A DNA stretch of 64,000 bases from assembly GCA_002773535.1 (NCBI GenBank), contig PFAZ01000001.1, forward strand, positions 241,579 through 305,578, read 5' to 3'. The notes below the pieces were generated by a model. The model did not search any database, was not told where the DNA came from, and saw nothing but the letters and a program-made list of their open reading frames with translations. Of this stretch, positions 1 to 64,000 are shown piece by piece (the first letter of the stretch is position 1; the number at the start of each line of letters is the position of its first letter). Source of the DNA: Candidatus Harrisonbacteria bacterium CG10_big_fil_rev_8_21_14_0_10_40_38. GTDB taxonomy: Bacteria > Patescibacteriota > Minisyncoccia > UBA6257 > 1-14-0-10-40-38. Made by a program: the position numbers and the translations under genes.

Positions 1-369
1 ATCTGCGGAAATTCGTTCAACTTTTGAACAAAAGCAGTATATTACATAAACCAATAAAAAAGCAACCCCTCTGGCAACCGAAATGCTAGAGGGGTCAAAG
101 TTGGCACGAGCGAATGGAGATTGAAAAAGGGGAAGAAGAAGGGGATGGAATTTTACGTGCACGCTTTACGCGCACAACCACTCGCTCGTGCCATATTCTA
201 ATAACTTATGAGAGGATTGCTTCAGCAGTTTAAGGTGGGGTTTTTAGCAATTTACGCCCGCAATTTTTCGATCAATCGGGTATTGGCAGGATTGCGAACA
301 ACCTTCACATAAGCTACTTTCGATGAGCTGACAGAAAGAATATCAGAAATAAAAAATAAGTCAACAAAC

Positions 370-1017
370 CTACCCCCTCCACTCTTCAATTCTCTTATGA
401 TCTCCGGAAAGCAACACCTTTGGGACCTTCCAGTTCTTTTTCCTAGTTCCTTTGCCTTTTACAATAAAATCCTCTGGTTTTGTGTAAACCTTATATGAAC
501 CCTTAACCTCTTCTAAAGATTCGTGCTTTCCTAAAACCCCAGAAACAAATCTAGAAACCGCATCTACAACAATCATTGCCGGAAGCTCACCACCGGAAAG
601 CACAAAATCACCAATAGATATTTCCTCATCAGCAATATACTTTGCCACACGCTCATCAACCCCTTCATATCTGCCACAAATCAAAATCAACTCATCATAT
701 TTAGAAAGTCTTTTAGCAATCTTCGCATCAAAAACTTTACCTCTAGTTGAAAACAAAATCGTCCGAGTTTTAAGTTTTTTGCTTTTAGCTTTAATCCTAT
801 TAACAGCCTTAAAAATTGGCTCGACTTTCAAAACCATCCCCGGTCCCCCGCCATAAGGCGTATCATCAACTTTTCTATGTTTATCGGTAGCAAAATCCCT
901 TATATCGTAAGCTGAAATAGAAATAAGCCGCTTCTCCTGCGCACGCTTCAAAATTGACTCACTAATATATGAATCAAACATTTTTGGAAAAATTGTAAGC
1001 AAATGAAACTTCTTCAT
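370..1017 (-). CDS. trmD: tRNA (guanine37-N1)-methyltransferase TrmD
   Basis: ORF 370..1062. The N-terminus MKKFHLLTIFPKMF and the glycine-rich GGGPGMV SAM-binding motif match TrmD. Start moved to the internal Met at 1015-1017 because the N-terminal 15 codons look like read-through. Stop is TAG. Confidence 0.88.
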   Translation of the reverse strand: MKKFHLLTIFPKMFDSYISESILKRAQEKRLISISAYDIRDFATDKHRKVDDTPYGGGPGMVLKVEPIFKAVNRIKAKSKKLKTRTILFSTRGKVFDAKIAKRLSKYDELILICGRYEGVDERVAKYIADEEISIGDFVLSGGELPAMIVVDAVSRFVSGVLGKHESLEEVKGSYKVYTKPEDFIVKGKGTRKKNWKVPKVLLSGDHKRIEEWRG

Positions 1018-1165
1018 TCCCAGAACCCTACCAAATTTGACAAAATTAATCAAAAACATCAAAAACTAGAACGCCGCAAATATAAGTTATTTTTCAAAAA
1101 AAGCAAGAAAAAGGCGACTACTAAAGCAAAATTAGTAGTCGCCTAGAAATCACCAATCAAGAAAT

Positions 1166-1444
1166 CTAATCTTCGTTCCTGTCAACGCCCATTTTTTGAA
1201 GTTTATCGTTTAAGATATTCCTTTTATCCATATTCATATTTCTAGCATCACTATCAGTTTCTTTAGTCCATTCATCTTCTAGGACACTACGAAGAGATTT
1301 AAGCTCTCCAACGTCATCTGACAAGCTTTCTTCAAAGGCTTTAAGACTTTCTTGCATCTTTCTCTGATCTTCCTTATATTTCTCGTGCGAACTATCACGT
1401 TCAGACTCCCACTCCGACTTAGAACTTGGATTTTCAAAACCCAT
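1166..1444 (-). CDS. hypothetical acidic coiled-coil protein
   Basis: 92-aa ORF rich in Glu/Asp/Lys. A purine-rich AAGGAAG motif sits just upstream of the ATG (rc of 1445-1460). No family recognised. Confidence 0.45.
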   Translation of the reverse strand: MGFENPSSKSEWESERDSSHEKYKEDQRKMQESLKAFEESLSDDVGELKSLRSVLEDEWTKETDSDARNMNMDKRNILNDKLQKMGVDRNED

Positions 1445-1595
1445 AATGCTTCCTTTATTTCTGTTGATTGATAAAAAACCGACCCAGATACAAGCATATA
1501 AGATACTTCTTTATTTTCCAAACCCCAACCAAACGATTAAATATTCCCCAACCACCACAAGAGTTTTTGATTTTTCTATATAAAAACTAATTATT

Positions 1596-1728
1596 AAAAT
1601 AAAGTCTCTGAACGGATTGTGAAGCCGTTTTGGCATGGTTCCCGATCCCATTTGTGGGGAGGGACAAAACGGCTGAACCCTCGGAGTCTCGCGCTGGCGA
1701 GACGAGAATGAGTAAAGAGACTTTATTT
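1596..1728. ncRNA. candidate structured RNA element X. A 13-bp closing stem (aaataaagtctct / agagactttattt) encloses nested GC-rich hairpins.
   Basis: Inner helices seen directly: agccgttttg/caaaacggct, gtctcgc-gctg-gcgagac, ccca-tttg-tggg. GC is well above the local average and there is no ORF. Function unknown. Confidence 0.3.
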
Positions 1729-1744
1729 TAAACAAATCATTAAC

Positions 1745-1819
1745 CACAAAAAATCAAAAACCGCAGCCCTAAAGATTGCTTCCTATAATTCCCCAACCCC
1801 AACGAAGGTTTCTGATTTT
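1745..1819. repeat. hairpin repeat unit (aaaaatcaaaaaccgcagcc ... ggtttctgatttt). Related copies at 1545..1573 and 1990..2035.
   Basis: An imperfect inverted repeat atcaaaaacc/ggtttYtgat. The motif ccccaaccNcaaNgaagNtttYtgatttt recurs three times within 500 bp. Confidence 0.5.
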
Positions 1820-1831
1820 AAAAAAGTATCA

Positions 1832-1974
1832 GAATATTATTCTTTATATTTTGGAAGCTATCGGAGGCAAAATTCAACATTGGTATCTCTAAAATTACAT
1901 TTTGCCGAGATGCAGGAGTCACTCACTGCTCAAAGTGAGTGAACTCCGATTTCAAAATGTAAAGAATAATATTC
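1832..1974. repeat. structured repeat element Y, copy A. The core is about 95 nt and the closing stem about 23 bp.
   Basis: Core 1858..1950 is about 97% identical to 17458..17551. It contains two internal hairpins (ggcaaaat..attttgcc and ggagtcactcact..agtgagtgaactcc). The outer stem gaatattattctttatattttggaa / ttcaaaatgtaaagaataatattc is unrelated in sequence to the copy-B stem but pairs equally well. Confidence 0.6.
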
Positions 1975-1989
1975 AAAAACACATCCGTA

Positions 1990-2035
1990 AAAATCAAAAA
2001 CCGCAGCCTCCCTCACGAAGGCGCGGTTCTTGATA
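1990..2035. repeat. hairpin repeat unit (atcaaaaaccgc ... gcggttcttgat)
   Basis: 12-bp imperfect inverted repeat sharing the aaaaatcaaaaaccgcagcc motif with 1748..1768. Confidence 0.45.
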
Positions 2036-2048
2036 GAAAGGGAAAATT

Positions 2049-2363
2049 TTACATTCCCATATCGTCTGACGAACCAGATTCTGATGGCATCGGACGTGAT
2101 CCGCGAGTAGAACCTTCCGGCTCTTCAATCTTCAAATTCACTCTCGCATCGTTCTTTATTCCAACGATTCGCAAAAGAGAACGGATTGCTTTCGCAGTAG
2201 CGCCCTGCCTACCAACAACCTGACCCATGTCTTGAGGATTTACGTGAAGCGATAGGAGAACTCCCATCTCATCAACACGCCTCTCAATCTTAACGTCTTC
2301 CGGATGGTCAACGATAGATTTTACGAGGAACTCAAGAAATTCCTGATCAGCCACATTATTCAT
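2049..2363 (-). CDS. KH-domain RNA-binding protein (YlqC/UPF0109-like)
   Basis: 104 aa. A GxxG-type KH motif (VVGRQGATAKAIRSLL). Sits in the conserved position between rpsP and trmD. Confidence 0.7.
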   Translation of the reverse strand: MNNVADQEFLEFLVKSIVDHPEDVKIERRVDEMGVLLSLHVNPQDMGQVVGRQGATAKAIRSLLRIVGIKNDARVNLKIEEPEGSTRGSRPMPSESGSSDDMGM

Positions 2364-2491
2364 ATCAATTCAATTCTGTAAAACAAGGTAAAACGACCTT
2401 TCGAAACAACCCTTACGCCTTAGCGATCAGATTGCAGTAATTAGTCTAACAAATAAATCCAACACGTCAAGTTGACGTGGGGATTAAAAAA

Positions 2492-2890
2492 TTATTGAGA
2501 CTCAGAAGAAGTCTCTTCTGGTTTTGGCTCTGGTTCCGGAGAACTAACTTCAGAACTTACTTTAGCAGTTTCCTGCACAGAAGCAGCTTCCTTAGGCGCT
2601 TCTTCCTCAGCTTTTTTAACCACTATTTTATGAACCGGAATTTTTGGAGAATTTAAAACTCCTGCCCTTACAAGTAGATTATGAACTGTATCAGTAGGTT
2701 TTGCCCCATTACCCATCCAATAATTAACCCTCTCGCCTTCAATTTTTAGGTTATCTTTCTCCTGCATAGGGTTGTACCAGCCAAGATCCTCAACATAACG
2801 CCCCTTAAGTTTTGAGCGTTTTTCCGTAACAACCACCCTATAACTGGGCTGGTGCTTTTTTCCTATTCTTTTAAGCTTTATCGCTAACAT
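2492..2890 (-). CDS. rpsP: 30S ribosomal protein S16 with a C-terminal Ala/Glu/Pro-rich extension
   Basis: The N-terminus MLAIKLKRIGKKHQPSYRVVV matches S16. At 132 aa it is longer than the usual roughly 80 aa and has a low-complexity tail. Stop is TAA. Confidence 0.88.
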   Translation of the reverse strand: MLAIKLKRIGKKHQPSYRVVVTEKRSKLKGRYVEDLGWYNPMQEKDNLKIEGERVNYWMGNGAKPTDTVHNLLVRAGVLNSPKIPVHKIVVKKAEEEAPKEAASVQETAKVSSEVSSPEPEPKPEETSSESQ

Positions 2891-2947
2891 GCCAAGATAT
2901 TACTAAATAAACCGACACCCGTCAATGATTAAACAAATTCTGATAAA

Positions 2948-5104
2948 TTACCCCAGTTTCAGCGATAAAACCTTAGAAGCACCATCCTCGCCCATAGTAA
3001 CGCCATACAAAACATCAGCCGCCTCCATAGTCGTCCTATTATGAGTTACTACAACAAATTGAGTATATTTTGAAAACTCCGAAATAAGCTCTGAGAACCT
3101 TCTGCTATTTGCCTCATCGAGCGCTGCATCCGCCTCATCAAGAACCAAAAACGGTGGTGGAGACACTGAAATAAGCGCAAAAAGCACAGCCATAGAAACC
3201 AAACTCTTTTCCCCACCAGATAACATATCAAGACTATGAATCCTCTTCGAAGGAATAGAGATTTCAACATCGATTCCTCCCAGATCAAGAACTTCTTCAG
3301 CCTCAACCACATTTTCAGGGACCTCCTCTTCGTTTTGAGAAACACTCCTCACAGGAGGACGCGTTACAGAGAGTTTTGCTTTTCCACCTCCAAACATCAT
3401 CCTAAAATACTTTGAGACCCCCTCATTTATCTCATTAAGCGCCTTTGTAAAACCGTCGTGTATCTTTCTATCGAGTTCTTTGAGTAAATTTTTTAAATCA
3501 CCACAAGCTTTTTCAAGATCAGCAAGTTGTTCGGAAAGGAATTGATACCTCTCTTCGGTTTCCTTTGCTTCATCTATTAAAGCCGGATCAATTGCGCCTA
3601 TACTCGCAAGCTCGCCCCTTAATCTTAAAATTTTTCGCTCAATCTCATTTAAAGAAACACTCCCAGTCAAACTTACCGGAGAAAAATCATCAAGCTTTCT
3701 ATCCATCTGAACTGCCTGATGAGCCAGCTCCTCCCGCTTTATAGATAGTCTCTCTCTATCAAATTTTAATGTGTCGCGCGACCTCTCTAAAAGTGACACC
3801 TCTTCACGGACTCTCTGTGCCGCCGAAAAAGCTTCCCGAAAAACATCTGTAAAATCAGTAAGCGCAGAATTATGTTCCGCCTCTTCTTTTTCTAAAATAC
3901 TATATCCGTCTGAAAGTTCTTTAAGTTCAATGAATATTTTCTTTTTTGTCTCTAGAAGACTTTGATCAAGTTGTGGTTTTTCGCCTTTTACCTCAGAGTC
4001 AAAAACAACATCTATTTTTTCTGAAAGACTCTTAAGAAGATTTTTAATCACACGAGAATCACTCTCAAGTAAAATATCTTCCAAAGTTTCTCTAACCTCC
4101 TCCAAAACACGAATAAGCTCGTGAGTATCATAGGGAGAATCCTTTTTTTCCGAATGTATTTCAATTTGAGCATCAATCCTCGCAAGCTCCCTCTCAAGAT
4201 CAATCCTTTTTGAAGATAATTTCTGTTTTTTCTGCTGAATTTCCTGTGAATGTTTTTGCTGTTTTATTTTATCCTCACCGATTTTTTCAATTTTTTTAAG
4301 CTCTGATTCAGCGTGCGAAAGTTTTTCACCTGTTTTTTTTATTTTTTCCTCAATTTCATTTATTTTTGGAGCTATACGCTTATCTTCCTCTTCAAGGTCA
4401 TAAAGCTTTACACCAAAATATTGCTTTTCAAGATCTGTAAGTTCCGCTACTACCTCTGACTGTTTTTCCCATTTAGAAGCCTGTTTCCTAAGAAGTTTTA
4501 AATGTGGCGTAATCTCATCGACAAGACTTTTAACCTTATCCATGTTCGAGAGTGTTGATTTGAGCTTTAATTCGGCATCATGTTTTTTTAACTGATATTG
4601 CCTAAGCCCTAAAATCTCCTCAAGCATAAAACGCCTCTCCTTTGGTGTTGATCGCACAAAAAGATCGGCATCTCCCTGATTTATTATCGTAAAACCCTTT
4701 GTTCCAAGACGAGATTGCGCAAAAAAATCAATTACGTCCTTAAGACGCACCTCAGAGTCATTGATAAAATATTTTGACGAACCATCTCTATCAATTCGCC
4801 TCCTGATTTCAACTTCGTGGAAATCAACAGGGAAAAACCTGCTCGTATTATCAAAAACAATGGTTGCTTGAGCAAATCCAACTCTTGGCCTTTCCGGAGT
4901 ACCAGCAAAAATAAGATCTTCGGCCTTCAGACTTCTCATGCTTTTTGCCTCCCTCTCGCCCAAAAGCCACCTTATTGCATCAATGATATTCGATTTTCCG
5001 CTTCCATTCGGACCAACAACGCCGGTAACTCCACCGGGAAAATTCAAAATAACCTTAGAAGCAAAGGATTTAAAACCAACAAGCTCTAAACGTTTAAGGT
5101 GCAT
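2948..5104 (-). CDS. smc: SMC-family chromosome segregation ATPase (short, 718 aa)
   Basis: N-terminal Walker A GPNGSGKSN. Long coiled-coil middle. C-terminal signature LSGGEKSL and Walker B LVLDEADAALD. Confidence 0.8.
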   Translation of the reverse strand: MHLKRLELVGFKSFASKVILNFPGGVTGVVGPNGSGKSNIIDAIRWLLGEREAKSMRSLKAEDLIFAGTPERPRVGFAQATIVFDNTSRFFPVDFHEVEIRRRIDRDGSSKYFINDSEVRLKDVIDFFAQSRLGTKGFTIINQGDADLFVRSTPKERRFMLEEILGLRQYQLKKHDAELKLKSTLSNMDKVKSLVDEITPHLKLLRKQASKWEKQSEVVAELTDLEKQYFGVKLYDLEEEDKRIAPKINEIEEKIKKTGEKLSHAESELKKIEKIGEDKIKQQKHSQEIQQKKQKLSSKRIDLERELARIDAQIEIHSEKKDSPYDTHELIRVLEEVRETLEDILLESDSRVIKNLLKSLSEKIDVVFDSEVKGEKPQLDQSLLETKKKIFIELKELSDGYSILEKEEAEHNSALTDFTDVFREAFSAAQRVREEVSLLERSRDTLKFDRERLSIKREELAHQAVQMDRKLDDFSPVSLTGSVSLNEIERKILRLRGELASIGAIDPALIDEAKETEERYQFLSEQLADLEKACGDLKNLLKELDRKIHDGFTKALNEINEGVSKYFRMMFGGGKAKLSVTRPPVRSVSQNEEEVPENVVEAEEVLDLGGIDVEISIPSKRIHSLDMLSGGEKSLVSMAVLFALISVSPPPFLVLDEADAALDEANSRRFSELISEFSKYTQFVVVTHNRTTMEAADVLYGVTMGEDGASKVLSLKLG

Positions 5105-5120
5105 TATTGTTTCAATTTAA

Positions 5121-5825
5121 CTATTCTACATTTCCTGACTGCATACTATCGAGTGCTAATTTTGCCGCTTCAACCTCTGCTTCTTGCTTGGAATAACCAA
5201 CACCCTCAGCAATAAGTTTATCACCAAAGAAAACTCCTATGGTAAAAGTTTTCTGATGGTCCAAGCCGCTTTCGGCAAGAACCTTATAAGTAGGCGTTAG
5301 TTTAAATTTCTCCTGAACAATTTCCTGCAAAAGACTCTTTGTGTCTTTATACAAACCTTTCTTCATTACCTCATCCAATTTTGAAAGAATAAACTTCAAA
5401 ATAAAAGACTTAGCAGTCTGATACCCACCATCAAGATATATTGCGCCAATCAAAGATTCCAAGGTATTTGCCAATATAACTTCACGCGCTCTTCCTATGT
5501 CTTTCGACTCTCCTTTTGAAAGAAACAGGAATTGCTCCAGTGATATTTCTCTAGATATCGACGCCATCATCTGATAATTCACAAGCGCAGACCTTATTGG
5601 CGTAAGCTGACCCTCGGTATAATCAGGAAACCTAAAAAACAGCTCCTCCGTAACGATAAGCTCCACAACCGCATCACCTAAAAACTCGAGCCGCTCGTTA
5701 TGCGAAACAGGCCACTTCGGATCTTCGTTTAAATAAGACCTGTGAGTTAGTGATTCTTTTATAAGATTAGGATCCTTAAATGTGTAAGAAATAATCCGCT
5801 CTAGCTCAGAAATATTTTTTTGCAT
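5121..5825 (-). CDS. rnc: ribonuclease III
   Basis: RNase III signature ERLEFLGDAVVEL, plus a C-terminal double-stranded-RNA-binding domain (dsRBD)-like tail. Confidence 0.85.
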   Translation of the reverse strand: MQKNISELERIISYTFKDPNLIKESLTHRSYLNEDPKWPVSHNERLEFLGDAVVELIVTEELFFRFPDYTEGQLTPIRSALVNYQMMASISREISLEQFLFLSKGESKDIGRAREVILANTLESLIGAIYLDGGYQTAKSFILKFILSKLDEVMKKGLYKDTKSLLQEIVQEKFKLTPTYKVLAESGLDHQKTFTIGVFFGDKLIAEGVGYSKQEAEVEAAKLALDSMQSGNVE

Positions 5826-5907
5826 ATTAGAGTGAGCGACATGTGATATGAGACATGACTCAAAGCATATCCCCTGTCACATATAGCCCGTAAATACAGA
5901 TAAAAAT

Positions 5908-6378
5908 CTATTTATTTTTTTCAACTTTTTCTGGCGAAACCAAGTCACTTTTATTCTCGGTTTTCTCCATTTCTTTGTATACCGTTCCTAAAACCCCATT
6001 AATAAACCTTCCAGAATTTATTCCCCCATAATTCTTTGCAAGTTCTATTGCTTCATTTATAGCAACTTTCGAAGGAACTTCATTCTTGTCAGCATATAAA
6101 AGCTCAAAAAGACCCAATCTAAGAACATTTCTATCAATTATCGAAATCTGATCAAGCGGCCACTCTGGAGCGGTTTTTACTATAATCGAATCAATTGAAT
6201 CAATGTGTTCTATTACACCTTTTGCTAATTTCCATGCAAAGTCCGGTTCATCTACCCCGAGCGCAAATTCATTTAAATTTCTCTCGAGTACAGCAGCAAG
6301 ATCTACTTTCTTGTGCTGAAAATCCCATTCGTATAGGGACTGAAGGACGACCGAACGGATAAGTTGACGTGTAGCCAT
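5908..6378 (-). CDS. nusB: transcription antitermination factor NusB
   Basis: 156 aa, all-helical, NusB-like. N-terminus [17 protein letters not shown]. Confidence 0.7.
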
Positions 6379-6463
6379 ATATTTTTTAGGAACGTACTTC
6401 GGCTGACTTTACTCCGCCTCTCTTCAAACTATAACCACAGATCAAAGGCTAATCAAGTGAAAA

Positions 6464-6886
6464 TCAGGAAGTCTGCTCCGTTTTATCTTCCTCCGGCTTT
6501 GCAGTTTCTGGGTTTTCCTGCTCTACAGTCTGCATATCCTCTGTTTTTTTCTCGTCATCCGAATTCTGGGAATCCATTTCCATCTCTGCCTCCACAGACT
6601 CTTTGGTAGCATCTACAGACTCTCCAGAAACCCCCGAGGCCTCTTCAACAACCGGCGCCTGAACAGCCTCAGCTGCCCCAACATCAGTCTTTTCCATCGC
6701 TTCTGGCTTATAATGTTTAGTTCTCTCGGGTTTAGTATAAACCCCACACTGTATACAGGCCTTATGAGGCAAAACAGGCCCTTTGCACTGCAAGCAAACC
6801 AAAATCTTAGCCGGTTTTAAGGCTAAGTGTGCTCGGCGTCTGCCAACCTTCGATTTAGAATGATGTTTTACTGGAACTCCTCCCAT
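6464..6886 (-). CDS. rpmF: 50S ribosomal protein L32 with a long acidic C-terminal extension
   Basis: MGGVPVKHHSKSKVGRRRAHLALK... CLQC...C..CG matches the zinc-ribbon L32. The start is the internal Met at 6884-6886. About 80 extra acidic residues follow the L32 domain. Confidence 0.75.
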   Translation of the reverse strand: MGGVPVKHHSKSKVGRRRAHLALKPAKILVCLQCKGPVLPHKACIQCGVYTKPERTKHYKPEAMEKTDVGAAEAVQAPVVEEASGVSGESVDATKESVEAEMEMDSQNSDDEKKTEDMQTVEQENPETAKPEEDKTEQTS

Positions 6887-7009
6887 AAAAAAAGTAACGT
6901 AACAATAATCGAAATGCGCCAGTGTGTCAAATAATCCATAAAAACCAACAAAAAAATAGAAACTAAAAATAAATATCGGCAAGGCTTTTTTCCACACCCA
7001 CTAACCGAC

Positions 7010-7015
7010 TATAAT
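7010..7015 (+). promoter_or_regulatory. candidate -10 box TATAAT upstream of dnaE
   Basis: tataat at 7010-7015, 8 nt before the dnaE ATG. It would give a leaderless or near-leaderless transcript. No convincing -35. Confidence 0.25.
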
Positions 7016-7023
7016 TAGTTGTC

Positions 7024-10000
7024 ATGCCACGATTTACACACCTTCACACCCACTCACATTATTCACTTCTCGATGGACTTTCAAAAATCGAAGATCTTGT
7101 AAATCATGCAAAAGAACTTGGAATGGATTCTCTGGCTATCACCGACCATGGAAATCTTTACGGTGCAGTAGAATTTTATAAAAAAGCTAAAGCCGCGGGC
7201 ATAAAACCAATCCTCGGAGTTGAAGCCTACATCGCGCCGGGAGATCACACAGAAAAGAGTTCAAATGGAGAAAGAAAATATTATCATCTAACACTTCTGG
7301 TAGAAAACGAAACAGGTTGGAAGAATTTAATAAAACTCGTCTCCGAAGCACACCTAAACGGCTTTTACTACAAGCCGAGAATGGACAAAAAGATGCTCGC
7401 AGAAAATCATGAAGGCATAATCGCCCTTTCGGGTTGTCCTGCAGGAGAAGTTTCAAACCGACTAATGGAAGGAAAATATGATTTAGCAAAAGAAGCGGCA
7501 AAAGAATACGAAGAGATATTCGGCAAAGGAAATTTTTTTATCGAAATTGACCATCATCCAAAAATAAAAGAAATTGCGCCTTTAAGAGAAGGACGCGTTC
7601 GACTTTCAAAAGAAACTGGCATACCACTTGTCGCCACACAAGACATCCACTACACAAAAAAAGAAGATGCAGAATACCACGACATCCTCCTCGCAGTTCA
7701 AACGGGTGACAAATTAAGTGACCCCGACCGACTCTCCCTCAAAGCTGATGATTTTTCAATGCGCTCACCGGAAGAAATGGCAAGTTATTTTGAAGATGTT
7801 CCAGAGGCAATCGAAAATACCGCAAAAATTGCGGACAGATGCAATATCGAAATAGAGCTCGGCAAAACAAAACTCCCAAAATTTGAAGTACCGGATGGAA
7901 CTGATTCGATAATCTATCTCGAAAAACTACTTAACGAAAAAATTTCTGAAAGATACCCGGAAATCACACAAGAAATCAAAGACCGTCTAGAAAGAGAACT
8001 TTCCGTCATTAAACGCACGGGTTTTGCCGATTACTTCCTTATTGTTCAAGACTTTGTTAACTGGGCAAAAGAAAGAGGCATTGTCGTAGGTCCAGGAAGA
8101 GGTTCTGCTGCTGGAAGCATAATTTCATACATTTTAAAAATTACCGACCTTGACCCAATCAAATACGAACTTCTTTTTGAAAGATTCTTAAACCCCGAAC
8201 GTATTCAAATGCCTGATATAGACATCGACATAACTGATGTCAGACGCGACGAAGTTTTAGGTTACCTAAAAGAAACATATGGCGAAGACCACGTTGCAAA
8301 CATCATAACTTTTGGAACAATGGCTGCCCGCGCTGCCATAAGAGACGTAGGCCGCGCTCTCGGTATTAGTTACTCATTCTGCGATCAGATTGCAAAGCTC
8401 ATCCCTTTCAACCTAAAACTTGCGAAATCTCTCGAAACCGTAGTTGAGCTTTCCGAAATGTATAAAAAAGATGAACAAGCAAAAAAACTCATTGATTCAG
8501 CAATGCACCTCGAAGGGGTAGCGCGTCATGCTTCAGTACACGCCTGCGGCATCGTTATAACTGAAAAGCCCATAACAGAATACCTCCCACTTCAACGCTC
8601 ACCGCAAGACCAAAATGTCATAGTTACTCAGTTTGAAATGCATGCCGTAGAAGACCTGGGTCTCCTAAAAATGGATCTTCTTGGGCTTCGAAACTTAACA
8701 ATCATTGAAAATACCATTCGTCTCGTCGAAGAACTTCACGGAGAAAAAATAAATATCAGCAAAATCACACTTGAAGATCCGGAAGTTTTTAAACTTCTCC
8801 AAGCGGGAGAAACCATGGGCGTATTTCAGCTTGAGTCTGCCGGCATGCGCAGATATTTAAAAGAATTAAAGCCAACAAGCATTGAAGACATCATTGCCAT
8901 GGTCTCCTTATATAGACCGGGCCCGATGGAGCTTATTCCTGAATACATTGCCAGAAAGCACGGCCGAAAGCCCGTCACCTATCTCCATCCAAAACTTAAA
9001 GCAATCCTAGAAAACACATATGGCATCGGAGTTTATCAGGAGCAAATGATGCGCATAGCACGTGACCTTGCCGGCTATAGCCTAGCTGAAGCTGATACCC
9101 TCCGAAAAGCCATTGGTAAAAAAATAAAAAAACTCCTCGATGAGCAGGAAGAAAAACTGATCGCAGGCATGATTAAAAACGGCGTCGATGAGAAAACCGC
9201 AAAAGCAGTCTGGGAACTTTTTCCCTCATTCGCCCGCTACGGATTCAATAGGTCCCATGGAGCCTGCTACGCAATGATCGCCTATGAAACCGCATATCTA
9301 AAAGCTCATTACCCGATTGAGTTCATGACCGCGCTCCTAAATGCAGAGTCAGGAGACATAGAAAGAACCGCTATCCTCGTAACTGAAGCCAAAAGAGTAA
9401 ATATCGAAATCCTTCCACCAAACATAAATAAAAGCGGAGCCACATTTATGCCCGAAAAAGAAAATGGAAAAGACGGCATACGTTTTGGACTCTCGGCAAT
9501 AAAAAACGTCGGCGCAAATATTGTTGCCGCCATAATCGAAAACAGATCCGCAGAAGGTCCGTTCGAAAACCTAAGCGCACTACTCTCACGTGTCCAGCAC
9601 AAAGACCTAAATAAAAAATCCCTCGAAAGTCTTATCAAATGCGGCGCGCTTGATACTTTAGGCACAGAACGTAATCAGGCGCTCCAAAATATTGAAGAAC
9701 TTCTTAAATTTGCCAACCTTTATAAAAAAGAACAGAAAACCTCTCAAAACAGCCTTTTTGAATCCCTTTCATTCTCACCGCAATCACTTAAGTTAAAAGA
9801 TGTTCCACCAGCCAGCTCATCTGAACGTCTTGCGTGGGAAAAAGAGCTCCTGGGGCTTTACGTTACAGACCACCCTTTAAACCAACACAAAGAACGCATA
9901 GAACAAGTTAAAGCGTCTCCGATTAAATACCTTCTAGCAAACGGAAGCGATCGTGAGTATGCTCGCGTCGTTGGCATAGTCTCAAGACTTCAAAAAATCG

Positions 10001-10197
10001 TAACCAAAACAGGTAAGCCCATGCTCTTCGCTCAAATCGAAGATTTTGTCAGTCCTTTAGAAATCATAGTTTTTCCTGAAACACTCACAAAGACAGAAGC
10101 CGTTTGGAAGGAAAACAGCGCCGTGCTAGTCTTAGGGAAAATGTCCAGACGAAACGGAGAAGCAAAGTTTATTTGCGAAGACGCGCGAACCCTCTAA
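7024..10197 (+). CDS. dnaE: DNA polymerase III alpha subunit
   Basis: N-terminal PHP domain HLHTHSHYSLLDG ... ITDHGNLYGAVEF. The polymerase core and OB-fold region are present. 1057 aa. Confidence 0.9.
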   Translation: MPRFTHLHTHSHYSLLDGLSKIEDLVNHAKELGMDSLAITDHGNLYGAVEFYKKAKAAGIKPILGVEAYIAPGDHTEKSSNGERKYYHLTLLVENETGWKNLIKLVSEAHLNGFYYKPRMDKKMLAENHEGIIALSGCPAGEVSNRLMEGKYDLAKEAAKEYEEIFGKGNFFIEIDHHPKIKEIAPLREGRVRLSKETGIPLVATQDIHYTKKEDAEYHDILLAVQTGDKLSDPDRLSLKADDFSMRSPEEMASYFEDVPEAIENTAKIADRCNIEIELGKTKLPKFEVPDGTDSIIYLEKLLNEKISERYPEITQEIKDRLERELSVIKRTGFADYFLIVQDFVNWAKERGIVVGPGRGSAAGSIISYILKITDLDPIKYELLFERFLNPERIQMPDIDIDITDVRRDEVLGYLKETYGEDHVANIITFGTMAARAAIRDVGRALGISYSFCDQIAKLIPFNLKLAKSLETVVELSEMYKKDEQAKKLIDSAMHLEGVARHASVHACGIVITEKPITEYLPLQRSPQDQNVIVTQFEMHAVEDLGLLKMDLLGLRNLTIIENTIRLVEELHGEKINISKITLEDPEVFKLLQAGETMGVFQLESAGMRRYLKELKPTSIEDIIAMVSLYRPGPMELIPEYIARKHGRKPVTYLHPKLKAILENTYGIGVYQEQMMRIARDLAGYSLAEADTLRKAIGKKIKKLLDEQEEKLIAGMIKNGVDEKTAKAVWELFPSFARYGFNRSHGACYAMIAYETAYLKAHYPIEFMTALLNAESGDIERTAILVTEAKRVNIEILPPNINKSGATFMPEKENGKDGIRFGLSAIKNVGANIVAAIIENRSAEGPFENLSALLSRVQHKDLNKKSLESLIKCGALDTLGTERNQALQNIEELLKFANLYKKEQKTSQNSLFESLSFSPQSLKLKDVPPASSSERLAWEKELLGLYVTDHPLNQHKERIEQVKASPIKYLLANGSDREYARVVGIVSRLQKIVTKTGKPMLFAQIEDFVSPLEIIVFPETLTKTEAVWKENSAVLVLGKMSRRNGEAKFICEDARTL

Positions 10198-10241
10198 ACC
10201 CGCTCTGGAAAAACCAGAAAACCCCTGATATTCTCAAAATC

Positions 10242-12056
10242 ATGAAAACTGAAGACAAAAAACTAGACGAAATCAGACATTCTCTTGCTCACCTACTGGC
10301 AGCGGCTGTACTTGATGAATTTCCAGACACGCTACTAGGCATTGGTCCAACAATCGATAACGGCTTCTACTACGACTTAAAGTTTAAAAAGCCTATCTCT
10401 CCAGAAATATTAAAATCCCTAGAAGAAAAAATCAGGCGCTATATAAAAGCGTCCCTTCCGTTTTCTGGAGAAAAAATAACTTCCACAAAAGCAAAAAAAC
10501 TTTTTAAAGATCAACCATTTAAACTCGAACTCATAAACGAATTTTCAAAAGAAGGTAAAGATCTAACCATTTATCACACATGGAGTAAAGAAAAAAATAT
10601 TCACCTTGGTAAACATGTCACATGCAACATGTCACATTCCGCATGCTTCATAGACCTCTGCCGCGGCGGCCACGTCAAAAACACAAGCGAAATAAATCCT
10701 GACGGCTTTAAGCTAAGCCATCTCGCAGGAGCATATTGGAGAGGCGACGAAAAAAATCCTCAACTTACAAGAATTTATGGATTGGCTTTCAAAACAAAAA
10801 AAGAACTCGATGAATACATAGAAATGTTTGAGGAGGCAAAACGCCGAGATCACAAAAAACTTGGTTATGAACTCGATTTATTTACGTTTTCAAACCTCGT
10901 TGGCGCAGGATTTCCCCTCTTTACCCCAAGAGGCACCATAGTAAGAGACCTACTAGATTCATTTGTTTGGGAATTAAGAAGGGAAGCAGGTTACGAAAGA
11001 GTAGATATACCTCATATTACAAAAAAAGAACTGTATGAAACTTCCGGTCATTGGGAAAAATTTCAGGACGAACTTTTTAAAATCAAAACCCGTGAAGGTC
11101 ATTTCTTTGCAATGAAACCAATGAACTGTCCGCACCACGCCCAGATTTATGCGCGCAAACAACAAAGCTACAGAGACCTCCCTCAAAGATATGCCTCAAC
11201 CACAAAAGTCTACAGAGATGAACAGACTGGAGAACTATCAGGCCTTGCAAGGGTGAGATCCATCACACAAGACGATGCCCACGTTTTCTGCAGATTAAAT
11301 CAGGTAGAAGAAGAAATTGGAAAAATCTGGCACATTATAGACACATTTTATGGCTCATTTGGATTTGAGCTAAACGTACGCCTCTCACTCCGTGACGAAA
11401 AGCAAAAAGAAAAATATCTTGGAAGCGATGAAAGCTGGAAAAAAGCAGAAAAAGCGCTAAAGAAAATAATGGAGGACAAAAAAGCTTTTGATAAAGACCG
11501 CGTAGATATAGGCGGAGCTGCATTTTATGGACCAAAAATAGACTTTACCGCAAAAGACTCCATCGGCAGAGAATGGCAGATTGCGACAATTCAACTCGAT
11601 GTAAATCAGCCTGAAAGATTTGATCTTTCCTGCATAAATGAAAAAGGTGGAAAAGAGCGCATTGTCATGATCCACGCCGCCATCATGGGTTCCATTGAAC
11701 GCTTTATGGCAACTCTTATCGAACACACCGCAGGACTTTTCCCTCTCTGGCTTGCGCCAACCCAGATTCGCATTCTTCCCATAAGCGACAAATTCACAAA
11801 ATATGCGGAAAGTATAAAAGAAGAATTACAGAGCCACAACCTGCGAGTAGACCTCCCTTCGGCAGACGAAACATTAGGTAAAAGAATCAGGCAATCCGAA
11901 ATCGAAAAAATCCCCTACATAATTGTCGTGGGTGAAAAAGAACAAAAAGAAAAAAATATAAGCATTAGATCCCTAGTCTCAAAAGAACAAAATACCGAAA
12001 CTCTAAAAGACTTTATCGAAAAAACCGAAAAACTCATAAAAGAAAAAAAATCATAA
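10242..12056 (+). CDS. thrS: threonyl-tRNA synthetase lacking the N-terminal TGS domain
   Basis: HSLAHLLAAAV...GPTIDNGFYYD is the N2 editing-domain signature. Class II core and a C-terminal anticodon-binding domain follow. The start is placed at the MKTEDKK ATG at 10242. The upstream part of the ORF overlaps dnaE and is not TGS-like. Confidence 0.85.
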   Translation: MKTEDKKLDEIRHSLAHLLAAAVLDEFPDTLLGIGPTIDNGFYYDLKFKKPISPEILKSLEEKIRRYIKASLPFSGEKITSTKAKKLFKDQPFKLELINEFSKEGKDLTIYHTWSKEKNIHLGKHVTCNMSHSACFIDLCRGGHVKNTSEINPDGFKLSHLAGAYWRGDEKNPQLTRIYGLAFKTKKELDEYIEMFEEAKRRDHKKLGYELDLFTFSNLVGAGFPLFTPRGTIVRDLLDSFVWELRREAGYERVDIPHITKKELYETSGHWEKFQDELFKIKTREGHFFAMKPMNCPHHAQIYARKQQSYRDLPQRYASTTKVYRDEQTGELSGLARVRSITQDDAHVFCRLNQVEEEIGKIWHIIDTFYGSFGFELNVRLSLRDEKQKEKYLGSDESWKKAEKALKKIMEDKKAFDKDRVDIGGAAFYGPKIDFTAKDSIGREWQIATIQLDVNQPERFDLSCINEKGGKERIVMIHAAIMGSIERFMATLIEHTAGLFPLWLAPTQIRILPISDKFTKYAESIKEELQSHNLRVDLPSADETLGKRIRQSEIEKIPYIIVVGEKEQKEKNISIRSLVSKEQNTETLKDFIEKTEKLIKEKKS

Positions 12057-12125
12057 AAAAAGGCCGCAGAAGACACGCTTTCGCGTATCTCCCACGGCCC
12101 GAGGAGAACCGACCACAAGGCCGGA

Positions 12126-12692
12126 TCAGGTTGTAGTCGCTACAGGAGTTTCTTCTGTCTTTGTCTTCGACTTATCAACAACGCCTGCGCCACTGTCCGA
12201 CTTCTCTTCCGTTTCTTCAATCTCACCCTTGACGCTCTCTGGCTTCATCACCCCATCGAATAGATCTTTAACCGAAGCACTATAGCACTCCGAGGCAAAA
12301 TATGACATACGACAAGCAGCAACTTGAGGCGTGAATCTGAGAGCTTCAGCCAATTTCTGGAAAACCCTCGTCTTCTGCTCCTCTGAAAACTCCGACGAGC
12401 GAACAAAAAAATTCTCAATCTCGGACATGAGCCACATGACGCGACTTATATTATTCGCGCCACACGCCTCTTCGTAATTACCTTCACATGTTGCCCTCAC
12501 CATTGAGCCAACAACAGTAACTGCATCTTCGAGGTTCAGTGCACCTATGCGCTCAGCAGTTTCGGAAGGGCTCTCTGCTCTGCCTTTGGGAATCACCCTA
12601 AGCCTCTGTATGAAAGTACCCAAAACCCTCCAGGTATCGCGAATCACAATTCGTCCACCCTGTTCCGCAGGTTGTTTTTCGCCGTTCGCCAT
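12126..12692 (-). CDS. hypothetical protein in a GC-rich patch
   Basis: 188 aa. Strong SD AAGGAG 7 nt upstream of the ATG (rc of 12693-12712). GC content is well above the genome average. No family recognised. Confidence 0.5.
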   Translation of the reverse strand: MANGEKQPAEQGGRIVIRDTWRVLGTFIQRLRVIPKGRAESPSETAERIGALNLEDAVTVVGSMVRATCEGNYEEACGANNISRVMWLMSEIENFFVRSSEFSEEQKTRVFQKLAEALRFTPQVAACRMSYFASECYSASVKDLFDGVMKPESVKGEIEETEEKSDSGAGVVDKSKTKTEETPVATTT

Positions 12693-12780
12693 TATCTCAC
12701 TCCTTACGTGATGGTGTATGATTTGTCAACGATTCCAAAGATACACTATCAAGTATTTACATATCTTGTCAATGACAAGC

Positions 12781-14244
12781 CTAAGTCCTCTCACGAATCA
12801 TTCTTTGTAGCACTTCAGGATTCCCCTTCCCTTTGAGTTCTGCCATTGCCTTTCCAACGAGAAACTGCAATGCATTTTCCTTCCCGTTTTTAAAATCACT
12901 GACAGCCGAAACATTTGTTTCAATCACTCTTCGCACAACATCCAAAAGCGCTTCTTCATCAGAAATCTGATGTAAATCCTGTTCCTTAAGTACCGTATGC
13001 GGATCAGCTCCAGTCTGCATCATTGAACGCAATATATCTTTTGCTGATCTACTTGAAACCGTATTGTGAGAGATTAGCTCAACGAGATCAGCAAAATTTT
13101 CAGGCGTGATTTTTAATTCCTCAAATTTAATTCCATTTTCTATCATAAGTCCTCGAAGATCAGAAGTAAGATAGTTAAAAAGAAGCTTTATCTCCTGCGC
13201 CAAGTTTTGGTTGTCTTCGCTCATAAGTTCCGAAACAGAATCTTCAAAATGCGAAGCGAGACGAGGATCAGAAACAAGAAGATCCGCCTGTGGCTCACTC
13301 AAATCAAATTCTTTTGCAAACCTTATCCGCTTCTGAGCAGGAAGTTCTGGTATTGATAATTTAATATCGTTAAGAGGAAATCTCGACAAATCCAATGGCG
13401 GCAAATCCGGTTCCGGGAAGTATCTATAATCATGTGCCTCCTCTTTTGTTCTTTGCGACACTGTCTCACGCGAAGATTCATTCCATCCCCTTGTTTCATG
13501 TTTTACCTCGCCACCTTCTTCCAAAACCATTCGCTGTCTCTGTAGCTCATACTCAATAGCATCATGAACCGCGCGAAAAGAATTAATATTTTTTACTTCA
13601 ACTTTTGTCCCAAAAACAAGTTCTCCGTCATGAATTTTTCCCAAACTCACATTTGCCTCAACTCTCATCTGCCCCCTATCCATATCCGCATACGAAACCG
13701 ACAAATATCGCAAAATAAGTTGCAACTCTTTTGCAAACGCAACTGCATCATCCGCATTTCGTATATCCGGCTCTGTTACAAGCTCCATGAGCGGCACACC
13801 TGCCCTATTAAAATTAACCAGACTTGAATCACTTTTGGAATTTAGTGCTTGTAATTTGGAGTTTTCGTGTGTGAGCGCTCCCGTATCTTCCTCCAAGTGA
13901 ACTCTCCTCAGTCGGACTCCTTTTAGAACTCCTCCAAAAACAAGGGGCTGATCATATTGTGAAATCTGATATGCCTTTGGCAAATCAGGATAAAAATAAT
14001 TTTTCCTATCAAATTTTGAAACCGCGGGAATATCTCCCTGCAGAGCCATGCCAACTTTGATAACTGACTCAATAGCTTTTTTATTCGCAGTCGGCATCGC
14101 CCCGGGATGAGCAAGGCATATGGGGCAGACATTAATGTTTGGATGCTCCTCATCGGGATCGTTTTTGCAATCACAAAACATCTTGGTCTTTGTATCAAGT
14201 TCTGCGTGAATTTCAAGGCCTATTACAGGCACATAAGTAGCCAT
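12781..14244 (-). CDS. gatB: Asp-tRNA(Asn)/Glu-tRNA(Gln) amidotransferase subunit B
   Basis: N-terminus MATYVPVIGLEIHAELDTKTKMFC is the GatB signature. 487 aa. Confidence 0.9.
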   Translation of the reverse strand: MATYVPVIGLEIHAELDTKTKMFCDCKNDPDEEHPNINVCPICLAHPGAMPTANKKAIESVIKVGMALQGDIPAVSKFDRKNYFYPDLPKAYQISQYDQPLVFGGVLKGVRLRRVHLEEDTGALTHENSKLQALNSKSDSSLVNFNRAGVPLMELVTEPDIRNADDAVAFAKELQLILRYLSVSYADMDRGQMRVEANVSLGKIHDGELVFGTKVEVKNINSFRAVHDAIEYELQRQRMVLEEGGEVKHETRGWNESSRETVSQRTKEEAHDYRYFPEPDLPPLDLSRFPLNDIKLSIPELPAQKRIRFAKEFDLSEPQADLLVSDPRLASHFEDSVSELMSEDNQNLAQEIKLLFNYLTSDLRGLMIENGIKFEELKITPENFADLVELISHNTVSSRSAKDILRSMMQTGADPHTVLKEQDLHQISDEEALLDVVRRVIETNVSAVSDFKNGKENALQFLVGKAMAELKGKGNPEVLQRMIRERT

Positions 14245-14355
14245 AGAACGCTTCTAATAATAACGAAAATTTGGCCTGAAAAAAAGTTTACCAAAACAGT
14301 CAAATCTGTTAACATTCCCCCAGCACCAAAACAACCAAACAAGAGAGGGAGTACC

Positions 14356-14973
14356 ATGCAAGAACGAGGAGTTTTTATTACTCTCGAAGGCATCGACGGA
14401 TCTGGTAAATCAACTGTTGCAAATCTACTTGAAGTGCTTGCTTTACAAGACGGCAGAATGCGTTGTGTCACTACAATGGAACCAACAGATGGTCCAACAG
14501 GAAAACTCATCCGAGATAAACTAGAAGGTAGATCACCGATCGAGAGCAACGAAGCTCTTCAAAGACTCTTCATCGAAGATCGTCTCGAACACGTAAATGA
14601 CTTCATTAGACCACATCTCAAAAGAGGATATCTCGTAATATCCGACAGGTACTGACTCTCGACACTCGCCTACGTCATGCTCACGGAAAGCGCTGACACA
14701 TTCATTGCGATCCATGAAGAAGTATTTGAAGGAAAGTTTCTTAAGCCACACCTTAGCTTCATCCTCGACCTATCAGTCCAAAAAGCTATGGAAAGAATCA
14801 TGTCTCGCGGCGAAGGATTCGACCATTTCGCAAAACAAGAGAAACTCGAAAAAATCAGAGTCAATTATCTTGAACTTTCAAGAACGCTACCTGACATCAT
14901 AGTGATGTCAGCAGAATTGAAACCAAAAGAAATTGCGAGAACAATCTGGTTCTATATCCAACCCCTTCTATAG
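14356..14973 (+). pseudogene. tmk: thymidylate kinase interrupted by one in-frame TGA at 14653-14655 (pseudogene or recoded/read-through)
   Basis: ITLEGIDGSGKST P-loop, ...ISDRY, then TGA, then LSTLAY... in the same frame. The DRYx(D/L)S(S/T)LAY motif is contiguous across the stop. The C-terminal lid region is intact (ORF 14677..14973). Confidence 0.6.
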
Positions 14974-14987
14974 AAAGGAAGAAGACA

Positions 14988-15773
14988 ATGAAAAGAGTAA
15001 AACCTGGGGTGTTTCTACTTTCGAGCCCAGAAATCGACGAAAATGCACTCGGAGAATACCTCGAATGGCTTGGCGCACTAGAATGGGAATCTGATGCCCC
15101 AAGTGACGCCGAGCTCATACCCGAAGTAGCAGGAAGGCTCTGCTACCGCAGCTTCGCGCCCGGACTCAATCCGAACGTGAAAAAGGTCCGAGGATCGAAC
15201 AAGGAATACTTAGAACACATTCTCGAAGTCGGCCACGGTTCGGTTCTCGAGCACGGAATGCTGACCTTCATCATCGTGAATGCTTCAAGAGTGTTCACGC
15301 ACGAATTGGTTCGCCACCGAGTCGGAGTTGGTATCTCGCAAGAAAGCCTACGATTCGTCCGCCTCACCGACCTCTCTTTCTGGGAGCCCGAATGGGCCCT
15401 CGAAGACACTGAGCTACAGCAACGAAATACCGAAATCATACGCCTCCTAGAGGAACATCAAGACTGGCTGGCGAAACACTTCGGTCTCGACGAAAGTGGG
15501 ATCAAATTCGAAGAAAAAAAGAAAAAAACATCGTACATGCGACGTTTTGCTCCCATCGGTCTGGCAACATCGATCTGCTGGTCATGCAACTTCAGAACAC
15601 TCCGACACGTGATCGAGATGCGTACGCATCCCGCAGCAGAAGAAGAGATAAGACTCATATTCGGTATGATCGCCAAGATAGCCCAGGAACGATATCCAAA
15701 CATCTTCGGCGACTATGAAGTCGAAATCATTGACAACCTCCCTCACTACAAAACACCTCATCGCAAGGTGTAA
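14988..15773 (+). CDS. thyX: flavin-dependent thymidylate synthase ThyX
   Basis: ThyX signature RHRxxxxxxSQESLRF (ELVRHRVGVGISQESLRFV). The region is GC-rich. Confidence 0.8.
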   Translation: MKRVKPGVFLLSSPEIDENALGEYLEWLGALEWESDAPSDAELIPEVAGRLCYRSFAPGLNPNVKKVRGSNKEYLEHILEVGHGSVLEHGMLTFIIVNASRVFTHELVRHRVGVGISQESLRFVRLTDLSFWEPEWALEDTELQQRNTEIIRLLEEHQDWLAKHFGLDESGIKFEEKKKKTSYMRRFAPIGLATSICWSCNFRTLRHVIEMRTHPAAEEEIRLIFGMIAKIAQERYPNIFGDYEVEIIDNLPHYKTPHRKV

Positions 15774-15793
15774 AAAGAATTCTCAAACCCAAA

Positions 15794-15836
15794 GCGCCCC
15801 TTCCTACTCACAAGCAGGAAGGGGCGTATTCTATTT
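15794..15836. terminator. bidirectional rho-independent terminator between convergent thyX and dcd
   Basis: 11-bp GC stem cgccccttcct / aggaaggggcg followed by tattctattt. Confidence 0.6.
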
Positions 15837-15846
15837 ACATACCCCG

Positions 15847-16956
15847 CTAAAAAGATTTAAATTGTTTTGAAAGTCTTGGTGCATTAAATAACGAAGCATA
15901 ATTTGAATCTGGTAATATGTCGTAAGAAAGACTCGGTACTTCTGCCATTCTTTCAAATCTAATTTTCGCAACAGGTTGGTTTTTGCGAAAAGTAAGTGGT
16001 TCAAAAGGCCTTACCTCAAGAACAAGCCTCCTACCAACACCATCTCCACCATTTCCATACCCCCAACCAGGATCAATATACCCAGCATAATGAGAACGAA
16101 ACTCACCCGATCTGGCATCCATAGGAATCATTTCGCAAGCAAGATGAGATGGCACACGGACACATTCATCCGTCTGGAGTATATAAAATCTCCCCTGACG
16201 CAATTTAATAATCCCATCACGAGCCGCAATCGGACGAAAAAACTCTTCAGGTTCATACGCACCAATTTTAGAAAGATCCAAGATCTTATCTCCCTCAAGA
16301 CTCTCCCATCCAGAAATTTCAGAAGAAATCGCCAAAGTCAGTATTATAGAACCATCGCCATCCTTAACTGAAAAATTTTTATATTCAAATGGTTTTTGAG
16401 AGTCAAATTCCCAAAGAAGTTTATCCTTGTCAAAACTTTCAGTAAGATCATTTTCATTAAAACCCGTATCACTATTAAAAAATCTTATTTGCGAAAGAGA
16501 CATTCCATTCTCCATTTTAATAGCAAAAGAATTCGGCTGGATCACAAGCCAAAGTTCACCCGAGAAACCAGCGGGAGCAACAGTATCAAATCTCGACACA
16601 CCATCGGCGATAACACGAACCTGAATATCGTTTCTGCCTACACTCGATTTTGGATTACAATATGCAAAAACATCAGCCGGAAGTTTTAAAGACTCAGAAA
16701 GTTTCACAATATACGTCACTCCCCGCTCTAAAGGGGAAGAAATATTGTGAGGCAAAGCAGAAACAAGAGGAAGAAGATCCCGAACTTTCTCCCCGGATCG
16801 CGGCTGAAAAATTCCATCAATCCTATAAATCTCATCACTAATAGCAAGATCAAGTGAAGCAGGACGAATCCGTTTGGTATCTGATCCTTCAATCGAAGAA
16901 GAGTCCATGAGAGCACGAATCATTTGAGATGAAAAAGCACCAAAGCGATTAGGCAT
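15847..16956 (-). CDS. dcd: long-form dCTP deaminase family protein (dUTPase-fold)
   Basis: IRPASLDLAI near the N-terminus and GYIDPGWGY...LVLEV...P..L..G..VAKIRF near the C-terminus match the dCTP deaminase trimer motifs. About 370 aa with a middle insertion. Start set at the internal Met (16954-16956). Confidence 0.6.
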   Translation of the reverse strand: MPNRFGAFSSQMIRALMDSSSIEGSDTKRIRPASLDLAISDEIYRIDGIFQPRSGEKVRDLLPLVSALPHNISSPLERGVTYIVKLSESLKLPADVFAYCNPKSSVGRNDIQVRVIADGVSRFDTVAPAGFSGELWLVIQPNSFAIKMENGMSLSQIRFFNSDTGFNENDLTESFDKDKLLWEFDSQKPFEYKNFSVKDGDGSIILTLAISSEISGWESLEGDKILDLSKIGAYEPEEFFRPIAARDGIIKLRQGRFYILQTDECVRVPSHLACEMIPMDARSGEFRSHYAGYIDPGWGYGNGGDGVGRRLVLEVRPFEPLTFRKNQPVAKIRFERMAEVPSLSYDILPDSNYASLFNAPRLSKQFKSF

Positions 16957-17090
16957 ATGCCATATATTAGCACTCAAATAATCGCAATAAAAGCACAACA
17001 AAAATTTGACAAAATACACATTTATCAATAATCATATACTCGACACCTAAAGAACTCACACAAACTCTTTCATAGAAAAGGTCGGATAAG

Positions 17091-17324
17091 GTGGCTGAAA
17101 AGGCACGAGAAGAACTGGAAAAAATGTTTGATAATGTCGGCCTATTTTCCGAAGGTTTGGCAGTGGTTGAAAAGGATGGGAAAGAATTTCATATCCGACA
17201 TGATGGCTCTCCTGCATACGAGGAAAGGTTTGACAGCGCTAACTCCTTCTCTGAGGGAGTAGCATCTGTCAAAAAAGATGGCAAGTGGTTTAACATCCGC
17301 TACGACGGCACAAGAGTCGACTGA
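17091..17324 (+). CDS. small WG-repeat-like protein
   Basis: Two repeats of FSEG(L/V)A(V/S)V(E/K)KDGK(E/W)F.IR.DG. 77 aa. Followed by a terminator. Confidence 0.45.
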   Translation: MAEKAREELEKMFDNVGLFSEGLAVVEKDGKEFHIRHDGSPAYEERFDSANSFSEGVASVKKDGKWFNIRYDGTRVD

Positions 17325-17350
17325 CTCTATTTCTCTTCTCCAAACAACAA

Positions 17351-17388
17351 GCCGCCCCATCTCACATGAGGCGGCCTTCTTTTTTTCT
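17351..17388 (+). terminator. rho-independent terminator
   Basis: gccgcc ... ggcggcc hairpin followed by ttctttttttc. Confidence 0.55.
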
Positions 17389-17435
17389 AACCCCACAAAA
17401 GGCACAGCAAAAAATATCAATTACTAAAACAAAAA

Positions 17436-17573
17436 CTTCCCCGTATTACTCTATAGAGGCTATCGGAGGCAAAATGCAACATTGGTATCTCTAAAATTAC
17501 ATTTTGCCGAGATGCAGGAGTCACTCACTGCTCAAAGTGAGTGAACTCCGACTCTAGAGAGTAATATGGGGAA
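17436..17573. repeat. structured repeat element Y, copy B
   Basis: Core 17458..17551 is near-identical to 1858..1950. Its own closing stem cttccccgtattactctatagag / ctctagagagtaatatggggaag is about 23 bp with 2 mismatches. It lies directly downstream of the rplK stop, where rplA would normally be. Confidence 0.6.
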
Positions 17574-17586
17574 GAAAAACTCTTCA

Positions 17587-18012
17587 CTATTCTGTAATTT
17601 CTATTCCCATATTTTTTGCTGTGCCTGCAACAATCTTCATTGCTTGCTCAACATTTTCCGTATTCAAATCAGGTAGTTTAATTTCGGCTATAGCCTTGAG
17701 GTCAGCTTTCGTGACCTTGCCAACTTTCTTTTTATTCGCTTCCGATGAACCTTTTTCAACTGAAGCATATTTCTTAAGCAAAGCCGATGCCGGAGGAGTC
17801 TTTAAAATAAATGAAAAGCTCCTATCGTCATAAATAGTTATTTCAGCAGGAACAACGTCACCTGTCATGTCTTTTGTGGCGTCATTAAACTGCTTACAAA
17901 AATCCCCAATATTTATTCCATGAGGACCAAGAGCTGTTCCAACAGGAGGCGCGTGGTTTGCCTTTCCCGCCTCAAGCTGTAGCTTTAATACTGTTTTTAT
18001 TGGCTTTGACAT
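17587..18012 (-). CDS. rplK: 50S ribosomal protein L11
   Basis: N-terminus [35 protein letters not shown] matches L11. Confidence 0.9.
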
Positions 18013-18096
18013 AATTTATGTCACTAGATAGTAACGAAATAATTAAAAATTTGCAAGTCCAAAACTAATGGCTTATCCCTAGCAACTAGAACCTCG

Positions 18097-18678
18097 TTAT
18101 ATCTTCTGCACCTGCAACGAATCAAGTTCTATCAAAGTATCTCTTCCGAATATCGGCACCAAAACTTTGACCTTGCCCTTTTCGCCATCAACTTCAGCAA
18201 CCTTGGCATCATAGTCTTTAAACGATCCGTCAGTGATCTTCACAAGATCCCCTACTTTTATATCAACATTAAACTTCGTATCCTTCTCTTCCATCCTCAC
18301 CATGATTGCATCAACTTCCTCTTTTGAAAGAGGCACTGGAGTTGTAGCATCAGGACCGACAAACCCAGTAACTCGTGGGGTGTTTCGAACAACATACCAC
18401 GAGTCATCAGCGAGTATCATATCAACGAGAACATACCCATGATAAATTTTCTCCTCTGTAACTCGCCTTTTACCGTTTTTGATTTTTACTTTTTTCTCTT
18501 TTGGGACAATAACATTAAAAATCTTGTCATTCATGGCAAGAGAGTCAACACGCTGTTTGAGGTATCTCGCAACAGCGTCCTCATATCCAGAATACGTATG
18601 GATTGCATACCAGTGCCTATTTGACTTCTGATCTTCTTCCTTTAGGTTTTTATCTCCTTTTAAAAGACGGTTTTCCAT
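18097..18678 (-). CDS. nusG: transcription termination/antitermination factor NusG
   Basis: NGN domain WYAIHTYSGYEDAV and C-terminal KOW (VGDLVKITDGSFKDYDAKV). Confidence 0.85.
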   Translation of the reverse strand: MENRLLKGDKNLKEEDQKSNRHWYAIHTYSGYEDAVARYLKQRVDSLAMNDKIFNVIVPKEKKVKIKNGKRRVTEEKIYHGYVLVDMILADDSWYVVRNTPRVTGFVGPDATTPVPLSKEEVDAIMVRMEEKDTKFNVDIKVGDLVKITDGSFKDYDAKVAEVDGEKGKVKVLVPIFGRDTLIELDSLQVQKI

Positions 18679-18682
18679 AAAA

Positions 18683-18871
18683 TTAACCGATAATAAATAT
18701 TTCTAATACTCTGGTAAATCCAAAATCAAGAACACCAAGAAAAGCAGCGAGTCCCAAAGAGAACCCGATAACAATAAATGTTAGCTTTCTGGTCTCAATA
18801 AATGTAGGCCAGTTGATCCTCTTAAACTCCCTGCGGGATTCCTGAAGATAATTTGTAAGACGTTCAAACAT
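18683..18871 (-). CDS. secE: preprotein translocase subunit SecE
   Basis: KRINWPTFIETRKLTFIVIGFSLGLAAFLGVLD: single TM, SecE-like. Start at the internal Met (18869-18871). Sits in the canonical secE-nusG-rplK order. Confidence 0.75.
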   Translation of the reverse strand: MFERLTNYLQESRREFKRINWPTFIETRKLTFIVIGFSLGLAAFLGVLDFGFTRVLEIFIIG

Positions 18872-18896
18872 ATTCGTAAAATAACAATTATAGTGG

Positions 18897-20945
18897 CTAT
18901 ATGTCAAGATTTTTTACCGACAGAGCATGTGCCTGAATAAACTTCTTTCTTGGCTCAACAGTCTCTCCCATAAGCACGCTAAACAATCTATCCGCCTCTG
19001 TAGCATCCCCAACCTCCACAAGCTTCAAAACCCTAGCCTCGGGATCCATTGTAGTTTCCCAAAGCTGCTGTGGGTTCATCTCTCCCAAACCTTTATACCT
19101 CTGAACAAAGATTCCTTTCATTCTACCATCACCAGTTTCCAAAGAAACCTCTTCGGTATTTTCTGCATCCGTCACTTCAACCTCTTCCCCCTTGGCTTTC
19201 TTCTTTGCTGAAGCCGCCTGCCTCTCTTTCTTTAATGCCTGAAGTTCATCAATAGCTTTATCTTTAGCTCCTTCATTAAATACATATCTAAAAGACTTTC
19301 CTGCCTGAACCTTAAAGAGTGGCGGCTGCGCGATATACAAATGACCGGCATCAATTATCTCACGGAAGTACCTGTAAAACAGGGTAAGCAAAAGAGTCCT
19401 GATATGAGCGCCATCAACATCAGCATCAGTCATGATGATGATTTTATGATATCTAAGTTTTGAAATATCAAACGACTCAGCGATAGCGGTGCCGATCGCG
19501 ACAACCAACGCCTTTATCTCTTTATTGATAAGCATCTTATCAATCCTCGATTTTTCAACATTCAAAATTTTTCCCTTTAAAGGCAATATTGCCTGTGTCC
19601 TCCTATCACGACCGGATTTTGCGCTACCACCAGCAGAGTCTCCCTCTACTATAAACAGCTCAGAATCTTCCGGACTTCGTGAAGTGCAGTCTGCAAGTTT
19701 ACCGGGAAGAGTAAGTCCTTCGAGAACCCCTTTTCGAAGAACCATGTCCTTCGCCGCTTTTGCAGCTTTTCTCGCCTTTACGGCAAGAAGAGATTTTTCG
19801 ATGATCCTTCTTGCATCAGAAGAATTTCTTTCAAGAAAATCTTTCAGAGACTCACCCACAACTGACTCAACTGCAGTGCGCGCTTCGGTGTTCCCAAGAC
19901 GCGCCTTTGTCTGACCTTCAAACTGTGGTTCGCGAAGCTTAACCGAAACAATAACCGTAAGACCCTCACGAACATCATCACCTGTAAAACCATCATCTTC
20001 TTTTTTAAGAAGATTATTTGAACGAGCATATTCATTTAAAGTTCTGGTAAGAGCCGACCTAAAACCAGTCATATGCATTCCGCCATCGGGAGTATAAATA
20101 TTATTTGCAAAACTTAACTCTTTAGATTCATATTCGTCGTTATAAACAAAAGCCACCTCAACCCCCATATCGTTCTGCTGTTTATCTACATAAAAAAGAT
20201 TATCTAAAAGCGATTTTTCTGAACGACTAAGATATCTAAGAAAAGACGCGAGCCCGCCATCAAAACAAAATCCATGATAAACCGGCACCTCTCCTCGCGA
20301 GTCTATTATCTCGATTGCAATTCCTTTTGTAAGGAACGCCTGTCGCCTCAAGTGGTCAACAATTCTTTTTAAATCAAATTTGGTTTCAGAAAAAATAGTA
20401 TGATCCGGCTGGAAGATTATCTTCGTTCCGGTACTTTTACTAGATCCTATTTTTTTAACCTTGGTTTTTGGAACACCACGTTCATATTCCTGCTCATAGA
20501 CTCCACCATCACGAGAAACCTCAGCACGAAGCCATACAGACAATGCACATACAACCGAAACACCAACACCGTGGAGACCTCCTGAAACCTTATAAGACTC
20601 GCCTCCAAATTTACCTCCGGCATGAAGCGTTGTAAGAACAGTCTCCAGTGCAGACTTTTTTGTCTGTGCATGAACCTCAACCGGAATACCGCGTCCATCA
20701 TCAGTTACAGCAACTTTATTGTCAGGTAAAAGCTCCACCCGAATATGCTTCGCGTGTCCTGCCATTGCCTCGTCAATCGAATTATCAACGACCTCCCAGA
20801 TAAGATGGTGAAGACCGTCTACACCCGTCGAGCCAATATACATACCCGGTCTCTTTCGAACCGGCTCTAAACCCTCAAGAACGTATATGTCCTTGGCTGA
20901 ATATGATGGCTTTTTTTCTGCCTTTTTCTCGTCTTTTTCCGCCAT
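18897..20945 (-). CDS. gyrB: type IIA topoisomerase subunit B (DNA gyrase B; parE not excluded)
   Basis: N-terminal GHKL domain VRKRPGMYIGSTG...HLIWEVVDNSIDEA. Toprim and C-terminal domains present. 682 aa. No gyrA adjacent. Confidence 0.75.
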   Translation of the reverse strand: MAEKDEKKAEKKPSYSAKDIYVLEGLEPVRKRPGMYIGSTGVDGLHHLIWEVVDNSIDEAMAGHAKHIRVELLPDNKVAVTDDGRGIPVEVHAQTKKSALETVLTTLHAGGKFGGESYKVSGGLHGVGVSVVCALSVWLRAEVSRDGGVYEQEYERGVPKTKVKKIGSSKSTGTKIIFQPDHTIFSETKFDLKRIVDHLRRQAFLTKGIAIEIIDSRGEVPVYHGFCFDGGLASFLRYLSRSEKSLLDNLFYVDKQQNDMGVEVAFVYNDEYESKELSFANNIYTPDGGMHMTGFRSALTRTLNEYARSNNLLKKEDDGFTGDDVREGLTVIVSVKLREPQFEGQTKARLGNTEARTAVESVVGESLKDFLERNSSDARRIIEKSLLAVKARKAAKAAKDMVLRKGVLEGLTLPGKLADCTSRSPEDSELFIVEGDSAGGSAKSGRDRRTQAILPLKGKILNVEKSRIDKMLINKEIKALVVAIGTAIAESFDISKLRYHKIIIMTDADVDGAHIRTLLLTLFYRYFREIIDAGHLYIAQPPLFKVQAGKSFRYVFNEGAKDKAIDELQALKKERQAASAKKKAKGEEVEVTDAENTEEVSLETGDGRMKGIFVQRYKGLGEMNPQQLWETTMDPEARVLKLVEVGDATEADRLFSVLMGETVEPRKKFIQAHALSVKNLDI

Positions 20946-21067
20946 TAAACTCTAAAAAACTAAATAAAAACGCCGAAAAGCGCACATTCATTATACCAAA
21001 CCCACCTCAAAAAAGAAAGAGAAAAAAGCTGTAAGTTTTTAGTCTTAAGTTTTTAGCTGTCAGTTAT

Positions 21068-22270
21068 CTATCGTACTTCCGCCCCAAGATCCTCTCCCAC
21101 CATTTTCTCAACTTCAGAATGAATCTTATTTACTTCTTCGTTTGTAAGCGTCCTCTCATGAGAACGATAAACTATCCTAAACGTATAGCTCTTCCTGTCA
21201 GCTCCAAATTTTTCATCATTTTCATACTCATCTGTCATAGCGACCTCTTCAACTAAGTCCCCTGCAAGATGTCTTACGATTTCATAAAACCTGTTTAACG
21301 AAGTTTTTTTAGAAACTATAAAAGATATATCTCTCACAACTTCAGGATATTTGCTCACAGAGGCATATTTACTATTCAAGGAAACAAACTGCTTTGTGAC
21401 TCTTGGGTCTTCCGACCAAAAAATCCTAATGTCCGGAATATCCATCTTCACCATCGCAAGCCGCTCTATTCCAAAACCAAATGCCCATCCGGTATATTTT
21501 TCCGAATCTATCCCAAGTCGCTCCAAAACATTTTTATGAACTACACCGGCTCCCACAACTTCTAGCCATTTGTCACCCCACTTTATTTCTATCTGCGTGC
21601 TCGGATCCGTAAAAGGAAAAGTATCTCCCAAAAATTTATAAGTTATATCTTCTCCAAAAACCGCTTTCACAATATTTGCAAGAACTCTCTGTAAATCATC
21701 AAGCGTGATTTCTCCCTTCTCCCGTTTCTGAATATATAACCCATCAATCTGATGAAATACAGGAAAATGCTTGCTGTCTATCTCGTCTTTTCTATAAACC
21801 TTTCCATAACAAAGCTCTCCGATCCACCCACGTTCCGAAAGAAGTTTTTGAACATCCGGATCAGTAAGATAATAAAGCCACATCGAAGTCGTGTGTGTCC
21901 TAAGCACCCTATCTTCCCCTATAAAATACGTATCACTAGTATTTCTACTAGGATGATCCTCTGGAAAATTAAACAAATCAAAACTATCGCTAACCGTAAG
22001 AGTCTCCGGAGTTTTTACAACATCAAATCCTTTAAAATCATCTATCGCGAGAATTTCATCGATAACAAATTTTATCGGCGAGCTTTCTTTTCTTGACAAA
22101 TCAGGTAAAGCCAAAAGCCGCTTAAACCGAAGCGCATCAAAATCATCCCGAGACTCAATCTCAGAAAGTATTTTCTCCTCCACCCCATCACGATAAATAA
22201 TCTCCCTACCTCCAGTTGAATCATCGGTATCTAAAATATCTTTTTTAAAATCAAAATTCCGCTTTTCCAT
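21068..22270 (-). CDS. pheS: phenylalanyl-tRNA synthetase, single-chain mitochondrial-like type (catalytic alpha core plus a C-terminal FDX-ACB anticodon-binding domain)
   Basis: Class II motifs FPEDHPSR, LRTHTTS, GFGIERLAMV. The C-terminal 95 aa (KYPEVVRDISF...GDLVEEV...YTFRIVYRSHERTLTNEEVNKIH) resemble the FDX-ACB domain of organellar monomeric PheRS. No pheT is adjacent. Confidence 0.7.
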   Translation of the reverse strand: MEKRNFDFKKDILDTDDSTGGREIIYRDGVEEKILSEIESRDDFDALRFKRLLALPDLSRKESSPIKFVIDEILAIDDFKGFDVVKTPETLTVSDSFDLFNFPEDHPSRNTSDTYFIGEDRVLRTHTTSMWLYYLTDPDVQKLLSERGWIGELCYGKVYRKDEIDSKHFPVFHQIDGLYIQKREKGEITLDDLQRVLANIVKAVFGEDITYKFLGDTFPFTDPSTQIEIKWGDKWLEVVGAGVVHKNVLERLGIDSEKYTGWAFGFGIERLAMVKMDIPDIRIFWSEDPRVTKQFVSLNSKYASVSKYPEVVRDISFIVSKKTSLNRFYEIVRHLAGDLVEEVAMTDEYENDEKFGADRKSYTFRIVYRSHERTLTNEEVNKIHSEVEKMVGEDLGAEVR

Positions 22271-22362
22271 ACTCCTCTAAACTAGCAAAAGTAATGCATG
22301 CTAATCAAATGCAAATCAAAAAAGCAAAATTACAAAAGCGGCCCTCTAAAGCGACTCTCTAA

Positions 22363-22406
22363 ATTTACCTAACAGTTTTTGACGATCGTCAAAAACTATT
22401 AGGTAA
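22363..22406. promoter_or_regulatory. 22-bp inverted repeat (tttacctaacagtttttgacga / tcgtcaaaaactattaggtaaa): an intergenic hairpin or operator
   Basis: Near-perfect palindrome (1 mismatch) centred on cgatcg, between the 22432 ORF and pheS on the minus strand. Confidence 0.4.
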
Positions 22407-22431
22407 ACAAAAACCCACTCCAACCACCGAT

Positions 22432-22734
22432 TTATATTTTCCCCATTATTGCTTTTAGTCTTTCTCCTTCGCTTTCCACCAACTCTCCCTCGTATTCCCC
22501 TCCATGCGCATGAGTCCCTTGGTATGAGGGCGCCTTTTGGTCAAGATGCAGATTAACACCCCACCCATCATCCACCTCATCTATATATATATGAAACCTA
22601 GGGAAATCTCCCCCAGAAACACTTTTAATATAAGAAACCGCTCCTGACCGCTTTACCTCCTGTCTATATCCCGCATGCCTTAAAAAAAACGCCATATTTT
22701 TTTGCCTCTGTTTATCCGGAACAAAAAATCTCAT
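22432..22734 (-). CDS. hypothetical protein
   Basis: 100 aa. An alternative start is MAFFLRHAGY, which has an AGAGG upstream. No family recognised. Confidence 0.35.
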   Translation of the reverse strand: MRFFVPDKQRQKNMAFFLRHAGYRQEVKRSGAVSYIKSVSGGDFPRFHIYIDEVDDGWGVNLHLDQKAPSYQGTHAHGGEYEGELVESEGERLKAIMGKI

Positions 22735-22846
22735 ATCTCATTTATATACCAGAAAGACCCAAAAATACAAAAAAACAAAACACGCTTAAAATATGTTCTA
22801 AACTTTAGGATCTTCACAACCCCAAAAAAATCACGGAGAATTTATC

Positions 22847-23818
22847 GTGAGAAGTTTCAAAACGGTCAAAGTCGTCTGCTTTGGTGGAGGCACTGGTCTT
22901 CCCGCTCTCCTATCTGGTCTCAGAGAAAACAAATGGCTCAAGATCACTGCCGCCCCAACCGTTTTCGACAACGGCGGAAGTTCGGGGGCATTAAAGGACT
23001 CACACGGCATCTTACCACCCGGAGACGTTCTACGATGCCTCTTGAGTCTCTCTGAAGATGAGGCAGTTGCAAGAAAAATTCTTTCAGCAAGAATTGAAAT
23101 TGAATCTGCCCCACGCCATACAGCTGGAAATCTTCTTTTACTCGGCCTACAGATGGTTTTTGAAAACGACTACCAGCTTTCAATTGACTCACTCGGAACT
23201 GCTTTGCACATACACGGGAGAGTCTGCCCTGTTTCATGCGAAAAAAGCACTCTCGTAGCCAACTATCACGACGGAGTAACTATAAAAGGCGAAATTCAAA
23301 TAGACGAAAAACTCCGCGAAGGTACAGCGCCAAAATCGCTTTCCCTCGACCCACAAGTTGAAGGAAATGAAGCGCTAATATTGGCAATCAAAAAGGCAGA
23401 CATACTCTGTATTAGCTCTGGTAGTTTTTTCACAAGCATTCTTCCTTGCTTTCTCCCAAAAGGAATCAAAGAAGTAATCCAAGAAAGCCCTGCACCAGCC
23501 ATCTTCATTTCAAACATCCTCACTGAAGGCATGGGGATGAATCACGAATCTGTAGAGTCCATGACCCGAACCGTAGAAGAGTATATCGGAAAAAGAGTCG
23601 TCAGAATCGTGATAAATGACAAGGTTCACGATGACGCCATGGGAAGATACGCGCAAGAGGACAAAAATCCAACAAAGTATGACAAAGAAAGCAACGACCC
23701 GCGATTCATTACCGGAGAGTTCTGGCAAGACTCAGAACTCGCAAGACACGACTCACGCCTCCTCGGATCAGCAGTAAGTAAACTGATCCATGAACTCACA
23801 AACCCCTCCCCTCGATGA
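22847..23818 (+). CDS. YvcK/CofD-family (UPF0052) protein
   Basis: N-terminal VVCFGGGTGLPALLSGL and DNGGSSG motifs. GTG start with GGAG 10 nt upstream. Confidence 0.65.
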   Translation: MRSFKTVKVVCFGGGTGLPALLSGLRENKWLKITAAPTVFDNGGSSGALKDSHGILPPGDVLRCLLSLSEDEAVARKILSARIEIESAPRHTAGNLLLLGLQMVFENDYQLSIDSLGTALHIHGRVCPVSCEKSTLVANYHDGVTIKGEIQIDEKLREGTAPKSLSLDPQVEGNEALILAIKKADILCISSGSFFTSILPCFLPKGIKEVIQESPAPAIFISNILTEGMGMNHESVESMTRTVEEYIGKRVVRIVINDKVHDDAMGRYAQEDKNPTKYDKESNDPRFITGEFWQDSELARHDSRLLGSAVSKLIHELTNPSPR

Positions 23819-23846
23819 GAAATCTCGGGGGGAGATTTCTTTTAAG

Positions 23847-24281
23847 TTAGTCTTTCTTCCTCGCAGCAATAAATACCGCCACAGAAACAATTAAAATATT
23901 TTTCAATATATACTGCCCCTCAAGCGTTGGCACGAAAGGTGCATTCCATGCAATACTCGGCAAAAGTATAAGCGGAAGCACTGTTGTAAAAATGTGAATT
24001 GCAAGAAACAAAAACGCCAATTTTTCAAAACCTTTTATTAAAAACAAAATGCCTATCGCCATTTCAAAAACAGCAAACAAAGAATAAAAAATTGGGAATG
24101 GCATCATAAATCCAAGCGTCTTTTCAAAAAGCGCCAAAACAAGCGGCCCGGCAGGACTAAGACCTATTAGTTTTAAAAACCCGAACCAAAAATAAACCAA
24201 AAAAATAGCGAACCTCCCAAGCCGCACATCAATGCGTTGGGACAAACTCACCAACCCACCAGAAAAACTTTTCAAACTCAT
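23847..24281 (-). CDS. small integral membrane protein (DoxX-like topology)
   Basis: 144 aa with four predicted TM helices. Confidence 0.45.
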   Translation of the reverse strand: MSLKSFSGGLVSLSQRIDVRLGRFAIFLVYFWFGFLKLIGLSPAGPLVLALFEKTLGFMMPFPIFYSLFAVFEMAIGILFLIKGFEKLAFLFLAIHIFTTVLPLILLPSIAWNAPFVPTLEGQYILKNILIVSVAVFIAARKKD

Positions 24282-24837
24282 AAACTAATTATAACAAAAA
24301 TTAATTACCAAAAATAAAAGGGCTGTGCAAGATTTCTCTCACACAGCCCCGTTGTTTCAAAAAATCCTTACTTGAAGTCTGAATCCTTTGGAACTTTGTT
24401 TACAGTGCGACCACAACAGTCGCACAGCGCAAAAAGAGAACATAAATCAAAATTCTCTCTACGCCCACATTTTTTATAACTCCTCATCTGCCTCTTCTTC
24501 ATCCTCTTCATCGGCTTACTGCAACAACGAGTAAACCAACATGTCTTTCTTCCAAAGACTCCAGGATCGGGTACCCATAGAACTGCTTCCGAAAATCATT
24601 CTGGCGCATGATTCAGGCATCTTCCATGAGAACACTGGACATACTAATGTTCTGAACTCTCGTGCGCAACATTGCTATGGTCCATAGCAATACTCCTTTC
24701 TGGCCACCGGTTTTCTAAGGTGCCACCCATACAATAACAAAAAATACAAATAAGTCAATATACCGTATGACCAGGTCTTTTAAAAACAGTCTTTCAATAA
24801 TATTTTTAAACTTTGATTTTTCAATTTTGAATTTTAC

Positions 24838-24914
24838 TGGTGCCGGAGGCGAGAATCGAACTCGCGACCTTGGGTTTATGAGTCCCACGCTCTAACCAAC
24901 TGAGCTACCCCGGC
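24838..24914 (-). tRNA. tRNA with anticodon CAU (elongator Met or Ile-lysidine type)
   Basis: The reverse complement folds as a cloverleaf. Acceptor stem GCCGGGG/CTCCGGC with a G1-C72 pair, anticodon loop CTCATAA, T-arm GCGAG-TTCGATT-CTCGC, encoded CCA. Confidence 0.8.
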
Positions 24915-25202
24915 AGGAAAAAATTGTTAAATAATGATACTCCGAAGAGCAAGTAAATATGCACGCGAAGTCAGTATACTAAAACACGCCAAAAAACAAA
25001 ACACCATCTCAATATTTCTAATATAAACAATACGTTTTCAAAAAAATACAAACTTTCTTATATGAACTAGGTTATCTATTCAAAGAAGGTCTCTGAGATC
25101 TTGTTTTCAATGTGAATGAGGGTGTTTCTTTTAAAAAGCTTTCGGAAGCGCATGAAGCTTGGTTCCCACCCGCAGGGGTGGGATTCATGCGCTGAGAACG
25201 CA

Positions 25203-25243
25203 GGCGGTTACTTGCCGCAGGAGCAAGTAAACCGCCGTTTTTT
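25203..25243 (+). terminator. rho-independent terminator
   Basis: 13-bp stem ggcggttacttgc / gcaagtaaaccgcc followed by gtttttt. Confidence 0.6.
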
Positions 25244-25266
25244 AAAAGAAATATCCGAATGATTGT

Positions 25267-25336
25267 TGCGGGTGCAGGAATCGAACCTGCCCCTGGTGGT
25301 TATGAGCCACCCATGCACACCAGTACACCAACCCGC
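25267..25336 (-). tRNA. tRNA with anticodon CAU. A possible C1:A72 mismatch suggests an initiator type. No encoded CCA.
   Basis: Reverse complement: anticodon stem GGTGG/CCACC with loop CTCATAA. T-arm GCAGG-TTCGATT-CCTGC. D-stem TGTA/TGCA. 3' end ACA. Short D-loop. The exact ends are uncertain. Confidence 0.55.
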
Positions 25337-25379
25337 GATATATATTCTGTTTTACAAAAAACAGTATATACTTTGTAAC

Positions 25380-26699
25380 ATGAATAGCGCAACCCATCGT
25401 GTAGGAATCATAGGTTTCGGCAAAGAAGGTAGATCGCTATTTAACTACCTAAAAAAATCCAAAAAATATAAAAATAGCGATTTTTGGATATTAGACAAAA
25501 ATCCCAAGATAGAAATACCAAAAAACACAAACTCCCAAACCGGAAAAAGTTATCTAAAAAATCTGGATAAATTTGACACCCTATTCCGCTCCCCCGGCGC
25601 CCATTTTTTACTAAAAGAAATCCAGCACGCAAAAAAGAAAGGAGTAAAAATCGAAAGCGCTACAAAACTCTTTTTTGAAGAAATACCAAAGAAAAAAATT
25701 ATTGGTGTAACAGGAAGTAAGGGCAAGGGCACGACTGCAACCCTTATTCATAAAATGCTAAAAGCCTCAGGGAAAAAGGTTATCCTCGCAGGCAATATCG
25801 GCATCCCGATGACAGACACGATTCAAAAAGCAAAAAACACAGATTACATAGTTCTAGAGCTTTCAAGTTTTCAACTACAAGATCTAAATACTTCCCCACA
25901 CATTGCAGTTATATTAGACATGTTTCCAGAACACCTAGATGTTCACAAAAATATAAACGAATATTTAAACGCAAAAACAAACATCTACTCTCATCAAACA
26001 AAAGACGATAAAACATTTTATTTTAAAAATAACTCCCTCACAAAAAAAATTGCATCATACGGGAAAGGTAAAAAAATCGGTATAACCCCAAAAGAAAACA
26101 ATCTTACGAAAAATTTTGACATCGCATCTGCAGTCGCAGAATCTCTCGGTGTAAAGAAAAAAACAATCAAATCTGTACTTAAAAATTTTAAAGGGCGACC
26201 CCATCGTCTCGAAGTGGTTTTAGTCAAAAACAACATAACCTATATAAATGATTCCGCCGCAACCAACCCAGAAGCAACATCTGCCGCCATGAGAACTTTA
26301 ACTGAAAACCAAAAACAAGAAACAAAAGGTAAAAGTTTTAAGTCCGCAGTTTTCAGTTCAAAATCTCTGATTTTGATTGCTGGTGGATCAGATAAAAGAC
26401 TGGACTATGCACCACTTTCAAAAACAATACAAAAAGAAAAAAGCGTAAAGTTAGTAATCCTCTACGGTGAAAATAAAAATAAAATTGAAAAATCAATCCA
26501 AGAGTCACGAAAAAAAATTAAAATATCAAAATCAAAAAACCTCAAAGAAGCTTTCAAAGCAGCAAATGCTTTCGCAAAAAAATCAAAAGAAAATACAACG
26601 ATTCTACTCTCTCCTGCCTCTGCTAGTTTTGACCAATTCAAAAACTACGAAGACCGAGGTAATCAATTTAAAAAACTGGTAATGGATTTGAAAAAATAG
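25380..26699 (+). CDS. murD: UDP-N-acetylmuramoylalanine--D-glutamate ligase
   Basis: Mur ligase P-loop GVTGSKGKGTT. N-terminal Rossmann fold VGIIGFGKEG. The start is the internal ATG at 25380, because the upstream part of the ORF overlaps the tRNA. Confidence 0.75.
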   Translation: MNSATHRVGIIGFGKEGRSLFNYLKKSKKYKNSDFWILDKNPKIEIPKNTNSQTGKSYLKNLDKFDTLFRSPGAHFLLKEIQHAKKKGVKIESATKLFFEEIPKKKIIGVTGSKGKGTTATLIHKMLKASGKKVILAGNIGIPMTDTIQKAKNTDYIVLELSSFQLQDLNTSPHIAVILDMFPEHLDVHKNINEYLNAKTNIYSHQTKDDKTFYFKNNSLTKKIASYGKGKKIGITPKENNLTKNFDIASAVAESLGVKKKTIKSVLKNFKGRPHRLEVVLVKNNITYINDSAATNPEATSAAMRTLTENQKQETKGKSFKSAVFSSKSLILIAGGSDKRLDYAPLSKTIQKEKSVKLVILYGENKNKIEKSIQESRKKIKISKSKNLKEAFKAANAFAKKSKENTTILLSPASASFDQFKNYEDRGNQFKKLVMDLKK

Positions 26700-26732
26700 A
26701 TAGAGAAAGCTACTATAGGAAAAGGCAAAAAT

Positions 26733-26807
26733 GCGGTGGTAGCATAGCTGGCCTAATGCGCTGCCCTGTCACGGCAGAGATCGCGGGTTCAAATCCCGTC
26801 CACCGCG
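26733..26807 (+). tRNA. tRNA-Asp (GUC)
   Basis: Perfect acceptor stem GCGGTGG/CCACCGC. Anticodon loop CTGTCAC. Discriminator G73. T-loop TTCAAAT. Confidence 0.9.
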
Positions 26808-26969
26808 CAAAATACAAAGAGACACTCAAATTGTCTCTTTGTTTTTACAACAACGGGATTTGAACAAAGGGTGGGTCGGAGGGGACGCAACCGGGTCCCC
26901 TCCGTATAGGAAGTTATTTGAAACCGAGGGTTTCGAAAACGAAGATCTGATATAGATCGAGTTGTGAAA

Positions 26970-26991
26970 TATCCCGTCCACCGCGCAAAAT
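26970..26991 (+). repeat. 22-bp direct repeat of the tRNA-Asp 3' end (atcccgtccaccgcgcaaaata). Putative att-like scar.
   Basis: Identical to 26792..26813. An inverted copy of the T-loop segment (acgggatttgaac) also occurs at 26853..26865. Confidence 0.55.
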
Positions 26992-27182
26992 AAAAAACAC
27001 CAGATGGTATTTTTTATTTTGCCCTGATTTATCCTGAATAAAATTGAAGGAGTCACATCGAAGGGCAACAATCATGTCCTTACAGCTTCTTATGCCCCGC
27101 TACGTCAGAGCGGGGCAACCAATTCACGTGATATAATAAAAACCGCATCACATATCCCCACATTCAACATTTTACATTTCGC

Positions 27183-27638
27183 ATGTCACTAAAGATTCCC
27201 TACCAAAAACAAGAAAATGATTACTACTGTGGCCCCGCTGTCCTATCAATGGCTCTCGGTTATTTTGGTAAAAAAATTTCTCAAAAAGAAATCGCAAAAA
27301 TAACAAAAACAAAACCACCCCCATACGGAACAAGAAACTCCGAAATAGTTAAATTTCCAAAAAAATTTGGATTTAAGTCAGTAGTAAAGAAAAACGCGAC
27401 GATAAAAGATATAGAAGAATCGCTAAAGAAAAAATATCCAATAATAGTAAATTACGTAGAACCCGAAGATGAGATAGGACACTTCGCAATAGTTAAGGGA
27501 TTAACAAAAAATAAAATCATTCTTTACGATCCTTGGCATGGGCCAAGCTTTTCATTAGAGAGAAAAGATTTTTTAAAGCGCTGGCACAATCACAGAAACA
27601 CAATAAAACGCTGGATACTCAAAATTTATCCAAAATAA
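27183..27638 (+). CDS. standalone C39-like papain-fold cysteine peptidase domain protein
   Basis: YYCGPAVLSMAL (catalytic Cys), GHFAIV (His) and DPWHG (Asp) match the peptidase C39 triad layout. 151 aa. Confidence 0.6.
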   Translation: MSLKIPYQKQENDYYCGPAVLSMALGYFGKKISQKEIAKITKTKPPPYGTRNSEIVKFPKKFGFKSVVKKNATIKDIEESLKKKYPIIVNYVEPEDEIGHFAIVKGLTKNKIILYDPWHGPSFSLERKDFLKRWHNHRNTIKRWILKIYPK

Positions 27639-27679
27639 TAATTTTGACAAAGTAGGAAAAATTGATGTAGCATGAAGAC

Positions 27680-28129
27680 ATGCTTCTCAAAATCCCCTAC
27701 GAAAAACAAAAGAACGAATATTTCTGCGGGCCTGCAACTCTTGCAATGTGTTTAAAATATTTCGGTAAAGATATTTCACAGGAAGAGCTCGCTATCATTG
27801 CAAAAACAACCGAAAAAGAAGGTACTGCAAATAGAGAAATGCTAAATGCCATTTTAGAGAGTGGTCTTATTGGTGTTACAAAAAAACGCGCACGCATAAA
27901 AAACGTTAAAAATTCAATCCGAAAAAAAAGACCAGTAATAGTAAATTACACAGAACCGGAAGGTGGCATAGGCCATTACGCAATTCCTATTGGAATAAAA
28001 AACGGGAAAATTATTCTCGCCGATCCTTGGCATGGACCAAAATTTCAAATTAACCAAAATCAATTCAAAAAACTTTGGTTAAACAACTCAAAAAAATCAC
28101 CTCGTTGGATGCTCAAAGTTATAAAATAA
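27680..28129 (+). CDS. standalone C39-like cysteine peptidase domain protein. Paralog of 27183..27638.
   Basis: YFCGPATLAMCL, GHYAIP, DPWHG. About 45% identity to the neighbour. Confidence 0.6.
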   Translation: MLLKIPYEKQKNEYFCGPATLAMCLKYFGKDISQEELAIIAKTTEKEGTANREMLNAILESGLIGVTKKRARIKNVKNSIRKKRPVIVNYTEPEGGIGHYAIPIGIKNGKIILADPWHGPKFQINQNQFKKLWLNNSKKSPRWMLKVIK

Positions 28130-28132
28130 CTT

Positions 28133-28669
28133 CTAATCTATAAACCCAAGTTCACGAAACGCAAAAGCATAAGTCCTCACTATCGCAACAGCCTCCTCTT
28201 TTGTAAGAGCAAAGCCTGAATCTCCTTGTATCCGCTCGCGAAACATATGCGCCTGACGCAAGGCATCAACATTAGAAAGCGTTCCTGGTTCTACAAACAT
28301 AAGCCTCTCATGGACATTTGCACCTCGGTATCCACCAAGTAAAAGCAATTCGCCAAGAATTTTATCACAATCAATAACAGCCTTTCCCCAATCCTTTGAG
28401 TCAGACGAGTGAAGTTTTTTTAAAACATCTCTCCATATACGTAGAGATCTTCTATGAAACAGACTCGCAACGCCAAAGGTATCTGTCCATTCATCAATCC
28501 GCGAAGAAAGCCATTTCATCTTCACCAACAAATAAATAATGGCGTAAAGAAAAAACGCGCTGATTATAAATGATACAAATTTTATTGTAGGCAGTGCCGG
28601 CACAAAGTATCCAGCTAAAAACCCACGCAAATCAAGCAAGGCCTGAAGAATTGTATCTAAAAAAGTCAT
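28133..28669 (-). CDS. hypothetical membrane-anchored protein
   Basis: 178 aa with an N-terminal TM segment. No family recognised. Confidence 0.4.
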   Translation of the reverse strand: MTFLDTILQALLDLRGFLAGYFVPALPTIKFVSFIISAFFLYAIIYLLVKMKWLSSRIDEWTDTFGVASLFHRRSLRIWRDVLKKLHSSDSKDWGKAVIDCDKILGELLLLGGYRGANVHERLMFVEPGTLSNVDALRQAHMFRERIQGDSGFALTKEEAVAIVRTYAFAFRELGFID

Positions 28670-28788
28670 ATTTCAATAATACAACCACAGCAACTCACTT
28701 GCCAGACGCCTCAAATCCACAAACCCCCAAAACACTTCTCAAATTGTTCTTGTCCTATCACATTTAACATTCTACCTTCCACATTCTA

Positions 28789-30258
28789 CTAGCTTAGCTT
28801 TTCATAAAACTGACCCAAGCCCAAAATATCCGCTTCACAAAACTGCTTTCCGATAAGTTGAAAACCGACAGGTAATCCCGCGCCGGTTCCTGGTAAACTG
28901 CTATTCACCGGTATAGAAACAGCAGGGAGACCTGCTAGATTCGCAGGGATCGTAAAAATATCAGACAAATACATCGAAAGCGGATCCTGTGCCTTCTCTC
29001 CAATTTTAAATGCAGTGGTTGGCGTTGTTGGAGCAAAAATGACATCAACAGATTTAAATACTTCATCAAAATCCTGCTTGATAAGTCTTCTTACTTTTTG
29101 TGCCTTTGTGTAGTAAGCATCATAATACCCGGACGACAAAACAAAAGTACCGATAAGATTTCTTCTCTTTGGTTCTGGACCAAACCCATAACTTCTATTT
29201 TTCAAATAAATATCCGCAAGTTTTAAGCCTTCAGTTTTTTGTTTCAAGTCTTTCCCATACCTCAGTCCATCAAACCGCGCCAAGTTAGCACTCGCCTCCG
29301 CCGGTAAAATAATATAATAAACAGAAAGCGCATATTTTGTATGAGGCAATGAAATTTTTGTAAAAGAAACCCCAAGACTCTCAAGTTTTCGTTTTGCCAC
29401 CTCAAGACCTTCTGCAACCTCCGAAGAAAGATCTCCCGTAAAATACTCCTCAGGTATACCAACTCTAAGTTTTTTTATATCCTCAAGTTTTGGTTCCAAG
29501 AGTTCCGAGCCATAGACAGGCGGACAAGATGTGCTATCCAATGAATCTTTCTTCGCAATTTCAGAAAACACAATTGCAGAATCCCTAACAGTTCTTGTAA
29601 AAGGACCAATTTGATCCAAGCTTGATGCGAGAGCAATTAGCCCAAATCTTGAAACAGCTCCGTAAGTGGTTTTCAAACCCACAACACCGCAAAGAGCCGC
29701 TGGTTGACGAATCGATCCACCGGTATCAGATCCAAGTGAAGCAAGAGCAAAATGCGCAGCAACCGCCGCCGCAGACCCCCCAGAAGAACCTCCTGTTACC
29801 CTTGTCGTATCGTGCGGGTTTCTGGAAACCTGAAATGCAGAGTTTTCGGTCGATGAACCCATCGCAAATTCATCCAAGTTTGTTTTACCCAAAAAAACCG
29901 CTTTAGATTTTTTCAAAAAAGAAATAACCGTCGAGTCATACGCTGCCTTATAATTTTCCAAAATCCTTGACCCGGCAGTCGCCTGTTCTCCTTTTATAAG
30001 AATATTGTCTTTTATAGCCATTGGGACACCCGCAAGCAAACTGATCTCCTCACCTCTTTCAACAGCCAAGTCGGCTTCTTCAGCCTGTTTAAATGCCAGA
30101 TCCTTAGTGAGATTAAGAAAAGCTCTTATCTCATGATCCTTATCCTCAATGCGTGCAAAATAATCATGAACAACATCAAGAGCCCGAAATTCTTTATTAA
30201 CGAGCCCCTCATGAAATTTATCAATAGTAAGGTTGTGTAAATACATAAATCTACTCAA
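28789..30258 (-). CDS. gatA: Glu-tRNA(Gln)/Asp-tRNA(Asn) amidotransferase subunit A
   Basis: Amidase signature GGSSGGSAAAVAA. Confidence 0.9.
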   Translation of the reverse strand: MSRFMYLHNLTIDKFHEGLVNKEFRALDVVHDYFARIEDKDHEIRAFLNLTKDLAFKQAEEADLAVERGEEISLLAGVPMAIKDNILIKGEQATAGSRILENYKAAYDSTVISFLKKSKAVFLGKTNLDEFAMGSSTENSAFQVSRNPHDTTRVTGGSSGGSAAAVAAHFALASLGSDTGGSIRQPAALCGVVGLKTTYGAVSRFGLIALASSLDQIGPFTRTVRDSAIVFSEIAKKDSLDSTSCPPVYGSELLEPKLEDIKKLRVGIPEEYFTGDLSSEVAEGLEVAKRKLESLGVSFTKISLPHTKYALSVYYIILPAEASANLARFDGLRYGKDLKQKTEGLKLADIYLKNRSYGFGPEPKRRNLIGTFVLSSGYYDAYYTKAQKVRRLIKQDFDEVFKSVDVIFAPTTPTTAFKIGEKAQDPLSMYLSDIFTIPANLAGLPAVSIPVNSSLPGTGAGLPVGFQLIGKQFCEADILGLGQFYEKLS

Positions 30259-30541
30259 ATACTGGCGGTATTTTCAGATATCCCCCCTCGCGCTCTCTAA
30301 ACATCTCTACAAGCCCATCTGCACCCAAAGCATCTGTTTCAGGCTCATCTTCTCGAAATACATTTCTTTGTGATGTCCCTCCGCCCATTGGTAAAACCGA
30401 GTCAGTATTAACTTCATTAAGCTCAGCAAAGTGATCCAAAATTTTTTTAAGATCAGAAAGAAGTGACTGCTTTTCATCTGCAGTAAGATCAATTCTTATA
30501 AGCCCCGCCAAATGTTCTAAGTGTTTTTCATCAAGTGTCAT
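30251..30541 (-). CDS. gatC: amidotransferase subunit C
   Basis: MTLDEKHLEHLAGLIRIDLTADE. Overlaps the gatA start by 8 nt. Start at the internal Met. Confidence 0.75.
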   Translation of the reverse strand: MTLDEKHLEHLAGLIRIDLTADEKQSLLSDLKKILDHFAELNEVNTDSVLPMGGGTSQRNVFREDEPETDALGADGLVEMFREREGGYLKIPPVFE

Positions 30542-30646
30542 CGAAAAAAAGTATAGCATTACTTACTAAATTGAGGAAATTTGACTAAAAATTAGATAAA
30601 AATTAACATGCAAAAAGCACCACAAACCTGACCCTAGGAGGCAAAA

Positions 30647-30847
30647 ATGCTTTTCTGGATAACTATTGGTTATTGTATTGTCACAATCGCTGCAGGACTA
30701 TTTTTTCAACTGAAAGAAAGTAAACATGAAAAAATGTCGATTACGTCCAGACTAATCGCAGCCTTACTTTACCCAATTTTGATTCCAATGATCATTGCAA
30801 TGATAACTTACGCCTCAATAAAGGACCGAAAAATAAAAAAGAAGTAA
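30647..30847 (+). CDS. small membrane protein (two TM helices)
   Basis: 66 aa. Strong SD GGAGG 6 nt upstream of the ATG. Confidence 0.5.
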   Translation: MLFWITIGYCIVTIAAGLFFQLKESKHEKMSITSRLIAALLYPILIPMIIAMITYASIKDRKIKKK

Positions 30848-30895
30848 ATATCAAAACCAACAATCCCGCCTACAGATATCCTGTCGGCGGTTTCT

Positions 30896-32953
<2,058 letters not shown>

Positions 32954-32991
32954 TCATTCTACCGCAAATAGAGCCAAAAATGCTATAAAAC

Positions 32992-33516
32992 CTAGCGAAA
33001 TGTAGCCTCAAAAGCTCTAGCTACTCTGTCAGAACGGCCAACTGATTTTATACACGTAACATTACTCGGATCAGTATTATCTGGACGATGATCATTCTGT
33101 TTACATCTTCCAAGATTATTGCTTATCACATTTTGATACGCCGCTCCGTCATAAAACGGCGGCACGCCAGAAGAGTCACCTGCTTTTGCATTCACACAAA
33201 CCGGATGATTGGGGTCAGGATTCCCAGAACCATCTTGACATCTAAAAACCCAAAAATATCCTCTTTCTAATCCGGCATCCGCCGCAAAAATAGCCTGAGC
33301 AGAATTAATTATTTTTGTCGCCTGCGCAAGTTGAGTGACCATAAGATATCCGGCGATAACCGTAACAGATAGAAATGCTGCTGAAATAAAAACCACTGTA
33401 ATAAGCATCGCCTGACCGTCTTTTTGACTAAAAACTTTAAACCCTAAACTGCGAACACAAGATATATCTTTTTTTAGTACTTTTTTTAGCTCTAAACTTC
33501 TATTAAGTATTTTCAT
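32992..33516 (-). CDS. PilX-N-like pilus-associated protein
   Basis: DGQAMLITVVFISAAFL resembles the PilX N-terminal segment. Cys-rich periplasmic part. Confidence 0.45.
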   Translation of the reverse strand: MKILNRSLELKKVLKKDISCVRSLGFKVFSQKDGQAMLITVVFISAAFLSVTVIAGYLMVTQLAQATKIINSAQAIFAADAGLERGYFWVFRCQDGSGNPDPNHPVCVNAKAGDSSGVPPFYDGAAYQNVISNNLGRCKQNDHRPDNTDPSNVTCIKSVGRSDRVARAFEATFR

Positions 33517-33537
33517 ATTTTAGGTCCTAAGTCGAAT

Positions 33538-34134
33538 TTAAAATTCTCTAGCACTAATTGTTGTCTGAATATCAGTAAACACCCCATTTAAGGCATCTCT
33601 TTCCATTTTGGTACCAACCTGCATAATCATTGTAATTCTAGGAGGCCACGGACCATTACCCAAAATCTTGTCCTCTAGCAAAAATCCAAATCTCGTAATA
33701 CGAACATTAAACTCGCTGGTTATCGGCAAAAATCTACCCTCAGTGTCACTTCTTCTCTCAATAACTTCGTTATTTACCCTATAAACTATTTGCTCCCCGT
33801 GAGCATTTTCGAACATAAGACGAGCCCCACTAGCAGGATTTGCGGGATCACATACCCAACTATTTCCTTGTTGGATCGGAATACAAAAATTTATTCCCGT
33901 TCTTAACTCTCTCGCTATTTGTTCCAAAACAAGACTAGCATTATCATTTGCGGTCATAAGAGCCATGATCCTTCTCTGCGCTCTTAATGAACCTATAAAA
34001 ATATTACTTATAAGACCAATGAGTATCGCAAAAACAGTCATCGACACAAGAAGTTCAACTATTGTAAAACCCCTCCTCTTTCGAGCAAAGATTTTTCCAT
34101 CAAATAACTTATTTTTTAAAAACTTAAATTTCAT
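33538..34134 (-). CDS. minor pilin / pseudopilin (prepilin N-terminal methylation motif)
   Basis: RRGFTIVELLVSMTVFAIL. Confidence 0.7.
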   Translation of the reverse strand: MKFKFLKNKLFDGKIFARKRRGFTIVELLVSMTVFAILIGLISNIFIGSLRAQRRIMALMTANDNASLVLEQIARELRTGINFCIPIQQGNSWVCDPANPASGARLMFENAHGEQIVYRVNNEVIERRSDTEGRFLPITSEFNVRITRFGFLLEDKILGNGPWPPRITMIMQVGTKMERDALNGVFTDIQTTISAREF

Positions 34135-34137
34135 AAA

Positions 34138-34764
34138 TTATGGAGTTCTCCATGGCAAAAAATGATCCTGTAACTGCACAAAATACTTCCCACCTCTACT
34201 TTCCCAGCCAACAGCTGATGTCACACTATAGTCCAAGTCATTCCCCGTCCCATTGTATGGATCATAAACAATTACTATTCTTTTAAACCTAGTATCAACA
34301 CCTCCAACGTCGTTTGAATAAAGACCGAAATTATTTATTTTAAGATATCTCACCGCATTACAACTGGTTAATATATCCTCTACCACAGCCTGCGTCGGAG
34401 GCCCACCGCTATATTGCGGACAAGAAATGGCATTAAGCGAGGTGTCGTTATAATCAACAAGATAAAGTCCCGCAGGAATTCCACCAGCAACTCCACTTCC
34501 CCATCCATAAAAATTACCCGAACCATTCTGATGAACTAAAAGATAGCTCCTATCATAGAAATTTTTAACAACCTCAATTCCCTCAGCGGCAAGATAAGCA
34601 CCAACATGAGAATCAGCATTTACCCTGTTTAAACCCAATGACTTACTAACCAGAGTCAAAATCCCTAAAACAGCAACAATTACGGCTGATACTGAAATCA
34701 TAAGCTCAATAATCGAAATCCCATCCTTATTTCTTATTTTTTCTCGCAAACAAAAACTAAACAT
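34138..34764 (-). CDS. minor pilin (prepilin-like N-terminus)
   Basis: KDGISIIELMISVSAVIVAVLG. Start set at the internal Met. Confidence 0.55.
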   Translation of the reverse strand: MFSFCLREKIRNKDGISIIELMISVSAVIVAVLGILTLVSKSLGLNRVNADSHVGAYLAAEGIEVVKNFYDRSYLLVHQNGSGNFYGWGSGVAGGIPAGLYLVDYNDTSLNAISCPQYSGGPPTQAVVEDILTSCNAVRYLKINNFGLYSNDVGGVDTRFKRIVIVYDPYNGTGNDLDYSVTSAVGWESRGGKYFVQLQDHFLPWRTP

Positions 34765-34765
34765 A

Positions 34766-35476
34766 TTATTGCAAGGTTTGGCATGAAATATTTTTTTGCG
34801 TAACCTGACCAAATTTATTTATCTTTATCCTCGAACACCTGCTTTCATCCAAAAGACTAAGAATTATGTACGCCTCTGTATGGTTAAGGGTATCGCTTTG
34901 AGAAGTAAGAGCAACTGTTGGGTCAGGCGGCTGAAAAACTACGCTCATCTCACCCAAACCACCCGGACACGCAAGATTATCTAAACTCAAACACTTTATC
35001 CTAACAGAAGGAGGTAAGATAAAATCTTGCAACCTCTGGTCAGGTCCTCCAAACTCACCATCGTACCTACCAATTCTCGGGTCATTCAGGTCACACCCAA
35101 CAAAACCGCTAGCCGACAAATCTCTAAACAAAGCAAACCCCTGAGGATCATTTCTGCCAAGCAGAGATCTATGTACATACACACCCCAGCCGCATACAAG
35201 TTCCTGCGGTGTATTCGGTGGAAACTGTGTCGGCTGAAAGGTTTCGAGCGAAGAAGCTTTTGCTCTAAGTAGCGTACTTAAAAAAAGTGAAGTCTGATTA
35301 TAAAAAACAATCTGGTCATCAGATTTTCTGGAATACACAAGCAGTATGGATGTAAAAATAACCGTTATCGAAATAACAACAATAAGCTCAACGAGAGTAA
35401 ATCCTTTTTTTGAACTAAATTTTTTCTCTAAAAATTTAAATCTCACAAATAATTTAATTTTATGGAAATAAAGCAA
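34766..35476 (-). CDS. minor pilin (prepilin N-terminal motif)
   Basis: KKGFTLVELIVVISITVIF. Confidence 0.65.
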   Translation of the reverse strand: MLYFHKIKLFVRFKFLEKKFSSKKGFTLVELIVVISITVIFTSILLVYSRKSDDQIVFYNQTSLFLSTLLRAKASSLETFQPTQFPPNTPQELVCGWGVYVHRSLLGRNDPQGFALFRDLSASGFVGCDLNDPRIGRYDGEFGGPDQRLQDFILPPSVRIKCLSLDNLACPGGLGEMSVVFQPPDPTVALTSQSDTLNHTEAYIILSLLDESRCSRIKINKFGQVTQKNISCQTLQ

Positions 35477-36350
35477 AGTATCCGTTAATTATATCAACCC
35501 CAAAAAACACGATCATAAGCGTCCCGGTAACAATAAAAGGACCAAAAGGCACCTTTGAAGAAAATTTTTTCTCCTTTTGCACCATCATAAGTATACTCCA
35601 AATAGAACCTGTAATGAATGCAAGAGCAAGCGCCAAAATAAGATCAGGCCAACCTAAAAGAAAACCAAGCGCTCCGGCGAGCTTAACATCACCCATCCCC
35701 ATCCCTCTTCCTTTGGTAAAAACCACTATTAGACCAAAAAATAAAATCCCAACAAAAACCGCAAATATTCTATTCCCCGCAACAGATGAATGAAACCCAA
35801 AAAGCGAAGCATAATGACTAACAAACGAACCCATAAAAGGACCAAAAGACCCAAGAAAATAAATACACACAGAGGTAGCAATACCGATAAGCATGATTAA
35901 AAGATTGCTCTGATCAGGAATAATAAAAGTTCTTGCATCAACGGCTGCAATAAAAATCAAAGTAAGGATCGCCAACCCAAACAACAAGTACAAAGCCCAT
36001 GTTAAAAACAACACCCAAAAACCGGAAATAGCTAAAAATTGAAAATTAAAAGCATCTGAAACAACATTTAGTAGAAACATCATAGAAAGACCAGAAGATA
36101 ACTCAACAATCGGGTACTGCAAAGAAAGTTTTGTCTTGCAGATTCTGCACTTACCTCTAAGAAGTAAAAAACTTAAAACTGGAACCATTTCAAAAAATCT
36201 AATCACCCTTCCACACGAAGAACAATGAGACCTCCCTAAAATCCGCCTTGAAAAAATAGGCTTTTCCGGATCATATCGAAGTGCTAAAACATTTATAAAA
36301 CTCCCAAAAGAGACCCCTAAAAGCAAAAGAAAAAATTGCAAAAGTGTCAT
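35460..36350 (-). CDS. pilD: prepilin peptidase (A24 family)
   Basis: N-terminal Cys-x-x-Cys pairs, polytopic membrane protein, conserved Asp-containing motifs (GMGDVKLAG). Confidence 0.8.
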   Translation of the reverse strand: MTLLQFFLLLLGVSFGSFINVLALRYDPEKPIFSRRILGRSHCSSCGRVIRFFEMVPVLSFLLLRGKCRICKTKLSLQYPIVELSSGLSMMFLLNVVSDAFNFQFLAISGFWVLFLTWALYLLFGLAILTLIFIAAVDARTFIIPDQSNLLIMLIGIATSVCIYFLGSFGPFMGSFVSHYASLFGFHSSVAGNRIFAVFVGILFFGLIVVFTKGRGMGMGDVKLAGALGFLLGWPDLILALALAFITGSIWSILMMVQKEKKFSSKVPFGPFIVTGTLMIVFFGVDIINGYFALFP

Positions 36351-36356
36351 ATTAAG

Positions 36357-37007
36357 CTATCTCTGAAATACACATTCTGTATTTCCAATACAATATGACT
36401 TACTAGTATCATCACACTGCCAACCAGCCGGAAAAATAGTTTTATCATTTTGACCAGGATTTCCACCAGGAAAACCAGGTTTATTTCTTTTACTCTCCGG
36501 ATTGCTTCCATCACCAATAATATCAACATTATCAAGTTCACCAGCGCCGCTAAGCAACCTACTATCCGACTCAAAAGTCGCCTTCAATATATAGCACTGT
36601 GCCCTCGGCTGAAGACCATCTTTTAATTGAACATAATACCCATAAGTACGCGACTGAAGCGGATCTCTCGGAATAGAATCCACTCCTATTTTCGCTACGC
36701 TAAAAGTATTTTCCAATTCAACCCAGTTATCAGGATTAGTAGCTGAAGGATTTCCATCATTTATACCACCAACACAATGAGAAGGCGTTGCTGAAGGATC
36801 ATATCCACCAGGATAAAAACCGCACTTATTTTTAAAAAGCTCTAGCGCCTGTTGCACGATCTGAAGATCAACAACGCGCCTATTATCCCTCACCTGAGAA
36901 CGAGCACCTGTAAGTCCAATGATCAAAAAAGATGCAAGGATACCAATAATACCGAGTACTACTAACATCTCAACCAACGTAAAACCAGTTTCCTTACTAT
37001 TTTTCAT
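36357..37007 (-). CDS. pilA: type IV pilin
   Basis: MKNSKETGFTLVEMLVVLGIIGILA. Confidence 0.8.
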   Translation of the reverse strand: MKNSKETGFTLVEMLVVLGIIGILASFLIIGLTGARSQVRDNRRVVDLQIVQQALELFKNKCGFYPGGYDPSATPSHCVGGINDGNPSATNPDNWVELENTFSVAKIGVDSIPRDPLQSRTYGYYVQLKDGLQPRAQCYILKATFESDSRLLSGAGELDNVDIIGDGSNPESKRNKPGFPGGNPGQNDKTIFPAGWQCDDTSKSYCIGNTECVFQR

Positions 37008-37078
37008 AAATTACAAACTAATTATAAACGAAAAGAACCAGTTTTTACACCGGTCCCTTTCAAATACAAACCTAAACC

Positions 37079-37594
37079 CTACAAAGAAACGCAATAGTAC
37101 CAGTTTGGATTTGTCTCAGGAGTTGCACCACACAATACTCCATTACTAGTTCCATCAATATCATCCTTTAGAGCCTGATTATCACTCTCAAGCCAAGCAC
37201 CAATAGTATATTTCTGCCTACCGATTCCTGGGGATGTATCAACGCCGTACTGATAATTTCTATCAGTGCTATTTGGATCTTTTGGAAGATTTGAAACTCC
37301 AACAGAAGCACCTGTTATAGCAGAAGTAAGAACAGTCCAGTCGTTTGGATCAGTATATGCACCAGGAGTTGGATTTCCGGCGTCAATACACGCCGCACCT
37401 CCCGGATAATGACCACACTTATTAAAGTACAACTCCAAAGCACTTTGCACCTGTCTTACGTCACCAATCCTTCTTGCGTCTCTTCCTGCTTGCCTTGCTC
37501 CACCAAGTGATACAAGAAGCGCAGCAGCGAGAATACCAATAATCGCAATAACGATTAGAAGCTCAATAAGTGTAAAACCTTTTCTTTTTGTCAT
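37079..37594 (-). CDS. pilA: type IV pilin (second paralog)
   Basis: MTKRKGFTLIELLIVIAIIGILAA. Confidence 0.8.
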   Translation of the reverse strand: MTKRKGFTLIELLIVIAIIGILAAALLVSLGGARQAGRDARRIGDVRQVQSALELYFNKCGHYPGGAACIDAGNPTPGAYTDPNDWTVLTSAITGASVGVSNLPKDPNSTDRNYQYGVDTSPGIGRQKYTIGAWLESDNQALKDDIDGTSNGVLCGATPETNPNWYYCVSL

Positions 37595-37785
37595 TCTGAA
37601 AATTTTAAATTAACTGACAACTGACGACTCGCGGCCATGGCGTACGCGATTCCAATTAAGTTCAATAGTCGTCAACTGTAAGATTAATCAAAAAAAAATT
37701 ACTCGACCTTTCTTTCATTGGTTACAACAAAATTATACCAAAACTCTAACCAATATAAAATCAAAGATACTCACAGTTATAAAAT

Positions 37786-38997
37786 CTATCGAATAACCTG
37801 AACAAGATTATAAATCGGAAGAAGTATCGCCGCAAAAAGAAACGCAACCATAATTCCAAGAAATACCATGATAACCGGCTGAATAAGCTCCGTGATATTT
37901 GAAACAACATTTTCAACCTCACGGCTATAAAAAGTACCAATACGAACAAACATCTCATCAACTTTTCCAGTCTGCTCACCCACAGTTATCATTTGGTTCA
38001 CTATCGGAGGGAAATAGGCTCCATATCGCGCAAAAGACTGTGACATGAGTTCTCCTCGCCTCACTCCTTCCGCAACATCATGAAGCATCTCACGGTAAAG
38101 TGCGCTACCTACAGTGTGTCCACCTATTTCAATTGCTTGCGCTATAGGTATGCCGCCTTTAATAAGAACACTTGCGATCTCGGCAAATCTTGCAACATAA
38201 AGTTTTTTAAAAAACTTTCCTAAAATCGGCGCGGTAAGAAGTATCTGGTCACGAATAGCCTGCCCCTCGTTGCTTCTTAGATAATCAATAAGAATTAACG
38301 TAAAAACAATAAAGAAAACAATTATCGCAATCCACCAGTTGTTTATAAAATTACCCAAAACTAGAAAAATCCTAGTAATAATTGGAAGATCAACTTCCGA
38401 CTCTTCAAACAAAGGCGCAATCTGTGGAAACACAACGCCGATTAGAATTCCGCCAACTATGACAGCTAAAACAACAATAAAAGCAGGGTAAATAAGGGCA
38501 TTTTTCACTTTACCCAAAATAACTAGTTGCCTTTCAAGGTAATCAGCAAGATAAACCATTGCCCTCTCGACACCACCGGTAACCTCTGCAGACTGAATAA
38601 GATTTATATAAAACTCAAAAAATATATCATCGTGCCTTGCCATCGCTTGCGAAAGTGTAAGCCCCGAATCAACATCATTTGAAATATCAACCAACGCCGC
38701 CCTAAGAGCGCTGTTTTCTGTCTGATAATAAAGCGCTTTCAAGGCATCATGGATAGATATTTTTGCCTCGAGCATTGTTGCAAACTGTCGGGTAAAAATA
38801 GCAAGATCCTTTTCCTTTACCCTATGAAGAAACCCAAACAAGCCCGTATACCAGGGTGCCTTTTTCGCTTTTTCGAGGCTTAGAATAAAAAGCCCATGAC
38901 TTGTAAGAACATTGAGGGCAGACTCTTTGTTTACTGCATCAACAAACCCTACCTGAAGCTCGCCCTGTTTTGTTCGCGCGCTATATCTGAACTTCAT
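37786..38997 (-). CDS. pilC: type IV pilus platform protein (GspF family)
   Basis: Two GspF repeats, 403 aa, polytopic. Confidence 0.8.
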   Translation of the reverse strand: MKFRYSARTKQGELQVGFVDAVNKESALNVLTSHGLFILSLEKAKKAPWYTGLFGFLHRVKEKDLAIFTRQFATMLEAKISIHDALKALYYQTENSALRAALVDISNDVDSGLTLSQAMARHDDIFFEFYINLIQSAEVTGGVERAMVYLADYLERQLVILGKVKNALIYPAFIVVLAVIVGGILIGVVFPQIAPLFEESEVDLPIITRIFLVLGNFINNWWIAIIVFFIVFTLILIDYLRSNEGQAIRDQILLTAPILGKFFKKLYVARFAEIASVLIKGGIPIAQAIEIGGHTVGSALYREMLHDVAEGVRRGELMSQSFARYGAYFPPIVNQMITVGEQTGKVDEMFVRIGTFYSREVENVVSNITELIQPVIMVFLGIMVAFLFAAILLPIYNLVQVIR

Positions 38998-39005
38998 AAT
39001 GAAAT

Positions 39006-40079
39006 TTAAACTCTATCTAAAAGAATACGCAATTCCGAAGGATTTAATGAATAAAGCTCCGCATTCTCAAGTGAAATCTGTTTTTGTTTCACAAGAGTAG
39101 ACAATGACCTATTAAGCGTAATCATGCCCTCCTGAAGCGAAGTCTCAATAACCAAATCTATTTGATATGCCTTTCTCTCACGAATAAGATTCCTGATTGC
39201 AGAATTAACCACCATGATTTCATATGCGGGAATCCTACCACCACCAACATGTGGAATAAGACGCAGTGAAACAATTCCCACAAGGGTTGCGGCAAGCTGA
39301 CTAGTCACCTGACCCTGCTGACCTGGTGGAAAGCTATCGATTATACGATCAATTGTTTGTGCAGCAGAGTTTGTGTGAAGTGTTGAAAAAACCAAGTGAC
39401 CTGTTTCAGCCGCAGTCATCGCAGTAGCGATAGACTCCGGATCTCGCATCTCGCCGATCATAACAACGTCCGGATCCTGTCTCAAAAGAGACCTCAAAGC
39501 ATTATGAAATGTCGGAGTATCCATCCTAACCTCACGCTGGGAAATAATTGACCTATCCTGAACAAACAAATATTCAATCGGATCTTCAACCGTAATTATG
39601 TGTTCTGTTCTCTTGTGATTTACTTCATCAACAATGGCAGCAAGAGCCGTAGATTTCCCATGGCCAGCAGGACCCACAAAAAGCACGAACCCTTGGGAAA
39701 TTTTTGTGAAATCATGAAGTATTGATGGCAGATTTAACTGTTCAATAGTTTTGATTTTTGTTGGAATCGTCCTAAGAGCAGCTGCATAAAATCCTTTTTG
39801 AAAAAAAACATTGACCCTAAAACGCGCCTTATCCTCAAGAGCATACGAAAGGTCAAGTTCTTTTTTTTCTAAAAACCTCTGCTTCTGCTCATCAGTCAAT
39901 ATAGACATTACAAGACCCTGAGCTATTTCAGGTGTTACAACCGGTTCCTGTTCAATTCCAACAAGGGCGCCGTCAATTCTGAGATTTGGTTTCTTCCCAA
40001 CAGCTATATGCAAATCCGAAGCATTCTGCCTAACAGCAGCGCTCATAAGTTCGTGAAATTTTTTCAAAAAATCATCCAT
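39006..40079 (-). CDS. pilT: twitching-motility retraction ATPase
   Basis: Walker A GPAGHGKST. Asp box and His box. 357 aa. Confidence 0.8.
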   Translation of the reverse strand: MDDFLKKFHELMSAAVRQNASDLHIAVGKKPNLRIDGALVGIEQEPVVTPEIAQGLVMSILTDEQKQRFLEKKELDLSYALEDKARFRVNVFFQKGFYAAALRTIPTKIKTIEQLNLPSILHDFTKISQGFVLFVGPAGHGKSTALAAIVDEVNHKRTEHIITVEDPIEYLFVQDRSIISQREVRMDTPTFHNALRSLLRQDPDVVMIGEMRDPESIATAMTAAETGHLVFSTLHTNSAAQTIDRIIDSFPPGQQGQVTSQLAATLVGIVSLRLIPHVGGGRIPAYEIMVVNSAIRNLIRERKAYQIDLVIETSLQEGMITLNRSLSTLVKQKQISLENAELYSLNPSELRILLDRV

Positions 40080-40096
40080 AAGATAAACAAATTATA

Positions 40097-41875
40097 TCAC
40101 AACTCCTCAGTCTCTTTGAGTACATCCTCAATGTTAACAAGTCCATCAAGAGCCTTTAATATTCCATCCTGTCTAAGAGTAATCATTCCCTGTCTTCTAG
40201 TTTCCTCTAAAATCATATTTTCGTTAAATTCCGGCTTGACCATTAAATCCGCCAACTGTGAAGTCATTTCATATATTTCAAAAATTGCAATTCTGCCAAC
40301 AATTCCTTTTTTCTTACATACAGCACACCCCGTCGTCGTATACAGTTGATACGGCTCCTTGTAAGCCCCCCTGATCTCTGGTGGCAATTTTTGCAGCTCT
40401 TCTTTGATAATTTTTGCTAATGTCTCAGGCGCAGGTTTTGGCTTTTTGCAATTCTGGCAAATCTTAGAAATAAGACGCTGAGCAGCCATGGCATTAACAG
40501 CAGAAGGAAGTAAAAATGGCTGCGCTCCTAAATCAACAAGTCTTGGAATAACACCAATTGCGTTATTTGTGTGGAGTGTCGAAAGCACAATGTGGCCAGT
40601 AAGAGCAGCATGAACAGCCAAATCAGCCGTCTCACTGTCACGAATCTCACCTACCATGATTACATCAGGGTCTTGCCTCAAAATCTGCCGCAAACCTGAA
40701 GCAAAGTCATAACCTATTTCAGGTCTTACCTGCGATTGGTTAATTCCTTCTATCGTATACTCAACAGGATCCTCAAGAGAAAGGATATTTACTTCTTCAG
40801 TATTTAAAATACGCATCAAGGCATATAGCGTAGTAGTTTTACCAGATCCCGTAGGTCCTGTAAGAAGGACAATTCCATAAGGTTTATTAACACTCGATTT
40901 AAGTATCTCAAGACTTTTACCTCTGATACCCAAATCAGTAAGATCTTTAAGACCCACCGCCGGATCAAGAACACGAAGTGCTATTTTTTCACCATTTGGA
41001 GTAGGAAATGTTGCAACACGAAAATCAATCTCTTTTTCAAAAATTATTGTCCTAAACCTTCCATCCTGTGGGACACGTGTCTCATCAAGTTTCATATTAG
41101 ATAAAACTTTTACACGCGATGCTATAGCCGGGCCAAGTTCCGCCGGTAAAGCAGTAAATTCCTGCAAATCGCCATCAATACGAAAACGCACTCTGGTTTT
41201 AGTTCTACCCGGTTCAATGTGAATATCTGACGCTTCCATATTAACCGCTTCTTTGAGTAAAGAAGACGCAATACGAATTATTGGCGCATCATTAGCTCCA
41301 GAAGAAAGCCCTTCTTCAAGTTTGATAACTTGCTGAAAAGTCGTTGCTTCCTCGCCAGGTTTTCTCTTGAGAGCCCGAAGAGCCGACTCAATCTCATCGG
41401 CAAATGGCGAATATTTTCGCAAAACAGCATTAATGTCTGACGGCGTAACAATATAAACACCAATACTAAGTTTCTGCTGCGTAGCCAAAAACCTTAAAGC
41501 TTGTTGAGCATTTGGATTATCTGGATGAACCATTCCAACAACAAGCAAAGAGTCCTTTTTTGAAAGAGGAATCATCTGGTAAGATCTCGCAGTATCAGCA
41601 GGGATAATTTTTATCGTTTGATCGTCAATTGTATCCAGATCAATTTTTTTATATGGAATTTTTAAAATTCCGCTCTTTATCTTCGCAACTTCCGATTCTT
41701 CTACTAAGTTCTGACTATAAACAAGATCTTCAACATCTCTTTTAAGCTGTGCACTCTCGGTCAAAAGCCGCTTTGCGTCATGATCAGATATTATATTTTT
41801 TGCAACTAATGCAGAAATTAGATCTTGATTTTGCATAATAAAAAAAACATTGCGCGTTAAGGCAATAACAGGCAA
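40097..41875 (-). CDS. pilB: type IV pilus assembly ATPase (GspE family)
   Basis: Walker A LLTGPTGSGKTTTLYA. A C-terminal tetracysteine. An alternative start at MQNQDL (41834-41836) is possible. Confidence 0.85.
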   Translation of the reverse strand: MPVIALTRNVFFIMQNQDLISALVAKNIISDHDAKRLLTESAQLKRDVEDLVYSQNLVEESEVAKIKSGILKIPYKKIDLDTIDDQTIKIIPADTARSYQMIPLSKKDSLLVVGMVHPDNPNAQQALRFLATQQKLSIGVYIVTPSDINAVLRKYSPFADEIESALRALKRKPGEEATTFQQVIKLEEGLSSGANDAPIIRIASSLLKEAVNMEASDIHIEPGRTKTRVRFRIDGDLQEFTALPAELGPAIASRVKVLSNMKLDETRVPQDGRFRTIIFEKEIDFRVATFPTPNGEKIALRVLDPAVGLKDLTDLGIRGKSLEILKSSVNKPYGIVLLTGPTGSGKTTTLYALMRILNTEEVNILSLEDPVEYTIEGINQSQVRPEIGYDFASGLRQILRQDPDVIMVGEIRDSETADLAVHAALTGHIVLSTLHTNNAIGVIPRLVDLGAQPFLLPSAVNAMAAQRLISKICQNCKKPKPAPETLAKIIKEELQKLPPEIRGAYKEPYQLYTTTGCAVCKKKGIVGRIAIFEIYEMTSQLADLMVKPEFNENMILEETRRQGMITLRQDGILKALDGLVNIEDVLKETEEL

Positions 41876-41894
41876 AAACCACTCATATTAAAAA

Positions 41895-42188
41895 TCAAAG
41901 AGGCTGAAATGGATTATCCCGCCCAAGCGTGCCTATTGACGGTGGTCCGACAAAAACCTGTAAAGCCCGAAACGCCGGCAAACCTAAAACATCATTGGGT
42001 TTTATCGAGCTTACTGAACCAATACGCTCTGCCTGCTCCAAAGGTTCAGGCAAAACAACATCCAGTTGAGGAGAAGGAGCAAAAAATAGAAAATATGCCG
42101 CGAAAATCACAAAACCGACAATAAATAGAACAAAAAGAAGTTTTATCCAATTAATTTGCTTTTTCTCCTGTTCAAAAACAATAGCCAT
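41895..42188 (-). CDS. small pilus-cluster membrane protein
   Basis: 97 aa, single TM. Sits between pilO and pilB. Confidence 0.4.
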   Translation of the reverse strand: MAIVFEQEKKQINWIKLLFVLFIVGFVIFAAYFLFFAPSPQLDVVLPEPLEQAERIGSVSSIKPNDVLGLPAFRALQVFVGPPSIGTLGRDNPFQPL

Positions 42189-42193
42189 ATTTT

Positions 42194-42760
42194 TTAATCT
42201 TGATAATAAGCATGTAATACGACGTCGTAGGTATAGTTTTGGTCAGGCGGAGAAACAGATATCGTAAAAGAATCAACATCTAAAACACGAATATTTCGCT
42301 CAATCGAAGAAAGAAATCTTTCAAAATTCTGATAAGTTCCTTTAACCTGAAGCCTCACCTGAATCGACTGCAAAACAGGAATCACATCTGACGAACCACT
42401 ACCTGTCGCAAGAGATGGTAAGATATTAAAGTCCAGAGAAATCAAGGAAAGACCAAGTGACTGACTAAGAGAGCTTATCTGGTTAGTAAGTGTTGGATAA
42501 TCAATTCCATCAGGTATTGCCAAAGAAACATTCTGTTTGTAAGTCGCTATATCCCCTTGGGAATCTCGTATAGCTTGGGTAAGACTCTCAACGATTTCAG
42601 TCTGTCTATCGACAGCAGCCTTTTTAGAAGAAAGCTCTCCTCTTAAATCATTTATTTTTGAATACTCCGGCCTAACCAAAAGACCATAGACAAAAAACGA
42701 AGCGACTAAAAGAAGTAAACTTATAAGAAGTGTTGCGAATCGACTTGTTGAAGCATTCAT
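42194..42760 (-). CDS. pilO: PilO-like pilus assembly protein
   Basis: N-terminal TM then coiled-coil. Position after pilN. Confidence 0.6.
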   Translation of the reverse strand: MNASTSRFATLLISLLLLVASFFVYGLLVRPEYSKINDLRGELSSKKAAVDRQTEIVESLTQAIRDSQGDIATYKQNVSLAIPDGIDYPTLTNQISSLSQSLGLSLISLDFNILPSLATGSGSSDVIPVLQSIQVRLQVKGTYQNFERFLSSIERNIRVLDVDSFTISVSPPDQNYTYDVVLHAYYQD

Positions 42761-42771
42761 AATTTTAAAAT

Positions 42772-43326
42772 TTATTGCCTAAAAATATTTGGATCTAAAA
42801 ATAATGAAACTTCAAAAATAATCCTATTTCCCTCAGCAAGACCAGAATTCCTCATATGATAATTAACAATATCCTGCCTAGCCTGATAAGAAGCGAGTTG
42901 TTGAGCTAATACTTCATAAGTTGGTGCAGAAGCTTGAAAATCAACCCTTCCTGACGCAACATCAACCGTCAAATTTTTATAAAAAACCCTCTGGTTTATT
43001 GTCGCCCTTAGAATAGGAGAAAGCTTACTCATTATCACATGACTCGAAAGAACGGTTTGTAAATTTCTAAGTTGATACTGAAATTTTAGATAGGCATCTT
43101 GTTGCTCTTTTGGAACCTGTTGAGCAAGACTCTGCAGAGTCTGATCTGCATTATCAATCTGCGCCCGAACATAAGGCCTGTAACCCAGAAGAAGACCGAG
43201 GTAACTCAAAACAGTCACACCAAAAACAAACGCCATAAACAAAAGAAGCTTCCACGTGCCCTTTGAAACCGAAACACGCTCCTTCTGAAGGCGCCCGCCA
43301 ATATTCGTAGTATTTGTTGTGGCCAT
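42772..43326 (-). CDS. pilN: PilN-like pilus assembly protein
   Basis: Single TM then coiled-coil. Position after pilM. Confidence 0.6.
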   Translation of the reverse strand: MATTNTTNIGGRLQKERVSVSKGTWKLLLFMAFVFGVTVLSYLGLLLGYRPYVRAQIDNADQTLQSLAQQVPKEQQDAYLKFQYQLRNLQTVLSSHVIMSKLSPILRATINQRVFYKNLTVDVASGRVDFQASAPTYEVLAQQLASYQARQDIVNYHMRNSGLAEGNRIIFEVSLFLDPNIFRQ

Positions 43327-43327
43327 T

Positions 43328-44401
43328 TTATATAAGATCTTTCAAACTAAGACCCACTGAAACTCCAAGCAAAGAACCTATTCCACCACTCATAGATTTC
43401 AGAATTTCCGGAACCGCAATATTAGAAAAAACATTTGCTTGCACAATGGGCATCTCAAGGTGTTCTGTAAAATACTGCGGCAAGCCAATTAAATTTGATC
43501 CACCGCCAGTCACAAAAGCTCCCTCAACCTTTTCCTGATAACTCGTTTCATAATTCGAAACAAGCTTCTTCGCTTCATAAATTATAACATCGAGAATGGG
43601 TAAGATTATTGTGGATAACTCATGTTCTGCAGCGCCCTCGCCAATTCCTTTTTGCTTTTTTAGATCCTCTGCCCTCCGCTGACTTATTCCAAGTCCATTT
43701 GCAATAGCTTGTGTAATTGACCCACCTGAAAAATCAATCTGTCCGGAATACTTCAAAAATCCTTTTGAGACAATCGAAAGACTCGTTGACCTGCCACCAA
43801 TATCAATACAAAGTGTCGACTTTGGCGTTGAATCACCAAAAGATCTCGCAAGAGACATACCATCAACCTCGACAGAGTCCAATCTAAGCCCAGTAAGTCT
43901 GCATATATTTTTATATTTCTCAATATTTTCATTGGGGATAGAAATAAGCAGCACCTGTTGTTTTGACGCTCCATCTGAAACAGATTTTTCGCCCACTTTA
44001 ACCCAATCAATCGTTACAGTTTCAAGTGGAAGCGGAATATATTGCTTACCTTGTAATTCAATATATTTCTTAATCTCACTGTCAGATGCAGTTGGGACCT
44101 CGATTAAAGTAGAAAAAACAGAAAAAGCTGGTACAGAAAAAACAGCTGATTTTGTGTGATCACCCATCTTCGATAAAAGAAGTTTAAGATGACTCGCGAT
44201 ATAATTATCAGAAAGCTTTAAACTACTCGTCTGGAACGCTTCATTAAATCTCTCAAGATAACTATACGTCTCAAGGATTCCATAATTCACAAGATGAAGT
44301 TTCTTATCCTGCATCCCAACCTCAGCAACCTTTATAGAAGTCGTGCCAATATCAACCCCAAGAAGAGATCTTTGACCGGTAATCGAGTTCAAAAACGACA
44401 T
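43328..44401 (-). CDS. pilM: PilM actin-like ATPase
   Basis: LLGVDIGTTSIKVAEVG actin-fold phosphate 1. 357 aa. Confidence 0.8.
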   Translation of the reverse strand: MSFLNSITGQRSLLGVDIGTTSIKVAEVGMQDKKLHLVNYGILETYSYLERFNEAFQTSSLKLSDNYIASHLKLLLSKMGDHTKSAVFSVPAFSVFSTLIEVPTASDSEIKKYIELQGKQYIPLPLETVTIDWVKVGEKSVSDGASKQQVLLISIPNENIEKYKNICRLTGLRLDSVEVDGMSLARSFGDSTPKSTLCIDIGGRSTSLSIVSKGFLKYSGQIDFSGGSITQAIANGLGISQRRAEDLKKQKGIGEGAAEHELSTIILPILDVIIYEAKKLVSNYETSYQEKVEGAFVTGGGSNLIGLPQYFTEHLEMPIVQANVFSNIAVPEILKSMSGGIGSLLGVSVGLSLKDLI

Positions 44402-44420
44402 ATACGTGTAGAATTATAAC

Positions 44421-45137
44421 ATGCAGGAATTTCTTTCAAAAGCAAAAACTGCCTTTTTCGAAATATTATTTCCACCAATCTGCATAATTTGCAGTAGAAA
44501 TTTGATCAATGAGCATGAAAAAAATATAAATCTTTGCGAAAATTGCAAAACAGATATACAAAAAAACAACTCACTTACATGCCCAACCTGTAAATCAAGA
44601 CTTCCGCAAAACAAAAATACTTGTCATAGATCAAGTTATTATCTCGCCGCCGCCACAAATTATAACGACCAAAAAATCAGAGACCTCATCTGGAAACTAA
44701 AATATGGAAAAATCACCGCCGCAGCAAAACCACTTTCCAATCTACTTAGTGAACATTTTAATCTTTTAAATCTAGATATTGAAAATCCTATAGTTATCCC
44801 TATCCCTCTACACAAAAATAGAAAGGCTGAAAGAGGTTTTAATCAAGCAGAACTTATTGCCACTCACTTTGCAAAAAATCAAAATCTTAAAATTTCAGAC
44901 GGTATACTCATGCGAACAAAATACACCCCACCCCAAGCCGAAACAAAAACAGCAAAAGAACGCCACAAAAATCTTGAAAACAGTTTCAAAATAAAAAATG
45001 CATCTGTGATAGAAAATAAAACAATTATTCTAATAGATGACGTATTCACAACAGGCGCTACAGCCGAAGCCGCTATATCAGTTATAAAAGAACATAATCC
45101 AAAAAAAGTTATTGTCGCAGTCATAGCCCACGCCTAA
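44421..45137 (+). CDS. comFC: ComF family protein (zinc finger plus phosphoribosyltransferase domain)
   Basis: CxxC...CxxC N-terminus. PRTase motif IILIDDVFTTGAT. Confidence 0.75.
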   Translation: MQEFLSKAKTAFFEILFPPICIICSRNLINEHEKNINLCENCKTDIQKNNSLTCPTCKSRLPQNKNTCHRSSYYLAAATNYNDQKIRDLIWKLKYGKITAAAKPLSNLLSEHFNLLNLDIENPIVIPIPLHKNRKAERGFNQAELIATHFAKNQNLKISDGILMRTKYTPPQAETKTAKERHKNLENSFKIKNASVIENKTIILIDDVFTTGATAEAAISVIKEHNPKKVIVAVIAHA

Positions 45138-45208
45138 CCTCTTCCAAGTCCATAATTCACATTTTAGTTTTCAGTTGTAAGTATTAAGTTATAAGTTATA
45201 TTTAAAGC

Positions 45209-46162
45209 ATGTTAGAAAATGCAATAAAAGGGTTTTATAAACAGCTTGAGTTAGATCCAGAAGTAAAAAATAGAGAAAAACTGGAAAAAAGAGACGAATT
45301 TATTGTTGCGGGCATGGGAGGATCCCATCTTGGTGCAGACCTCATCGCCTGCGCAGATCACACCATTCCTCTCAAGATCCACCACGATTACAACTTACCA
45401 GAAAGATTAACCAATGAACTTCTGATAGCAAGCTCTTACTCCGGAAACACAGAAGAAGCAATTAGCGCCTTAGATTTTGCAAATAAAAACAACACTCCCT
45501 CCGCCGCTATATCGGTAGGCGGAAAACTTTTAGAATTGGCAGAAAGCAAAGGTGTCCCCTATATAAAAATCCCAGATACAGGCATCCAACCCCGCTCTGC
45601 CGTGGGTTTCAGCGTAATAGGCACATTAGCGCTCATGAATAAAATGGATGAAATTAACTCCCTAAAATCAATGGGATCAAAAAACGCAGAAGAACGCAGA
45701 GTAGAAGCAAATACCGTAGCCGAAGCTCTAAAAAACAAAATTCCCGTAATCTATAGCTCAACCCGCAACGAAGCTGTAGCAGCAAACTGGAAAATAAGAA
45801 TAAACGAAACAGGAAAAATCCCTTCGTTTTGGAATACTATCCCCGAAGCAAATCACAACGAACTTATCGGATTTGAAAAACACAAAGAAACTTCAAACTT
45901 TGCCGACATTTTCGGTTTTATATTTCTTAAAGATTCCGAAGATCACCCAAGAATCCATAAACGCATGGAAATCCAGAAAAACATGTACGAAGAATGGGGT
46001 TACAAGGTTCAGATAGTTGAACTTACAGGGAAAAATCGCTGGGAGAAGATACTTTCTAGCATAGTAATGGCCGATTGGACCGCATATCACATTTCAGAAA
46101 CATATGGACTCGAACCAGAAGAAGTTGAAACTGTTGAAAGATTCAAAAAACTTTTGGGCTAA
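45209..46162 (+). CDS. SIS-domain bifunctional phosphoglucose/phosphomannose isomerase family protein
   Basis: SIS motifs VAGMGGSHLGADL and SYSGNTEE. Confidence 0.65.
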   Translation: MLENAIKGFYKQLELDPEVKNREKLEKRDEFIVAGMGGSHLGADLIACADHTIPLKIHHDYNLPERLTNELLIASSYSGNTEEAISALDFANKNNTPSAAISVGGKLLELAESKGVPYIKIPDTGIQPRSAVGFSVIGTLALMNKMDEINSLKSMGSKNAEERRVEANTVAEALKNKIPVIYSSTRNEAVAANWKIRINETGKIPSFWNTIPEANHNELIGFEKHKETSNFADIFGFIFLKDSEDHPRIHKRMEIQKNMYEEWGYKVQIVELTGKNRWEKILSSIVMADWTAYHISETYGLEPEEVETVERFKKLLG

Positions 46163-46791
46163 TGGAAAAAATATCGCTCCATAGCGGCTCGTCCGCTCTA
46201 GTTGTTGTTGCGCATCCCGATGACGAAACAATATGGATGGGCGGCACCATCATCAAAAACCCAAAAGTTAAATGGGAAATTTGCGTGCTCACAAGAGGCG
46301 ACGATCCGGATAGAGCCCCAAAGTTTAAAAAAGTTTCAAAATTTTTAAAATCAAATGGTAAAATATCCGACCTCGAAGACAAGGGGTTATTAAACATTCG
46401 TGACAGCATACCTGAAATCAAAAACCGCCTCTCGCGCCTCCTCTCAAAAAAAACCTTTACGTATCTATTTACACACGGTTATAATGGCGAATACGGACAC
46501 CCGAGACACAAAGCAGTTCACAAAGCAATGAAAGATATGGTTGAAAACGAAAGAGTTTTAAAAATTGAAAATGCATTCTGTTTTAGTTATGAAATGGATG
46601 ACTCAAAGAAAAAACCTATCATGAAAGCAATTGGTGCAAAAAACGGATACGAAACAAAGCTTACAGAAAAAGAGCTAAGAGAAAAAAGGGACGTTATCGA
46701 AAAAATATACGGATTTCGAGAAGATTCTTTTGAGTCAAAAGCTTGTCTCAATCGTGAGACATTTATTAAAGGATTTAAAAAAATAAAATAA
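46162..46791 (+). CDS. PIG-L/LmbE family deacetylase
   Basis: AHPDDE motif and H-x-x-H. Start overlaps the previous stop (TAATG). Confidence 0.7.
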   Translation: MEKISLHSGSSALVVVAHPDDETIWMGGTIIKNPKVKWEICVLTRGDDPDRAPKFKKVSKFLKSNGKISDLEDKGLLNIRDSIPEIKNRLSRLLSKKTFTYLFTHGYNGEYGHPRHKAVHKAMKDMVENERVLKIENAFCFSYEMDDSKKKPIMKAIGAKNGYETKLTEKELREKRDVIEKIYGFREDSFESKACLNRETFIKGFKKIK

Positions 46792-46802
46792 TAAAACTCA
46801 AT

Positions 46803-47951
46803 ATGCGATCAGTAATTCTATACGCCTATCCGCCAGAGCCGGATGGATTAAGCCTTCAAGGAGATCTTCTATACCACGGTATGAAAGAAAATGGAGAAGA
46901 AGCAATCCCTTGTCACATTTCAAGCGAATTTCAAAAAGAGTGGAGTTATAAATATTTTAAACCCGATGTCGCCATCGGTGTCGGGTACTGGGGGCACACA
47001 CCAGACCTCATCCTACACCCTCAACAATTTGGCGTTACCCCAATACCATGGTTTGTAGCAGATGGCTGGATCGCCAACTATCACGACGCCATAAGCTCAC
47101 TACCACTGGTTCTCGCAACCAGCACATGGGTCAAAAAAACATACGAAAGAGATGGTGTAAATACAAAAAACTTTGAAGTCGTGCCTATCGGCTTTGATTT
47201 AGATCTTTTTAAACCAATTTCAAGGTCAGATCCGAGAGTCAAAATGGTCCGCAAGATGTTAAAGATTGCCGACGATGAGCTTATGATTCTCACAATCGGT
47301 GGCGATGTCACCTCAAAAGGCGCGCAGGAAGTCCTTAAGGCACTAAAACACATAGATAAAGAGTTTAAAAAATGGAAATACGTTTGCAAAGTCTGGGGTG
47401 GTGATTCTGCAGATGATCACTACGACGCAGAAATGGCGCTTATTGAAGAACTCGGGGAAGAATCAAAAGACAAAGTTATCTACCTCGAAGGCTCACTCTC
47501 GCCTGACTTTATGCCGGTTTTACTCTCTGCCGCAGACATATATGCCGCGCCAAGTCGTCTCGAAGGTTTTGGCATGATTCAAGTAGAAGCCCAAGCTTGT
47601 GGAATACCGGTAATATCAATAGATAAAATGGGACCACAGGAAACAATTTTACACGGCGAAACAGGGTTTCTCGCAAAAGTTGCAGAAACAGTTGAGCTCA
47701 CAAGTGAAATAGTTCACCCAGGAATGGGTTTTGAAGAAGAAGGAAGAATTCACTTCGAAAAACCAAAAATTTTTGCCTATAGAGCAGATATAAACGAACT
47801 GGCTGATTTTCTCCTCAAACTTCTTACAAATAAAGAATTAAGAGAAAAAATGGGATCACGTGGTCGTGAGCATGCCCTTGCAAGTTTCGAATACCACAAA
47901 ATCTCCAAAAAAATCGCAGACCTCGCCAAAGAACGCCTCAACCTTTTATAA
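46803..47951 (+). CDS. glycosyltransferase family 4 (GT4)
   Basis: C-terminal EGFGMIQVEAQACGIPVI motif. Confidence 0.7.
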   Translation: MRSVILYAYPPEPDGLSLQGDLLYHGMKENGEEAIPCHISSEFQKEWSYKYFKPDVAIGVGYWGHTPDLILHPQQFGVTPIPWFVADGWIANYHDAISSLPLVLATSTWVKKTYERDGVNTKNFEVVPIGFDLDLFKPISRSDPRVKMVRKMLKIADDELMILTIGGDVTSKGAQEVLKALKHIDKEFKKWKYVCKVWGGDSADDHYDAEMALIEELGEESKDKVIYLEGSLSPDFMPVLLSAADIYAAPSRLEGFGMIQVEAQACGIPVISIDKMGPQETILHGETGFLAKVAETVELTSEIVHPGMGFEEEGRIHFEKPKIFAYRADINELADFLLKLLTNKELREKMGSRGREHALASFEYHKISKKIADLAKERLNLL

Positions 47952-48512
47952 TCTTGAGTTATTAGCGAAATATTATAACCCTGAGTCGCATCAAAGGGTC
48001 TAATTTGACTTTTATATAAAAATAAGTTACTATAAAGACAAAAACTTTCCACCCCAAACCTGAGAAGAATCGAGGTTTCTCATACTAGAACTCACCGAAG
48101 CAGAACAAGCTGTCACGGATTTCGAGGCGAAGTCTCACGTCACTGAAAGTGACGTAGCAGAACTCCTTGCCTCCTGCAGCAAAGAAGCAGTCGTAGAACT
48201 ACGAGACCAAGAGCCAACTCCCTTGTTCCTCATAAGAGTTTGCGCTCTTGTGAGAAGACTTGAGGCGGCACAGCACACCGTTGCCGGCACGAGAATATAG
48301 CGCACATCACCACTGCTCTCGAACACCTCATAATCCTTTTCAGCAAAATCATGGATTATCGAAGCGAGGTTCAAAAACTAGAACCCCGCGGAAAACTTGA
48401 AGAGGCTGGAAAATACTTCCTTCTCTACAAGATTGAATGGGCAATGAGAATCCTTTCCACAACCGTTCACGAGTGGGGGTATTAACCCCCCCACCAACCC
48501 TTACACCCCCAA

Positions 48513-48546
48513 CGCCGGACACACATGTCCGGCGCTTCTATTTTTT
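48513..48546 (+). terminator. rho-independent terminator
   Basis: cgccggacac-acat-gtccggcg stem followed by cttctatttttt. Confidence 0.65.
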
Positions 48547-48684
48547 AAGCCACATCAGATCATTTAGAATTTTGGTATTTAATTAGTAATTAGAGTAATT
48601 AGAGCAATTAGAAATTAGAAATTTGTCTTAAGTCTTAAGTCTTTAGTTTTAAGTCTTAAGTATTCCACATTCTTCATTCTTCAG

Positions 48685-49866
48685 TTATCTAAAATATAGC
48701 ACTTTTTTTCTCTTAACGGAATTGTACGCAAACGCATACATGCCGGCAGACCATCCTTGATACAAATTGCTTCCCCCAGCAGGCATACCCGTAATCCCAT
48801 GCAACCACTCATGAAAACCCCATTCTCTATCTGACCCCTTCTTATTCGCCTCTGCAAGCTTCATAAGAGCTGTTTTTGCCTTCTCATGTCTTCCAGCCTT
48901 AACCAAAGCCGCAACATAAAGTCCACCAACATACGGCCAAACACCGCCATTTAGATAATTAAACGGCTTCCCCGCCTCACTTTCAGAAAAATAGTCATGC
49001 CATTCTCTATCACCTTCCTTTATTGGCGGTGAAATCGATTTACATGGGTAAGGATCATTAACTCCTGTTTGTTCAACATAATCAAGAATAGAGTTTGCGA
49101 TAGAAGGAGTGGCAAGCCCGGTTATAATCGCCAAAAAATTACCGGTAGAATCAAACCACGTCTCCTGCTCTCTATCATTCGGACCATGAGTTTTCCATAT
49201 CCACGGCAGATAATATCCCCTATCAGCATCATAAAGAGAAAGATATTTTTCCACTTCGCCGTTAACAACTCGTCTTATATGATCCGCCAACTTTTTCTTT
49301 CCCGCAAATTTAAGAGCGCCATAATAAAGAGCTTGCGTGTTGATAGTCCTTCCATATTTATGTGGAAATGCATCAAGCCAGTCAGAAGTTGGAAGTTGTG
49401 CAAGAAGCTTATCCTCATTTGGATCTTGATAAGAAAGCCACGTAAATGCCTGTTCAAGATTTGAAGCATATTTTTTCAAAAGAGATTTATCTCTATAAGC
49501 AGCCGCGAAAGCATAGTTGCCGACAATATACCAAAGAGTTGAATCGATTGAGTTAAAAGTAACATCGCTCCGCCTCTCTGTATTATAACTGCCAACTGCG
49601 TTTGGAATCTGGCCTAATTTACTCTGCTTTTTTGAAAGCGTATCTATGCTTTTTTCAAAAGTCTTTTTAAATTCATCACCGGAAGACGCCGCGCCAAGCG
49701 AAGTTATCATACTATCCCGCGCCCAAACAGCTTCATATCCACCAGGTAAACCAGAAGCAAAAAAGCCTTTCGCCCTTACGCATGCCCTTAAAACAACAAG
49801 AGAGGCGTCATAGCCCTCATGAATTAGAAAAAATGGATCCTGCTCTTTTTCTTTTATATTCTTCAT
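48685..49866 (-). CDS. (alpha/alpha)6-barrel glycoside hydrolase-like protein (GDE_C/GH63/GH100-like)
   Basis: AVWARDS motif, Trp-rich six-hairpin pattern. 393 aa. Confidence 0.5.
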   Translation of the reverse strand: MKNIKEKEQDPFFLIHEGYDASLVVLRACVRAKGFFASGLPGGYEAVWARDSMITSLGAASSGDEFKKTFEKSIDTLSKKQSKLGQIPNAVGSYNTERRSDVTFNSIDSTLWYIVGNYAFAAAYRDKSLLKKYASNLEQAFTWLSYQDPNEDKLLAQLPTSDWLDAFPHKYGRTINTQALYYGALKFAGKKKLADHIRRVVNGEVEKYLSLYDADRGYYLPWIWKTHGPNDREQETWFDSTGNFLAIITGLATPSIANSILDYVEQTGVNDPYPCKSISPPIKEGDREWHDYFSESEAGKPFNYLNGGVWPYVGGLYVAALVKAGRHEKAKTALMKLAEANKKGSDREWGFHEWLHGITGMPAGGSNLYQGWSAGMYAFAYNSVKRKKVLYFR

Positions 49867-49888
49867 AGATTGTCAGTCTAGCACAAAA

Positions 49889-52105
49889 TTAAGACTCTGC
49901 CGGCTCCGTGGAAAGAGTCTCATTAAGCGCAAGTCTCGCAAGAAGATAGCACGCAGTAGACTCAGCGCCTTGGTTAAGGTTTATATCCCTCTCCGCTACC
50001 CCGTCATAACAACCACCGGTCGCCTCATCATAAATAACCTGCCTAAGATGGTTTTTCCCCAAAAACCAATGAAAAGCAGTAAGTGCATCATCAAGATATT
50101 TTTTCTTATGAGTTACTCCGTATGCCACAAGCTTCGTCTCAACCATAGAAGCCGTATCTTCCGGCTGTTGGTCATAATATGACCTTTTTTTATCCCGCGA
50201 ATACCAACCCGCAGCGCCAATTGGAGAATAATGATCTTTTTCAAAAGTAACATTAGACAAAAACTCCAACGATTTCTCAGCAATATCAAGATATTTCTTA
50301 TTTCCCGTCACATCAAACGCATAAAACAAAGACTCCGAAAGGCGACTATTTGAATAAGTCAGCTGATCTTCAAACCACTGCCATTCCAAAGAAGCGTTAG
50401 CATTAAAATATTTAACCTGTTTTTCAGCAAGAGTAGAAATAAGATCAGTTCCAATCTCTGGAAACCTCTGAAAATAGTGATACAGACCACTTATGGTAAA
50501 AGCAATTGCTCTCGGAGCAGTAAGTTTTGAAATTCTCCCAAATGAATCAAGGAAAAGCGCCTTTGCTCTATTTGAAATTTCTTCCGGTATATCCGTACGC
50601 GAAGCAGTATACCCAAGCGCCCACATAGCCCTTCCATAAACATCCTCGTCTTTTGTTCCATCATGCGAATGTTTCGAAGTAACAATATTTGCAAAAGAAC
50701 CGTCTTTTTGTTGAACAAATTTCAAAAAATCAAGATAAACCCCCATAAGTCTCACGAGCTCAACAGATGGAGATTTTCCATAATGCTTCGCTGAGGCAAT
50801 AAGAGCTCTAGTATTATCATCTGTGCTGTAACCAAATCTTTTCTCCGGTCTGCTGTATCTCGCGTGTTGGATTATTCCAAAATCATCCGTAAGTCTCGAA
50901 AGGTGATCAAATTTAATCTCAGGCAGCTTCCTCTCTTCCGCCTTAAGAGAAGCAAATTTATTAAAAATCCTAAAATATTCACCAGCAACGTTTGGCCAAA
51001 CCATTTTACGCGTTGCTTCATACGCCGCTTGACTCATGTTGTATCGCATCTTTTCATCCGTTAAAAGAAGTTGAAGTGCCTTTGTAAAAGCTTTTGCGCT
51101 TTTAACCGGAACAAGAACTCCGGTAAAATCACTTACAAGATGTTTTGCATATTCAGTCTTTGTGCTTATAACCGGCCTACCACACCCTAATGCATAAGAA
51201 AGAGTACCACTCACTGACTGCCTCGGATCAATACTCGGTGATACATACACATCAGTAGCTTTTAGATACGCCAATATTTCCTCAAGACCAAGATATCTAT
51301 TGTAAAACTTAACATTGTTTTTAAGATTCAAGCGGTTCACTTCAGATAACAAAAAATTTCTATATGCCTCACCATCATTCCTCTGGATTACAGGATGGGT
51401 CGCGCCCAAAACAAGATATAAAAGATTAGGAAACTGCTTTACAAGGGGCGGCAATGACCTAATAGCATATTCAATGCCTTTCCCAGGACTTAGAAGACCA
51501 AACGTAGATAAAACCAGTTTTCCACCAAGCCCAAGCTCTTCCTTCATTTTTTCAGGAGATTCAAAAGAGACCTGTGGTATCCCATGAGGAACGACAAAAA
51601 CTTTTGATTTCGGAACGCCATATTCCTTCTCTAAAGAGGTTTTTGAAAGATCATTCATAACCACAACCGCCTTAGATTTATCCGAAATAAACTGAACAAC
51701 TTTCTTCACATAATCATCAGGATGTGGCAAAACAGAATGAAACGTCGTCACGACAGGCTTCTTTATAACCTGTAAAAATGGCATCAGATAGTCGCCCCAG
51801 TCTCCACCAAAAAGACCAAACTCATGCTGAATAGAAACGACTTTCACTCCATCGTTTCTGTTTAATCTCTCCGCTAATGCCACGTACTGATCCAGGTTTG
51901 GAGCAGTAATTTGATCAATTGTTTTCGGCCCGTAATTATAAAAACTTGCGGTATGCTCATTTATTGCCGCGATTCTTGAACGCGTTACAGGATTAAACCT
52001 TTTATCAAATGCATTTGTAAGATCCTGAGTAAACGTCGCAATGCCGCATTCACGAGGTGGATAAGTGCTTAAATAAACAACAGTGTTTGATGAATTTTTA
52101 GCCAT
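49889..52105 (-). CDS. fusion protein: N-terminal GT4 glycosyltransferase plus a C-terminal six-hairpin glycosidase-like domain
   Basis: The N-terminal 400 aa are a GT-B fold with a GT4 E-x7-E region. The C-terminal 340 aa are all-helical with conserved Trp/Asp positions. Confidence 0.55.
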   Translation of the reverse strand: MAKNSSNTVVYLSTYPPRECGIATFTQDLTNAFDKRFNPVTRSRIAAINEHTASFYNYGPKTIDQITAPNLDQYVALAERLNRNDGVKVVSIQHEFGLFGGDWGDYLMPFLQVIKKPVVTTFHSVLPHPDDYVKKVVQFISDKSKAVVVMNDLSKTSLEKEYGVPKSKVFVVPHGIPQVSFESPEKMKEELGLGGKLVLSTFGLLSPGKGIEYAIRSLPPLVKQFPNLLYLVLGATHPVIQRNDGEAYRNFLLSEVNRLNLKNNVKFYNRYLGLEEILAYLKATDVYVSPSIDPRQSVSGTLSYALGCGRPVISTKTEYAKHLVSDFTGVLVPVKSAKAFTKALQLLLTDEKMRYNMSQAAYEATRKMVWPNVAGEYFRIFNKFASLKAEERKLPEIKFDHLSRLTDDFGIIQHARYSRPEKRFGYSTDDNTRALIASAKHYGKSPSVELVRLMGVYLDFLKFVQQKDGSFANIVTSKHSHDGTKDEDVYGRAMWALGYTASRTDIPEEISNRAKALFLDSFGRISKLTAPRAIAFTISGLYHYFQRFPEIGTDLISTLAEKQVKYFNANASLEWQWFEDQLTYSNSRLSESLFYAFDVTGNKKYLDIAEKSLEFLSNVTFEKDHYSPIGAAGWYSRDKKRSYYDQQPEDTASMVETKLVAYGVTHKKKYLDDALTAFHWFLGKNHLRQVIYDEATGGCYDGVAERDINLNQGAESTACYLLARLALNETLSTEPAES

Positions 52106-53153
52106 GGTGCGAAAGTGAGGAATCAGTAAGAGCTGTAAGAAGCTCTGGTAGATTCACAGACGCGACAGCGATTCGCGTATCAGCTGCGCCATAATAAATA
52201 TACAAGGTATCACCAAAAATTGCAGTACCCGTTGGAAAAACAACATTCGAAACATCGCCGGAAATCTCCCACGACTCCTCTGGTGAAAAAAGTGGCTCGT
52301 GAAGTTTACCAACTACACGAAGCGGATCTTTTTTATGAAGCAACGCTGCTCCTGCGTGATACCTTCGTCCTTTATTAAGTTCCTCAACAGCATGATATAT
52401 AACAAGCCAACCTTTTGGCGTCTCTATTGGCGTACACCCTCCTCCTATATTTCTTGTTTCAAACCAATGCTTATTCTCCAAAACAACATATTTTGACAGC
52501 TGGGAAATATAATTTTCCCAAAAACTTTTTTTAAGATTCGAGAAACTCTTGAAAAAGACTATCTGCATATCAGGCAAAATCCTGTTTAACATTGCAAACT
52601 GCCCGTTTATTTTCTTTGGGAACAAAATACTGTCTTTGTGCCAAATTAGAACATCTTCACCAGCCGATTCTCTATAATATGAAGCGAAAAGCGAATATGC
52701 GTCTTTAAGTCTCCCCCCTCCAAATTCCGGATGCTGAAAAATCTTATCCGCATCAGCATACGCAATTTTTGGACTAATAACCCCTCTTTTCTCAAAATTT
52801 ACCAAATCCTTACTTTTTGCATACGCAGTAACCGCATTTTTCCCATCGTGAGCAACATAGGTCATATAATAAGTCCTACCTACCTTCGCTATTCGCGGAT
52901 CCTCAACTCCTTTCTTTTCGTAAGGAAACTCCCTCTCAATAATCGGCTTATTCCACCTCTCAACAACATTCATCGGCCCGCGAAGCTTCGCATAACCGAT
53001 ACTAGATTTAAAATGCCCATCAATAGCCCTATAAAAAAGATGAATATTTTCACCTTCCTGATAACACGCAGGATTTAAAACAGCTTCCTTCTCAAAAGAT
53101 TTCTTAGTCGGTTCGAGAACAACACCGAGCTTCTGAACCATTGGGCGTTTCAT
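52098..53153 (-). CDS. glycoside hydrolase family 130 (beta-mannoside phosphorylase-like)
   Basis: LNPACYQEGENIHLFYRA...GYAKL...DPRI...YYMTY is the GH130 beta-propeller signature. Confidence 0.65.
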   Translation of the reverse strand: MKRPMVQKLGVVLEPTKKSFEKEAVLNPACYQEGENIHLFYRAIDGHFKSSIGYAKLRGPMNVVERWNKPIIEREFPYEKKGVEDPRIAKVGRTYYMTYVAHDGKNAVTAYAKSKDLVNFEKRGVISPKIAYADADKIFQHPEFGGGRLKDAYSLFASYYRESAGEDVLIWHKDSILFPKKINGQFAMLNRILPDMQIVFFKSFSNLKKSFWENYISQLSKYVVLENKHWFETRNIGGGCTPIETPKGWLVIYHAVEELNKGRRYHAGAALLHKKDPLRVVGKLHEPLFSPEESWEISGDVSNVVFPTGTAIFGDTLYIYYGAADTRIAVASVNLPELLTALTDSSLSHHG

Positions 53154-53299
53154 AATACGGACATTATATCACAAAAAAATTTTCACCCGAAAAAAATATT
53201 GAATAATATAGAAAACATTGACTAAGAAAAGAAAATGATGTAAAAAATACATACAGGTAGCAGTGGCGAACACGTCACAATGGCAACAATTCATAGGTT

Positions 53300-53872
53300 A
53301 TGAATACTGAAGACAACCAAAAAACAGACGAAAAAAACTTCGCAGAGCTTATGGAAAAGGCGCAGAACGGAGATACAGCCGCTTTTGGTGAAATTTATGA
53401 CGCATACTTCACAAAAGTATTCCGCTATATCTATACCCGTACAAAAAACAAAGCCGAAGCAGAAGACCTTACTCACAACGTATTTCTTAAGGTATTTGAA
53501 TCAGCTTCAAGGTTTAAAAATATCGGCGTCTCTCCGCTCGCCTATTTTTTTACCGTTGCCAGAAATACAGTAATCAACGCTTGGCGCAAGAAAAAAGAAT
53601 ATCTTTTTGCAGAACCGGAAATCGCTTTTGAAAATGTAGTCTCCATAGAAAACCTGACAGTAGAAGCAGAAAGAAAAGAAACCGTCGAAGAAATAAAACT
53701 TGCCCTGGAAAATCTCACAGACGATCAGCAGGAAATAATCACACTAAAATTTTTGAGTGAGCTTTCAAACAAAGAGATTTCAGACATAACAGGAAAAAGC
53801 GAAGAAGCTATAAGACAACTTCAATTTCGAGGTCTTAAAGCCCTAAAAACACAATTCAAGAATCATGAATAA
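53300..53872 (+). CDS. ECF-type sigma-70 factor
   Basis: Region 2 (FGEIYDAYFTKVFRYIY...AEDLTHNVFLKVF) and region 4 HTH. Confidence 0.75.
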   Translation: MNTEDNQKTDEKNFAELMEKAQNGDTAAFGEIYDAYFTKVFRYIYTRTKNKAEAEDLTHNVFLKVFESASRFKNIGVSPLAYFFTVARNTVINAWRKKKEYLFAEPEIAFENVVSIENLTVEAERKETVEEIKLALENLTDDQQEIITLKFLSELSNKEISDITGKSEEAIRQLQFRGLKALKTQFKNHE

Positions 53873-54374
53873 TCAGCAAAGAAAAATTGAAGATATTTTA
53901 AACGAAGTCATAAACCTCAAAAAACAAGGTTTAGATAACGACGCAATAATAAACAAAATCGGAAATGAAAACAATGAAATCATTTCTCTTTTAAAGTTGG
54001 TAGAAGAACTCAGCATTCTAAAAAATAGCATCAGCGCCCCAAAAACATCTCTCGAAAAAATAATAAAAGATTCAAAAAAACAGAAAACAGAAACTCCATT
54101 TTTTAAAAATTGGAAACTCGCCCTACCCATGGCCATGGCTGTAATGCTCATATTTATAGTCACCTCAAACAACAATAGCAACGACGAAACAAACATCGCT
54201 CCTGCTATAAACACAAAAGAAAGCGCAAAACTATTAATAAACGATGATGATATAACAATTACTAATATAAAAAATAACCCAAGCTCTGCCTCGTTTAGGG
54301 CAGAAAACACAGCCAATGATTCAGCGACTACCAATGAAGAAGAATCACCAAGCCCAACCCCAATAGCCAAATAA
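53865..54374 (+). CDS. putative anti-sigma factor (single TM)
   Basis: Start overlaps the sigma-factor stop. Central TM WKLALPMAMAVMLIFIV. Confidence 0.45.
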   Translation: MNNQQRKIEDILNEVINLKKQGLDNDAIINKIGNENNEIISLLKLVEELSILKNSISAPKTSLEKIIKDSKKQKTETPFFKNWKLALPMAMAVMLIFIVTSNNNSNDETNIAPAINTKESAKLLINDDDITITNIKNNPSSASFRAENTANDSATTNEEESPSPTPIAK

Positions 54375-54406
54375 AAATACCCCCCGCTTAGCGGGGGGTA
54401 TTTTTT
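54374..54406. terminator. bidirectional rho-independent terminator
   Basis: aaaaatacccccc-gcttagc-ggggggtatttttt: 8-bp GC stem flanked by A-run and T-run. Confidence 0.75.
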
Positions 54407-54447
54407 GAAGAAAAGAATTTACACTTATCTACATTTATAGAAGAAAG

Positions 54448-54885
54448 CTAAAGCCTCATACCCCCAAAATGCATTCCCATTCCTCTTCTATGAGCTCCGC
54501 CTTCGGGAAGATCCTCAATAAATGAATATCTTGTATCCGCCTGAGCCTGCGTTATAACCCCCTGACTAACCAAGGTCTGCAATTGTTCTTTGACCTGATT
54601 TAATCTTTGAGTTTTCATACGAGACGCAAGATCTTCATCGCTAATGCCTTTTTCTTTTGCAAGATCACGAACCGTTTTGCCATCTGCCCATGCTTGCTTT
54701 ACTTCAGTAACTGAAACACCTAAAAGGCTCGCTTGCATATCAAACATTTCAGTATGTTTTGCCGCAATTTCCTGTGGAGTGATGTTCGAGAATAAAAACC
54801 CATGAGCGGATGCTGAAACCGCTACACCTAAAACGCCAAACCCTATTACAGGAACCGCGGCATAAGCCAACATCTTTTTTCGCAT
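54448..54885 (-). CDS. secreted hypothetical protein (signal peptide)
   Basis: N-terminus MRKKMLAYAAVPVIGFGVLGVAVSASA. Confidence 0.45.
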   Translation of the reverse strand: MRKKMLAYAAVPVIGFGVLGVAVSASAHGFLFSNITPQEIAAKHTEMFDMQASLLGVSVTEVKQAWADGKTVRDLAKEKGISDEDLASRMKTQRLNQVKEQLQTLVSQGVITQAQADTRYSFIEDLPEGGAHRRGMGMHFGGMRL

Positions 54886-55024
54886 AAATAATAAATTTAA
54901 TGATTAATGATAATAACAGCGCGCCTCTCTCTAGGTTCTAAAACAACGGTGAGAGAAACCGAAATTCAGAACCAATTGCGAGCTATAAACTACTACGCAA
55001 AAACAAAATTATTATTTCAAAATT

Positions 55025-55804
55025 TTAATAATCAAACGGCATTATATGTCTTGCAGAAGGAGGGGGTGGACTTTCTCTTGAAAAATCTATCCTTCTCACC
55101 CCGTACGCTCTTATAGCGTGATCAAGCCTGGGACCTAAAATAATTATCGGATCGCCTTCGGCAAAATCAAAACCTAATGGAAAAGTTGTTGTTGCAGTAA
55201 TGAAGACGTCTAAAACTTCCCCCTTTTGATTACCCACAATAAAGCCGTGATTCGTAATTTCCGTAATAATTCCAAAATGCACGCCACGCGTCATCCTTTT
55301 TGTGTATCCATGATAAAAACCTTCAATAACCGGTGGATGTTTTGCCTCCGAAAAATCAAAAATTCTTTCATGTAAACCAGACTGCCAGAGACCAAAACCT
55401 CCAAGGAGCGCAAAAAGCACCACGCCAGCAAGCGAATAAAACAATGGTCTCTTATAAGCAAAGGGGTACCTCCTCACAAGAAATTCCAAAAGAACAGCAA
55501 AAACAGCGCCGGTAATTATCAAAATCCAAGGCATCGACCCAATAAACGGACCAAAACCCATAAACCCAAATGACGGAGCAAAAATAGCTCCAGTATATCT
55601 AAGCGTAAAGAAAATAAAGCTAACTATATAAAGCAAAACCAAAACAACCGCAGCCATACCAAAAACCCAAAAAACAGTAGACATCAAAAATCGCTTTTTT
55701 GAACGCATGGAAACATCGCCGCTCTCAATGCGCTCGAGTATCCTATCTTTCATCGAATCATCTATTCTTTTTTCGTCTTTATTGTTTTCCATTTTGTTTT
55801 TCAT
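55025..55804 (-). CDS. putative membrane anti-sigma factor
   Basis: Overlaps the start of the downstream ECF sigma gene. Four TM helices. Confidence 0.45.
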   Translation of the reverse strand: MKNKMENNKDEKRIDDSMKDRILERIESGDVSMRSKKRFLMSTVFWVFGMAAVVLVLLYIVSFIFFTLRYTGAIFAPSFGFMGFGPFIGSMPWILIITGAVFAVLLEFLVRRYPFAYKRPLFYSLAGVVLFALLGGFGLWQSGLHERIFDFSEAKHPPVIEGFYHGYTKRMTRGVHFGIITEITNHGFIVGNQKGEVLDVFITATTTFPLGFDFAEGDPIIILGPRLDHAIRAYGVRRIDFSRESPPPPSARHIMPFDY

Positions 55805-56336
55805 ATTCCTTCCTAAGATGATCTTTTCCTCTTTTTAATCTAACTCCAACAGTAGACACGGGCACCCTCAAAATATCCGCTATCTCCTGATAGCTCAACT
55901 CTTCAAAATAAAAAAGGGTGAGCAACTCTCTATATTTTGGAGAAAGCTTTGCGAGGCAAGAATCTAACGCCTCTTTGAGTTCTTTGTCTTTCAATAAACC
56001 ATCAGAAGTCTCCTCCGCCACAGGGTGAGGGAAAATTGTATCAGCGTCAAAAGAAAAAAACGGCTGACGGCTATTTTTTCTTATAAGACTTATAAACTCA
56101 TTATGAGCTATCCTGTATAACCACGAAGAAAACTTTCGCTTCGTGTCAAAGCTTTGGATATTGATATACGCCTTCAAAAAAACCTCCTGTACCACATCCT
56201 GCATATCACCTGTATGTGAAAGAAATTTTCTCGCATATCTAAGCATCTTAGATTCGTATCTTTGCACCAAAACACCAAACGACTCGCGGTCGCCATTTTG
56301 TACGCGAAACGCGATTGCTTCATCGGTATCGGTCAT
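55779..56336 (-). CDS. ECF-type sigma-70 factor
   Basis: Region 2 motif VQEVFLKAYINIQSF. Region 4. Confidence 0.75.
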   Translation of the reverse strand: MTDTDEAIAFRVQNGDRESFGVLVQRYESKMLRYARKFLSHTGDMQDVVQEVFLKAYINIQSFDTKRKFSSWLYRIAHNEFISLIRKNSRQPFFSFDADTIFPHPVAEETSDGLLKDKELKEALDSCLAKLSPKYRELLTLFYFEELSYQEIADILRVPVSTVGVRLKRGKDHLRKEYEKQNGKQ

Positions 56337-56373
56337 ATTAAGACTCTTAAATTAGTACGAAAAAAAGCCAGAT

Positions 56374-57579
56374 TTATTTCGCCTTTGAAACACGCGCAAA
56401 CCTCCTCACCCCCCTCTGTAAAATAAACCCTCGCAAGGTGATTTTTACAGAACTTATTTCTGTGACCGCTTCCCCGTCAATTTTTATTGCCTTCTGCTCG
56501 ATAAGCCTCCTTGCCTCGCTTTTACTTGCTGCAAGTTTTGCAAAAACCAAAAGATCTACGATATTCATTTCAGCCTTTGAAACAAAAACATCCTCAACAT
56601 CACTTGGAGTTTTCTTTGACTGAATAACCTGTTCAAAATTTTTCTGTCCGCTTTTCGCCCCATCTTCACCATGAAAAATTTTTGTAATCTCAAACGCCAG
56701 TTTCAGTTTTATATCTCTCGGGTTAGTTCCTGATTTCAACTCCTTTTCATATTTTTCAACCACTCCGAGATTGATTCTCGTAAGCAGATTAAAATATTGA
56801 ATGATTAAATCATCTTTTAATGACATCACCTTTCCAAACATATCATCCGAAGAATCCGTCAGATTTATTGTATTCCCATAACTCGAACTCATTTTTCTGC
56901 CATCCAAACCTTCTATGAGAGGGTTTGTTATTATGTCCTGCGGTTCCTGACTATAAAGTCTTTGTAAATCTCTTCCGGCAAGAAGATTAAACCTTTGATC
57001 AGTCCCACCAATTTCAACATCAGCTTTTACTCGCACAGAATCATACCCTTGCATAAGTGGGTACAACACCTCGCGCAGAGACACCCTCTTCCCGGATTTC
57101 AATCTCTTCGCAATATTTTCTCTCGAAATAAATTCATTGATAGAAAAAATATCAGCCTGCCGCCCGATGTCCATATAACGAAGATCCGAAAGCCATTCCC
57201 GATTGTAGTAAATCTCCGCCGACTTTATATCAATTATTTTGCCAGCCTGCTCGATATAAGTTTTGGCATTCAAAGCAACTTGATCCTCGGTAAGCATCGG
57301 TCTCTCGCTCTCTTTATCAGACGTGTCGCCAATAAGACCCGTGAAATCCCCGATTATCAAAATCACCTTATGTCCCATCTCCTGAAAATCTCTAAGCTTT
57401 AAAAGCGGTATAACTCTCCCCAAATGAATATTTGGGCTGGTAGGATCAATGCCAAGTTTTACCCTCAACGGCTTCCCTATTTTCAATCTCTTTTTAAGAT
57501 GCGCTTCGTCAACTATTTCATGGACTCCCCTAGTCAATAAAGTTTTTGTGTCTGAACTGCTCGTTTTTTTACTCTTCAT
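56374..57579 (-). CDS. tyrS: tyrosyl-tRNA synthetase with a C-terminal S4 domain
   Basis: HIGH-like PNIHLG, KMSKS-like KMSSS, C-terminal S4 (EARRLIEQKAIKIDG). Confidence 0.75.
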   Translation of the reverse strand: MKSKKTSSSDTKTLLTRGVHEIVDEAHLKKRLKIGKPLRVKLGIDPTSPNIHLGRVIPLLKLRDFQEMGHKVILIIGDFTGLIGDTSDKESERPMLTEDQVALNAKTYIEQAGKIIDIKSAEIYYNREWLSDLRYMDIGRQADIFSINEFISRENIAKRLKSGKRVSLREVLYPLMQGYDSVRVKADVEIGGTDQRFNLLAGRDLQRLYSQEPQDIITNPLIEGLDGRKMSSSYGNTINLTDSSDDMFGKVMSLKDDLIIQYFNLLTRINLGVVEKYEKELKSGTNPRDIKLKLAFEITKIFHGEDGAKSGQKNFEQVIQSKKTPSDVEDVFVSKAEMNIVDLLVFAKLAASKSEARRLIEQKAIKIDGEAVTEISSVKITLRGFILQRGVRRFARVSKAK

Positions 57580-57681
57580 AAAAATTAAACAAATATAGCT
57601 ATAGTCTACCTTTTTTACAAAAAAAAGACACCCAATCTCCTAAAAGAAAGAGTGTCTGCAATCCTTGCAACGTGAAGCACG

Positions 57682-58326
57682 TTACGAATCTGATTGAATT
57701 AAGTTTGGATGAAACATGATCGGCTTTACCTCCTCTCCGAGACCAAGCGCCTTTTCGATACTTGACGATATCATGGGGTACAGCTTAAGAGTACCCATTT
57801 TCCTTCTTGGGCATTCCGCAACGAGAGTTCCTCCCCCGCTTTGTCTTGTCCTGTTGGGTTTTTTTTCTGCCACTGCCTCCACTAAACACTCAACATTTTC
57901 AATCGTAGTAAGATCTAGTGGTATCTCAATCTCTACGACATAAAGATCATTCCAATCCTTGTCTACTTCTGATTTTTTCACCTCCTCGTTTTTCTGTCCA
58001 GATTTAACGAATTGTCTTAATGAGACAATCAAGTCAAATTTTTGAACAAGTATTCGAGCAACGTTTTTAGGAGGATCAACAGCAAGATTCGTAACACGAA
58101 CCTTACAAGCACTACCATTTGGCAAGACAGCTCTTATACAGTCCCCAAATCCAGGAACATTCTCAGCTAGAAAACTCCTCTTGATTTGTTTAATCTCACC
58201 AAAAAGAGCACCCACCTGAGAAAATCGAACCCTTTTATATATTCTAGTCTCCGAAGTCGTACCCATCCTATCACCCCCATACAGTCCTCCAACCACAAGG
58301 CCTGTGAAACATGTGAATGAACACAA
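57682..58326 (-). CDS. hypothetical protein in the GC-shifted island
   Basis: 214 aa. Probable start at MGTTSE. Confidence 0.35.
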   Translation of the reverse strand: MCSFTCFTGLVVGGLYGGDRMGTTSETRIYKRVRFSQVGALFGEIKQIKRSFLAENVPGFGDCIRAVLPNGSACKVRVTNLAVDPPKNVARILVQKFDLIVSLRQFVKSGQKNEEVKKSEVDKDWNDLYVVEIEIPLDLTTIENVECLVEAVAEKKPNRTRQSGGGTLVAECPRRKMGTLKLYPMISSSIEKALGLGEEVKPIMFHPNLIQSDS

Positions 58327-58448
58327 AAAGTCGCTTTAAAAACTAAAGCAACAGAGACTACTAATAGCATACAACAAAAATAACGTCAATAAAAATACGC
58401 CGCAGACCAAAGGCAAAAAGCCTAAAATCTGCGGCGAGAAAAAAAGTG

Positions 58449-58880
58449 CTATCGATCCCCAGAAACGGGCGGCGCAAGATATCCTATCGTAACCTCCTTA
58501 CCATTCACATCCCGATTTATAGAAAACTCATGCAACCTCACATCACTCGAAAGAAATATTTCCCCCCCCGCCTTAAGGTTTGTGCTTCCACAAAATTCTA
58601 TTCCGCCACTTGGAAGTTGGGCAAATTCGCGAAGACGAACCGGAAAGCCATTTTTGTTTCTAACCTTCCAGCAATCCTTGTCTTCCAGCTTGCCAATTTC
58701 AACCCCACTATCAGACCTCATCACGACAAAATCTGAAGACACCGCGCCTCGATCACTATCCACTCCTACTGGATCGGTTTTCGAGCAAGAAAAATATTCC
58801 AAAATAAGAAGCACAGAGATCAAGAGAAGAAACAAGGCAGAGCTTCCTGTGTGCCCACCGTTACTTTTATCATCCACCAA
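58449..58880 (-). CDS. putative lipoprotein
   Basis: Signal peptide followed by a Cys (LEYFSCSK). Confidence 0.35.
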   Translation of the reverse strand: MVDDKSNGGHTGSSALFLLLISVLLILEYFSCSKTDPVGVDSDRGAVSSDFVVMRSDSGVEIGKLEDKDCWKVRNKNGFPVRLREFAQLPSGGIEFCGSTNLKAGGEIFLSSDVRLHEFSINRDVNGKEVTIGYLAPPVSGDR

Positions 58881-58956
58881 TTTTCCACTCCTTTTAGAAG
58901 ATCTGATATTTCAAAACGCAAAAATATATTAACAGTCAAAACAAAAATAGTCAATA

Positions 58957-59301
58957 CTACAAATTCATATCCTTAAATCTCTTCTCCTGAAAAACCGGCT
59001 TTAATTTCCAAAACAAATCCAAGTCTTTTTTTGAAACAAAATCCATTTCCCCCTTTGTGCATGCGCTCCCAATTTCATAAATAATCGCCTGAATTCGCGA
59101 AAGCACATCAAGCACTCCAAATCTGTCTTTTCCTCTGACAAAAAACATAAACTTATCGGAAAGAGAACTGAATGCCCTATATAATGACTCAACATATGCA
59201 GGGTTCTTAGACGACTCAAAACGACTAAGCTGTTTTTCAATTCTCAGAATAACCACTACAAGAGCACGCACTTTTCGTTTAAAAATAAATTTTTCAAACA
59301 T
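58957..59301 (-). CDS. hypothetical protein
   Basis: 114 aa, helical. Confidence 0.3.
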   Translation of the reverse strand: MFEKFIFKRKVRALVVVILRIEKQLSRFESSKNPAYVESLYRAFSSLSDKFMFFVRGKDRFGVLDVLSRIQAIIYEIGSACTKGEMDFVSKKDLDLFWKLKPVFQEKRFKDMNL

Positions 59302-59391
59302 AAGTAAATTTTAACTCAAATAAAAAAAGAGCGTCCACTCGCAAGAGAAAGACGCTCTCAACTTCAACACTCCCACGAGAAAAGCTCCTAT

Positions 59392-59721
59392 TCATACAGC
59401 TTCAGAATCATTACCGTCAGGCAATTTCAAACAATGTTCCTCACAAAAAGAACGAACCAGATCCCTAAGCTTATCCTCGCTTGTCGGATATATTTGCACA
59501 GCTACCGTCACATACTCATGAGAACCCGAAGAGTTGGAATTATCCGAAACAGTTTGATGAGGGTGATCACACACCCCACCAATGGTCTCTCGAGCAAAAC
59601 TCTCCCCTGCAATCATAGTAAACTCTATCCCGAGACTACGAGGAAAACAATATTGAAAACTAACCAATTTACTCCCTTCAACCTGCTGCCGCGTGTGACT
59701 AACTACGAAGATCGAATACAT
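59392..59721 (-). CDS. hypothetical protein
   Basis: 109 aa. Confidence 0.3.
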   Translation of the reverse strand: MYSIFVVSHTRQQVEGSKLVSFQYCFPRSLGIEFTMIAGESFARETIGGVCDHPHQTVSDNSNSSGSHEYVTVAVQIYPTSEDKLRDLVRSFCEEHCLKLPDGNDSEAV

Positions 59722-59920
59722 GACCCACTCCTTTCAAAACAAGAACCTATCTACAGAATACTCCAAAATCCAAAAAAGGAAAATCAAAAAGAACTATACG
59801 CGGTGTATTCTTGAAATAGCTCGAACGGAATTCTGCCCTCGCCGCGCTGTGCGCGGCTCGGAATGGGCGGGCGGGCAAAATGAATTGCGAAGCCGAAAGC
59901 ATTAACAATTTCAAGTTTTT

Positions 59921-59984
59921 AATTGAGTTAAGTATAACTCAATTCAGTTAATTTTTCAATTTAAAGTCATTGAAAAATTAACTG
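59921..59984. promoter_or_regulatory. two adjacent perfect palindromes (10-4-10 and 16-8-16)
   Basis: aattgagtta-agta-taactcaatt, then cagttaatttttcaat-ttaaagtc-attgaaaaattaactg. Confidence 0.45.
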
Positions 59985-60123
59985 GCTTTGGCGGCAAATT
60001 CTCGCTTCAAAAAAAGAGCCACGAGCAGAAGTTAATTCTGCAAGTGGCTCCTACATGTGGGCATTGTCTCGACTAATCGATCGCGATGCCAAGACCAAGA
60101 CCGATAACGAAGGGTAGAAGCCC

Positions 60124-60546
60124 TTAACTGGAAGAAGAACCTTCCGCCTGCGACTTCTGCTCTGGGACCAGCTTGGCTTCACCGATAGGAAGTACTACTA
60201 CCTGGACGTATCGCTCGAGTTGAGCACGATCTTTGAACCACAGCTTGATTTCTCGCCAACCGACCCCCACGTCGCTCTTTCGTTGACTGTAACGAATGTC
60301 TGCGATCGGACATTCCTCGAGCTCTGAGCTATTCTCTGTTGCGATGTGAAAGCTCACGTCTTTGCTCGGAACTCTGACTGTCGAGAACCCGTCGAAGTAG
60401 AGTAGGATATCCGAAGACTCCGGCCCAATGAGATTGAGGGCCTTCACCAAACCGGCCCTATGCGAAACGATATCCCAGAACTCATTGGTCGGGTGCGCTT
60501 TGATCTGCTTTTCACCCCATTTCGACTTCAATTGGACTTCATGCAT
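60124..60546 (-). CDS. hypothetical protein (about 50% GC)
   Basis: 140 aa. Confidence 0.35.
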   Translation of the reverse strand: MHEVQLKSKWGEKQIKAHPTNEFWDIVSHRAGLVKALNLIGPESSDILLYFDGFSTVRVPSKDVSFHIATENSSELEECPIADIRYSQRKSDVGVGWREIKLWFKDRAQLERYVQVVVLPIGEAKLVPEQKSQAEGSSSS

Positions 60547-61164
60547 TGCTTTTCTCCTTTCAAGGTACAGTTTGATTCAGACACCACGCCCGAATCTTAT
60601 TCAAGAGGATAGCATATTACACAATAATAGTCAAGAGGCGACAAGTTGCCGCTTCTTGGAAAAAATTGATGAAAAAATTTCTTTTGCCCTTCATTTATAA
60701 ATCCTTTTCCTTTTCGCCAAAAAAGCCCTTTCAAATCCTATGCGAGTGGCGCGTCTCGCGCCGCGAGCTTGATCCTCCTTTCTTGCAAAATTCCAATTGG
60801 CGGAGGTTAGTGGACGACGTTAGAACCTATTGGCAAACCAGTACAGACCGTTTCTTCATACCCAATCTTTCACAGGAACAGGCAGTATTGGTATAACCGT
60901 TCTCTCCCTTTCATTATAGCCCGTTCTTACATGTCATACAGAACAAGACGGTTGTCCATGTCTTTGTAATGGTAGACCGCTATGTACGAGTGTGAAGCAC
61001 CTCGCATAGACATATCCATACCTAGTAAGTTATATACGTACATACAAGAAGGGGTATATCTTGTCTGTCTTGGGCTGATTCTCCCAAAACCAAAAAGGGG
61101 TAGTGGGTGTTTCTCAAACGGGCTTGCGATTCTCGCGGGGGAAACCGTCTCTTAGAGCAACAAT

Positions 61165-61500
61165 CTAGCCGAAAACTTTTAGGTCTTTTAGTAAATTGAC
61201 TACTGCAACTAAAACACCTATGCCCCCTATAATCGCAGCGACCCAAGTTGCATTGCGAATAGACCTCGTTAGCTTTTCAGAAGATTGAGATGATTTGTTT
61301 AGTTCATCAGTAAGGTGTTCTATCGCTTGGTTTGGGTTTCCAGCAACATGCTTCGTGTGATGAAACCAAACCATCTTCCATAAAAAAGTATCCTTCTTGT
61401 CTTGCTCAGACATGGATGGCCATTTCTCTCGAAGCTCTTTTATTTCTTGGTCGTCTCCAAACATTTTATTTGTTGAGATGGAATGTACCATCTTCTGCAC
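61165..61500 (-). CDS. hypothetical protein with a C-terminal TM anchor
   Basis: 111 aa. Overlaps the end of the putative endonuclease gene. Confidence 0.35.
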   Translation of the reverse strand: MQKMVHSISTNKMFGDDQEIKELREKWPSMSEQDKKDTFLWKMVWFHHTKHVAGNPNQAIEHLTDELNKSSQSSEKLTRSIRNATWVAAIIGGIGVLVAVVNLLKDLKVFG

Positions 61501-62734
61501 TAAACGAACCTGTTGCTTCTGCCATCCATCGTAACCAAGACATCATAGAACCAGCACGCCTACCTATTGTAGTTCCAGTCAGATTTGAACTTCTTGCTAT
61601 AACTTTCTCAACGTCTGATTGTGCTAGCACGCCTTTCTCTTTGAGAATGTCGAGAGAGTTTTTTACTAAATTGAAATCGGCAAGAAGCCCAGCGAAGAAC
61701 AGGTTGCGTTTCTCTGCGGGAAGCTGCACCAACTCTTTACCTACATCGGTAAGATGATACTTTCCGTCCTTCGGGAGAACCAATCCTAATGCTTCTGCTG
61801 CCTCTCTATAATAGCTGCTTTGGCGCTCGTCAAACTCGAAGTATGCGGCCACATCACGATAGTTGTCTGTTCCCTCGCTCACTTTGAAAACCAGTTCTAT
61901 CACCTTGCTCACATCATTGGCCTGCGGTATCAGGTCTTTGTAAGCGACAATACCCTTCGGTTTAATGTCTTCAATTACAATTTCATGCTCACTCGCAATT
62001 CTTACTGATTTCATCTCTCGCAAACTGATAGAGTTGTAGTTTGCGGCGTCGGGAATCTCGTAAATCCAGAAGTTATAGGTCTTTGTCGCTGGCTCGTATG
62101 TGAAGAACACAGGAACGATTGTTTTGTCGGGAGAAATAACTTTGAAATGGTTGTAAGGATAGAACAGTTGCCGAATGATGAAATCTTCTGGTGTATCCAT
62201 TTTCGCTTCAATCAATACGATTGAATCCTCACCCTCCAAGCCAGAATCAACTTCAAGCTGTACAGAGGATACTTCGAGCAGCGTCTTGTTCACCGAAAAT
62301 CTAAAATCTCTGCTGTACTCTCTCCCTCGTATGGATTGATAGAGTGGCTGCTTGCCCAAAACATTTTCAAGTGCACCAGAATTGAAACTGTAATCAAGGT
62401 ACTGCATCTCACTTGAACCTCTGCCCGCAGTTGTAAGTGGAAACTTGATACGCGAGACATGGTTCGCGGTAGCACCTGTCCCTTCCTCCAAGCGGTGAAA
62501 ACCATCGCCGCGGACGATTGCATACTTGCCATTCTTTACGGGTAGTAAGAAGTACCCGTGCTTTTTGAATATGGGCGGCAAGTCAGCAGAGCTATCCATC
62601 TTCGCCATGATTCGCGGTTCAGCGTGAGTTATTGCCTTGATTTCGTCCGCAGTGATGAAATGCAAATCTTCACCAACATCAAACTTCTTTGCGTCGAAAA
62701 TCTGCTCCCAAAGATTGAATGTTTTATTACTCAT
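61466..62734 (-). CDS. putative type II restriction endonuclease (PD-(D/E)xK) cognate to the adjacent methyltransferase
   Basis: EGEDSIVLIEAKMD fits a D...ExK catalytic motif. ATGA start/stop overlap with the upstream Dam-family MTase gene. Confidence 0.45.
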   Translation of the reverse strand: MSNKTFNLWEQIFDAKKFDVGEDLHFITADEIKAITHAEPRIMAKMDSSADLPPIFKKHGYFLLPVKNGKYAIVRGDGFHRLEEGTGATANHVSRIKFPLTTAGRGSSEMQYLDYSFNSGALENVLGKQPLYQSIRGREYSRDFRFSVNKTLLEVSSVQLEVDSGLEGEDSIVLIEAKMDTPEDFIIRQLFYPYNHFKVISPDKTIVPVFFTYEPATKTYNFWIYEIPDAANYNSISLREMKSVRIASEHEIVIEDIKPKGIVAYKDLIPQANDVSKVIELVFKVSEGTDNYRDVAAYFEFDERQSSYYREAAEALGLVLPKDGKYHLTDVGKELVQLPAEKRNLFFAGLLADFNLVKNSLDILKEKGVLAQSDVEKVIARSSNLTGTTIGRRAGSMMSWLRWMAEATGSFSAEDGTFHLNK

Positions 62735-63651
62735 ATCTTATAGTTGGTGATTACATATTCTTTTACCTTTCCGCGTCCTTCGGCCTTACAGTTGACGGCA
62801 CGGTTTGCAAGCACGGTGTGCTTGTTGAAACCACGATAGAGCTTACCGATGAAGTCGGTGTAGGAATTGCTCATCATAACGAAACATCCGCGCCTATCCA
62901 GCTCGGCAAAGATGTCTCGGAGCTTCACCTGTTCTTCTTCAAGGAAATCCTTTTCGTGATAGTTTGTGAACTTGGCTGTTCCATTCAGGGGATAGTAGGG
63001 CGGATCAAAGTATACAAAATCACCCCGCCTTGACTCTGCAACTGCCTTCTCGAAAGAAAGAGCGTTTAATGACACACCTTTGAGCGTGTTCGATACAGCA
63101 AGAAGATTTGACTCATCGAGAATTGCTGGATTCTTATACTTGCCAAAAGGAACATTGAAGCCGCCGCTTGAACTCTCGCGGTAGAGGCCATTGTAGCCCG
63201 TCTTATTAAGAAAGATGAGATATGCTGTCTTGTTCAAATCTCCCTCACTCAAATCGTTATACTTACTCCGTATTTCATAGTAGAGAGCACTTCGCCCTTC
63301 CTCTGATTGTCTATCATACTTGTCCTGCAATCGTCGCAATAGATTTACGAGGTCATCTGGTTTCTTCTGAACATGTTTGTAAGCAGTGATGAGAGTTGTG
63401 TTGATGTCGTTTAGGAACGCTTCCTTTGGCTTCACATCAAAGAAGACCGCCCCTCCTCCCAAGAATGGTTCGAAATACCTCTTGAAAGTACGCGGATAGA
63501 AGTCGCGAAGTTGTGGTAAAAGCTGCGACTTACCTCCTACCCATTTTAGAAACGGTTTTACCCCGTTCGGACGAGTAATTGTTTTTTTTGGAGTAGTCAT
63601 AGTTATTGAATATGTCCGCGCAGTTTGTATTGGTGCAAGTGTCTTTGTCAT
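62731..63651 (-). CDS. Dam-family N6-adenine DNA methyltransferase
   Basis: FLKWVGGKSQLL (motif X/I) and DPPY (motif IV) in alpha-group order. Confidence 0.8.
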   Translation of the reverse strand: MTKTLAPIQTARTYSITMTTPKKTITRPNGVKPFLKWVGGKSQLLPQLRDFYPRTFKRYFEPFLGGGAVFFDVKPKEAFLNDINTTLITAYKHVQKKPDDLVNLLRRLQDKYDRQSEEGRSALYYEIRSKYNDLSEGDLNKTAYLIFLNKTGYNGLYRESSSGGFNVPFGKYKNPAILDESNLLAVSNTLKGVSLNALSFEKAVAESRRGDFVYFDPPYYPLNGTAKFTNYHEKDFLEEEQVKLRDIFAELDRRGCFVMMSNSYTDFIGKLYRGFNKHTVLANRAVNCKAEGRGKVKEYVITNYKI

Positions 63652-63667
63652 GGTTGTAGCAAGCTAG

Positions 63668-63859
63668 TTATTTCCTTGCACTAGATTTCTTGCGCCCTCT
63701 TTTCAAAAAGTTATCAATATCCTCTTGGGTGAAGCGCCACTTACCGACCTTCGAACCTTTGAGTACACCTTTCTCCAAATAGCGAAACAATGTGCGTTCG
63801 TCCACATGCAGGATTCCTTCGAGGTCTTTCAGTGTGTAGATTTTATTTCTTTTGTTCAT
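63668..63859 (-). CDS. excisionase-family HTH DNA-binding protein (Xis/MerR-like): possible controller or excisionase
   Basis: YTLKDLEGILHVDERTLFRYLEKGVLKGSKVGKWRF matches the HTH_17 excisionase pattern. Confidence 0.6.
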   Translation of the reverse strand: MNKRNKIYTLKDLEGILHVDERTLFRYLEKGVLKGSKVGKWRFTQEDIDNFLKRGRKKSSARK

Positions 63860-64000
63860 AGCTCTGTATTCGCTCGTAACTTTATTTTATGCTATTAAAG
63901 TGAGGACGACAAGATTTGTCAGGGTACAGTTTTCCTTACAATGACCATGAAAATGAAAAGAAACAAGAGGAATAAGTTTGATACACCCGAAAATCGGCGG

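Follow-up and report, generated by a model that had tools for sequence, protein, structure and literature searches.

The stretch of DNA analysed here, called the window below, comprises 64,000 nucleotides (nt) of contig PFAZ01000001.1 of Candidatus Harrisonbacteria bacterium CG10_big_fil_rev_8_21_14_0_10_40_38. It carries two copies of a structured element, C1 and C2, both on the + strand and both downstream of minus-strand genes, as a preliminary description of the sequence had stated: C1 follows a KH-domain gene of the KhpA/B type, and C2 follows rplK, which encodes ribosomal protein L11 (table 1). C2 converges on rplK, its stem being 12 nt away from the stop codon. C1 is located 75 nt from the KH stop, with the KH gene's own intrinsic terminator in between. 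Together with a further element, N, C1 forms a tandem pair within an rpsP-KH-trmD cluster, at the usual place of rimM. The only terminators reported by a terminator scan are separate ones, of the KH gene and of a WG gene. At non-CPR loci L1 is present after rplK; its gene, rplA, was not found there in the window or at approximately 55 Parcubacteria loci (L007-L061, L066, L083), an absence that presumably fits an L1-lacking subgroup of the Parcubacteria.

A 20-nt direct repeat (1749-1768 and 1989-2008), which the preliminary description does not mention, brackets C1 with a period of 240 nt and corresponds to the first 20 nt of the KH terminator. The duplication of this terminator extends further, 1745-1822 matching 1985-2035 in direct orientation around C1, and in the upstream copy 33 nt of the loop have been replaced and one arm lacks 5 nt. 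The repeat could have arisen when a unit of terminator and element was duplicated in tandem.

Table 1. Elements and neighbouring genes in window coordinates; P0 to P3 are helices and R2 is the covariance model described in the text.
Feature	Position	Strand	Evidence or remark
C1, whole element	1832..1974	+	sequence; fold -60.3 kcal/mol, z -11.2; R2 56.1 bits, E 2e-13
C1, parts	P1 5' arm 1832-1856; core 1857-1949; P1 3' arm 1950-1974	+	
C1, core parts	P2 domain 1857-1913, with GGA/GA internal loop; P3 1915-1947, with bulged A	+	
C2, whole element	17436..17574	+	fold; R2 58.6 bits, E 4e-14
C2, parts	P1 5' arm 17436-17458; core 17459-17551; P1 3' arm 17552-17574	+	
C2, outer helix P0, 5' arm	17400..17417	+	18/18 complementary to 17609-17626
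C2, outer helix P0, 3' arm	17609..17626	+	inside rplK coding sequence (codons ...GTAKNM...), antisense
Element N	1594..1731	+	divergent member, ~100 nt upstream of C1; R2 15.9 bits, E 0.036 (marginal)
Element E4	25120..25256	+	canonical member between two minus-strand tRNA genes; R2 71.3 bits, E 1e-17
rplK (L11)	17587..18012	-	gene on which C2 converges (context)
KH-domain gene (KhpA/B-type)	2049..2363	-	upstream neighbour of C1 and element N (context)
KH gene intrinsic terminator	1989..2035 (about)	-	context, outside the element

The cores of C1 and C2 are both 93 nt long and agree at 92 positions (98.9%), the sole difference being T1874 in C1 and G17476 in C2. Two near-identical cores had indeed been described; their bounds are corrected here from 1858-1950 and 17458-17551, and their identity from a figure of about 97%. 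The two inner hairpins reported for each core are both present, with the qualification that the one given as ggcaaaatg..cattttgcc is the copy-2 version, copy 1 having T for G, and that the second contains a bulged A missing from the earlier account. Each core is enclosed by a closing stem (P1), of 25 bp in C1 (two G.U pairs, no mismatch) and of 23 bp in C2 (one G.U pair, one mismatch), where the arms are cttccccgtattactctatagag and ctctagagagtaatatggggaag. The sequences of the two stems are unrelated, in agreement with the initial reading of closing stems of about 23 bp that differ in sequence, and the identity between the copies ends exactly at the P1/core boundary on both sides. In C2 the stalk is extended by a perfect 18-bp outer helix (P0) that had not been noticed previously; outer pairing in C1 is weaker (13/15). 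Compared with shuffled sequences, the fold z-scores of the two copies are -11.2 and -11.0 for the + strand, the opposite strand giving about -8.7, and a 58-nt pattern of the core has 0.00 occurrences expected by chance.

Two contigs of the same strain from other samples end inside the 93-nt core (L005, at 7923, and L006, at 6151), which is what a repeat would lead one to expect; such a repeat explains fragmentation of assemblies of metagenome-assembled genomes (MAGs). Exact and gapped patterns of the core had no match in the genome, metagenome or viral contig collections, and blastn searches with the core against 80 rplK loci had none either. The C-type sequence is confined so far to this species, to whose L11 the next-best L11 is 80% identical. 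A role of the P1 arms as guides was rejected, since neither the window nor 190 loci contain further matches to them.

A scan for long stems at the 80 rplK loci, all from GTDB genomes, revealed several unknown elements directly after rplK on the opposite strand. These elements and the window core have a junction in common, (A)UCGGAG-helix-CGAGA(U), after which comes a second hairpin. A search pattern made of this junction and the base of P3, derived from the relatives and not from the window, retrieved 105 metagenome stretches, about 95 of them unique and nearly all with the full architecture. The family is spread across groundwater metagenomes and Parcubacteria genomes, with about 95 members. 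A covariance model built from C1 and C2 alone (R1) gave only chance-level matches.

All members share a long stem of free sequence, P1, that closes a three-way junction. The arms of P1 have a median length of 25 nt, reaching 49 nt, and its inner part is GGAAC/GUUCC, followed by A/G-U. P2 consists of a basal helix (P2a, 3 bp, ranging from 3 to 5 bp), an invariant G(G/C)A/GA internal loop and a hypervariable helix of 9-10 bp (P2b); beyond P2b are a 7-nt bulge, GCUUGGU, usually a variable apical hairpin, the returning strand P2b', GA and P2a'. After a linker, (A/C)GA, comes P3, a helix of 12 bp with the loop CGCUGGA and a bulged A that is invariant, and then, through a G, P1'. Overall, roughly 25 unpaired nucleotides are invariant in the family.

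Covariation was evaluated on a MAFFT alignment of 32 members from outside the window. Pairing was found in 90.1% of the cells, as compared with 68.8% after shuffling (0/500) and 38-55% with the partners slid. Double changes occur in 28 of the 40 pairs (278 cells), and P1, P2a, P2b and P3 all covary strongly across the family. The six paralogues of the genome under study, aligned by fitting to the model R2, differ at almost every helix position; even so, 95.7% of their cells pair, with double changes in 36 of the 40 pairs. A search for further copies in this and related CPR genomes and a test of covariation had been proposed at the outset, flanks of identical sequence or a lack of covariation being the outcomes that would speak against the idea; the result favours a structured RNA. 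About 95 homologues with covarying helices, and the recognition of both window copies by R2, support the original idea of a functional structured RNA with a closing helix free in sequence. The two-copy pattern that had been offered as the argument for it is not valid evidence, since cores that are 99% identical inside wholly different stems of 23-25 bp indicate replacement of helix or core in one event, not gradual compensation. Elsewhere in the family there is also module-wise turnover: L090, L094 and L118 have P1, P2b and P3 in common and different apical hairpins, and in L143 two copies separated by 7 kb resemble each other from exactly one end of the element to the other, with P1 included, and not at all beyond these limits.

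The model R2 was built from the 32-member alignment, which contains no sequence of the window. With filters off, C1, C2 and E4 all match it over model positions 1-122 on the + strand, and N also matches at full length on the + strand, with the scores given in table 1; with default filters E4 alone passes. C1 and C2 have the P2 internal loop in the form AUC-GGA-GGCAAAAU...AUUUUGCC-GA-GAU, the G(G/C)A and GA columns being invariant in 32/32 family members. Their P3, AGUGAGUG-A-ACUCC, has the bulged A on the 3' strand 4-5 bp above the base; this A (A107) is invariant in the family. The long P1 of free sequence just after the 3' end of a convergent gene is present in both copies, and C1 keeps the family part of the inner P1 (UUGGAA/UUUCAA), which C2 does not. 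Two other features agree with the family in part. The C-type bulge is CAACAUUGGU, in which UUGGU is kept and GC lost, with no clear apical hairpin, and the family loop of P3, YGC(U/A)GGA, is replaced by GCUCAA, in which GCU is kept. As the GGA of the P3 loop has been lost, the C type is, on sequence grounds, a divergent subtype of the family.

Regarding the other copies, which are absent from the preliminary description, a window scan for long stems enclosing 50-220 nt found C1, C2, the outer helix and N, and E4 was found by a descriptor search. N has a 16-bp P1, a GC-rich three-way junction, a GA/GA loop, the bulge GCAUGGU with an apical hairpin, and the P3 loop CGCUGG. E4 has the bulge GCUUGGU and the P3 loop CGCAGGA, its P3 is followed by T6, which is part of the closing stem, and 10 nt separate its 3' end from that of the tRNA gene at 25266-25337. 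Two more copies, both with the P3 loop CGCUGGA and with R2 scores of 75 and 71 bits, are located just beyond the window; one follows rplL and one a murC-like gene. The genome thus has at least six copies in about 82 kb, and all six are antisense, just after a gene end.

The strand on which the element presumably works was assigned from wobble pairs, in a ratio of 3:1, and from folding energies. Among the paired columns there are 46 G.U as against 15 A.C cells (26 and 2, respectively, in the first nine members), and in 73 of 80 members folding is more stable for the motif strand, with a median advantage of -6.3 kcal/mol. The motif strand is usually C-rich, the GC skew of the window being about -0.2. 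As mutation bias on a C-rich strand would favour A.C, we take the excess of G.U as a sign of selection for folding of the motif strand. We infer that the functional RNA derives from this strand, which in the window is the + strand and runs antisense to rplK, KH, rplL, murC and the tRNA.

Analysis of the surroundings shows a preference for gene ends. In 48 of 84 metagenome members a convergent ORF has its stop codon no more than 300 nt from the 3' end of P1, the median distance being 10 nt, and six metagenome members overlap the convergent coding sequence by at least 9 nt. The flanking genes are oriented -- in 22 cases, +- in 13, ++ in five and -+ in four. Members are found right after rplK in four loci from GTDB genomes (L016, L013, L038 and L017) and after KH genes in two loci (L090 and L106), although presence at orthologous sites is patchy, at about 6/56 rplK loci. 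No recurrent partner protein family was found beside the elements, whose neighbours are assorted housekeeping genes. T-rich tails follow P1 in just 3/76 members on the motif strand and 9/76 on the opposite strand, so that there is no terminator signature, and no consistent promoter was found upstream of P1. No family members were found in viral contigs.

The metagenome contig ena:ERZ27293400:k141_377596 (173 kb), of which the window forms part, also carries a gene for RNase III. The scan of the rplK loci showed, in addition, two tRNA genes and one 5S rRNA gene enclosed by near-perfect stems of 13-31 bp formed by their flanks (L040 4711-4860, L043 3352-3463 and L083 329-501), which suggests stalk-based processing of stable RNAs in related Parcubacteria.

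Comparison with Rfam 15, whose families include hammerhead, twister, twister-sister, pistol, hatchet, HDV-like, Y RNA, SRP, 6S and the r-protein leaders, did not give the elements a name. In the window only three tRNAs reach the gathering score, and at E<=10 the best hits on C1, N, E4 and the rplK-locus element L016a have 8-20 bits, against thresholds of 35-245; the Rfam/Infernal check envisaged for the copies therefore returned no family match and nothing near a threshold. Full-text literature searches, motif strings included, found no description of the family. Because there is no match in Rfam 15 and no trace in the searchable literature, this is a previously uncatalogued RNA family of the Parcubacteria (CPR).

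Several known elements were compared with the sequence and set aside. An intrinsic terminator was rejected because the "loop" of C1 and C2 is 93 nt and a U-run is absent. Elements of the MITE, IS200-IS605 PATE or REP kind do not fit, as the P1 ends are unrelated between C1, C2 and the family; no target duplication flanks C2 and no transposase is encoded among 156 neighbouring ORFs. A retron ncRNA (msr-msd) was dismissed since there is no reverse transcriptase (RT), the neighbours being rplK, KH, tRNA, rplL and murC. For the hammerhead, the core strands CUGANGA and GAAA are absent, the junction is A/G-U(-C), (A/C)GA and G, and an NUH-like triplet alone is present. On inspection of the sequence a kink-turn was excluded, the loop having 3 versus 2 nt (GGA/GA), or 2 versus 2 in N, and the C-stem register being unpaired. 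Group II D5/D6, integron attC sites and IS200/605 ends, checked on the sequence, and likewise a T-box-like UGGN bulge, CsrA GGA sites and small ORFs in the core, either did not fit or were not conserved between the copies. A single-strand-DNA element on the lagging-strand template was discarded since the favoured, C-rich strand is the leading-strand template. The junction of the C type, GGAGGC...GCCGAGA, resembles what we take to be the Methanococcus L1 mRNA site, and C2 occupies the usual position of rplA after rplK. A mimic of the site bound by ribosomal protein L1, on archaeal L1 mRNA or the 23S L1 stalk, was nevertheless rejected: the likeness is specific to the C type, other P2b sequences differ, the elements are antisense and multicopy, and 55 loci have no rplA by rplK.

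The family shares features with systems already described. As in the orphan bacterial RNA motifs raiA, HEARO, Bacillaceae-1 and TwoAYGGAY, covariation is combined with invariant loop nucleotides and with multiple copies in some genomes, and the likeness to TwoAYGGAY and Bacillaceae-1 extends to two conserved motifs borne by hairpins and to some copies near rRNA or tRNA genes. Unlike these motifs, to whose models there is no match, the present elements have a closing stem of 25-49 bp with free sequence and a post-gene, mostly antisense position. REP/BIME and Correia-type repeats are likewise high-copy extragenic palindromic units at gene 3' ends that can fold on both strands, and Correia hairpins are RNase III substrates. 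In REP and Correia copies, however, the sequence is conserved, including the inverted ends, whereas here the ends and most helices are free and maintained by compensation, short unpaired motifs do not vary between genera, and no RAYT or transposase is nearby. Precursors of rRNA, tRNA and 5S rRNA also have a structured core inside a long helix formed by the flanks, as in the tRNA and 5S examples of the relatives, and paralogues with invariant loops and variable helices recall a tRNA gene family; in contrast to such precursors, the elements match no rRNA or tRNA model and are antisense to their neighbours. Intrinsic terminators occupy the same place directly after stop codons and have a strong hairpin, but a stem of 23-49 bp around a three-way junction of 93-120 nt, without a U-run in the family and on the wrong strand for the upstream gene, sets the elements apart.

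Combining these results, we give a probability of roughly 55% to the reading in which C1 and C2 represent one member type of this family, encode an RNA of the motif strand that is processed at a stalk, and owe their cores to gene conversion between old loci. The RNA would be transcribed from the motif strand, and the long perfect P1, together with P0 in C2, would form a double-stranded processing stalk, by analogy probably for RNase III. Cleavage would release a core of about 95-120 nt, whose approximately 25 invariant unpaired nucleotides may offer a protein or ligand a binding surface located at gene 3' ends or close to them. Identical cores inside unrelated stems would then be the product of a recent gene conversion, or core-copying, event that involved two old loci of the family. 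On the sequence evidence gene conversion between C1 and C2 is the most likely event, because other genomes have members after rplK and KH and because C1 keeps the inner P1 and C2 does not; the same identity boundary between P1 and core would also result if a cassette had been inserted into a stem. A small RNA (sRNA) cut from the P1 stalk is our best guess for the product, and the sRNA identity of the element, one of those first suggested, is plausible. Genes for stable RNAs are not usually antisense and head-on to their neighbours, as these elements are. The broader proposal, that Parcubacteria genomes hold dozens of copies each (about one per 14 kb here) of an sRNA that is transcribed against the ends of housekeeping genes or operons and released from stalks, is tentative and more doubtful.

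The elements might alternatively be selfish or semi-domesticated repeats of the REP or MITE kind, non-autonomous, multiplying as whole hairpin units and settling after gene ends, with the fold as the recognition target of a mobilising enzyme (acting on ssDNA or RNA) and not as a host function. We regard this as unlikely. Its high copy number (six in about 82 kb) is what such a repeat would show, but the paralogues, diverged at nearly every helix position with pairing kept, look old and individually maintained and give no sign of a recent burst. The 99% identity of C1 and C2 at two loci, the L143 copies with their exact limits, the patchy occupancy of orthologous rplK sites and the breaks of metagenome contigs within the core also speak for mobility, as do the extragenic sites directly after stops with their orientation bias; however, the terminal inverted repeats in P1 are not conserved, unlike the MITE ends bound by transposases, no target-site duplication was seen, no transposase, RAYT or reverse transcriptase is associated, and viral contigs have none. 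Moreover, known single-strand transposons use the exposed lagging-strand template, whereas the favoured strand is the leading-strand template. A related suggestion of the preliminary description, a miniature element of 93 nt inserted into the loops of two pre-existing terminator hairpins, with the stems as the old terminators, is not supported and appears extremely improbable. It would account for an identity between C1 and C2 that starts and stops at the centre of each palindrome, and for the TTTTTGTTTT that follows the C2 stem in the sense direction of rplK. Nevertheless, P1 is an integral, covarying part of every member: all of the approximately 95 have it, with a conserved inner part compensated within subfamilies. 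The scarcity of T-runs in the family, the separate and intact KH terminator, the members at the same rplK and KH sites in other genomes, and the terminators of 8-12 bp, not AT-rich stems of 23 bp, after rplK in relatives without the element all argue against such an insertion.

The working molecule could also be the sense transcript of the upstream gene, in which a 3'-UTR or operon-end structure would end, process or stabilise the mRNA, perhaps by blocking exonucleases or by offering a site to RNase III; this seems to us quite improbable. The place, at a median of 10 nt after the stop and at operon ends (rplK, rplL, murC, KH, a tRNA), is like that of a terminator, and in co-directional intergenic regions the element is antisense in 22/27 cases, so that the sense RNA usually carries the complement; about 20-30% of the copies are, however, in the other orientation. 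The opposite strand also folds well (mean -67 kcal/mol), but both wobble (46 versus 15) and energy (73/80) favour the motif strand against the local mutation bias, and the tandem G.A and the purine-rich invariant loops become pyrimidine mismatches in the complement. T-runs after P1 in the sense direction occur at C2 and C1, although they are not family-wide and a canonical terminator already lies between the KH gene and C1, and about 25 invariant unpaired bases would be superfluous for a plain hairpin. A small self-cleaving ribozyme of a new class, a special case of an RNA-level reading, is a very improbable explanation. The compact three-way junction with its many invariant junction, bulge and loop nucleotides, the invariant bulged A, the multiple copies with variable helices, as in the hammerhead and twister families, and a J1/2 of A/G-U-C, like the hammerhead NUH triplet, are consistent with it; no known ribozyme model matches, even at E<=10, the hammerhead strands CUGANGA and GAAA are absent, and the window copies C1 and C2 have lost the L3 consensus.

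Other features were observed in and near the window. A 26-nt direct repeat (26793-26818 and 26971-26996, with 25 of 26 positions identical) begins inside the tRNA gene at 26733-26807, at its 3' end, recurs 178 nt downstream and looks like a remnant attachment-site duplication. An AT-rich repeat, TTAAGT(T/C)TTWAGTTTTTAGTTTTAAGTCT (family D1), occurs about 10 times in the window (for instance at 32426-32459, 48623-48656 and 31300-31333), and a near-perfect palindrome of 44 nt (22364-22407; 22+22 nt, no spacer, 95% complementary) was identified. About 61400-63651 and, past the end of the window, positions 5630-9705 of locus L192 probably make up an integrated mobile island that contains a D12-class DNA methyltransferase, DUF6996/6997/7226 proteins, a large serine recombinase, a DUF5659 protein and small ORFs. 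An element of the family lies at the far border of this island, after the murC-like gene.

Although the CPR account for much of bacterial diversity, the non-coding RNAs of these bacteria have hardly been explored. The combination of covariation, invariant unpaired nucleotides and a high-copy, mostly antisense position after genes is absent from catalogued RNA families, and the model R2 can be used to annotate the family in thousands of MAGs. If the broader proposal is true, this would be a new lineage-wide RNA system acting on gene 3' ends, perhaps a ligand- or protein-responsive antisense module that sets the fate of mRNA 3' ends or termination, or a new class of ribozyme or ribonucleoprotein (RNP). 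As an RNA-level system, the family would represent an undescribed handling of gene 3' ends, or a new RNP or ribozyme, in minimal genomes.

Follow-up and report, generated by a model that had tools for sequence, protein, structure and literature searches.

A classical instance of UGA being read as tryptophan is the A1 protein of phage Qbeta, a conserved, extended and functional isoform made by read-through. Stop codons that interrupt a bacterial gene have also been described in other settings. In-frame stops under purifying selection are widespread among bacteria, if short-lived (PMC7918605), and the so-called pseudo-pseudogenes of Salmonella Typhi and Paratyphi A (PMC9122581), like those of a prokaryotic survey (PMC7918605), combine a single G>A in-frame stop with a gene that is otherwise intact and conserved. 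The Salmonella examples are mostly UAG, and those in-frame stops that are translated are enriched for C at positions -1 and +4 (PMC9122581). In Escherichia coli, a premature TGA is the leakiest stop and is read mostly as tryptophan by the near-cognate tRNA-Trp(CCA); reporter read-through medians range from 0.7 to 6% according to stop identity (as relative fluorescence at one position), values of up to 14% have been cited, and read-through is detected in more reporters at low temperature and is promoted by nutrient scarcity too (PMC11126739). The base that follows the stop matters as well, since a C at +4 leads to inefficient bacterial termination, especially at UGA, and a U at this position to efficient termination (PMC5289835). 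Finally, the patescibacterial family JAKLIH01 uses code 4, in which UGA is reassigned to tryptophan: it has no UGA at the ends of its coding sequences, lacks RF2, carries a tRNA-UCA, and is supported in this assignment by hundreds of Pfam columns (PMC13092985).

Here we describe an in-frame TGA in the thymidylate kinase gene (tmk) of a Candidatus Harrisonbacteria genome from groundwater, found in a 64-kb stretch of DNA that was analysed as a whole (hereafter, the window). Harrisonbacteria presumably belong to Minisyncoccia, the class of JAKLIH01. Like the pseudo-pseudogenes, tmk carries a single G>A in-frame stop in a gene that is otherwise intact and conserved, its TGA has a C at both -1 and +4 as in the translated Salmonella stops, and it appears as a young, population-level allele for which low full-length expression would be expected. 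Unlike the Salmonella cases, the stop is UGA, the enzyme is normally essential, the genome is a reduced CPR genome, and the case is known at the level of sequence. The near-cognate decoding seen in E. coli, which mainly inserts tryptophan, would regenerate exactly the residue that relatives have at this position (Trp100). In contrast to read-through of the Qbeta type, the stop lies within the gene, is conserved in no relative and is not accompanied by a stimulatory element. The likeness to JAKLIH01 consists of a UGA at a conserved tryptophan in the same phylum and class; the difference is that at least six genes in the window terminate with UGA and that a single UGA stands for tryptophan against 140 TGG codons. 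We are confident that the codon stems from a derived TGG>TGA nonsense transition, private to this population, that hit the conserved Trp100 in a genome that uses the standard code and in which TGA is a working terminator.

The tmk frame runs from 14356 to 14973 on the forward strand (Table 1). As the first-pass annotation had seen in the sequence, codon 100 is TGA and the next base is C, and the same frame continues past it (...LVISDRY-stop-LSTLAYVMLTE...) until a TAG at 14971-14973. The homology is likewise contiguous across the stop, in agreement with that annotation: of the Pfam Thymidylate_kin profile (PF02223, 185 positions), the part upstream of the stop matches positions 1-88 (E=2.5e-20) and the part downstream matches 91-185 (E=7e-10), while the conceptual protein, with one residue replacing the stop, aligns end to end with the Thermus thermophilus enzyme (PDB 5x7j; residues 5-205 versus 3-197 of 198, E=4.6e-23). 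Since the profile matches lie on either side of the TGA, we conclude that a single codon is all that breaks what is otherwise one tmk gene. It retains the hallmarks of the family, namely a match to the whole profile, the P-loop GxxGxGK[ST] (EGIDGSGKS) and the DR[YH] motif (DRY), and lacks an uninterrupted reading frame. The Thermus enzyme is the closest solved structure and shares with it the P-loop, DRY motif, LID region and overall length, the difference being the break in the frame at codon 100. A scan for promoters and terminators around the tmk operon returned counts that were not above those of shuffled controls. In the ENA assembly, the gene caller replaces the interrupted gene by antisense ORFs of 108 and 72 amino acids (window 14223-14549, reverse strand; L001 3546-3764, reverse strand), calls that are probably spurious and due to the in-frame stop.

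Table 1. Coordinates of the interrupted tmk gene, its neighbours and the best supported TGA-terminated genes of the window.
Feature	Position	Strand	Remarks
Shine-Dalgarno-like GAGAGGGAG	14343-14351	+	5' of the tmk ATG; -8.5 kcal/mol duplex with a generic anti-SD, among the strongest of the window
tmk codons 1-99, P-loop (EGIDGSGKS) to DRY motif	14356-14652	+	PF02223 1-88; invariant residues retained
In-frame TGA at conserved Trp100	14653-14655	+	Context TAC-TGA-CTC, C at -1 and +4
tmk codons 101-205 and TAG: helix LSTLAYV, LID region, C-terminal part	14656-14973	+	PF02223 91-185; no other lesion
Internal ATG (Met108)	14677-14679	+	Used by gene callers as start of a 98-aa 'C-terminal fragment' (NCBI COU07_01475 / PIR89550.1)
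thyX, FAD-dependent thymidylate synthase, intact, downstream operon partner	14988-15773	+	Pfam Thy1, E=1.2e-37
dcd, dCTP deaminase-like, intact pathway neighbour	15847-17028	-	Pfam DCD_N, DCD, DCD_C
L32-containing ORF, TGA-terminated	6464-6997	-	Well-supported TGA terminator (Pfam)
CofD, TGA-terminated	22847-23818	+	Well-supported TGA terminator (Pfam)
PilB-like ATPase, genuine TGA terminator	gene 40097-41875; stop 40097-40099	-	T2SSE match to 369/370 at residue 586/592; +4 T
Dam methylase, genuine TGA terminator	gene 62731-63651; stop 62731-62733	-	ATGA stop/start overlap with the next gene; +4 G

Comparison with related genes reveals what the codon used to be. Tryptophan occupies the site in each of the ten full-length Tmk proteins that are closest (40-55% identity), within the motif DRYWLSTLAYGM (DRYWLSTLAY), and more distant Tmk proteins have Y, L, M or V at the position of codon 100. 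At the DNA level, four of these ten, the syntenic orthologs in loci L009, L010, L011 and L012, uniformly read TAY-TGG-CTY. Their loci keep, wholly or in part, the gene order of the window (thrS-gatB, tmk-thyX, dcd-rplK-nusG-secE): tmk-thyX occurs together with dcd, rplK and nusG in L009, L011 and L012, and L010 has a different neighbour, ruvB. The adjacency of tmk and thyX is thus an arrangement kept in relatives, and the operon here is built as theirs. With TGG in the orthologs, the TAC-TGA-CTC of the window amounts to a single derived G>A transition, which supports the recent nonsense mutation that the first-pass annotation had listed among its options. By the same reasoning, the CTY leucine codon of the relatives shows that the C at +4 is ancestral and did not evolve for leakiness. 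This genome is richer in AT than those of its relatives (the GC content of tmk is 0.42, compared with 0.46-0.53), in keeping with GC>AT mutational drift. As for the neighbour, dcd encodes a 393-residue double-DCD protein (DCD_N and DCD_C), and the equivalent region in two relatives is called as two ORFs (L011 2288-3103, 210 and 49 aa; L012 1627-2975, 191 and 225 aa), an indication that the gene is split or has another architecture in those genomes.

The same allele is present in independent data. The 99-residue truncated product and the neighbouring thyX were found on contigs of ENA ERZ27293400 (173 kb), Logan SRR6240789, JGI 3300004209 and JGI 3300004208, and over 1.9-8.8 kb the contigs of these four independent assemblies match the window at 100% identity, the TGA included. 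In the NCBI record of the Candidatus Harrisonbacteria CG10_big_fil_rev MAG, the two halves of tmk are annotated as two hypothetical proteins, COU07_01470 and COU07_01475 (PIR89550.1). An exact-sequence look-up in about 15 billion proteins retrieved each tmk fragment on 4 contigs, whereas a full-length allele was absent for all of the residues W, C, R, G, L and S at codon 100. Two other samples yielded contigs over the right end of the window (L007 and L008), and these too are 100% identical to it. The population is clonal, and the TGA allele is fixed in every recovered copy. All copies being identical, there is no variation within the species from which conservation of the stop, or dN/dS after it, could be read. 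Recurrence of the TGA in independent assemblies, with no intact allele on record, shows that it is not an assembly error, and that option of the first-pass annotation is effectively refuted.

We then consider how stop codons are used around the gene. In the 58 confident ORFs of the window, TAA terminates 32, TAG 20 and TGA 6 (55%, 34% and 10%), and a looser, greedy ORF set gives 38, 25 and 9 for the same codons. As a trinucleotide, TGA occurs twice as often as TAG in the window (2420 versus 1254), yet TAG stops outnumber TGA stops. At least four of the genes that end in TGA do so with good support, from a domain boundary or a gene overlap. In the PilB-like ATPase, the ATG of the next (PilT-like) gene lies 18 nt downstream of the stop and the read-through frame meets another TGA within 12 codons; the end of the Dam methylase is called identically in other assemblies (L007, L008). 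The TGA stop of the ORF at 12126-12692 was dropped as evidence, since the ORF that takes its place in L009 encodes a protein that is not homologous. Just past the right end of the window, 3 of 11 genes are TGA-terminated (compared with 6 of 58 inside), and in the loci of the closest relatives TGA accounts for 11 of 22 stops, among them that of tmk itself in two cases. The earlier impression that all other genes stop at TAA or TAG is therefore not borne out: with a usage of about 10%, a sample of 15 genes has a chance of about 20% of containing no TGA stop, and the impression is a sampling effect.

Since TGA ends genes here, including one through an ATGA overlap, the genome is on the standard code. 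The first-pass annotation had judged genome-wide UGA reassignment unlikely because long ORFs are intact; it is excluded for the different and stronger reason that TGA terminates genes. A code 4 genome would be expected to lack UGA stops and to place many UGAs at tryptophan columns, but 6 of the 58 genes and three in the flank end in UGA, and a single in-frame UGA faces 140 TGG codons in the 58 genes. Code 25, which reads UGA as glycine in Gracilibacteria and Absconditabacteria, is contradicted by the tryptophan found at the site in all ten close relatives and, again, by the presence of UGA stops. Additional genes with in-frame TGA, which the first-pass annotation had named as the sign of a recoded genome, are absent from the window: among its roughly 60 genes, only tmk is split by a stop, the remaining same-frame ORF pairs being antisense or off-frame artefacts or neighbouring separate genes. 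The approximately 50 proteins that were scanned come from intact genes for housekeeping, type IV pili and glycans, and none of them showed an RF domain. The window encodes two tRNA-Met and one tRNA-Asp, and its right 10-kb flank encodes tRNA-Arg, tRNA-Ser, tRNA-Ala and a further tRNA-Ser; neither a tRNA-Trp nor a suppressor tRNA with a UCA anticodon, the latter a check proposed earlier, was found within the window and this flank. On the left side, the protein at the window's edge had no match on record. The taxids of the CG10 Harrisonbacteria are absent from the NAR 2026 supplements.

The stop is shared by no other sequence searched, and no recoding signals surround it. A degenerate DNA pattern encoding D-R-Y-TGA-L-S-T-x-A-[YFH] had no match in 185,579 GTDB species-representative genomes and two chance matches, both outside any tmk, in JGI metagenome contigs, a collection of incomplete coverage that missed the JGI contigs known to be identical. 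When the N-terminal Tmk fragment was searched against proteins, no other Tmk fragment ending at DRY came up, and a related-locus search with a single protein returned no relative among species-representative contigs, which do not include the source genome. RNA folding around and after the TGA was no better than in shuffled controls (z=-0.86) and gave no SECIS-like hairpin, and an Rfam scan of the window found only the three tRNAs and nothing at the tmk stop. Programmed read-through, another of the earlier options, is accordingly unsupported: the leaky UGA-C tetranucleotide is present, though its C is ancestral, but the stop is conserved in no relative (the orthologs have TGG) and there is no stimulatory structure. 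Selenocysteine insertion is also contradicted, both by the missing hairpin and by homologs that have tryptophan (or, when distant, Y, L, M or V) rather than cysteine or selenocysteine.

Apart from this codon, the gene shows no damage. The ratio of post-stop to pre-stop identity to relatives is 0.92, compared with 0.93 ± 0.15 among the relatives, and conserved columns are kept at 26 of 28 sites in the half that precedes the stop and at 22 of 26 in the half that follows, where G107V, L119I, T134S and D185S have changed. There is no second lesion in tmk, and no Tmk paralog in the 64-kb window and its flanks. A single lesion, no downstream decay, and intact thyX and dcd are what a leaky nonsense allele would present, and they differ from the state of a decaying pseudogene; a pseudogene that is too young would show no decay either, so the intact downstream half could merely mean that the mutation is very recent. 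For the structural context, the model of the closest ortholog (P0002; pLDDT 95.6, pTM 0.90) was used as a proxy. In this model the tryptophan is the first residue of helix 97-104 (100-107 in the numbering used here), which follows immediately on strand 3 and the DRY motif, and the helix bears the invariant or near-invariant S102, A105 and Y106. The methionine at the internal ATG is ancestral, being present in relatives, and its Shine-Dalgarno score is +0.4 kcal/mol, a value of limited discrimination given that 34% of gene starts are equally weak, background ATGs are no worse and longest-ORF starts are unreliable.

Taken together, these observations lead us to lean towards a reading in which the TGG>TGA change is a nonsense allele and tmk is predicted to remain partly functional through leaky read-through, in the manner of a pseudo-pseudogene. 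According to this model, most ribosomes would stop at UGA-C and release an inactive 99-residue fragment, while a minority, plausibly 0.1-10% as in E. coli, would decode the UGA with the near-cognate Trp-tRNA(CCA). The tryptophan so inserted would be exactly the ancestral residue, and the product a wild-type, full-length Tmk. A low level of the enzyme may suffice in a CPR cell that grows slowly, where it would turn the dTMP supplied by ThyX, encoded intact next to it, into dTDP. A dedicated recoding signal would not be needed, and none is seen. Digested with trypsin, the read-through product would give the peptide YWLSTLAYVMLTESADTFIAIHEEVFEGK, or a variant of it with Cys or Arg. The earlier remark that the C following the stop creates a leaky context holds, UGA-C, the weakest terminator of bacteria, being confirmed here and a C at +4 being associated with inefficient termination in bacteria (PMC5289835), and this context together with misreading by tRNA-Trp makes some read-through to wild-type Tmk physically expected. 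The base at +4 of the nine genuine TGA stops (six in the window and three in the flank) is T in five, G in four and C in none, whereas that of the tmk TGA is C; this contrast is not significant (p ~0.15) and is suggestive only.

The same single codon can be read in other ways. One, which we hold to be a real if clearly less probable possibility, is that tmk is a true but young pseudogene: the TGG>TGA change would have inactivated it very recently, been fixed by drift or hitch-hiking in a clonal bloom, and left a gene that will decay, with dTDP or dTTP coming perhaps from host supply or from another kinase encoded elsewhere in the genome. Gene loss is common in CPR bacteria, the lesion is single, private and conserved in no relative, and a clonal population with zero diversity is consistent with recent fixation. 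That no recoding signal is seen, and that in-frame stops are usually brief (PMC7918605), would suit such a pseudogene as well. Yet tmk is near-universally essential and the product of the intact thyX, flanked by an intact dcd, would be useless without Tmk; neither a second lesion nor an excess of post-stop divergence accompanies the TGA, no paralog is encoded in the 64-kb window and flanks to take over, and some wild-type read-through is expected at UGA-C in any case (PMC11126739, PMC5289835). The fragments might instead be the enzyme. Short-range re-initiation after termination is known in bacteria, and split adenylate kinases complement each other experimentally. Ribosomes that stop at the TGA could thus restart at the ATG 21 nt downstream, so that pieces of 99 and 98 residues, both of which are predicted by gene callers, associate non-covalently. 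We consider such a two-piece enzyme quite improbable, given that the ATG is ancestral rather than a new start and has no Shine-Dalgarno sequence (a test that discriminates poorly in this genome), and that no other split Tmk was found in the pattern scans and the N-terminal fragment search. A fragment starting at Met108 would moreover miss residues 100-107, a complete helix in the ortholog model (pLDDT 95.6) with S102, A105 and Y106, which argues against a functional enzyme of this kind.

A further group of explanations places the anomaly in decoding or in the data. The UGA could be ambiguous, read both as stop and as tryptophan owing either to an altered tRNA-Trp (carrying the anticodon UCA, or CCA on an anticodon stem of 4 bp) or to weakening of RF2, an idea to which we assign a low probability; the tmk TGA would then, with the same low probability, be the first 'captured' sense UGA and an early intermediate toward code 4. 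Its appeal lies in the position of the TGA exactly on a conserved tryptophan, in TGA being the least-used stop (10%, against 34% for TAG), in the strong +4 T or G contexts of all the other TGA stops, and in the precedent, within the same phylum and class, of a UGA>Trp reassignment and of a UGA-reading tRNA-Trp with a 4-bp stem (PMC13092985). Against it, one UGA faces 140 TGG codons in 58 genes, TGA terminates 6 of those 58, including by the ATGA overlap, the +4 pattern (0 C in 9, p ~0.15) is not significant, and a share of 10% UGA stops is ordinary, with standard-code Minisyncoccia ranging from 4.6 to 25% (PMC13092985 Suppl. Table 2). Nor did the window and flank contain a tRNA-Trp or tRNA-UCA. 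It is very improbable that the true base is G and the TGA a sequencing or assembly artefact, for while the codon is only one base away from the ancestral TGG, the same sequence recurs in ERZ27293400, SRR6240789, 3300004209 and 3300004208 as well as in the NCBI MAG, and no TGG allele is recorded. Least credible of all are selenocysteine insertion and a genome-wide code 4 or code 25; all three use UGA, but the homologs have tryptophan at the site rather than cysteine, selenocysteine or glycine, no SECIS-like hairpin (z=-0.86) or Rfam match speaks for selenocysteine, and TGA terminates genes both here and in relatives, against either code.

Several other features of the window were observed in passing. 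An intergenic repeat of about 96 bp occurs at 1854-1949 and 17456-17551 in copies that are 98% identical and contain an internal inverted repeat (GGAGTCACTCAC...GTGAGTGAACTCC); it matches no Rfam family. A small mobile element, a REP-like element, or a terminator or regulatory hairpin common to both sites are possible identities. The ORF at 6464-6997 (reverse strand) is, with 177 residues, unusually long for ribosomal protein L32, its L32p domain being confined to residues 41-91, and may reflect a mis-called start, a fusion or a C-terminal extension. Two tandem paralogous genes for stand-alone C39-like cysteine peptidases of about 150 residues each lie at 27183-27638 and 27680-28129 on the forward strand. 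A complete type IV pilus cluster, typical of CPR episymbionts, occupies 33538-44401 on the reverse strand, with PilM-like, PilB-like and PilT-like proteins, PilC (T2SSF), a prepilin peptidase and several N-methyl pilins. At the right end, the region from 61466 to 63651, which extends past the window (L007/L008 1-9705), encodes the Dam methylase and a DUF6996/DUF6997/DUF7226 protein and continues with a serine recombinase (Resolvase/Recombinase/Zn_ribbon), an HTH_17 protein and a DUF5659 protein, adjoining a tRNA-Ser(TGA); it has the appearance of a mobile element or prophage that has integrated at a tRNA gene. On the forward strand the GC skew is negative throughout, strongly and evenly so (-5.5 cumulatively over 64 kb), and the reverse strand encodes most of the genes, which places the window inside a single replichore.

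The immediate consequence is a correction of the annotation: COU07_01470 and COU07_01475 are the halves of one tmk, and the genome is to be analysed with the standard code. The tmk TGA is a new example of a known and common event, the interruption of a bacterial gene by an in-frame nonsense codon that leaves the rest intact, and a single unconserved codon of this kind is not surprising. What it offers is a natural nonsense allele of a normally essential gene, fixed in a wild CPR population, at which the commonest misreading, of UGA as tryptophan, regenerates the wild type. Were Tmk activity found to persist, the gene would illustrate how leaky decoding of UGA can buffer TGG>TGA mutations in reduced genomes that drift toward AT, a tolerance that the ambiguous-intermediate model of UGA>Trp reassignment assumes. 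Should decoding in this lineage prove to be ambiguous, which we think improbable, it would be taking the first step towards code 4, a path whose end JAKLIH01 has reached independently.

What the first reader, a model, noticed from the sequence alone, without database searches (positions are those of the whole stretch)
21068..22270. Single-chain, mitochondrial-type phenylalanyl-tRNA synthetase in a bacterial genome
The 400-aa protein combines the class II PheRS catalytic core with a C-terminal domain of about 95 aa. Core motifs are FPEDHPSR, LRTHTTS and GFGIERLAM. The C-terminal domain reads KYPEVVRDISF...GDLVEEV...RKSYTFRIVYRSHERTLTNEEVNKIH, and by motif order and spacing it resembles the FDX-ACB anticodon-binding domain. 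That domain normally sits at the end of the bacterial beta subunit (PheT) or of the monomeric organellar enzyme (FARS2). No pheT-like gene follows pheS in this window. In almost all bacteria pheS is followed by pheT and the enzyme is an (alpha-beta)2 tetramer. A monomeric PheRS would be an unusual, streamlined aaRS architecture for a bacterium.
Basis: partly seen in the sequence, partly recalled or inferred. Interest (0 to 1): 0.72.

Follow-up and report, generated by a model that had tools for sequence, protein, structure and literature searches.

The report
Single-chain PheRS replacing pheS-pheT in CPR bacterium
This ultra-small groundwater bacterium (Candidatus Harrisonbacteria) encodes the one-piece phenylalanyl-tRNA synthetase that textbooks assign only to mitochondria and plastids, and it sits where related bacteria keep the usual two-gene enzyme, so it is most likely the cell's own PheRS.

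Summary
ORF 21068-22270 (-) encodes a 400-aa protein with a class II PheRS core (Pfam E=2.5e-60) fused to an FDX-ACB anticodon-binding domain (E=1.6e-25). It passes NCBI's cut-off for mitochondrial-type PheRS (TIGR00469) and fails those for bacterial PheS and the 'SrmL' ligase. Its AlphaFold model matches human mitochondrial PheRS over the whole chain (TM 0.76). The window has no pheT or canonical pheS.

The gene is not a one-off. The source is a Candidatus Harrisonbacteria (CPR/Parcubacteria) MAG, and the best 120 homologues, all with this architecture, come from Parcubacteria, including two 0.56-0.63 Mb genomes.

Key evidence: a published gene table for another Paceibacteria genome (PMX.50) lists pheS-pheT-gyrB-secE-nusG-rplK-dcd. 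Here and in relatives the order is fused PheRS-gyrB-secE-nusG-rplK-dcd, so the fused gene occupies the pheS-pheT slot.

In NJ trees the bacterial fused clade is sister to the eukaryotic organellar clade. A 46%-identical homologue in a Bdellovibrionales MAG lies beside canonical pheS-pheT among radical-SAM genes, so an accessory role remains possible.

I could not scan the whole genome for pheT. None of my ten literature searches found a description of a bacterial single-chain PheRS.

The parts
21068..22270 (-). Gene for the single-chain (fused) phenylalanyl-tRNA synthetase, 400 aa plus stop codon
   Evidence: ORF. Pfam tRNA-synt_2d plus FDX-ACB. TIGR00469 above its cut-off. An identical protein is on record as hypothetical protein COU07_01515 of a Candidatus Harrisonbacteria MAG.
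22091..22270 (-). N-terminal 60 residues: a small beta/alpha module. It is not the coiled-coil tRNA-binding domain of bacterial PheS.
   Evidence: No PF02912 hit. AF2 predicts strands 9-15 and 22-27 and helices 29-40 and 44-54, with block pLDDT 72 for residues 1-10 and 86-94 beyond.
21386..22090 (-). Class II PheRS catalytic core (residues 61-295) with motifs 1, 2 and 3 and the Phe pocket
   Evidence: Pfam PF01409 at residues 61-295. Alignment to E. coli PheS maps F248/F250/T251/A294/R301 onto F218/F220/T221/A263/R270. All except F220 are invariant in 43 family members; position 220 stays aromatic, F or Y.
21356..21385 (-). Junction. The PheS C-terminal tail (..EDPRVTKQF) runs straight into a linker of about 10 residues.
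   Evidence: Canonical PheS proteins of E. coli, L108 and L012 end at ..(L/F)(K/E)QF, exactly where the fused proteins continue. Bacterial and eukaryotic fused proteins have the junction at the same place.
21071..21355 (-). FDX-ACB (B8-type) anticodon-binding domain, residues 306-400
   Evidence: Pfam PF03147 E=1.6e-25, full-length profile match. It matches the last 100 residues of pheT_bact TIGR00472 and PheT C-termini in the PDB.
22272..22277 (-). Shine-Dalgarno-like GAGGAG, 1 nt upstream of the ATG
   Evidence: Read directly from the sequence.
20970..20983 (-). Terminator-like hairpin followed by a T-run, between the PheRS stop codon and the gyrB start
   Evidence: Consensus scan only. TGGTATAAT lies just upstream of it. 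Function is not shown.
15847..20945 (-). Conserved downstream block gyrB (18897-20945), secE, nusG (18097-18678), rplK (17587-18012) and dCTP deaminase (15847-17028). This block defines the pheS-pheT slot.
   Evidence: Pfam of called genes. The same order follows the fused gene in L006, L008 and L010. The same block follows canonical pheS-pheT in PMX.50.
24838..26808 (.). tRNA-Met x2 (24838-24914 and 25265-25337, minus strand) and tRNA-Asp (26733-26808, plus strand), upstream of the PheRS gene. This trio is conserved next to the fused gene in related species.
   Evidence: ARAGORN and Rfam. The same trio lies upstream of the fused gene in L006, L008, L009 and L010.

Best explanation
The gene encodes the organism's working phenylalanyl-tRNA synthetase, a self-sufficient single polypeptide of the type known from mitochondria and plastids. 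Inferred from homology, the class II core (residues 61-295) binds ATP and phenylalanine, forms Phe-AMP and transfers Phe to A76 of tRNA-Phe. Also by analogy with human mitochondrial PheRS, the C-terminal FDX-ACB domain (306-400) swings on the short linker from a closed position on the core to an open one and reads the GAA anticodon. That job is done by domain B8 of the beta subunit in ordinary bacteria. The enzyme has no B3/B4 editing domain and no alpha-subunit coiled coil, so it should charge tRNA-Phe without post-transfer proofreading. It is a pheS core joined, right after the normal PheS C-terminus, to the last domain of pheT. In this lineage of Paceibacteria it sits in the chromosomal slot that holds pheS-pheT in a related lineage, so it most likely replaced the (alpha-beta)2 enzyme rather than supplementing it. 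Shown here: architecture, fold, conserved active-site residues, family breadth and synteny. Inferred: catalytic activity, monomeric state, and absence of pheS-pheT from the rest of the genome.
For: - Domains: PF01409 E=2.5e-60 and PF03147 E=1.6e-25.
- Family cut-offs: TIGR00469 is above its cut-off, while TIGR00468 and NF051887 are below theirs.
- Solved relatives: the best PDB sequence hits are human mtPheRS.
- Fold: AF2 pLDDT 91.9, and Foldseek to 3CMQ gives TM 0.76 and rmsd 2.9 over 388 columns, against TM about 0.5 for bacterial alpha subunits.
- Active site: Phe-pocket and ATP residues map onto E. coli F248/F250/T251/A294/R301 and are conserved in 43 homologues.
- Breadth: the best 120 hits, all with PF01409+PF03147, come from Harrison-, Wolfe-, Portnoy-, Pace- and Parcubacteria. 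They include genomes AP024682.1 (561,860 bp) and OZ246412.1 (626,281 bp), where the gene lies among ordinary housekeeping genes.
- Conservation: the protein is 57-65% identical between species whose GyrB, NusG and L11 are 63-79% identical.
- Synteny: fused-gyrB-secE-nusG-rplK occurs in the window, L006, L008 and L010. pheS-pheT-gyrB-secE-nusG-rplK-dcd occurs in Paceibacterales MAG PMX.50 (PMC9763046 supplement).
- Complementarity: the PMX.50 table, stored to at least gene 700, lists one K01889 and one K01890 gene and no fused gene.
- PheT search: the named hits in a search with a CPR-type PheT come from Woyke-, Collier-, Gottesman- and Magasanikbacteria. No hit shares a contig with a fused gene.
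Against: - The rest of the source genome could not be searched, so a second, canonical PheRS is not excluded.
- Four other Paceibacteria gyrB loci have neither gene type upstream of gyrB. The slot is therefore variable, and the PMX.50 match, though unlikely by chance, is a single comparison taken from a supplementary table.
- The closest non-CPR homologue (46% identity, L012) coexists with canonical pheS-pheT 4 kb away. This architecture can therefore serve as an accessory enzyme.
- The residue equivalent to the Glu that binds the amino group of Phe (E. coli E210) is Asp176 in this family.
- There are no biochemical data. Oligomeric state cannot be read from sequence.
Confidence: 0.8

Rival explanations
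1. It is an accessory PheS-like ligase, as in the Oligoflexia/Bdellovibrionales paralogue or NCBI's 'SrmL mystery ligase'. It would work beside a canonical PheS-PheT encoded elsewhere in the genome, for example supplying or using Phe-tRNA in a peptide-modification pathway.
For: L012 carries a 46%-identical fused homologue 4 kb from canonical pheS-pheT, among three radical SAM/SPASM genes, a U32-like gene and a carbamoyltransferase. P0122 from an Oligoflexia MAG is 50% identical. The window protein scores 244.9 bits on NF051887 SrmL. In OZ246412.1 a radical SAM gene and a faint Lant_dehydr_N-like gene lie within 8 kb of the fused gene.
Against: The score is below the 300-bit SrmL cut-off, and yeast-type mitochondrial Msf1 scores about the same (232) on that model. 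There are no radical SAM genes near the gene in the window or in L006-L010; the neighbours are gyrB, secE, nusG, rplK and tRNAs. The gene occupies the pheS-pheT slot. Keeping two PheRS in 0.56-0.63 Mb genomes is unlikely.
Confidence: 0.1
2. It is a true PheRS but not a stand-alone monomer. It would work as a homodimer, or with a separately encoded partner such as a trans-editing B3/B4 protein or a tRNA-binding protein.
For: All class II synthetases except organellar PheRS are oligomers (established knowledge; PMC9976931). Stand-alone B3/B4 editing proteins exist in bacteria (CtdA, abstract of PMC12268091 listed).
Against: No B3_4, B5 or tRNA_bind protein is encoded in the window or in the 20-kb neighbourhoods of the fused gene in the species examined. 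The single-chain model reproduces the closed state of monomeric human mtPheRS.
Confidence: 0.07
3. The gene is a recent capture of a eukaryotic organellar FARS2-type gene by this bacterium, not an old bacterial lineage.
For: It passes the mitochondrial TIGR00469 cut-off. Its FDX-ACB domain is closer to the organellar domains (34% identity) than to any sampled PheT B8 (26-27%).
Against: The bacterial sequences form their own clade (80-87% NJ bootstrap) beside the eukaryotic clade (86-88%), not inside it. That clade spans Parcubacteria, a code-25 CPR lineage and Oligoflexia. The bacterial proteins lack the insertion that splits the core match in eukaryotic proteins. GC content and neighbours are native.
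Confidence: 0.03

Closest known systems
Mitochondrial/organellar monomeric PheRS (human FARS2, yeast MSF1; TIGR00469; 'PheRS-M' of AARS Online)
   Same: Same two-module architecture: a PheS core without the N-terminal coiled coil, plus a C-terminal FDX-ACB domain and no editing domain. The fusion point is the same, right after the PheS ..KQF tail. The score is above the TIGR00469 cut-off. The whole chain superposes on 3CMQ with TM 0.76.
   Different: The host is a bacterium and the enzyme is its cytosolic one, with no targeting peptide. It lacks the roughly 30-residue insertion between motif 2 and the FPFT strand that splits the alignment to eukaryotic proteins. It belongs to a separate sister clade with about 39% core identity. 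Asp replaces Glu in the FHQxEG motif.
Bacterial (alpha-beta)2 PheRS, PheS (TIGR00468) plus PheT (TIGR00472), including the short CPR-type PheT without B1/B2
   Same: The catalytic core is 36% identical to E. coli PheS, with the same Phe-pocket residues. The C-terminal domain is homologous to PheT domain B8. The gene lies in the same chromosomal slot as pheS-pheT of PMX.50.
   Different: It is one gene instead of two. It has no Phe_tRNA-synt_N, B3_4 editing, B5 or beta catalytic-like module. It scores below the TIGR00468 cut-off. Canonical PheS sequences separate from all fused proteins in 100% of NJ bootstraps.
NCBIfam NF051887 'PheS-related mystery ligase SrmL'
   Same: It aligns end to end with the model, residues 81-391 against profile positions 32-346 of 349 (244.9 bits). 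SrmL is therefore also a PheS core plus an FDX-ACB-like tail found in prokaryotes.
   Different: The score is below the 300-bit cut-off. None of the CPR, Oligoflexia or eukaryotic sequences I tested reaches it. I found no paper on SrmL, so its biology could not be compared.
Fused PheS-FDX-ACB paralogue of Oligoflexia/Bdellovibrionales MAGs (L012, P0122)
   Same: It is the closest non-CPR relative at 46-50% identity, with the same architecture. It groups with the CPR clade at 80-87% bootstrap.
   Different: It coexists with canonical pheS-pheT on the same contig and sits among radical SAM/SPASM genes. There it is clearly an extra enzyme, not the housekeeping one.

Membership tests
Organellar-type single-chain PheRS (TIGR00469 / PheRS-M) | Scores at or above the curated whole-protein cut-off of the family model | tested here: met
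   265 bits against a cut-off of 258.35. Relative P0121 also passes (264.3). The code-25 CPR sequence (233.6) and the Oligoflexia sequences (206-215) do not.
Organellar-type single-chain PheRS (TIGR00469 / PheRS-M) | PheS catalytic core fused in one chain to a C-terminal FDX-ACB anticodon-binding domain | tested here: met
   PF01409 at residues 61-295 and PF03147 at 306-400.
Organellar-type single-chain PheRS (TIGR00469 / PheRS-M) | No alpha-subunit coiled-coil domain and no B3/B4 editing domain | tested here: met
   No PF02912, PF03483 or PF03484 hit.
Organellar-type single-chain PheRS (TIGR00469 / PheRS-M) | Overall fold and domain packing of human mtPheRS | tested here: met
   Model pLDDT 91.9. 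3CMQ gives TM 0.76/0.75 and rmsd 2.9 over 388 columns. The open tRNA-bound form 3TUP gives TM 0.57.
Organellar-type single-chain PheRS (TIGR00469 / PheRS-M) | Branches within the clade of organellar enzymes | tested here: not met
   NJ trees place it in a bacterial clade (80-87%) that is sister to the eukaryotic clade (86-88%), not inside it. NJ only, with limited outgroup sampling.
Organellar-type single-chain PheRS (TIGR00469 / PheRS-M) | Active as a monomer; charges tRNA-Phe with Phe | not testable with these tools
   Needs purified protein. Only the conservation of Phe-pocket and ATP residues could be shown.
Bacterial PheS alpha subunit (TIGR00468) | Scores at or above the curated cut-off | tested here: not met
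   193.9 bits against a cut-off of 237.45.
Bacterial PheS alpha subunit (TIGR00468) | N-terminal Phe_tRNA-synt_N coiled coil, and a partner pheT gene (usually adjacent) | tested here: not met
   No PF02912 hit. No pheT in the 64-kb window. The whole genome was not tested.
NF051887 PheS-related mystery ligase SrmL | Scores at or above the curated cut-off | tested here: not met
   244.9 bits against a cut-off of 300.
NF051887 PheS-related mystery ligase SrmL | Coexists with a canonical PheRS in a dedicated gene neighbourhood. This is my assumption from the family name and from the L012 case; no description of the family was found. | tested here: inconclusive
   The window neighbourhood is gyrB, secE, nusG, rplK and tRNAs, with no radical SAM genes. 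Coexistence with pheS-pheT in the full genome could not be checked.

The most novel reading that the evidence does not exclude
The single-chain PheRS of mitochondria and plastids and this bacterial enzyme descend from one pheS-pheT fusion that arose in bacteria. The fusion would be a deletion running from the pheS stop codon to the start of pheT domain B8, at the pheS-pheT locus of a Paceibacteria-like or Oligoflexia-like lineage. On this reading, eukaryotes acquired their organellar PheRS ready-made from such a bacterium, rather than inventing it after endosymbiosis as is usually assumed. A large part of the CPR radiation would then translate without any PheRS editing domain.
Probability: 0.2. 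Interest if true: 0.85.

Novelty: new variant of a known kind. Interest (0 to 1): 0.68.

Why it matters
PheRS is the textbook exception among aminoacyl-tRNA synthetases. It is an (alpha-beta)2 heterotetramer in all cellular cytoplasms, and the stripped-down monomer is treated as an organelle-only invention; reviews and databases I read list it as 'mitochondrial'.

If the fused enzyme is the only PheRS of Harrisonbacteria-type Parcubacteria, three things follow:
- A widespread group of bacteria runs cytoplasmic translation with a minimal PheRS that has no editing domain. This bears on how much Tyr or meta-Tyr mischarging a cell can tolerate, and on minimal translation sets.
- The organellar enzyme has prokaryotic sister lineages, which makes the origin of mitochondrial PheRS testable by phylogeny.
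- Marker-gene sets that expect pheS (TIGR00468) and pheT (TIGR00472) will under-score these genomes. The protein is also widely mis-annotated: NCBI calls it 'hypothetical protein' and JGI calls it 'alpha chain'.

Tried and rejected
- **Direct search for pheT in the source genome.** This is not possible with these tools. The one genome-contig scan went to the fused protein and returned 9 loci.
- **Finding CPR PheT seeds.** A viral-contig scan returned E. coli-like and Firmicutes-like PheT. A metagenome scan returned 80 ordinary PheT of about 800 aa. The seed finally came from the context of canonical PheS representative P0252: L108, with thrS-sua5-infC-rpmI-rplT-pheS-pheT.
- **Contig-length matching between PheT hits and fused-gene hits.** The only match (13,453 bp) was a coincidence; that contig has no PheT. 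A suspected link between P0230 (307,553 bp) and L006 (307,375 bp) was also a coincidence; P0230 sits in a Gram-negative-type neighbourhood.
- **Is pheS-pheT or the fused gene always upstream of gyrB in Paceibacteria?** No. Four further loci have neither.
- **Long representatives (500-870 aa) as possible editing-domain fusions.** Rejected. Their extra parts are TACO1, AlaRS or methyltransferase domains, or match no Pfam family, so they look like merged gene models.
- **SrmL membership.** Rejected on score.
- **T-box or other leader RNA upstream.** No Rfam hit.
- **ACB-domain tree.** Too short to resolve, with bootstraps near 0, so only mean identities are reported.
- **Literature.** Ten searches and targeted reads found no description of a bacterial single-chain PheRS. 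The library omits most subscription journals, so this is not proof of absence.
Full report
**1. The observation.** The ORF listing returns a 400-aa ORF at 21068..22270 on the minus strand. A GAGGAG ribosome-binding sequence lies 1 nt upstream of the ATG. Pfam finds the class II PheRS core (PF01409, residues 61-295, E=2.5e-60). It also finds a full-length FDX-ACB domain (PF03147, residues 306-400, profile 1-94 of 94, E=1.6e-25).

**2. Which kind of PheRS.**
- Against NCBIfam, the protein passes the curated cut-off of the mitochondrial-type model TIGR00469 (265 against 258.35 bits).
- It fails the bacterial alpha-subunit model TIGR00468 (193.9 against 237.45) and NF051887 'PheS-related mystery ligase SrmL' (244.9 against 300).
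- The best solved relatives by sequence are the human mitochondrial PheRS entries (E about 2e-60). Bacterial alpha subunits match only the core, and bacterial beta subunits match only the last 100 residues.
- There is no hit to the alpha-subunit coiled coil (PF02912) or to the B3_4 and B5 domains.
- An AlphaFold2 model built on 43 homologues is confident (mean pLDDT 91.9, pTM 0.89).
- Foldseek places the model on apo human mtPheRS 3CMQ over 388 columns (TM 0.76/0.75, rmsd 2.9 A). Bacterial alpha chains reach TM about 0.5, and the open tRNA-bound form 3TUP reaches 0.57.
- Alignment with E. coli PheS maps the phenylalanine-pocket residues F248, F250, T251 and A294 and the motif-3 arginine R301 onto F218, F220, T221, A263 and R270.
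- These residues, together with the HPSR, RTxTT, FHQxDG and GFGxER motifs, are invariant or nearly so in 43 family members.
- One difference stands out. The acidic residue that binds the amino group of the substrate is Asp176 rather than Glu.

**3. Surroundings.**
- The window is a typical CPR genome piece at about 40% GC. It carries SMC, DnaE, ThrRS, GatB, GatA, LigA, a type IV pilus cluster, TyrRS and TrmD, and it has no pheT or second pheS.
- tblastn with E. coli PheT and PheS hits only the ORF in question.
- The identical protein is on record as 'hypothetical protein COU07_01515' of a Candidatus Harrisonbacteria MAG from the CG10_big_fil_rev series. That places it in the Parcubacteria group of Patescibacteria.
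- Downstream on the same strand lie gyrB, secE, nusG, rplK and a dCTP deaminase.
- Upstream lie a small ORF of unknown function, a divergently oriented CofD-like gene, two tRNA-Met genes and a tRNA-Asp gene.

**4. How widespread it is.**
- The word-indexed search found 6881 relatives at E<=1e-20. The best 120 are all 367-428 aa, 56-69% identical, and carry both Pfam domains.
- Where they are named, they come from Harrison-, Wolfe-, Portnoy-, Pace- and Parcubacteria or 'Patescibacteria group'. NCBI mostly labels them hypothetical; JGI labels them 'alpha chain'.
- Two sit on what look like whole small genomes, AP024682.1 (561,860 bp) and OZ246412.1 (626,281 bp). Their neighbours there are ordinary and variable.
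- One GTDB locus (L011) reads through only with genetic code 25. Its UGA codons fall at conserved glycines such as GWAFG, so a Gracilibacteria-like CPR lineage has the enzyme too.
- In five species the tRNA-Asp/tRNA-Met/tRNA-Met trio precedes the gene. In six species gyrB follows it.
- Between these species the protein is 57-65% identical, while GyrB, NusG and L11 are 63-79% identical. It therefore evolves like a housekeeping gene.

**5. Is it the only PheRS?** I could not scan the whole genome, so I looked for indirect tests.

*(a) Published gene tables.* Supplements to two papers from one group list the genes of Paceibacteria MAGs. PMX_810_sub has a canonical pheT and pheS (PMC10936435). PMX.50 (order Paceibacterales, family UBA5633) has consecutive genes:
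- 00316 pheS, with the N-terminal domain
- 00317 pheT, with B3_4, B5, CLM and FDX-ACB
- 00318 gyrB
- 00319 secE
- 00320 nusG
- 00321 rplK
- 00322 dCTP deaminase

The window has exactly this block after the fused gene. The fused gene thus occupies the pheS-pheT slot. Locus tags 00313-00315 are missing from the PMX.50 protein table. They may be the three tRNA genes, but that is a guess.

The stored PMX.50 table reaches at least gene 700 and contains one K01889 and one K01890 gene. That genome therefore has the canonical pair and, in the stored part, no fused gene.

*(b) A search with a CPR-type PheT.* A CPR-type canonical pair turned up in L108: thrS-sua5-infC-rpmI-rplT-pheS(335 aa)-pheT(660 aa, no B1/B2). 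This matches the remark in PMC5370408 that many CPR PheRS-beta lack B2. A search with that PheT returned 120 short PheT proteins. The named ones belong to Woyke-, Collier-, Gottesman- and Magasanikbacteria, and none to the lineages that carry the fused gene. The single contig-length coincidence was checked and dismissed.

*(c) A caveat on the slot.* Four other Paceibacteria gyrB loci have neither gene type upstream. The slot is therefore not fixed across the class.

Taken together, replacement of pheS-pheT by the fused gene is the best reading. I put about 0.8 on the fused enzyme being the cell's working PheRS and its only one.

**6. The rival.**
- One GTDB locus labelled Bdellovibrionales (L012) carries a 46%-identical fused homologue. 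Canonical pheS (347 aa, with PF02912) and pheT (810 aa, with all domains) lie 4 kb away on the same contig.
- The fused gene there is embedded among three radical SAM/SPASM genes, a U32-like gene and a carbamoyltransferase. None of these neighbours reaches any curated NCBIfam cut-off.
- An Oligoflexia MAG protein (P0122) is 50% identical to the window protein.
- This architecture can therefore be an accessory enzyme, and NCBI's 'SrmL' model shows that curators have met such proteins.
- Against this reading for the window protein, it fails the SrmL cut-off. Even yeast-type Msf1 scores 232 on that model. The window neighbourhood has no radical SAM genes. The synteny argument points to replacement.

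**7. Relationship to the organellar enzyme.**
- An exhaustive HMMER search of 1.84 billion cluster representatives gave 400 hits at E<=1e-30.
- Among the best 150, proteins with an unbroken core match plus ACB include the bacterial ones. Those with a core match split by an insertion include Schizosaccharomyces osmophilus Msf1. A set of 345-372-aa proteins includes a Vitrella brassicaformis sequence, so that set is probably from protists.
- In NJ trees of 198 core columns, five canonical PheS sequences (including the CPR-type P0252) separate from all fused proteins in 100% of bootstraps.
- The bacterial fused clade (CPR plus Oligoflexia) has 80-87% support, and the eukaryotic clade (human, fission yeast, Vitrella) has 86-88%.
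- Mean core identity is 39% between CPR and eukaryotes and 38% between CPR and canonical PheS.
- The ACB domain of the CPR proteins is 34% identical to the eukaryotic domains and 26-27% identical to CPR-type or other PheT B8 domains. The short domain gives no bootstrap resolution.
- All fused proteins, bacterial and eukaryotic, continue from the exact end of canonical PheS (..KQF) through a 10-14-residue linker into the S-K-Y-P..R-D-I-S start of B8.
- This pattern fits a single fusion event, but domain boundaries could force the same junction twice.
- The trees are NJ only. They lack canonical Paceibacteria PheS and PheT, so the direction of transfer between bacteria and eukaryotes is open.

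**8. Comparison with what is known, and novelty.**
- The kind of enzyme is known: PheRS-M, FARS2 or MSF1.
- What appears new is a broad bacterial clade of it that serves, most likely, as the cytoplasmic housekeeping enzyme in the place of pheS-pheT.
- Reviews and databases I could read present the single-chain form as organellar. Ten literature searches found no bacterial case. The library is incomplete, so I cannot rule out an earlier report.
- I rate it a new variant of a known kind, with interest 0.68.
- The most novel reading not excluded is that eukaryotes obtained their organellar PheRS from a bacterium that had already made this fusion (probability about 0.2).

Noticed in passing
L011:10001-11140: This GTDB locus is labelled 'Candidatus Peribacteria', but its fused PheRS gene has 8 in-frame UGA codons under code 11. 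It reads cleanly under code 25, with UGA at conserved glycines (GWAFG, YGK). The contig therefore belongs to a Gracilibacteria/Absconditabacteria-type recoded lineage.
   Followed up: partly
L012:2460-15301: In a Bdellovibrionales MAG, canonical pheS-pheT is followed within 4 kb by an uncharacterised cluster. The cluster holds three radical SAM/SPASM genes, a 214-aa unknown, a fused PheS-FDX-ACB paralogue, a peptidase-U32-like gene and a NodU-like carbamoyltransferase. It may be a tRNA-dependent or Phe-dependent peptide-modification pathway.
   Followed up: partly
L017:1694-8626: In the 626-kb genome OZ246412.1, five genes lie just upstream of the fused PheRS on the opposite strand. They are a 273-aa unknown, a radical SAM protein, a 657-aa protein with a faint lantibiotic-dehydratase N-domain hit, a 308-aa unknown and a 640-aa AlaRS-like protein.
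   Followed up: no
L108:3921-6910: A CPR-type canonical PheRS operon (thrS-sua5-infC-rpmI-rplT-pheS-pheT) has a 660-aa PheT that lacks the B1/B2 tRNA-binding domains. The 120 best relatives are all 626-703 aa, apart from fragments and two Clostridium-type proteins of 792 aa.
   Followed up: partly
window:61466-63651: A DUF6996-DUF6997-DUF7226 protein (422 aa) is followed by a D12-class N6-adenine DNA methyltransferase. GC content rises to 0.44-0.45 over the last 4 kb of the window. This may be a restriction/defence or mobile island.
   Followed up: no
window:22432-22734: A small ORF (87-100 aa, depending on the start codon) lies immediately upstream of the PheRS gene on the same strand. It has no Pfam or NCBIfam match and is called as a gene in the four public contigs of this organism that cover it.
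   Followed up: partly
window:24838-26808: The longest ORF for the MurD-like ligase (25263-26699, TTG start) overlaps a tRNA-Met gene on the other strand. Public gene calls use a shorter 439-aa product. The tRNA-Asp/tRNA-Met/tRNA-Met trio is conserved upstream of the fused PheRS in five species.
   Followed up: partly
P0334, P0403 (GyrB homologues): Two GyrB relatives are 1024 and 1077 aa and carry an extra Pfam domain, PF14890, which from memory I take to be an intein-splicing domain (not checked here). One is from Candidatus Harrisonbacteria RIFCSPHIGHO2_01_FULL_44_13. Some members of this lineage may therefore have an intein in gyrB; the window's gyrB (682 aa) does not.
   Followed up: no
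window:15847-17028: The dCTP deaminase at the end of the syntenic block is a long two-domain form (393 aa, DCD_N plus DCD_C). In another Paceibacteria locus (L105) the gene next to rplK is a 217-aa form.
   Followed up: no
window:20970-21030: Between the PheRS stop codon and the gyrB start there is a TGGTATAAT extended -10-like element followed by a GC hairpin with a T-run. This could be the PheRS terminator or a gyrB leader.
   Followed up: no

Follow-up and report, generated by a model that had tools for sequence, protein, structure and literature searches.

A duplicated tRNA-Asp 3′ end next to tandem stand-alone C39-fold peptidase genes in a Candidatus Harrisonbacteria genome

Downstream of a tRNA-Asp gene in the genome of a Candidatus Harrisonbacteria (CPR) organism, an uncultivated ultra-small bacterium, the 3′ end of the tRNA gene is repeated, and two genes coding for small C39-like peptidases follow. 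This arrangement raises the question of whether the repeat and the peptidase genes belong to one integrated element or are of separate origin. To answer it, we analysed a 64-kb (64,000-nucleotide) stretch of DNA containing the locus, referred to below as the window; features of the locus are listed in Table 1. The joint explanation that we favour, with modest confidence, is that a footprint of an insertion into the tRNA-Asp gene and a pair of peptidase genes are two separate things located side by side, and that they are probably merely neighbours. If this reading holds, there is little out of the ordinary about the locus, both features being of known kinds. Large duplications elsewhere in the window, hinted at by equal ORF lengths (682 aa twice and 393 aa twice), were considered and rejected, since self-BLAST shows none.

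Table 1. Features of the tRNA-Asp/peptidase locus (positions are those of the window).
Feature	Position	Strand	Basis or remark
murD (context)	25380..26699	+	Mur ligase Pfam domains; murD → tRNA-Asp order kept in distant relatives L162 and L163
tRNA-Asp(GTC), intact cloverleaf	26733..26808	+	ARAGORN; Rfam tRNA 26733–26807, 66.9 bits
Direct-repeat copy 1	26793..26818	+	Exact over 26793–26814
Terminator-like hairpin ending in a T run, directly 3′ of the tRNA	26810..26846	+	Inverted repeat I25 and fold
Inverted exact 13-nt copy of tRNA-Asp T-loop and T-stem, GTTCAAATCCCGT	26853..26865	-	Sequence match
G+C-rich 10-bp hairpin (CGGAGGGGAC / GTCCCCTCCG) in the inserted segment	26877..26904	.	Sequence; folds of both strands
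Direct-repeat copy 2	26953..26996	+	Exact over 26971–26992; degenerate tRNA homology from 26953
18-bp A+T-rich terminator-like hairpin overlapping the end of copy 2	26985..27022	.	Inverted repeat I7, 94% complementary; fold
pepA, 151-aa stand-alone C39-fold cysteine peptidase	27183..27638	+	Pfam, alignment, structure model, hydropathy
Promoter-like site TTGACA-18-TAGCAT, before pepB	27644–27673	+	Motif
pepB, 149-aa paralogue, catalytic residues intact	27680..28129	+	Pfam, alignment
178-aa single-pass membrane protein (context)	28133..28669	-	Hydropathy: one strongly hydrophobic segment, ca. residues 29–50

The tRNA-Asp gene and its repeated 3′ end

The upstream copy of the repeat is the 3′ part of the tRNA-Asp gene from the T-loop onward, and comprises the last T-loop base, the 3′ strands of the T-stem and of the acceptor stem, the discriminator base, and a 7-nt trailer. 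The window contains two exact copies of the 22-mer ATCCCGTCCACCGCGCAAAATA, at 26793–26814 and 26971–26992, with a distance of 178 nt from start to start. The original prediction had recognized this repeat and its spacing, but placed the downstream copy one nucleotide off (26970–26991). The identity block, which reaches from the T-loop to 7 nt beyond the tRNA, can be extended to 25 of 26 positions when 26793–26818 is compared with 26971–26996. The exact repeat is not due to chance: base composition predicts ca. 5 × 10−9 copies, and no match was obtained in 100 shuffles with up to three mismatches allowed. Neither is it an assembly artefact, since both copies are present in each of four independent assemblies (JGI 3300004209, ENA ERZ27293414 and ERZ27293412, and Logan SRR6240789) that match the window at 100% identity. 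No third copy, such as one that would bracket pepA and pepB together, was found in the window with up to three mismatches. A tandem duplication was ruled out as the origin of the repeat, since the sequences 3′ of the two copies are unrelated.

On the 5′ side of copy 2, degenerate homology to tRNA positions 45–57 could be observed (26 of 33 aligned positions); the boundary, at 26971, is sharp. Approximately seven differences fall within the 13 tRNA positions preceding copy 2, right beside 22 exact bases, and such an abrupt drop in homology fits a recombination junction better than uniform decay.

The segment enclosed by the repeats is ca. 156 bp long and contains no credible ORF. Behind each repeat copy lies a hairpin with a T run, and the two hairpins are unrelated; the hairpin behind the intact tRNA gene was not listed by a consensus terminator scan, and the one overlapping copy 2 may be the original terminator of tRNA-Asp. 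An inverted T-loop segment had been predicted between the repeats and is indeed there, as an exact 13-nt copy on the minus strand, for which ca. 1.5 × 10−6 occurrences are expected by chance within 156 bp. The G+C-rich hairpin was recognized from folds of the two strands (z = −7.2 and −8.2). A second tRNA or a tRNA pseudogene on the minus strand of the spacer was considered and rejected: the only call was a junk tRNA-Gly (ARAGORN ps80), and no Rfam tRNA match was obtained up to E = 10. The intergenic region matched no Rfam family, a 403-nt region had no blastn match in a phage collection, exact matches of the tRNA 3′ end and of the G+C-rich hairpin were absent from viral contigs, and no homology of the inserted 156 bp to any related locus retrieved was found.

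A probable insertion footprint and its alternatives

The best explanation for the duplication of the tRNA 3′ end is a footprint of the integration type. Integrase-type recombination between the attachment site of an element and a tRNA gene has, as its standard outcome, a replaced 3′ end of the gene and a displaced original one. In the case considered here, a past site-specific insertion would have struck the T-loop of the tRNA-Asp gene, and the incoming DNA would have supplied its own tRNA 3′ end, which would now complete the functional gene (26793–26814). The original 3′ end and its terminator hairpin would have been shifted 178 bp downstream (26953/26971–27022); copy 2 is therefore read as the displaced original, a direction of displacement that seems the probable one. 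What is left, ca. 156 bp of hairpin-rich non-coding DNA with no recombinase, would be a remnant in decay or else a non-autonomous element of tiny size; integrase-less remnants of the cis-mobilizable-element type are known. The inverted T-arm 13-mer counts against the footprint model, since a simple single integration does not account for it.

Direct attL/attR repeats at tRNA genes are the signature used to find genomic islands, and an attL/attR scar is what had been predicted for this locus. That prediction holds for the footprint itself: as with the attL/attR repeats of tyrosine-integrase elements, an intact tRNA gene is accompanied by a downstream direct copy of its 3′ end, with identity running from the T-loop past the gene. 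It does not hold for the contents of an island. Unlike attL/attR islands, the window has only ca. 156 bp between the repeats, no integrase in or next to the repeat-bounded segment, no kilobase-scale cargo (both peptidase genes lie outside), and an extra inverted T-arm fragment. When all ORFs of at least 140 aa in the 64 kb were read, no integrase or recombinase was recognized, and Pfam revealed none in ten of them. The peptidase genes are situated past the displaced copy, on its chromosomal side, and hence are not cargo of the footprint insertion.

The original prediction held that a repeat present at all orthologous tRNA-Asp loci would speak against a scar. We found that L162 and L163, distant relatives in which tRNA-Asp follows murD, carry a single copy of the tRNA 3′ end, and so does L098, in which tRNA-Asp is located beside the membrane-protein gene. 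These three loci are 48–49% identical to the window in MurD or GatA, and the nearest relatives overall are 49–54% identical in MurD and 49% in GatA. A search of genome contigs with MurD yielded nothing closer than 40%, a protein search nothing closer than 54%, and a metagenome search with the peptidase alignment nothing closer than 39%.

An independent parallel to the window was found at a tRNA-Pro gene. In L095, an exact 34-nt copy of the tRNA-Pro 3′ end abuts the ATG of a peptidase gene, and the CCA-enzyme gene is followed, at a distance of 23 nt, by a copy of the 5′ half. The same span is taken up in the orthologous L171 by an intact tRNA-Pro gene, at 23 nt from the CCA-enzyme gene on one side and 5 nt from the peptidase gene on the other. 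Since the intact gene fills exactly the L095 span, the L095 copy beside the peptidase gene is the displaced original. The L095 insertion, 168 nt in length, carries a whole replacement tRNA-Pro, and a further scar of 42 nt is seen at a tRNA-Arg gene of the same contig, the third such case overall. Dependence of lysogeny on tRNA genes is known in actinobacteriophages (PMC10865867). As in those phages, the L095 insertion disrupts the anticodon loop of the resident tRNA-Pro and brings a complete tRNA with the same anticodon; in contrast to them, it is only 168 nt long and carries no phage genes, while tRNA-Asp in the window is rebuilt at the junction in the classical way.

An alternative to which we assign a low probability is that the whole 1.3-kb block 26809–28132 (spacer, copy 2, pepA, and pepB) is the remnant of one island at tRNA-Asp, with the peptidases as its cargo; in that case the far-end repeat would have been lost, and copy 2 would have come from a second event or an internal site. 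This alternative draws on L098, where a mere 13 bp, with no peptidase gene or anything else in them, separate the conserved block ligA–gatC–gatA–membrane-protein gene from the 3′ end of tRNA-Asp, so that the 1.3 kb with pepA and pepB could itself be inserted DNA. It is also favoured by the patchiness of the peptidase family, whose gene contexts are unrelated between genomes, and by the sequence 3′ of tRNA-Asp, which differs in every relative examined. Against it stand the lack of a third repeat copy in the window even with three mismatches, the lack of an integrase in the 64 kb, and the G+C content of pepA and pepB (0.34), which equals that of murD. Moreover, L098 is very distant and has its own peptidase gene across the same tRNA cluster, so that a local rearrangement explains the difference equally well, and the L095/L171 pair puts the peptidase gene on the chromosomal side of such a scar.

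It is more doubtful still that no mobile element was involved and that illegitimate or homologous recombination, together with inversions, among the clustered tRNA genes (Met, Met, and Asp) left the partial tRNA copies behind as by-products. The inverted T-arm 13-mer inside the spacer would fit such a history, as would a 16/18 match to tRNA-Met at 28140–28157, exactly at the junction of pepB and the membrane-protein gene, and the arrangement of genes around the same tRNA cluster, which differs in order and orientation between the window and L098 in a way that requires at least two inversions. The tRNA-Met match, however, overlaps coding sequence and is estimated to be near chance in 64 kb. Besides, tandem duplication is excluded, the functional tRNA was restored precisely, as in integrase-type events, and ca. 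156 bp of unrelated DNA would still need a source. Finally, it is very improbable that the displaced tRNA 3′ fragment and the hairpins are functional cis-elements (processing or attenuation) that control pepA from the tRNA transcript: the intergenic region (374 nt) has an unusual degree of structure (z = −7.2) and the peptidase ORFs of relatives that start 0–12 nt after a tRNA or a tRNA 3′ copy must be co-transcribed with it and released by tRNA processing, but copy 2 lacks the 5′ strand of the T-arm, which makes a tRNA-like minihelix impossible, copy 2 and pepA, 190 nt apart, have a TGnTATAAT-like box and a T-run hairpin between them, and no Rfam family was found.

The membrane protein predicted on the opposite strand is encoded there, with 178 aa and one strongly hydrophobic segment. 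Its sole database match is itself, named Candidatus Harrisonbacteria. A homologue (27% identity, E = 9 × 10−17) was found in L098, beside gatA and tRNA-Asp, and among the peptidase loci only there. The protein is syntenic with gatA–gatC–ligA and not with the peptidases.

Two stand-alone C39-fold peptidases

The two ORFs had been described as paralogous 150-aa proteins; they are paralogous (51% identity), with actual lengths of 151 and 149 aa. In the HMM scan that had been proposed, both exceeded the gathering scores of Peptidase_C39_2 (PF13529; 75.7 bits for pepA and 62.7 bits for pepB, cut-off 24) and Peptidase_C39 (PF03412; 68.3 and 61.3 bits, cut-off 22), as well as that of Peptidase_C70. 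The motifs quoted in the original prediction, YYCGPA, GHFA, and DPWHG, are present, with YFCGPA and GHYA as variants of the first two within the pair. The catalytic set, in pepA Gln10, Cys16, His100, and Asp116, is invariant in family alignments of 10 and of 20 members (10/10 and 20/20), and the alignment with ComA pairs the Cys, His, and Asp motifs with its CGP, HY, and DP. By sequence, the closest solved structures are the peptidase domains of ComA and PCAT1 (E = 4 × 10−12). An AlphaFold model (pLDDT 94.2) has a papain-like fold superposable on solved C39 domains, and Foldseek ranked ComA first (3k8u, TM-score 0.78/0.85), followed by PCAT1 and LahT. Hydropathy revealed no hydrophobic segment and no secretion signal in pepA. 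In the public gene call (P0001, 129 aa), pepA starts at Met23, which drops the catalytic cysteine; because of this, annotation-based surveys will misjudge it.

In ABC transporters that contain a peptidase, the C39 domain cleaves leader peptides behind motifs of the Gly-Gly type (PMC10885120). The peptidases of the window share with the PCAT C39 domains (ComA, PCAT1, and LahT) the papain-like fold (TM-score 0.74–0.85), the aligned Gln/Cys/His/Asp residues, and a cytoplasmic location, while the DPWHG motif is specific to their family. In contrast to PCAT/AMS transporters, pepA and pepB are whole proteins of 151 and 149 aa with no transmembrane or ATPase domain, as had been predicted, and NCBIfam transporter models score 31–38 bits against cut-offs of 524–853. 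No NCBIfam model that would name them scored above its cut-off. Reading of the window ORFs revealed no ABC transporter, and no partner transporter is located nearby.

Single-domain C39-like proteins are also found among stand-alone PF13529 proteins, such as the putative C39-like peptidase 3ERV of Bacillus anthracis and the PA2778 family. Secretion is common among C39_2 proteins. The structural matches include 3ERV, though it is weaker than ComA (16% identity), the PA2778 model scores 26–49 bits against a cut-off of 150, and the CPR peptidases are shorter than stand-alone C39_2 proteins. The pseudomurein endoisopeptidase PeiR is as good a fold match as ComA (TM-score 0.81; sequence E = 1.3 × 10−9); unlike pepA and pepB, which have no secretion signal, it has an extra N-terminal region (228 aa) and acts on archaeal cell walls.

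The best explanation is that pepA and pepB form a tandem pair of old standing and code for soluble C39-fold cysteine endopeptidases of putative activity that have no signal sequence. Their substrate may be a precursor in the cytoplasm, encoded elsewhere, which they would cleave behind a site of the Gly-Gly type. Nearby genes for small double-glycine peptides, which the original prediction suggested looking for, did not turn up: a regular-expression search for canonical leaders found none among ORFs of 25–150 aa in the window and nine related loci. The proposed role as effector or immunity proteins gained no support either, as PADLOC gave no match for pepA, pepB, or the 178-aa protein, no viral relative of the peptidase family was found, and no partner of the peptidase genes is conserved (in L007, the neighbour on the opposite strand bears no homology to the 178-aa protein).

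A peptidase family repeatedly placed behind tRNA genes

The family of cytoplasmic peptidases to which pepA and pepB belong contains at least 190 clusters at E < 1 × 10−30, most of them of ca. 150 aa; one member, P0002, is 73% identical to pepA. Its members were found in CPR bacteria and at one locus whose neighbouring genes suggest an archaeon. At four of 13 independent loci, a tRNA gene (Asp, Ser-GCT, Pro-CGG, or Met) is located directly upstream on the same strand, which gives a rough binomial P of ca. 0.002 for a set of 13 loci chosen by availability. In several lineages the peptidase gene starts 0–12 nt after a tRNA gene or a copy of a tRNA 3′ end, leaving no room for a promoter of its own.

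A rather unlikely joint reading connects the placement with the scars: the peptidases may be built into tRNA operons, expressed as tRNA–mRNA co-transcripts and released by tRNA processing, and miniature non-autonomous mobile elements that target tRNA genes may exist as a class in these reduced genomes. Such a reading may apply to CPR peptidases, perhaps also to those of DPANN-type archaea, and to insertions at three tRNA genes, namely the small tRNA-restoring insertions of 178 bp at tRNA-Asp in the window, and of 168 nt at tRNA-Pro and 42 nt at tRNA-Arg in L095.

Stand-alone double-glycine proteases are wanted as tools for leader-peptide removal (PMC10885120), and ultra-small bacteria have a well-populated family of natural C39-fold peptidases that stand alone. 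The recurrent placement of its genes behind tRNA genes, together with the small scars, could, in a larger set of genomes, reveal how reduced genomes express or move small genes.

The tRNA-Asp repeat

The 3′ end of tRNA-Asp occurs twice in direct orientation as a 22-mer, ATCCCGTCCACCGCGCAAAATA, with the 178-nt spacing of the original prediction, the second copy lying one position further on than it had stated. The identity extends to 25 of 26 positions, and the repeat spans the last T-loop base, the 3′ strands of the T-stem and the acceptor, the discriminator, and a 7-nt trailer. No further copy of the 22-mer was found in the window with up to three mismatches allowed, none of 100 shuffled sequences matched it, and ~5e-9 chance copies are expected from base composition. 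Four independent public assemblies, each 100% identical to the window, all contain the two copies, so an assembly artefact is ruled out. The inverted T-loop copy predicted between the repeats was recovered as an exact 13-mer; its identification as a piece of a second tRNA was rejected by ARAGORN and Rfam. The 156 bp between the copies also hold two small hairpins, and the 374-nt intergenic region is structured far above shuffled sequence (z = −7.2).

Features of the tRNA-Asp locus and of the loci compared with it (window coordinates unless a locus is named)
Feature	Position	Strand	Remark
tRNA-Asp(GTC)	26733-26808	+	ARAGORN and Rfam
22-mer, copy 1	26793-26814		
Hairpin ending in T run, after copy 1	26810-26846		
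Inverted exact 13-mer of T-loop and T-stem, GTTCAAATCCCGT	26853-26865	minus	chance expectation ~1.5e-6
10-bp G+C-rich hairpin	26877-26904		between copies
22-mer, copy 2	26971-26992		
Hairpin ending in T run, after copy 2	26985-27022		
TGaTATAAT box	27129-27137		upstream of pepA
pepA	27183-27638		
Promoter-like site of pepB	27644-27673		
pepB	27680-28129		
tRNA-Pro comparison span, L095	5753-5992		
tRNA-Pro comparison span, L171	3900-4001		

The T-run hairpins that follow the two copies are unrelated in sequence, which rules out tandem duplication as the source of the repeat. In a local alignment, the homology of copy 2 extends 5′ into the tRNA variable region and T-arm (26953-26985 against tRNA positions 45-76, 26 of 33 columns identical), with mismatches clustered in the 13 tRNA positions that immediately precede the exact block. 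Judged from the alignment, this sharp boundary fits a recombination junction, not uniform decay.

The repeat is a feature of a known kind, a probable tRNA-integration scar, and its pattern is the classical one from which integrase-type recombination at a tRNA gene may be inferred. In such an event, the 5′ part of the resident tRNA-Asp would have gained a new 3′ part from the incoming DNA (copy 1), and the resident 3′ part with its terminator would have been displaced downstream (copy 2), presumably in this direction. The anatomy of the repeat and its sharp junction support the integration scar originally proposed, but the integrase and cargo of a tRNA-integrated element were not found: reading of translations revealed no integrase or other recombinase among window ORFs of at least 140 aa, and a Pfam scan of ten window ORFs gave no recombinase domain.

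The closest MurD is 40% identical in species-representative genomes and 54% identical among 5.8 billion proteins. The order tRNA-Met, tRNA-Met, murD, tRNA-Asp is shared with L162, and murD followed by tRNA-Asp with L163, both loci from other genomes. Each has one copy of the tRNA-Asp 3′ end, which a terminator separates from the next gene. At this distance (MurD only 48-49% identical), the repeat is thus no conserved part of the orthologous locus.

The window, from a CPR/Patescibacteria genome, is otherwise rich in housekeeping genes, as read from ORF translations (trmD, smc, dnaE, thrS, gatB, gyrB, pheS, murD, gatCA, ligA, a type IV pilus cluster, and tyrS). A 96-nt core occurs at 1854-1949 and 17456-17551 (98% identical), each bounded by a different ~25-bp inverted repeat, so that each copy folds into two inner hairpins closed by a long helix (1830-1975: z = −11). 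No Rfam family matched it; a MITE-like element inserted into palindromic terminators is one possible reading, a structured small RNA another. A D12-class N6-adenine DNA methyltransferase gene (62731-63651) overlaps that of a 422-aa protein (61466-62734; DUF6996, DUF6997, DUF7226), and the two probably form a restriction-modification pair.

Two stand-alone C39-fold peptidases

The proteins encoded downstream of copy 2, PepA (151 aa) and PepB (149 aa), are 51% identical. An HMM scan placed both above Pfam thresholds for Peptidase_C39_2, Peptidase_C39, and Peptidase_C70 and revealed no transporter-fused architecture, confirming the prediction of stand-alone C39-like peptidases. The solved sequences closest to the family profile were the ComA and PCAT1 peptidase domains (E = 4e-12 and 1.6e-8), with PeiR, LahT, AvrRpt2, and others weaker. 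An AlphaFold model (pLDDT 94) superposes on ComA (TM-score 0.78/0.85), PeiR (0.81), PCAT1, and LahT, and all 20 aligned members keep Gln10, Cys16, His100, and Asp116 unchanged. PepA and PepB are free of hydrophobic segments and therefore soluble, with no signal peptide. In every testable respect they conform to the C39/C39_2 domain family and are members of this known kind. C39 domains have been described as transporter parts, with stand-alone activity only hoped for in excised PCAT domains (PMC10885120); in one paper on a CPR genome, a secreted C39 peptidase appears only as a listed item (PMC7143001).

The public call for pepA (P0001, 129 aa) begins at Met23 and omits the 27183-27248 region, including Gln10 and the catalytic Cys16; alignment of homologues supports the 151-aa start. 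A database relative, P0002, is 73% identical to PepA and 48% to PepB, which makes the duplication an old one; the tandem pair was seen in the window only. G+C around the peptidase genes (0.34) equals that of murD. Within the pepA leader are a 20-codon ORF (27075-27137) and a hairpin with six G+C base pairs, CCCCGC...GCGGGG (27096-27116).

Below E = 1e-30, an exhaustive profile search returned 190 clusters (50% identity), nearly all of 140-170 aa, and 2,404 further clusters below 1e-10, multidomain proteins among them. In L165 (3275-4465) a member directly follows a gene whose product weakly matches an eIF2-alpha domain, near RIO-type kinase and SRP54 genes, which suggests an archaeal host, possibly DPANN-type. 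No conserved partner gene was found across the peptidase-family loci compared, and searches of viral, defence-system, and curated NCBIfam collections gave the peptidases no assignment. The suggested search for double-glycine peptide genes turned up no canonical leader ORF in the window or nine related loci. Just behind the L098 peptidase gene, ahead of two tRNA-Thr genes, lies a very hydrophobic 45-codon ORF (6478-6615); an 89-aa ORF occupies the matching position in L005.

tRNA genes and tRNA scars at peptidase loci

A same-strand tRNA gene lies directly upstream of the peptidase in four of 13 independent lineages: tRNA-Asp in the window, tRNA-Ser-GCT in L092 (12 nt), tRNA-Met in L098 (11 nt), and tRNA-Pro-CGG in L095 and L171 (0-5 nt). 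With ~4.6% of genes being tRNAs, the probability of at least four is ~0.002, a rough figure for a sample chosen by availability. In L005 and L011 the peptidase gene is closely followed by a tRNA-Ser. Where the upstream tRNA is only 0-12 nt away, a promoter would not fit, and the peptidase gene must be co-transcribed with the tRNA. The window is unlike those loci, with 190 nt, a T-run hairpin, and the TGaTATAAT box between copy 2 and pepA.

In L095, an exact 34-nt copy of the 3′ part of tRNA-Pro(CGG) lies at 5959-5992, its final A doubling as the first base of the peptidase start codon, and 23 nt beyond the CCA-adding-enzyme gene there is a 5′-half copy with two mismatches (5753-5790). The orthologous L171 (shared upstream neighbours TrmB, RHH, and CCA enzyme; peptidase 61% identical) has the order CCA-enzyme gene, 23 nt, tRNA-Pro, 5 nt, peptidase, tRNA-Ala. 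This simple intact arrangement implies that the partial copies in L095 mark the ends of the ancestral tRNA-Pro. By sequence comparison, L095 carries a 168-nt insertion in the anticodon loop of that tRNA, bringing a complete replacement tRNA-Pro whose acceptor helix is extended by a flanking 9 bp. The insertion resembles tRNA-dependent lysogeny (PMC10865867), but is without phage genes. The comparison shows directly that the L095 copy beside the peptidase represents the displaced original, with the peptidase chromosomal-side; by analogy, the copy nearest the peptidases in the window would likewise be the displaced original, and pepA and pepB likewise chromosomal-side. A third small scar, without a peptidase link, is a 16-nt copy of the T-loop-to-3′-end segment 42 nt downstream of tRNA-Arg(TCG) in L095 (1253-1364). 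Such partial 3′ copies accompany three of the 43 tRNAs in all fetched loci.

Interpretation of the locus

On balance, we favour two separate features: the decayed or non-autonomous remnant left in the tRNA-Asp T-loop by a site-specific insertion, and an accessory, chromosomal pair of cytoplasmic C39-fold endopeptidases, whose substrate would be cleaved at a Gly-Gly-type site and is presumably encoded elsewhere. That the entire 1.3-kb block, peptidases included, is an island remnant appears unlikely. It would account for L098, where ligA-gatC-gatA (GatA 49% identical) is followed by a homologue (E = 9e-17) of the opposite-strand 178-aa membrane protein encoded beyond pepB (28133-28669), the gene of the homologue ending 13 bp from the tRNA-Asp 3′ end with no peptidase between and the L098 peptidase lying on the opposite side of the same tRNA cluster; however, a far-end repeat is missing, and the L095/L171 evidence weakens it. 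Recombination among clustered tRNA genes, with the fragments as its scars, is somewhat more doubtful still. The inverted 13-mer favours it, as does a 16/18 sense match (28140-28157) to the anticodon-loop-to-T-stem part of tRNA-Met (24838-24914), which sits exactly where pepB meets the membrane-protein gene, overlapping the final codons of the latter; this match, though, is estimated to be near chance level, and may be chance or a rearrangement scar. A role of the fragments as cis-regulatory RNA is very improbable.

The link of the peptidases to tRNA operons and the recurrence of miniature tRNA scars, each seen at few loci, are the sole elements that could go beyond the ordinary.
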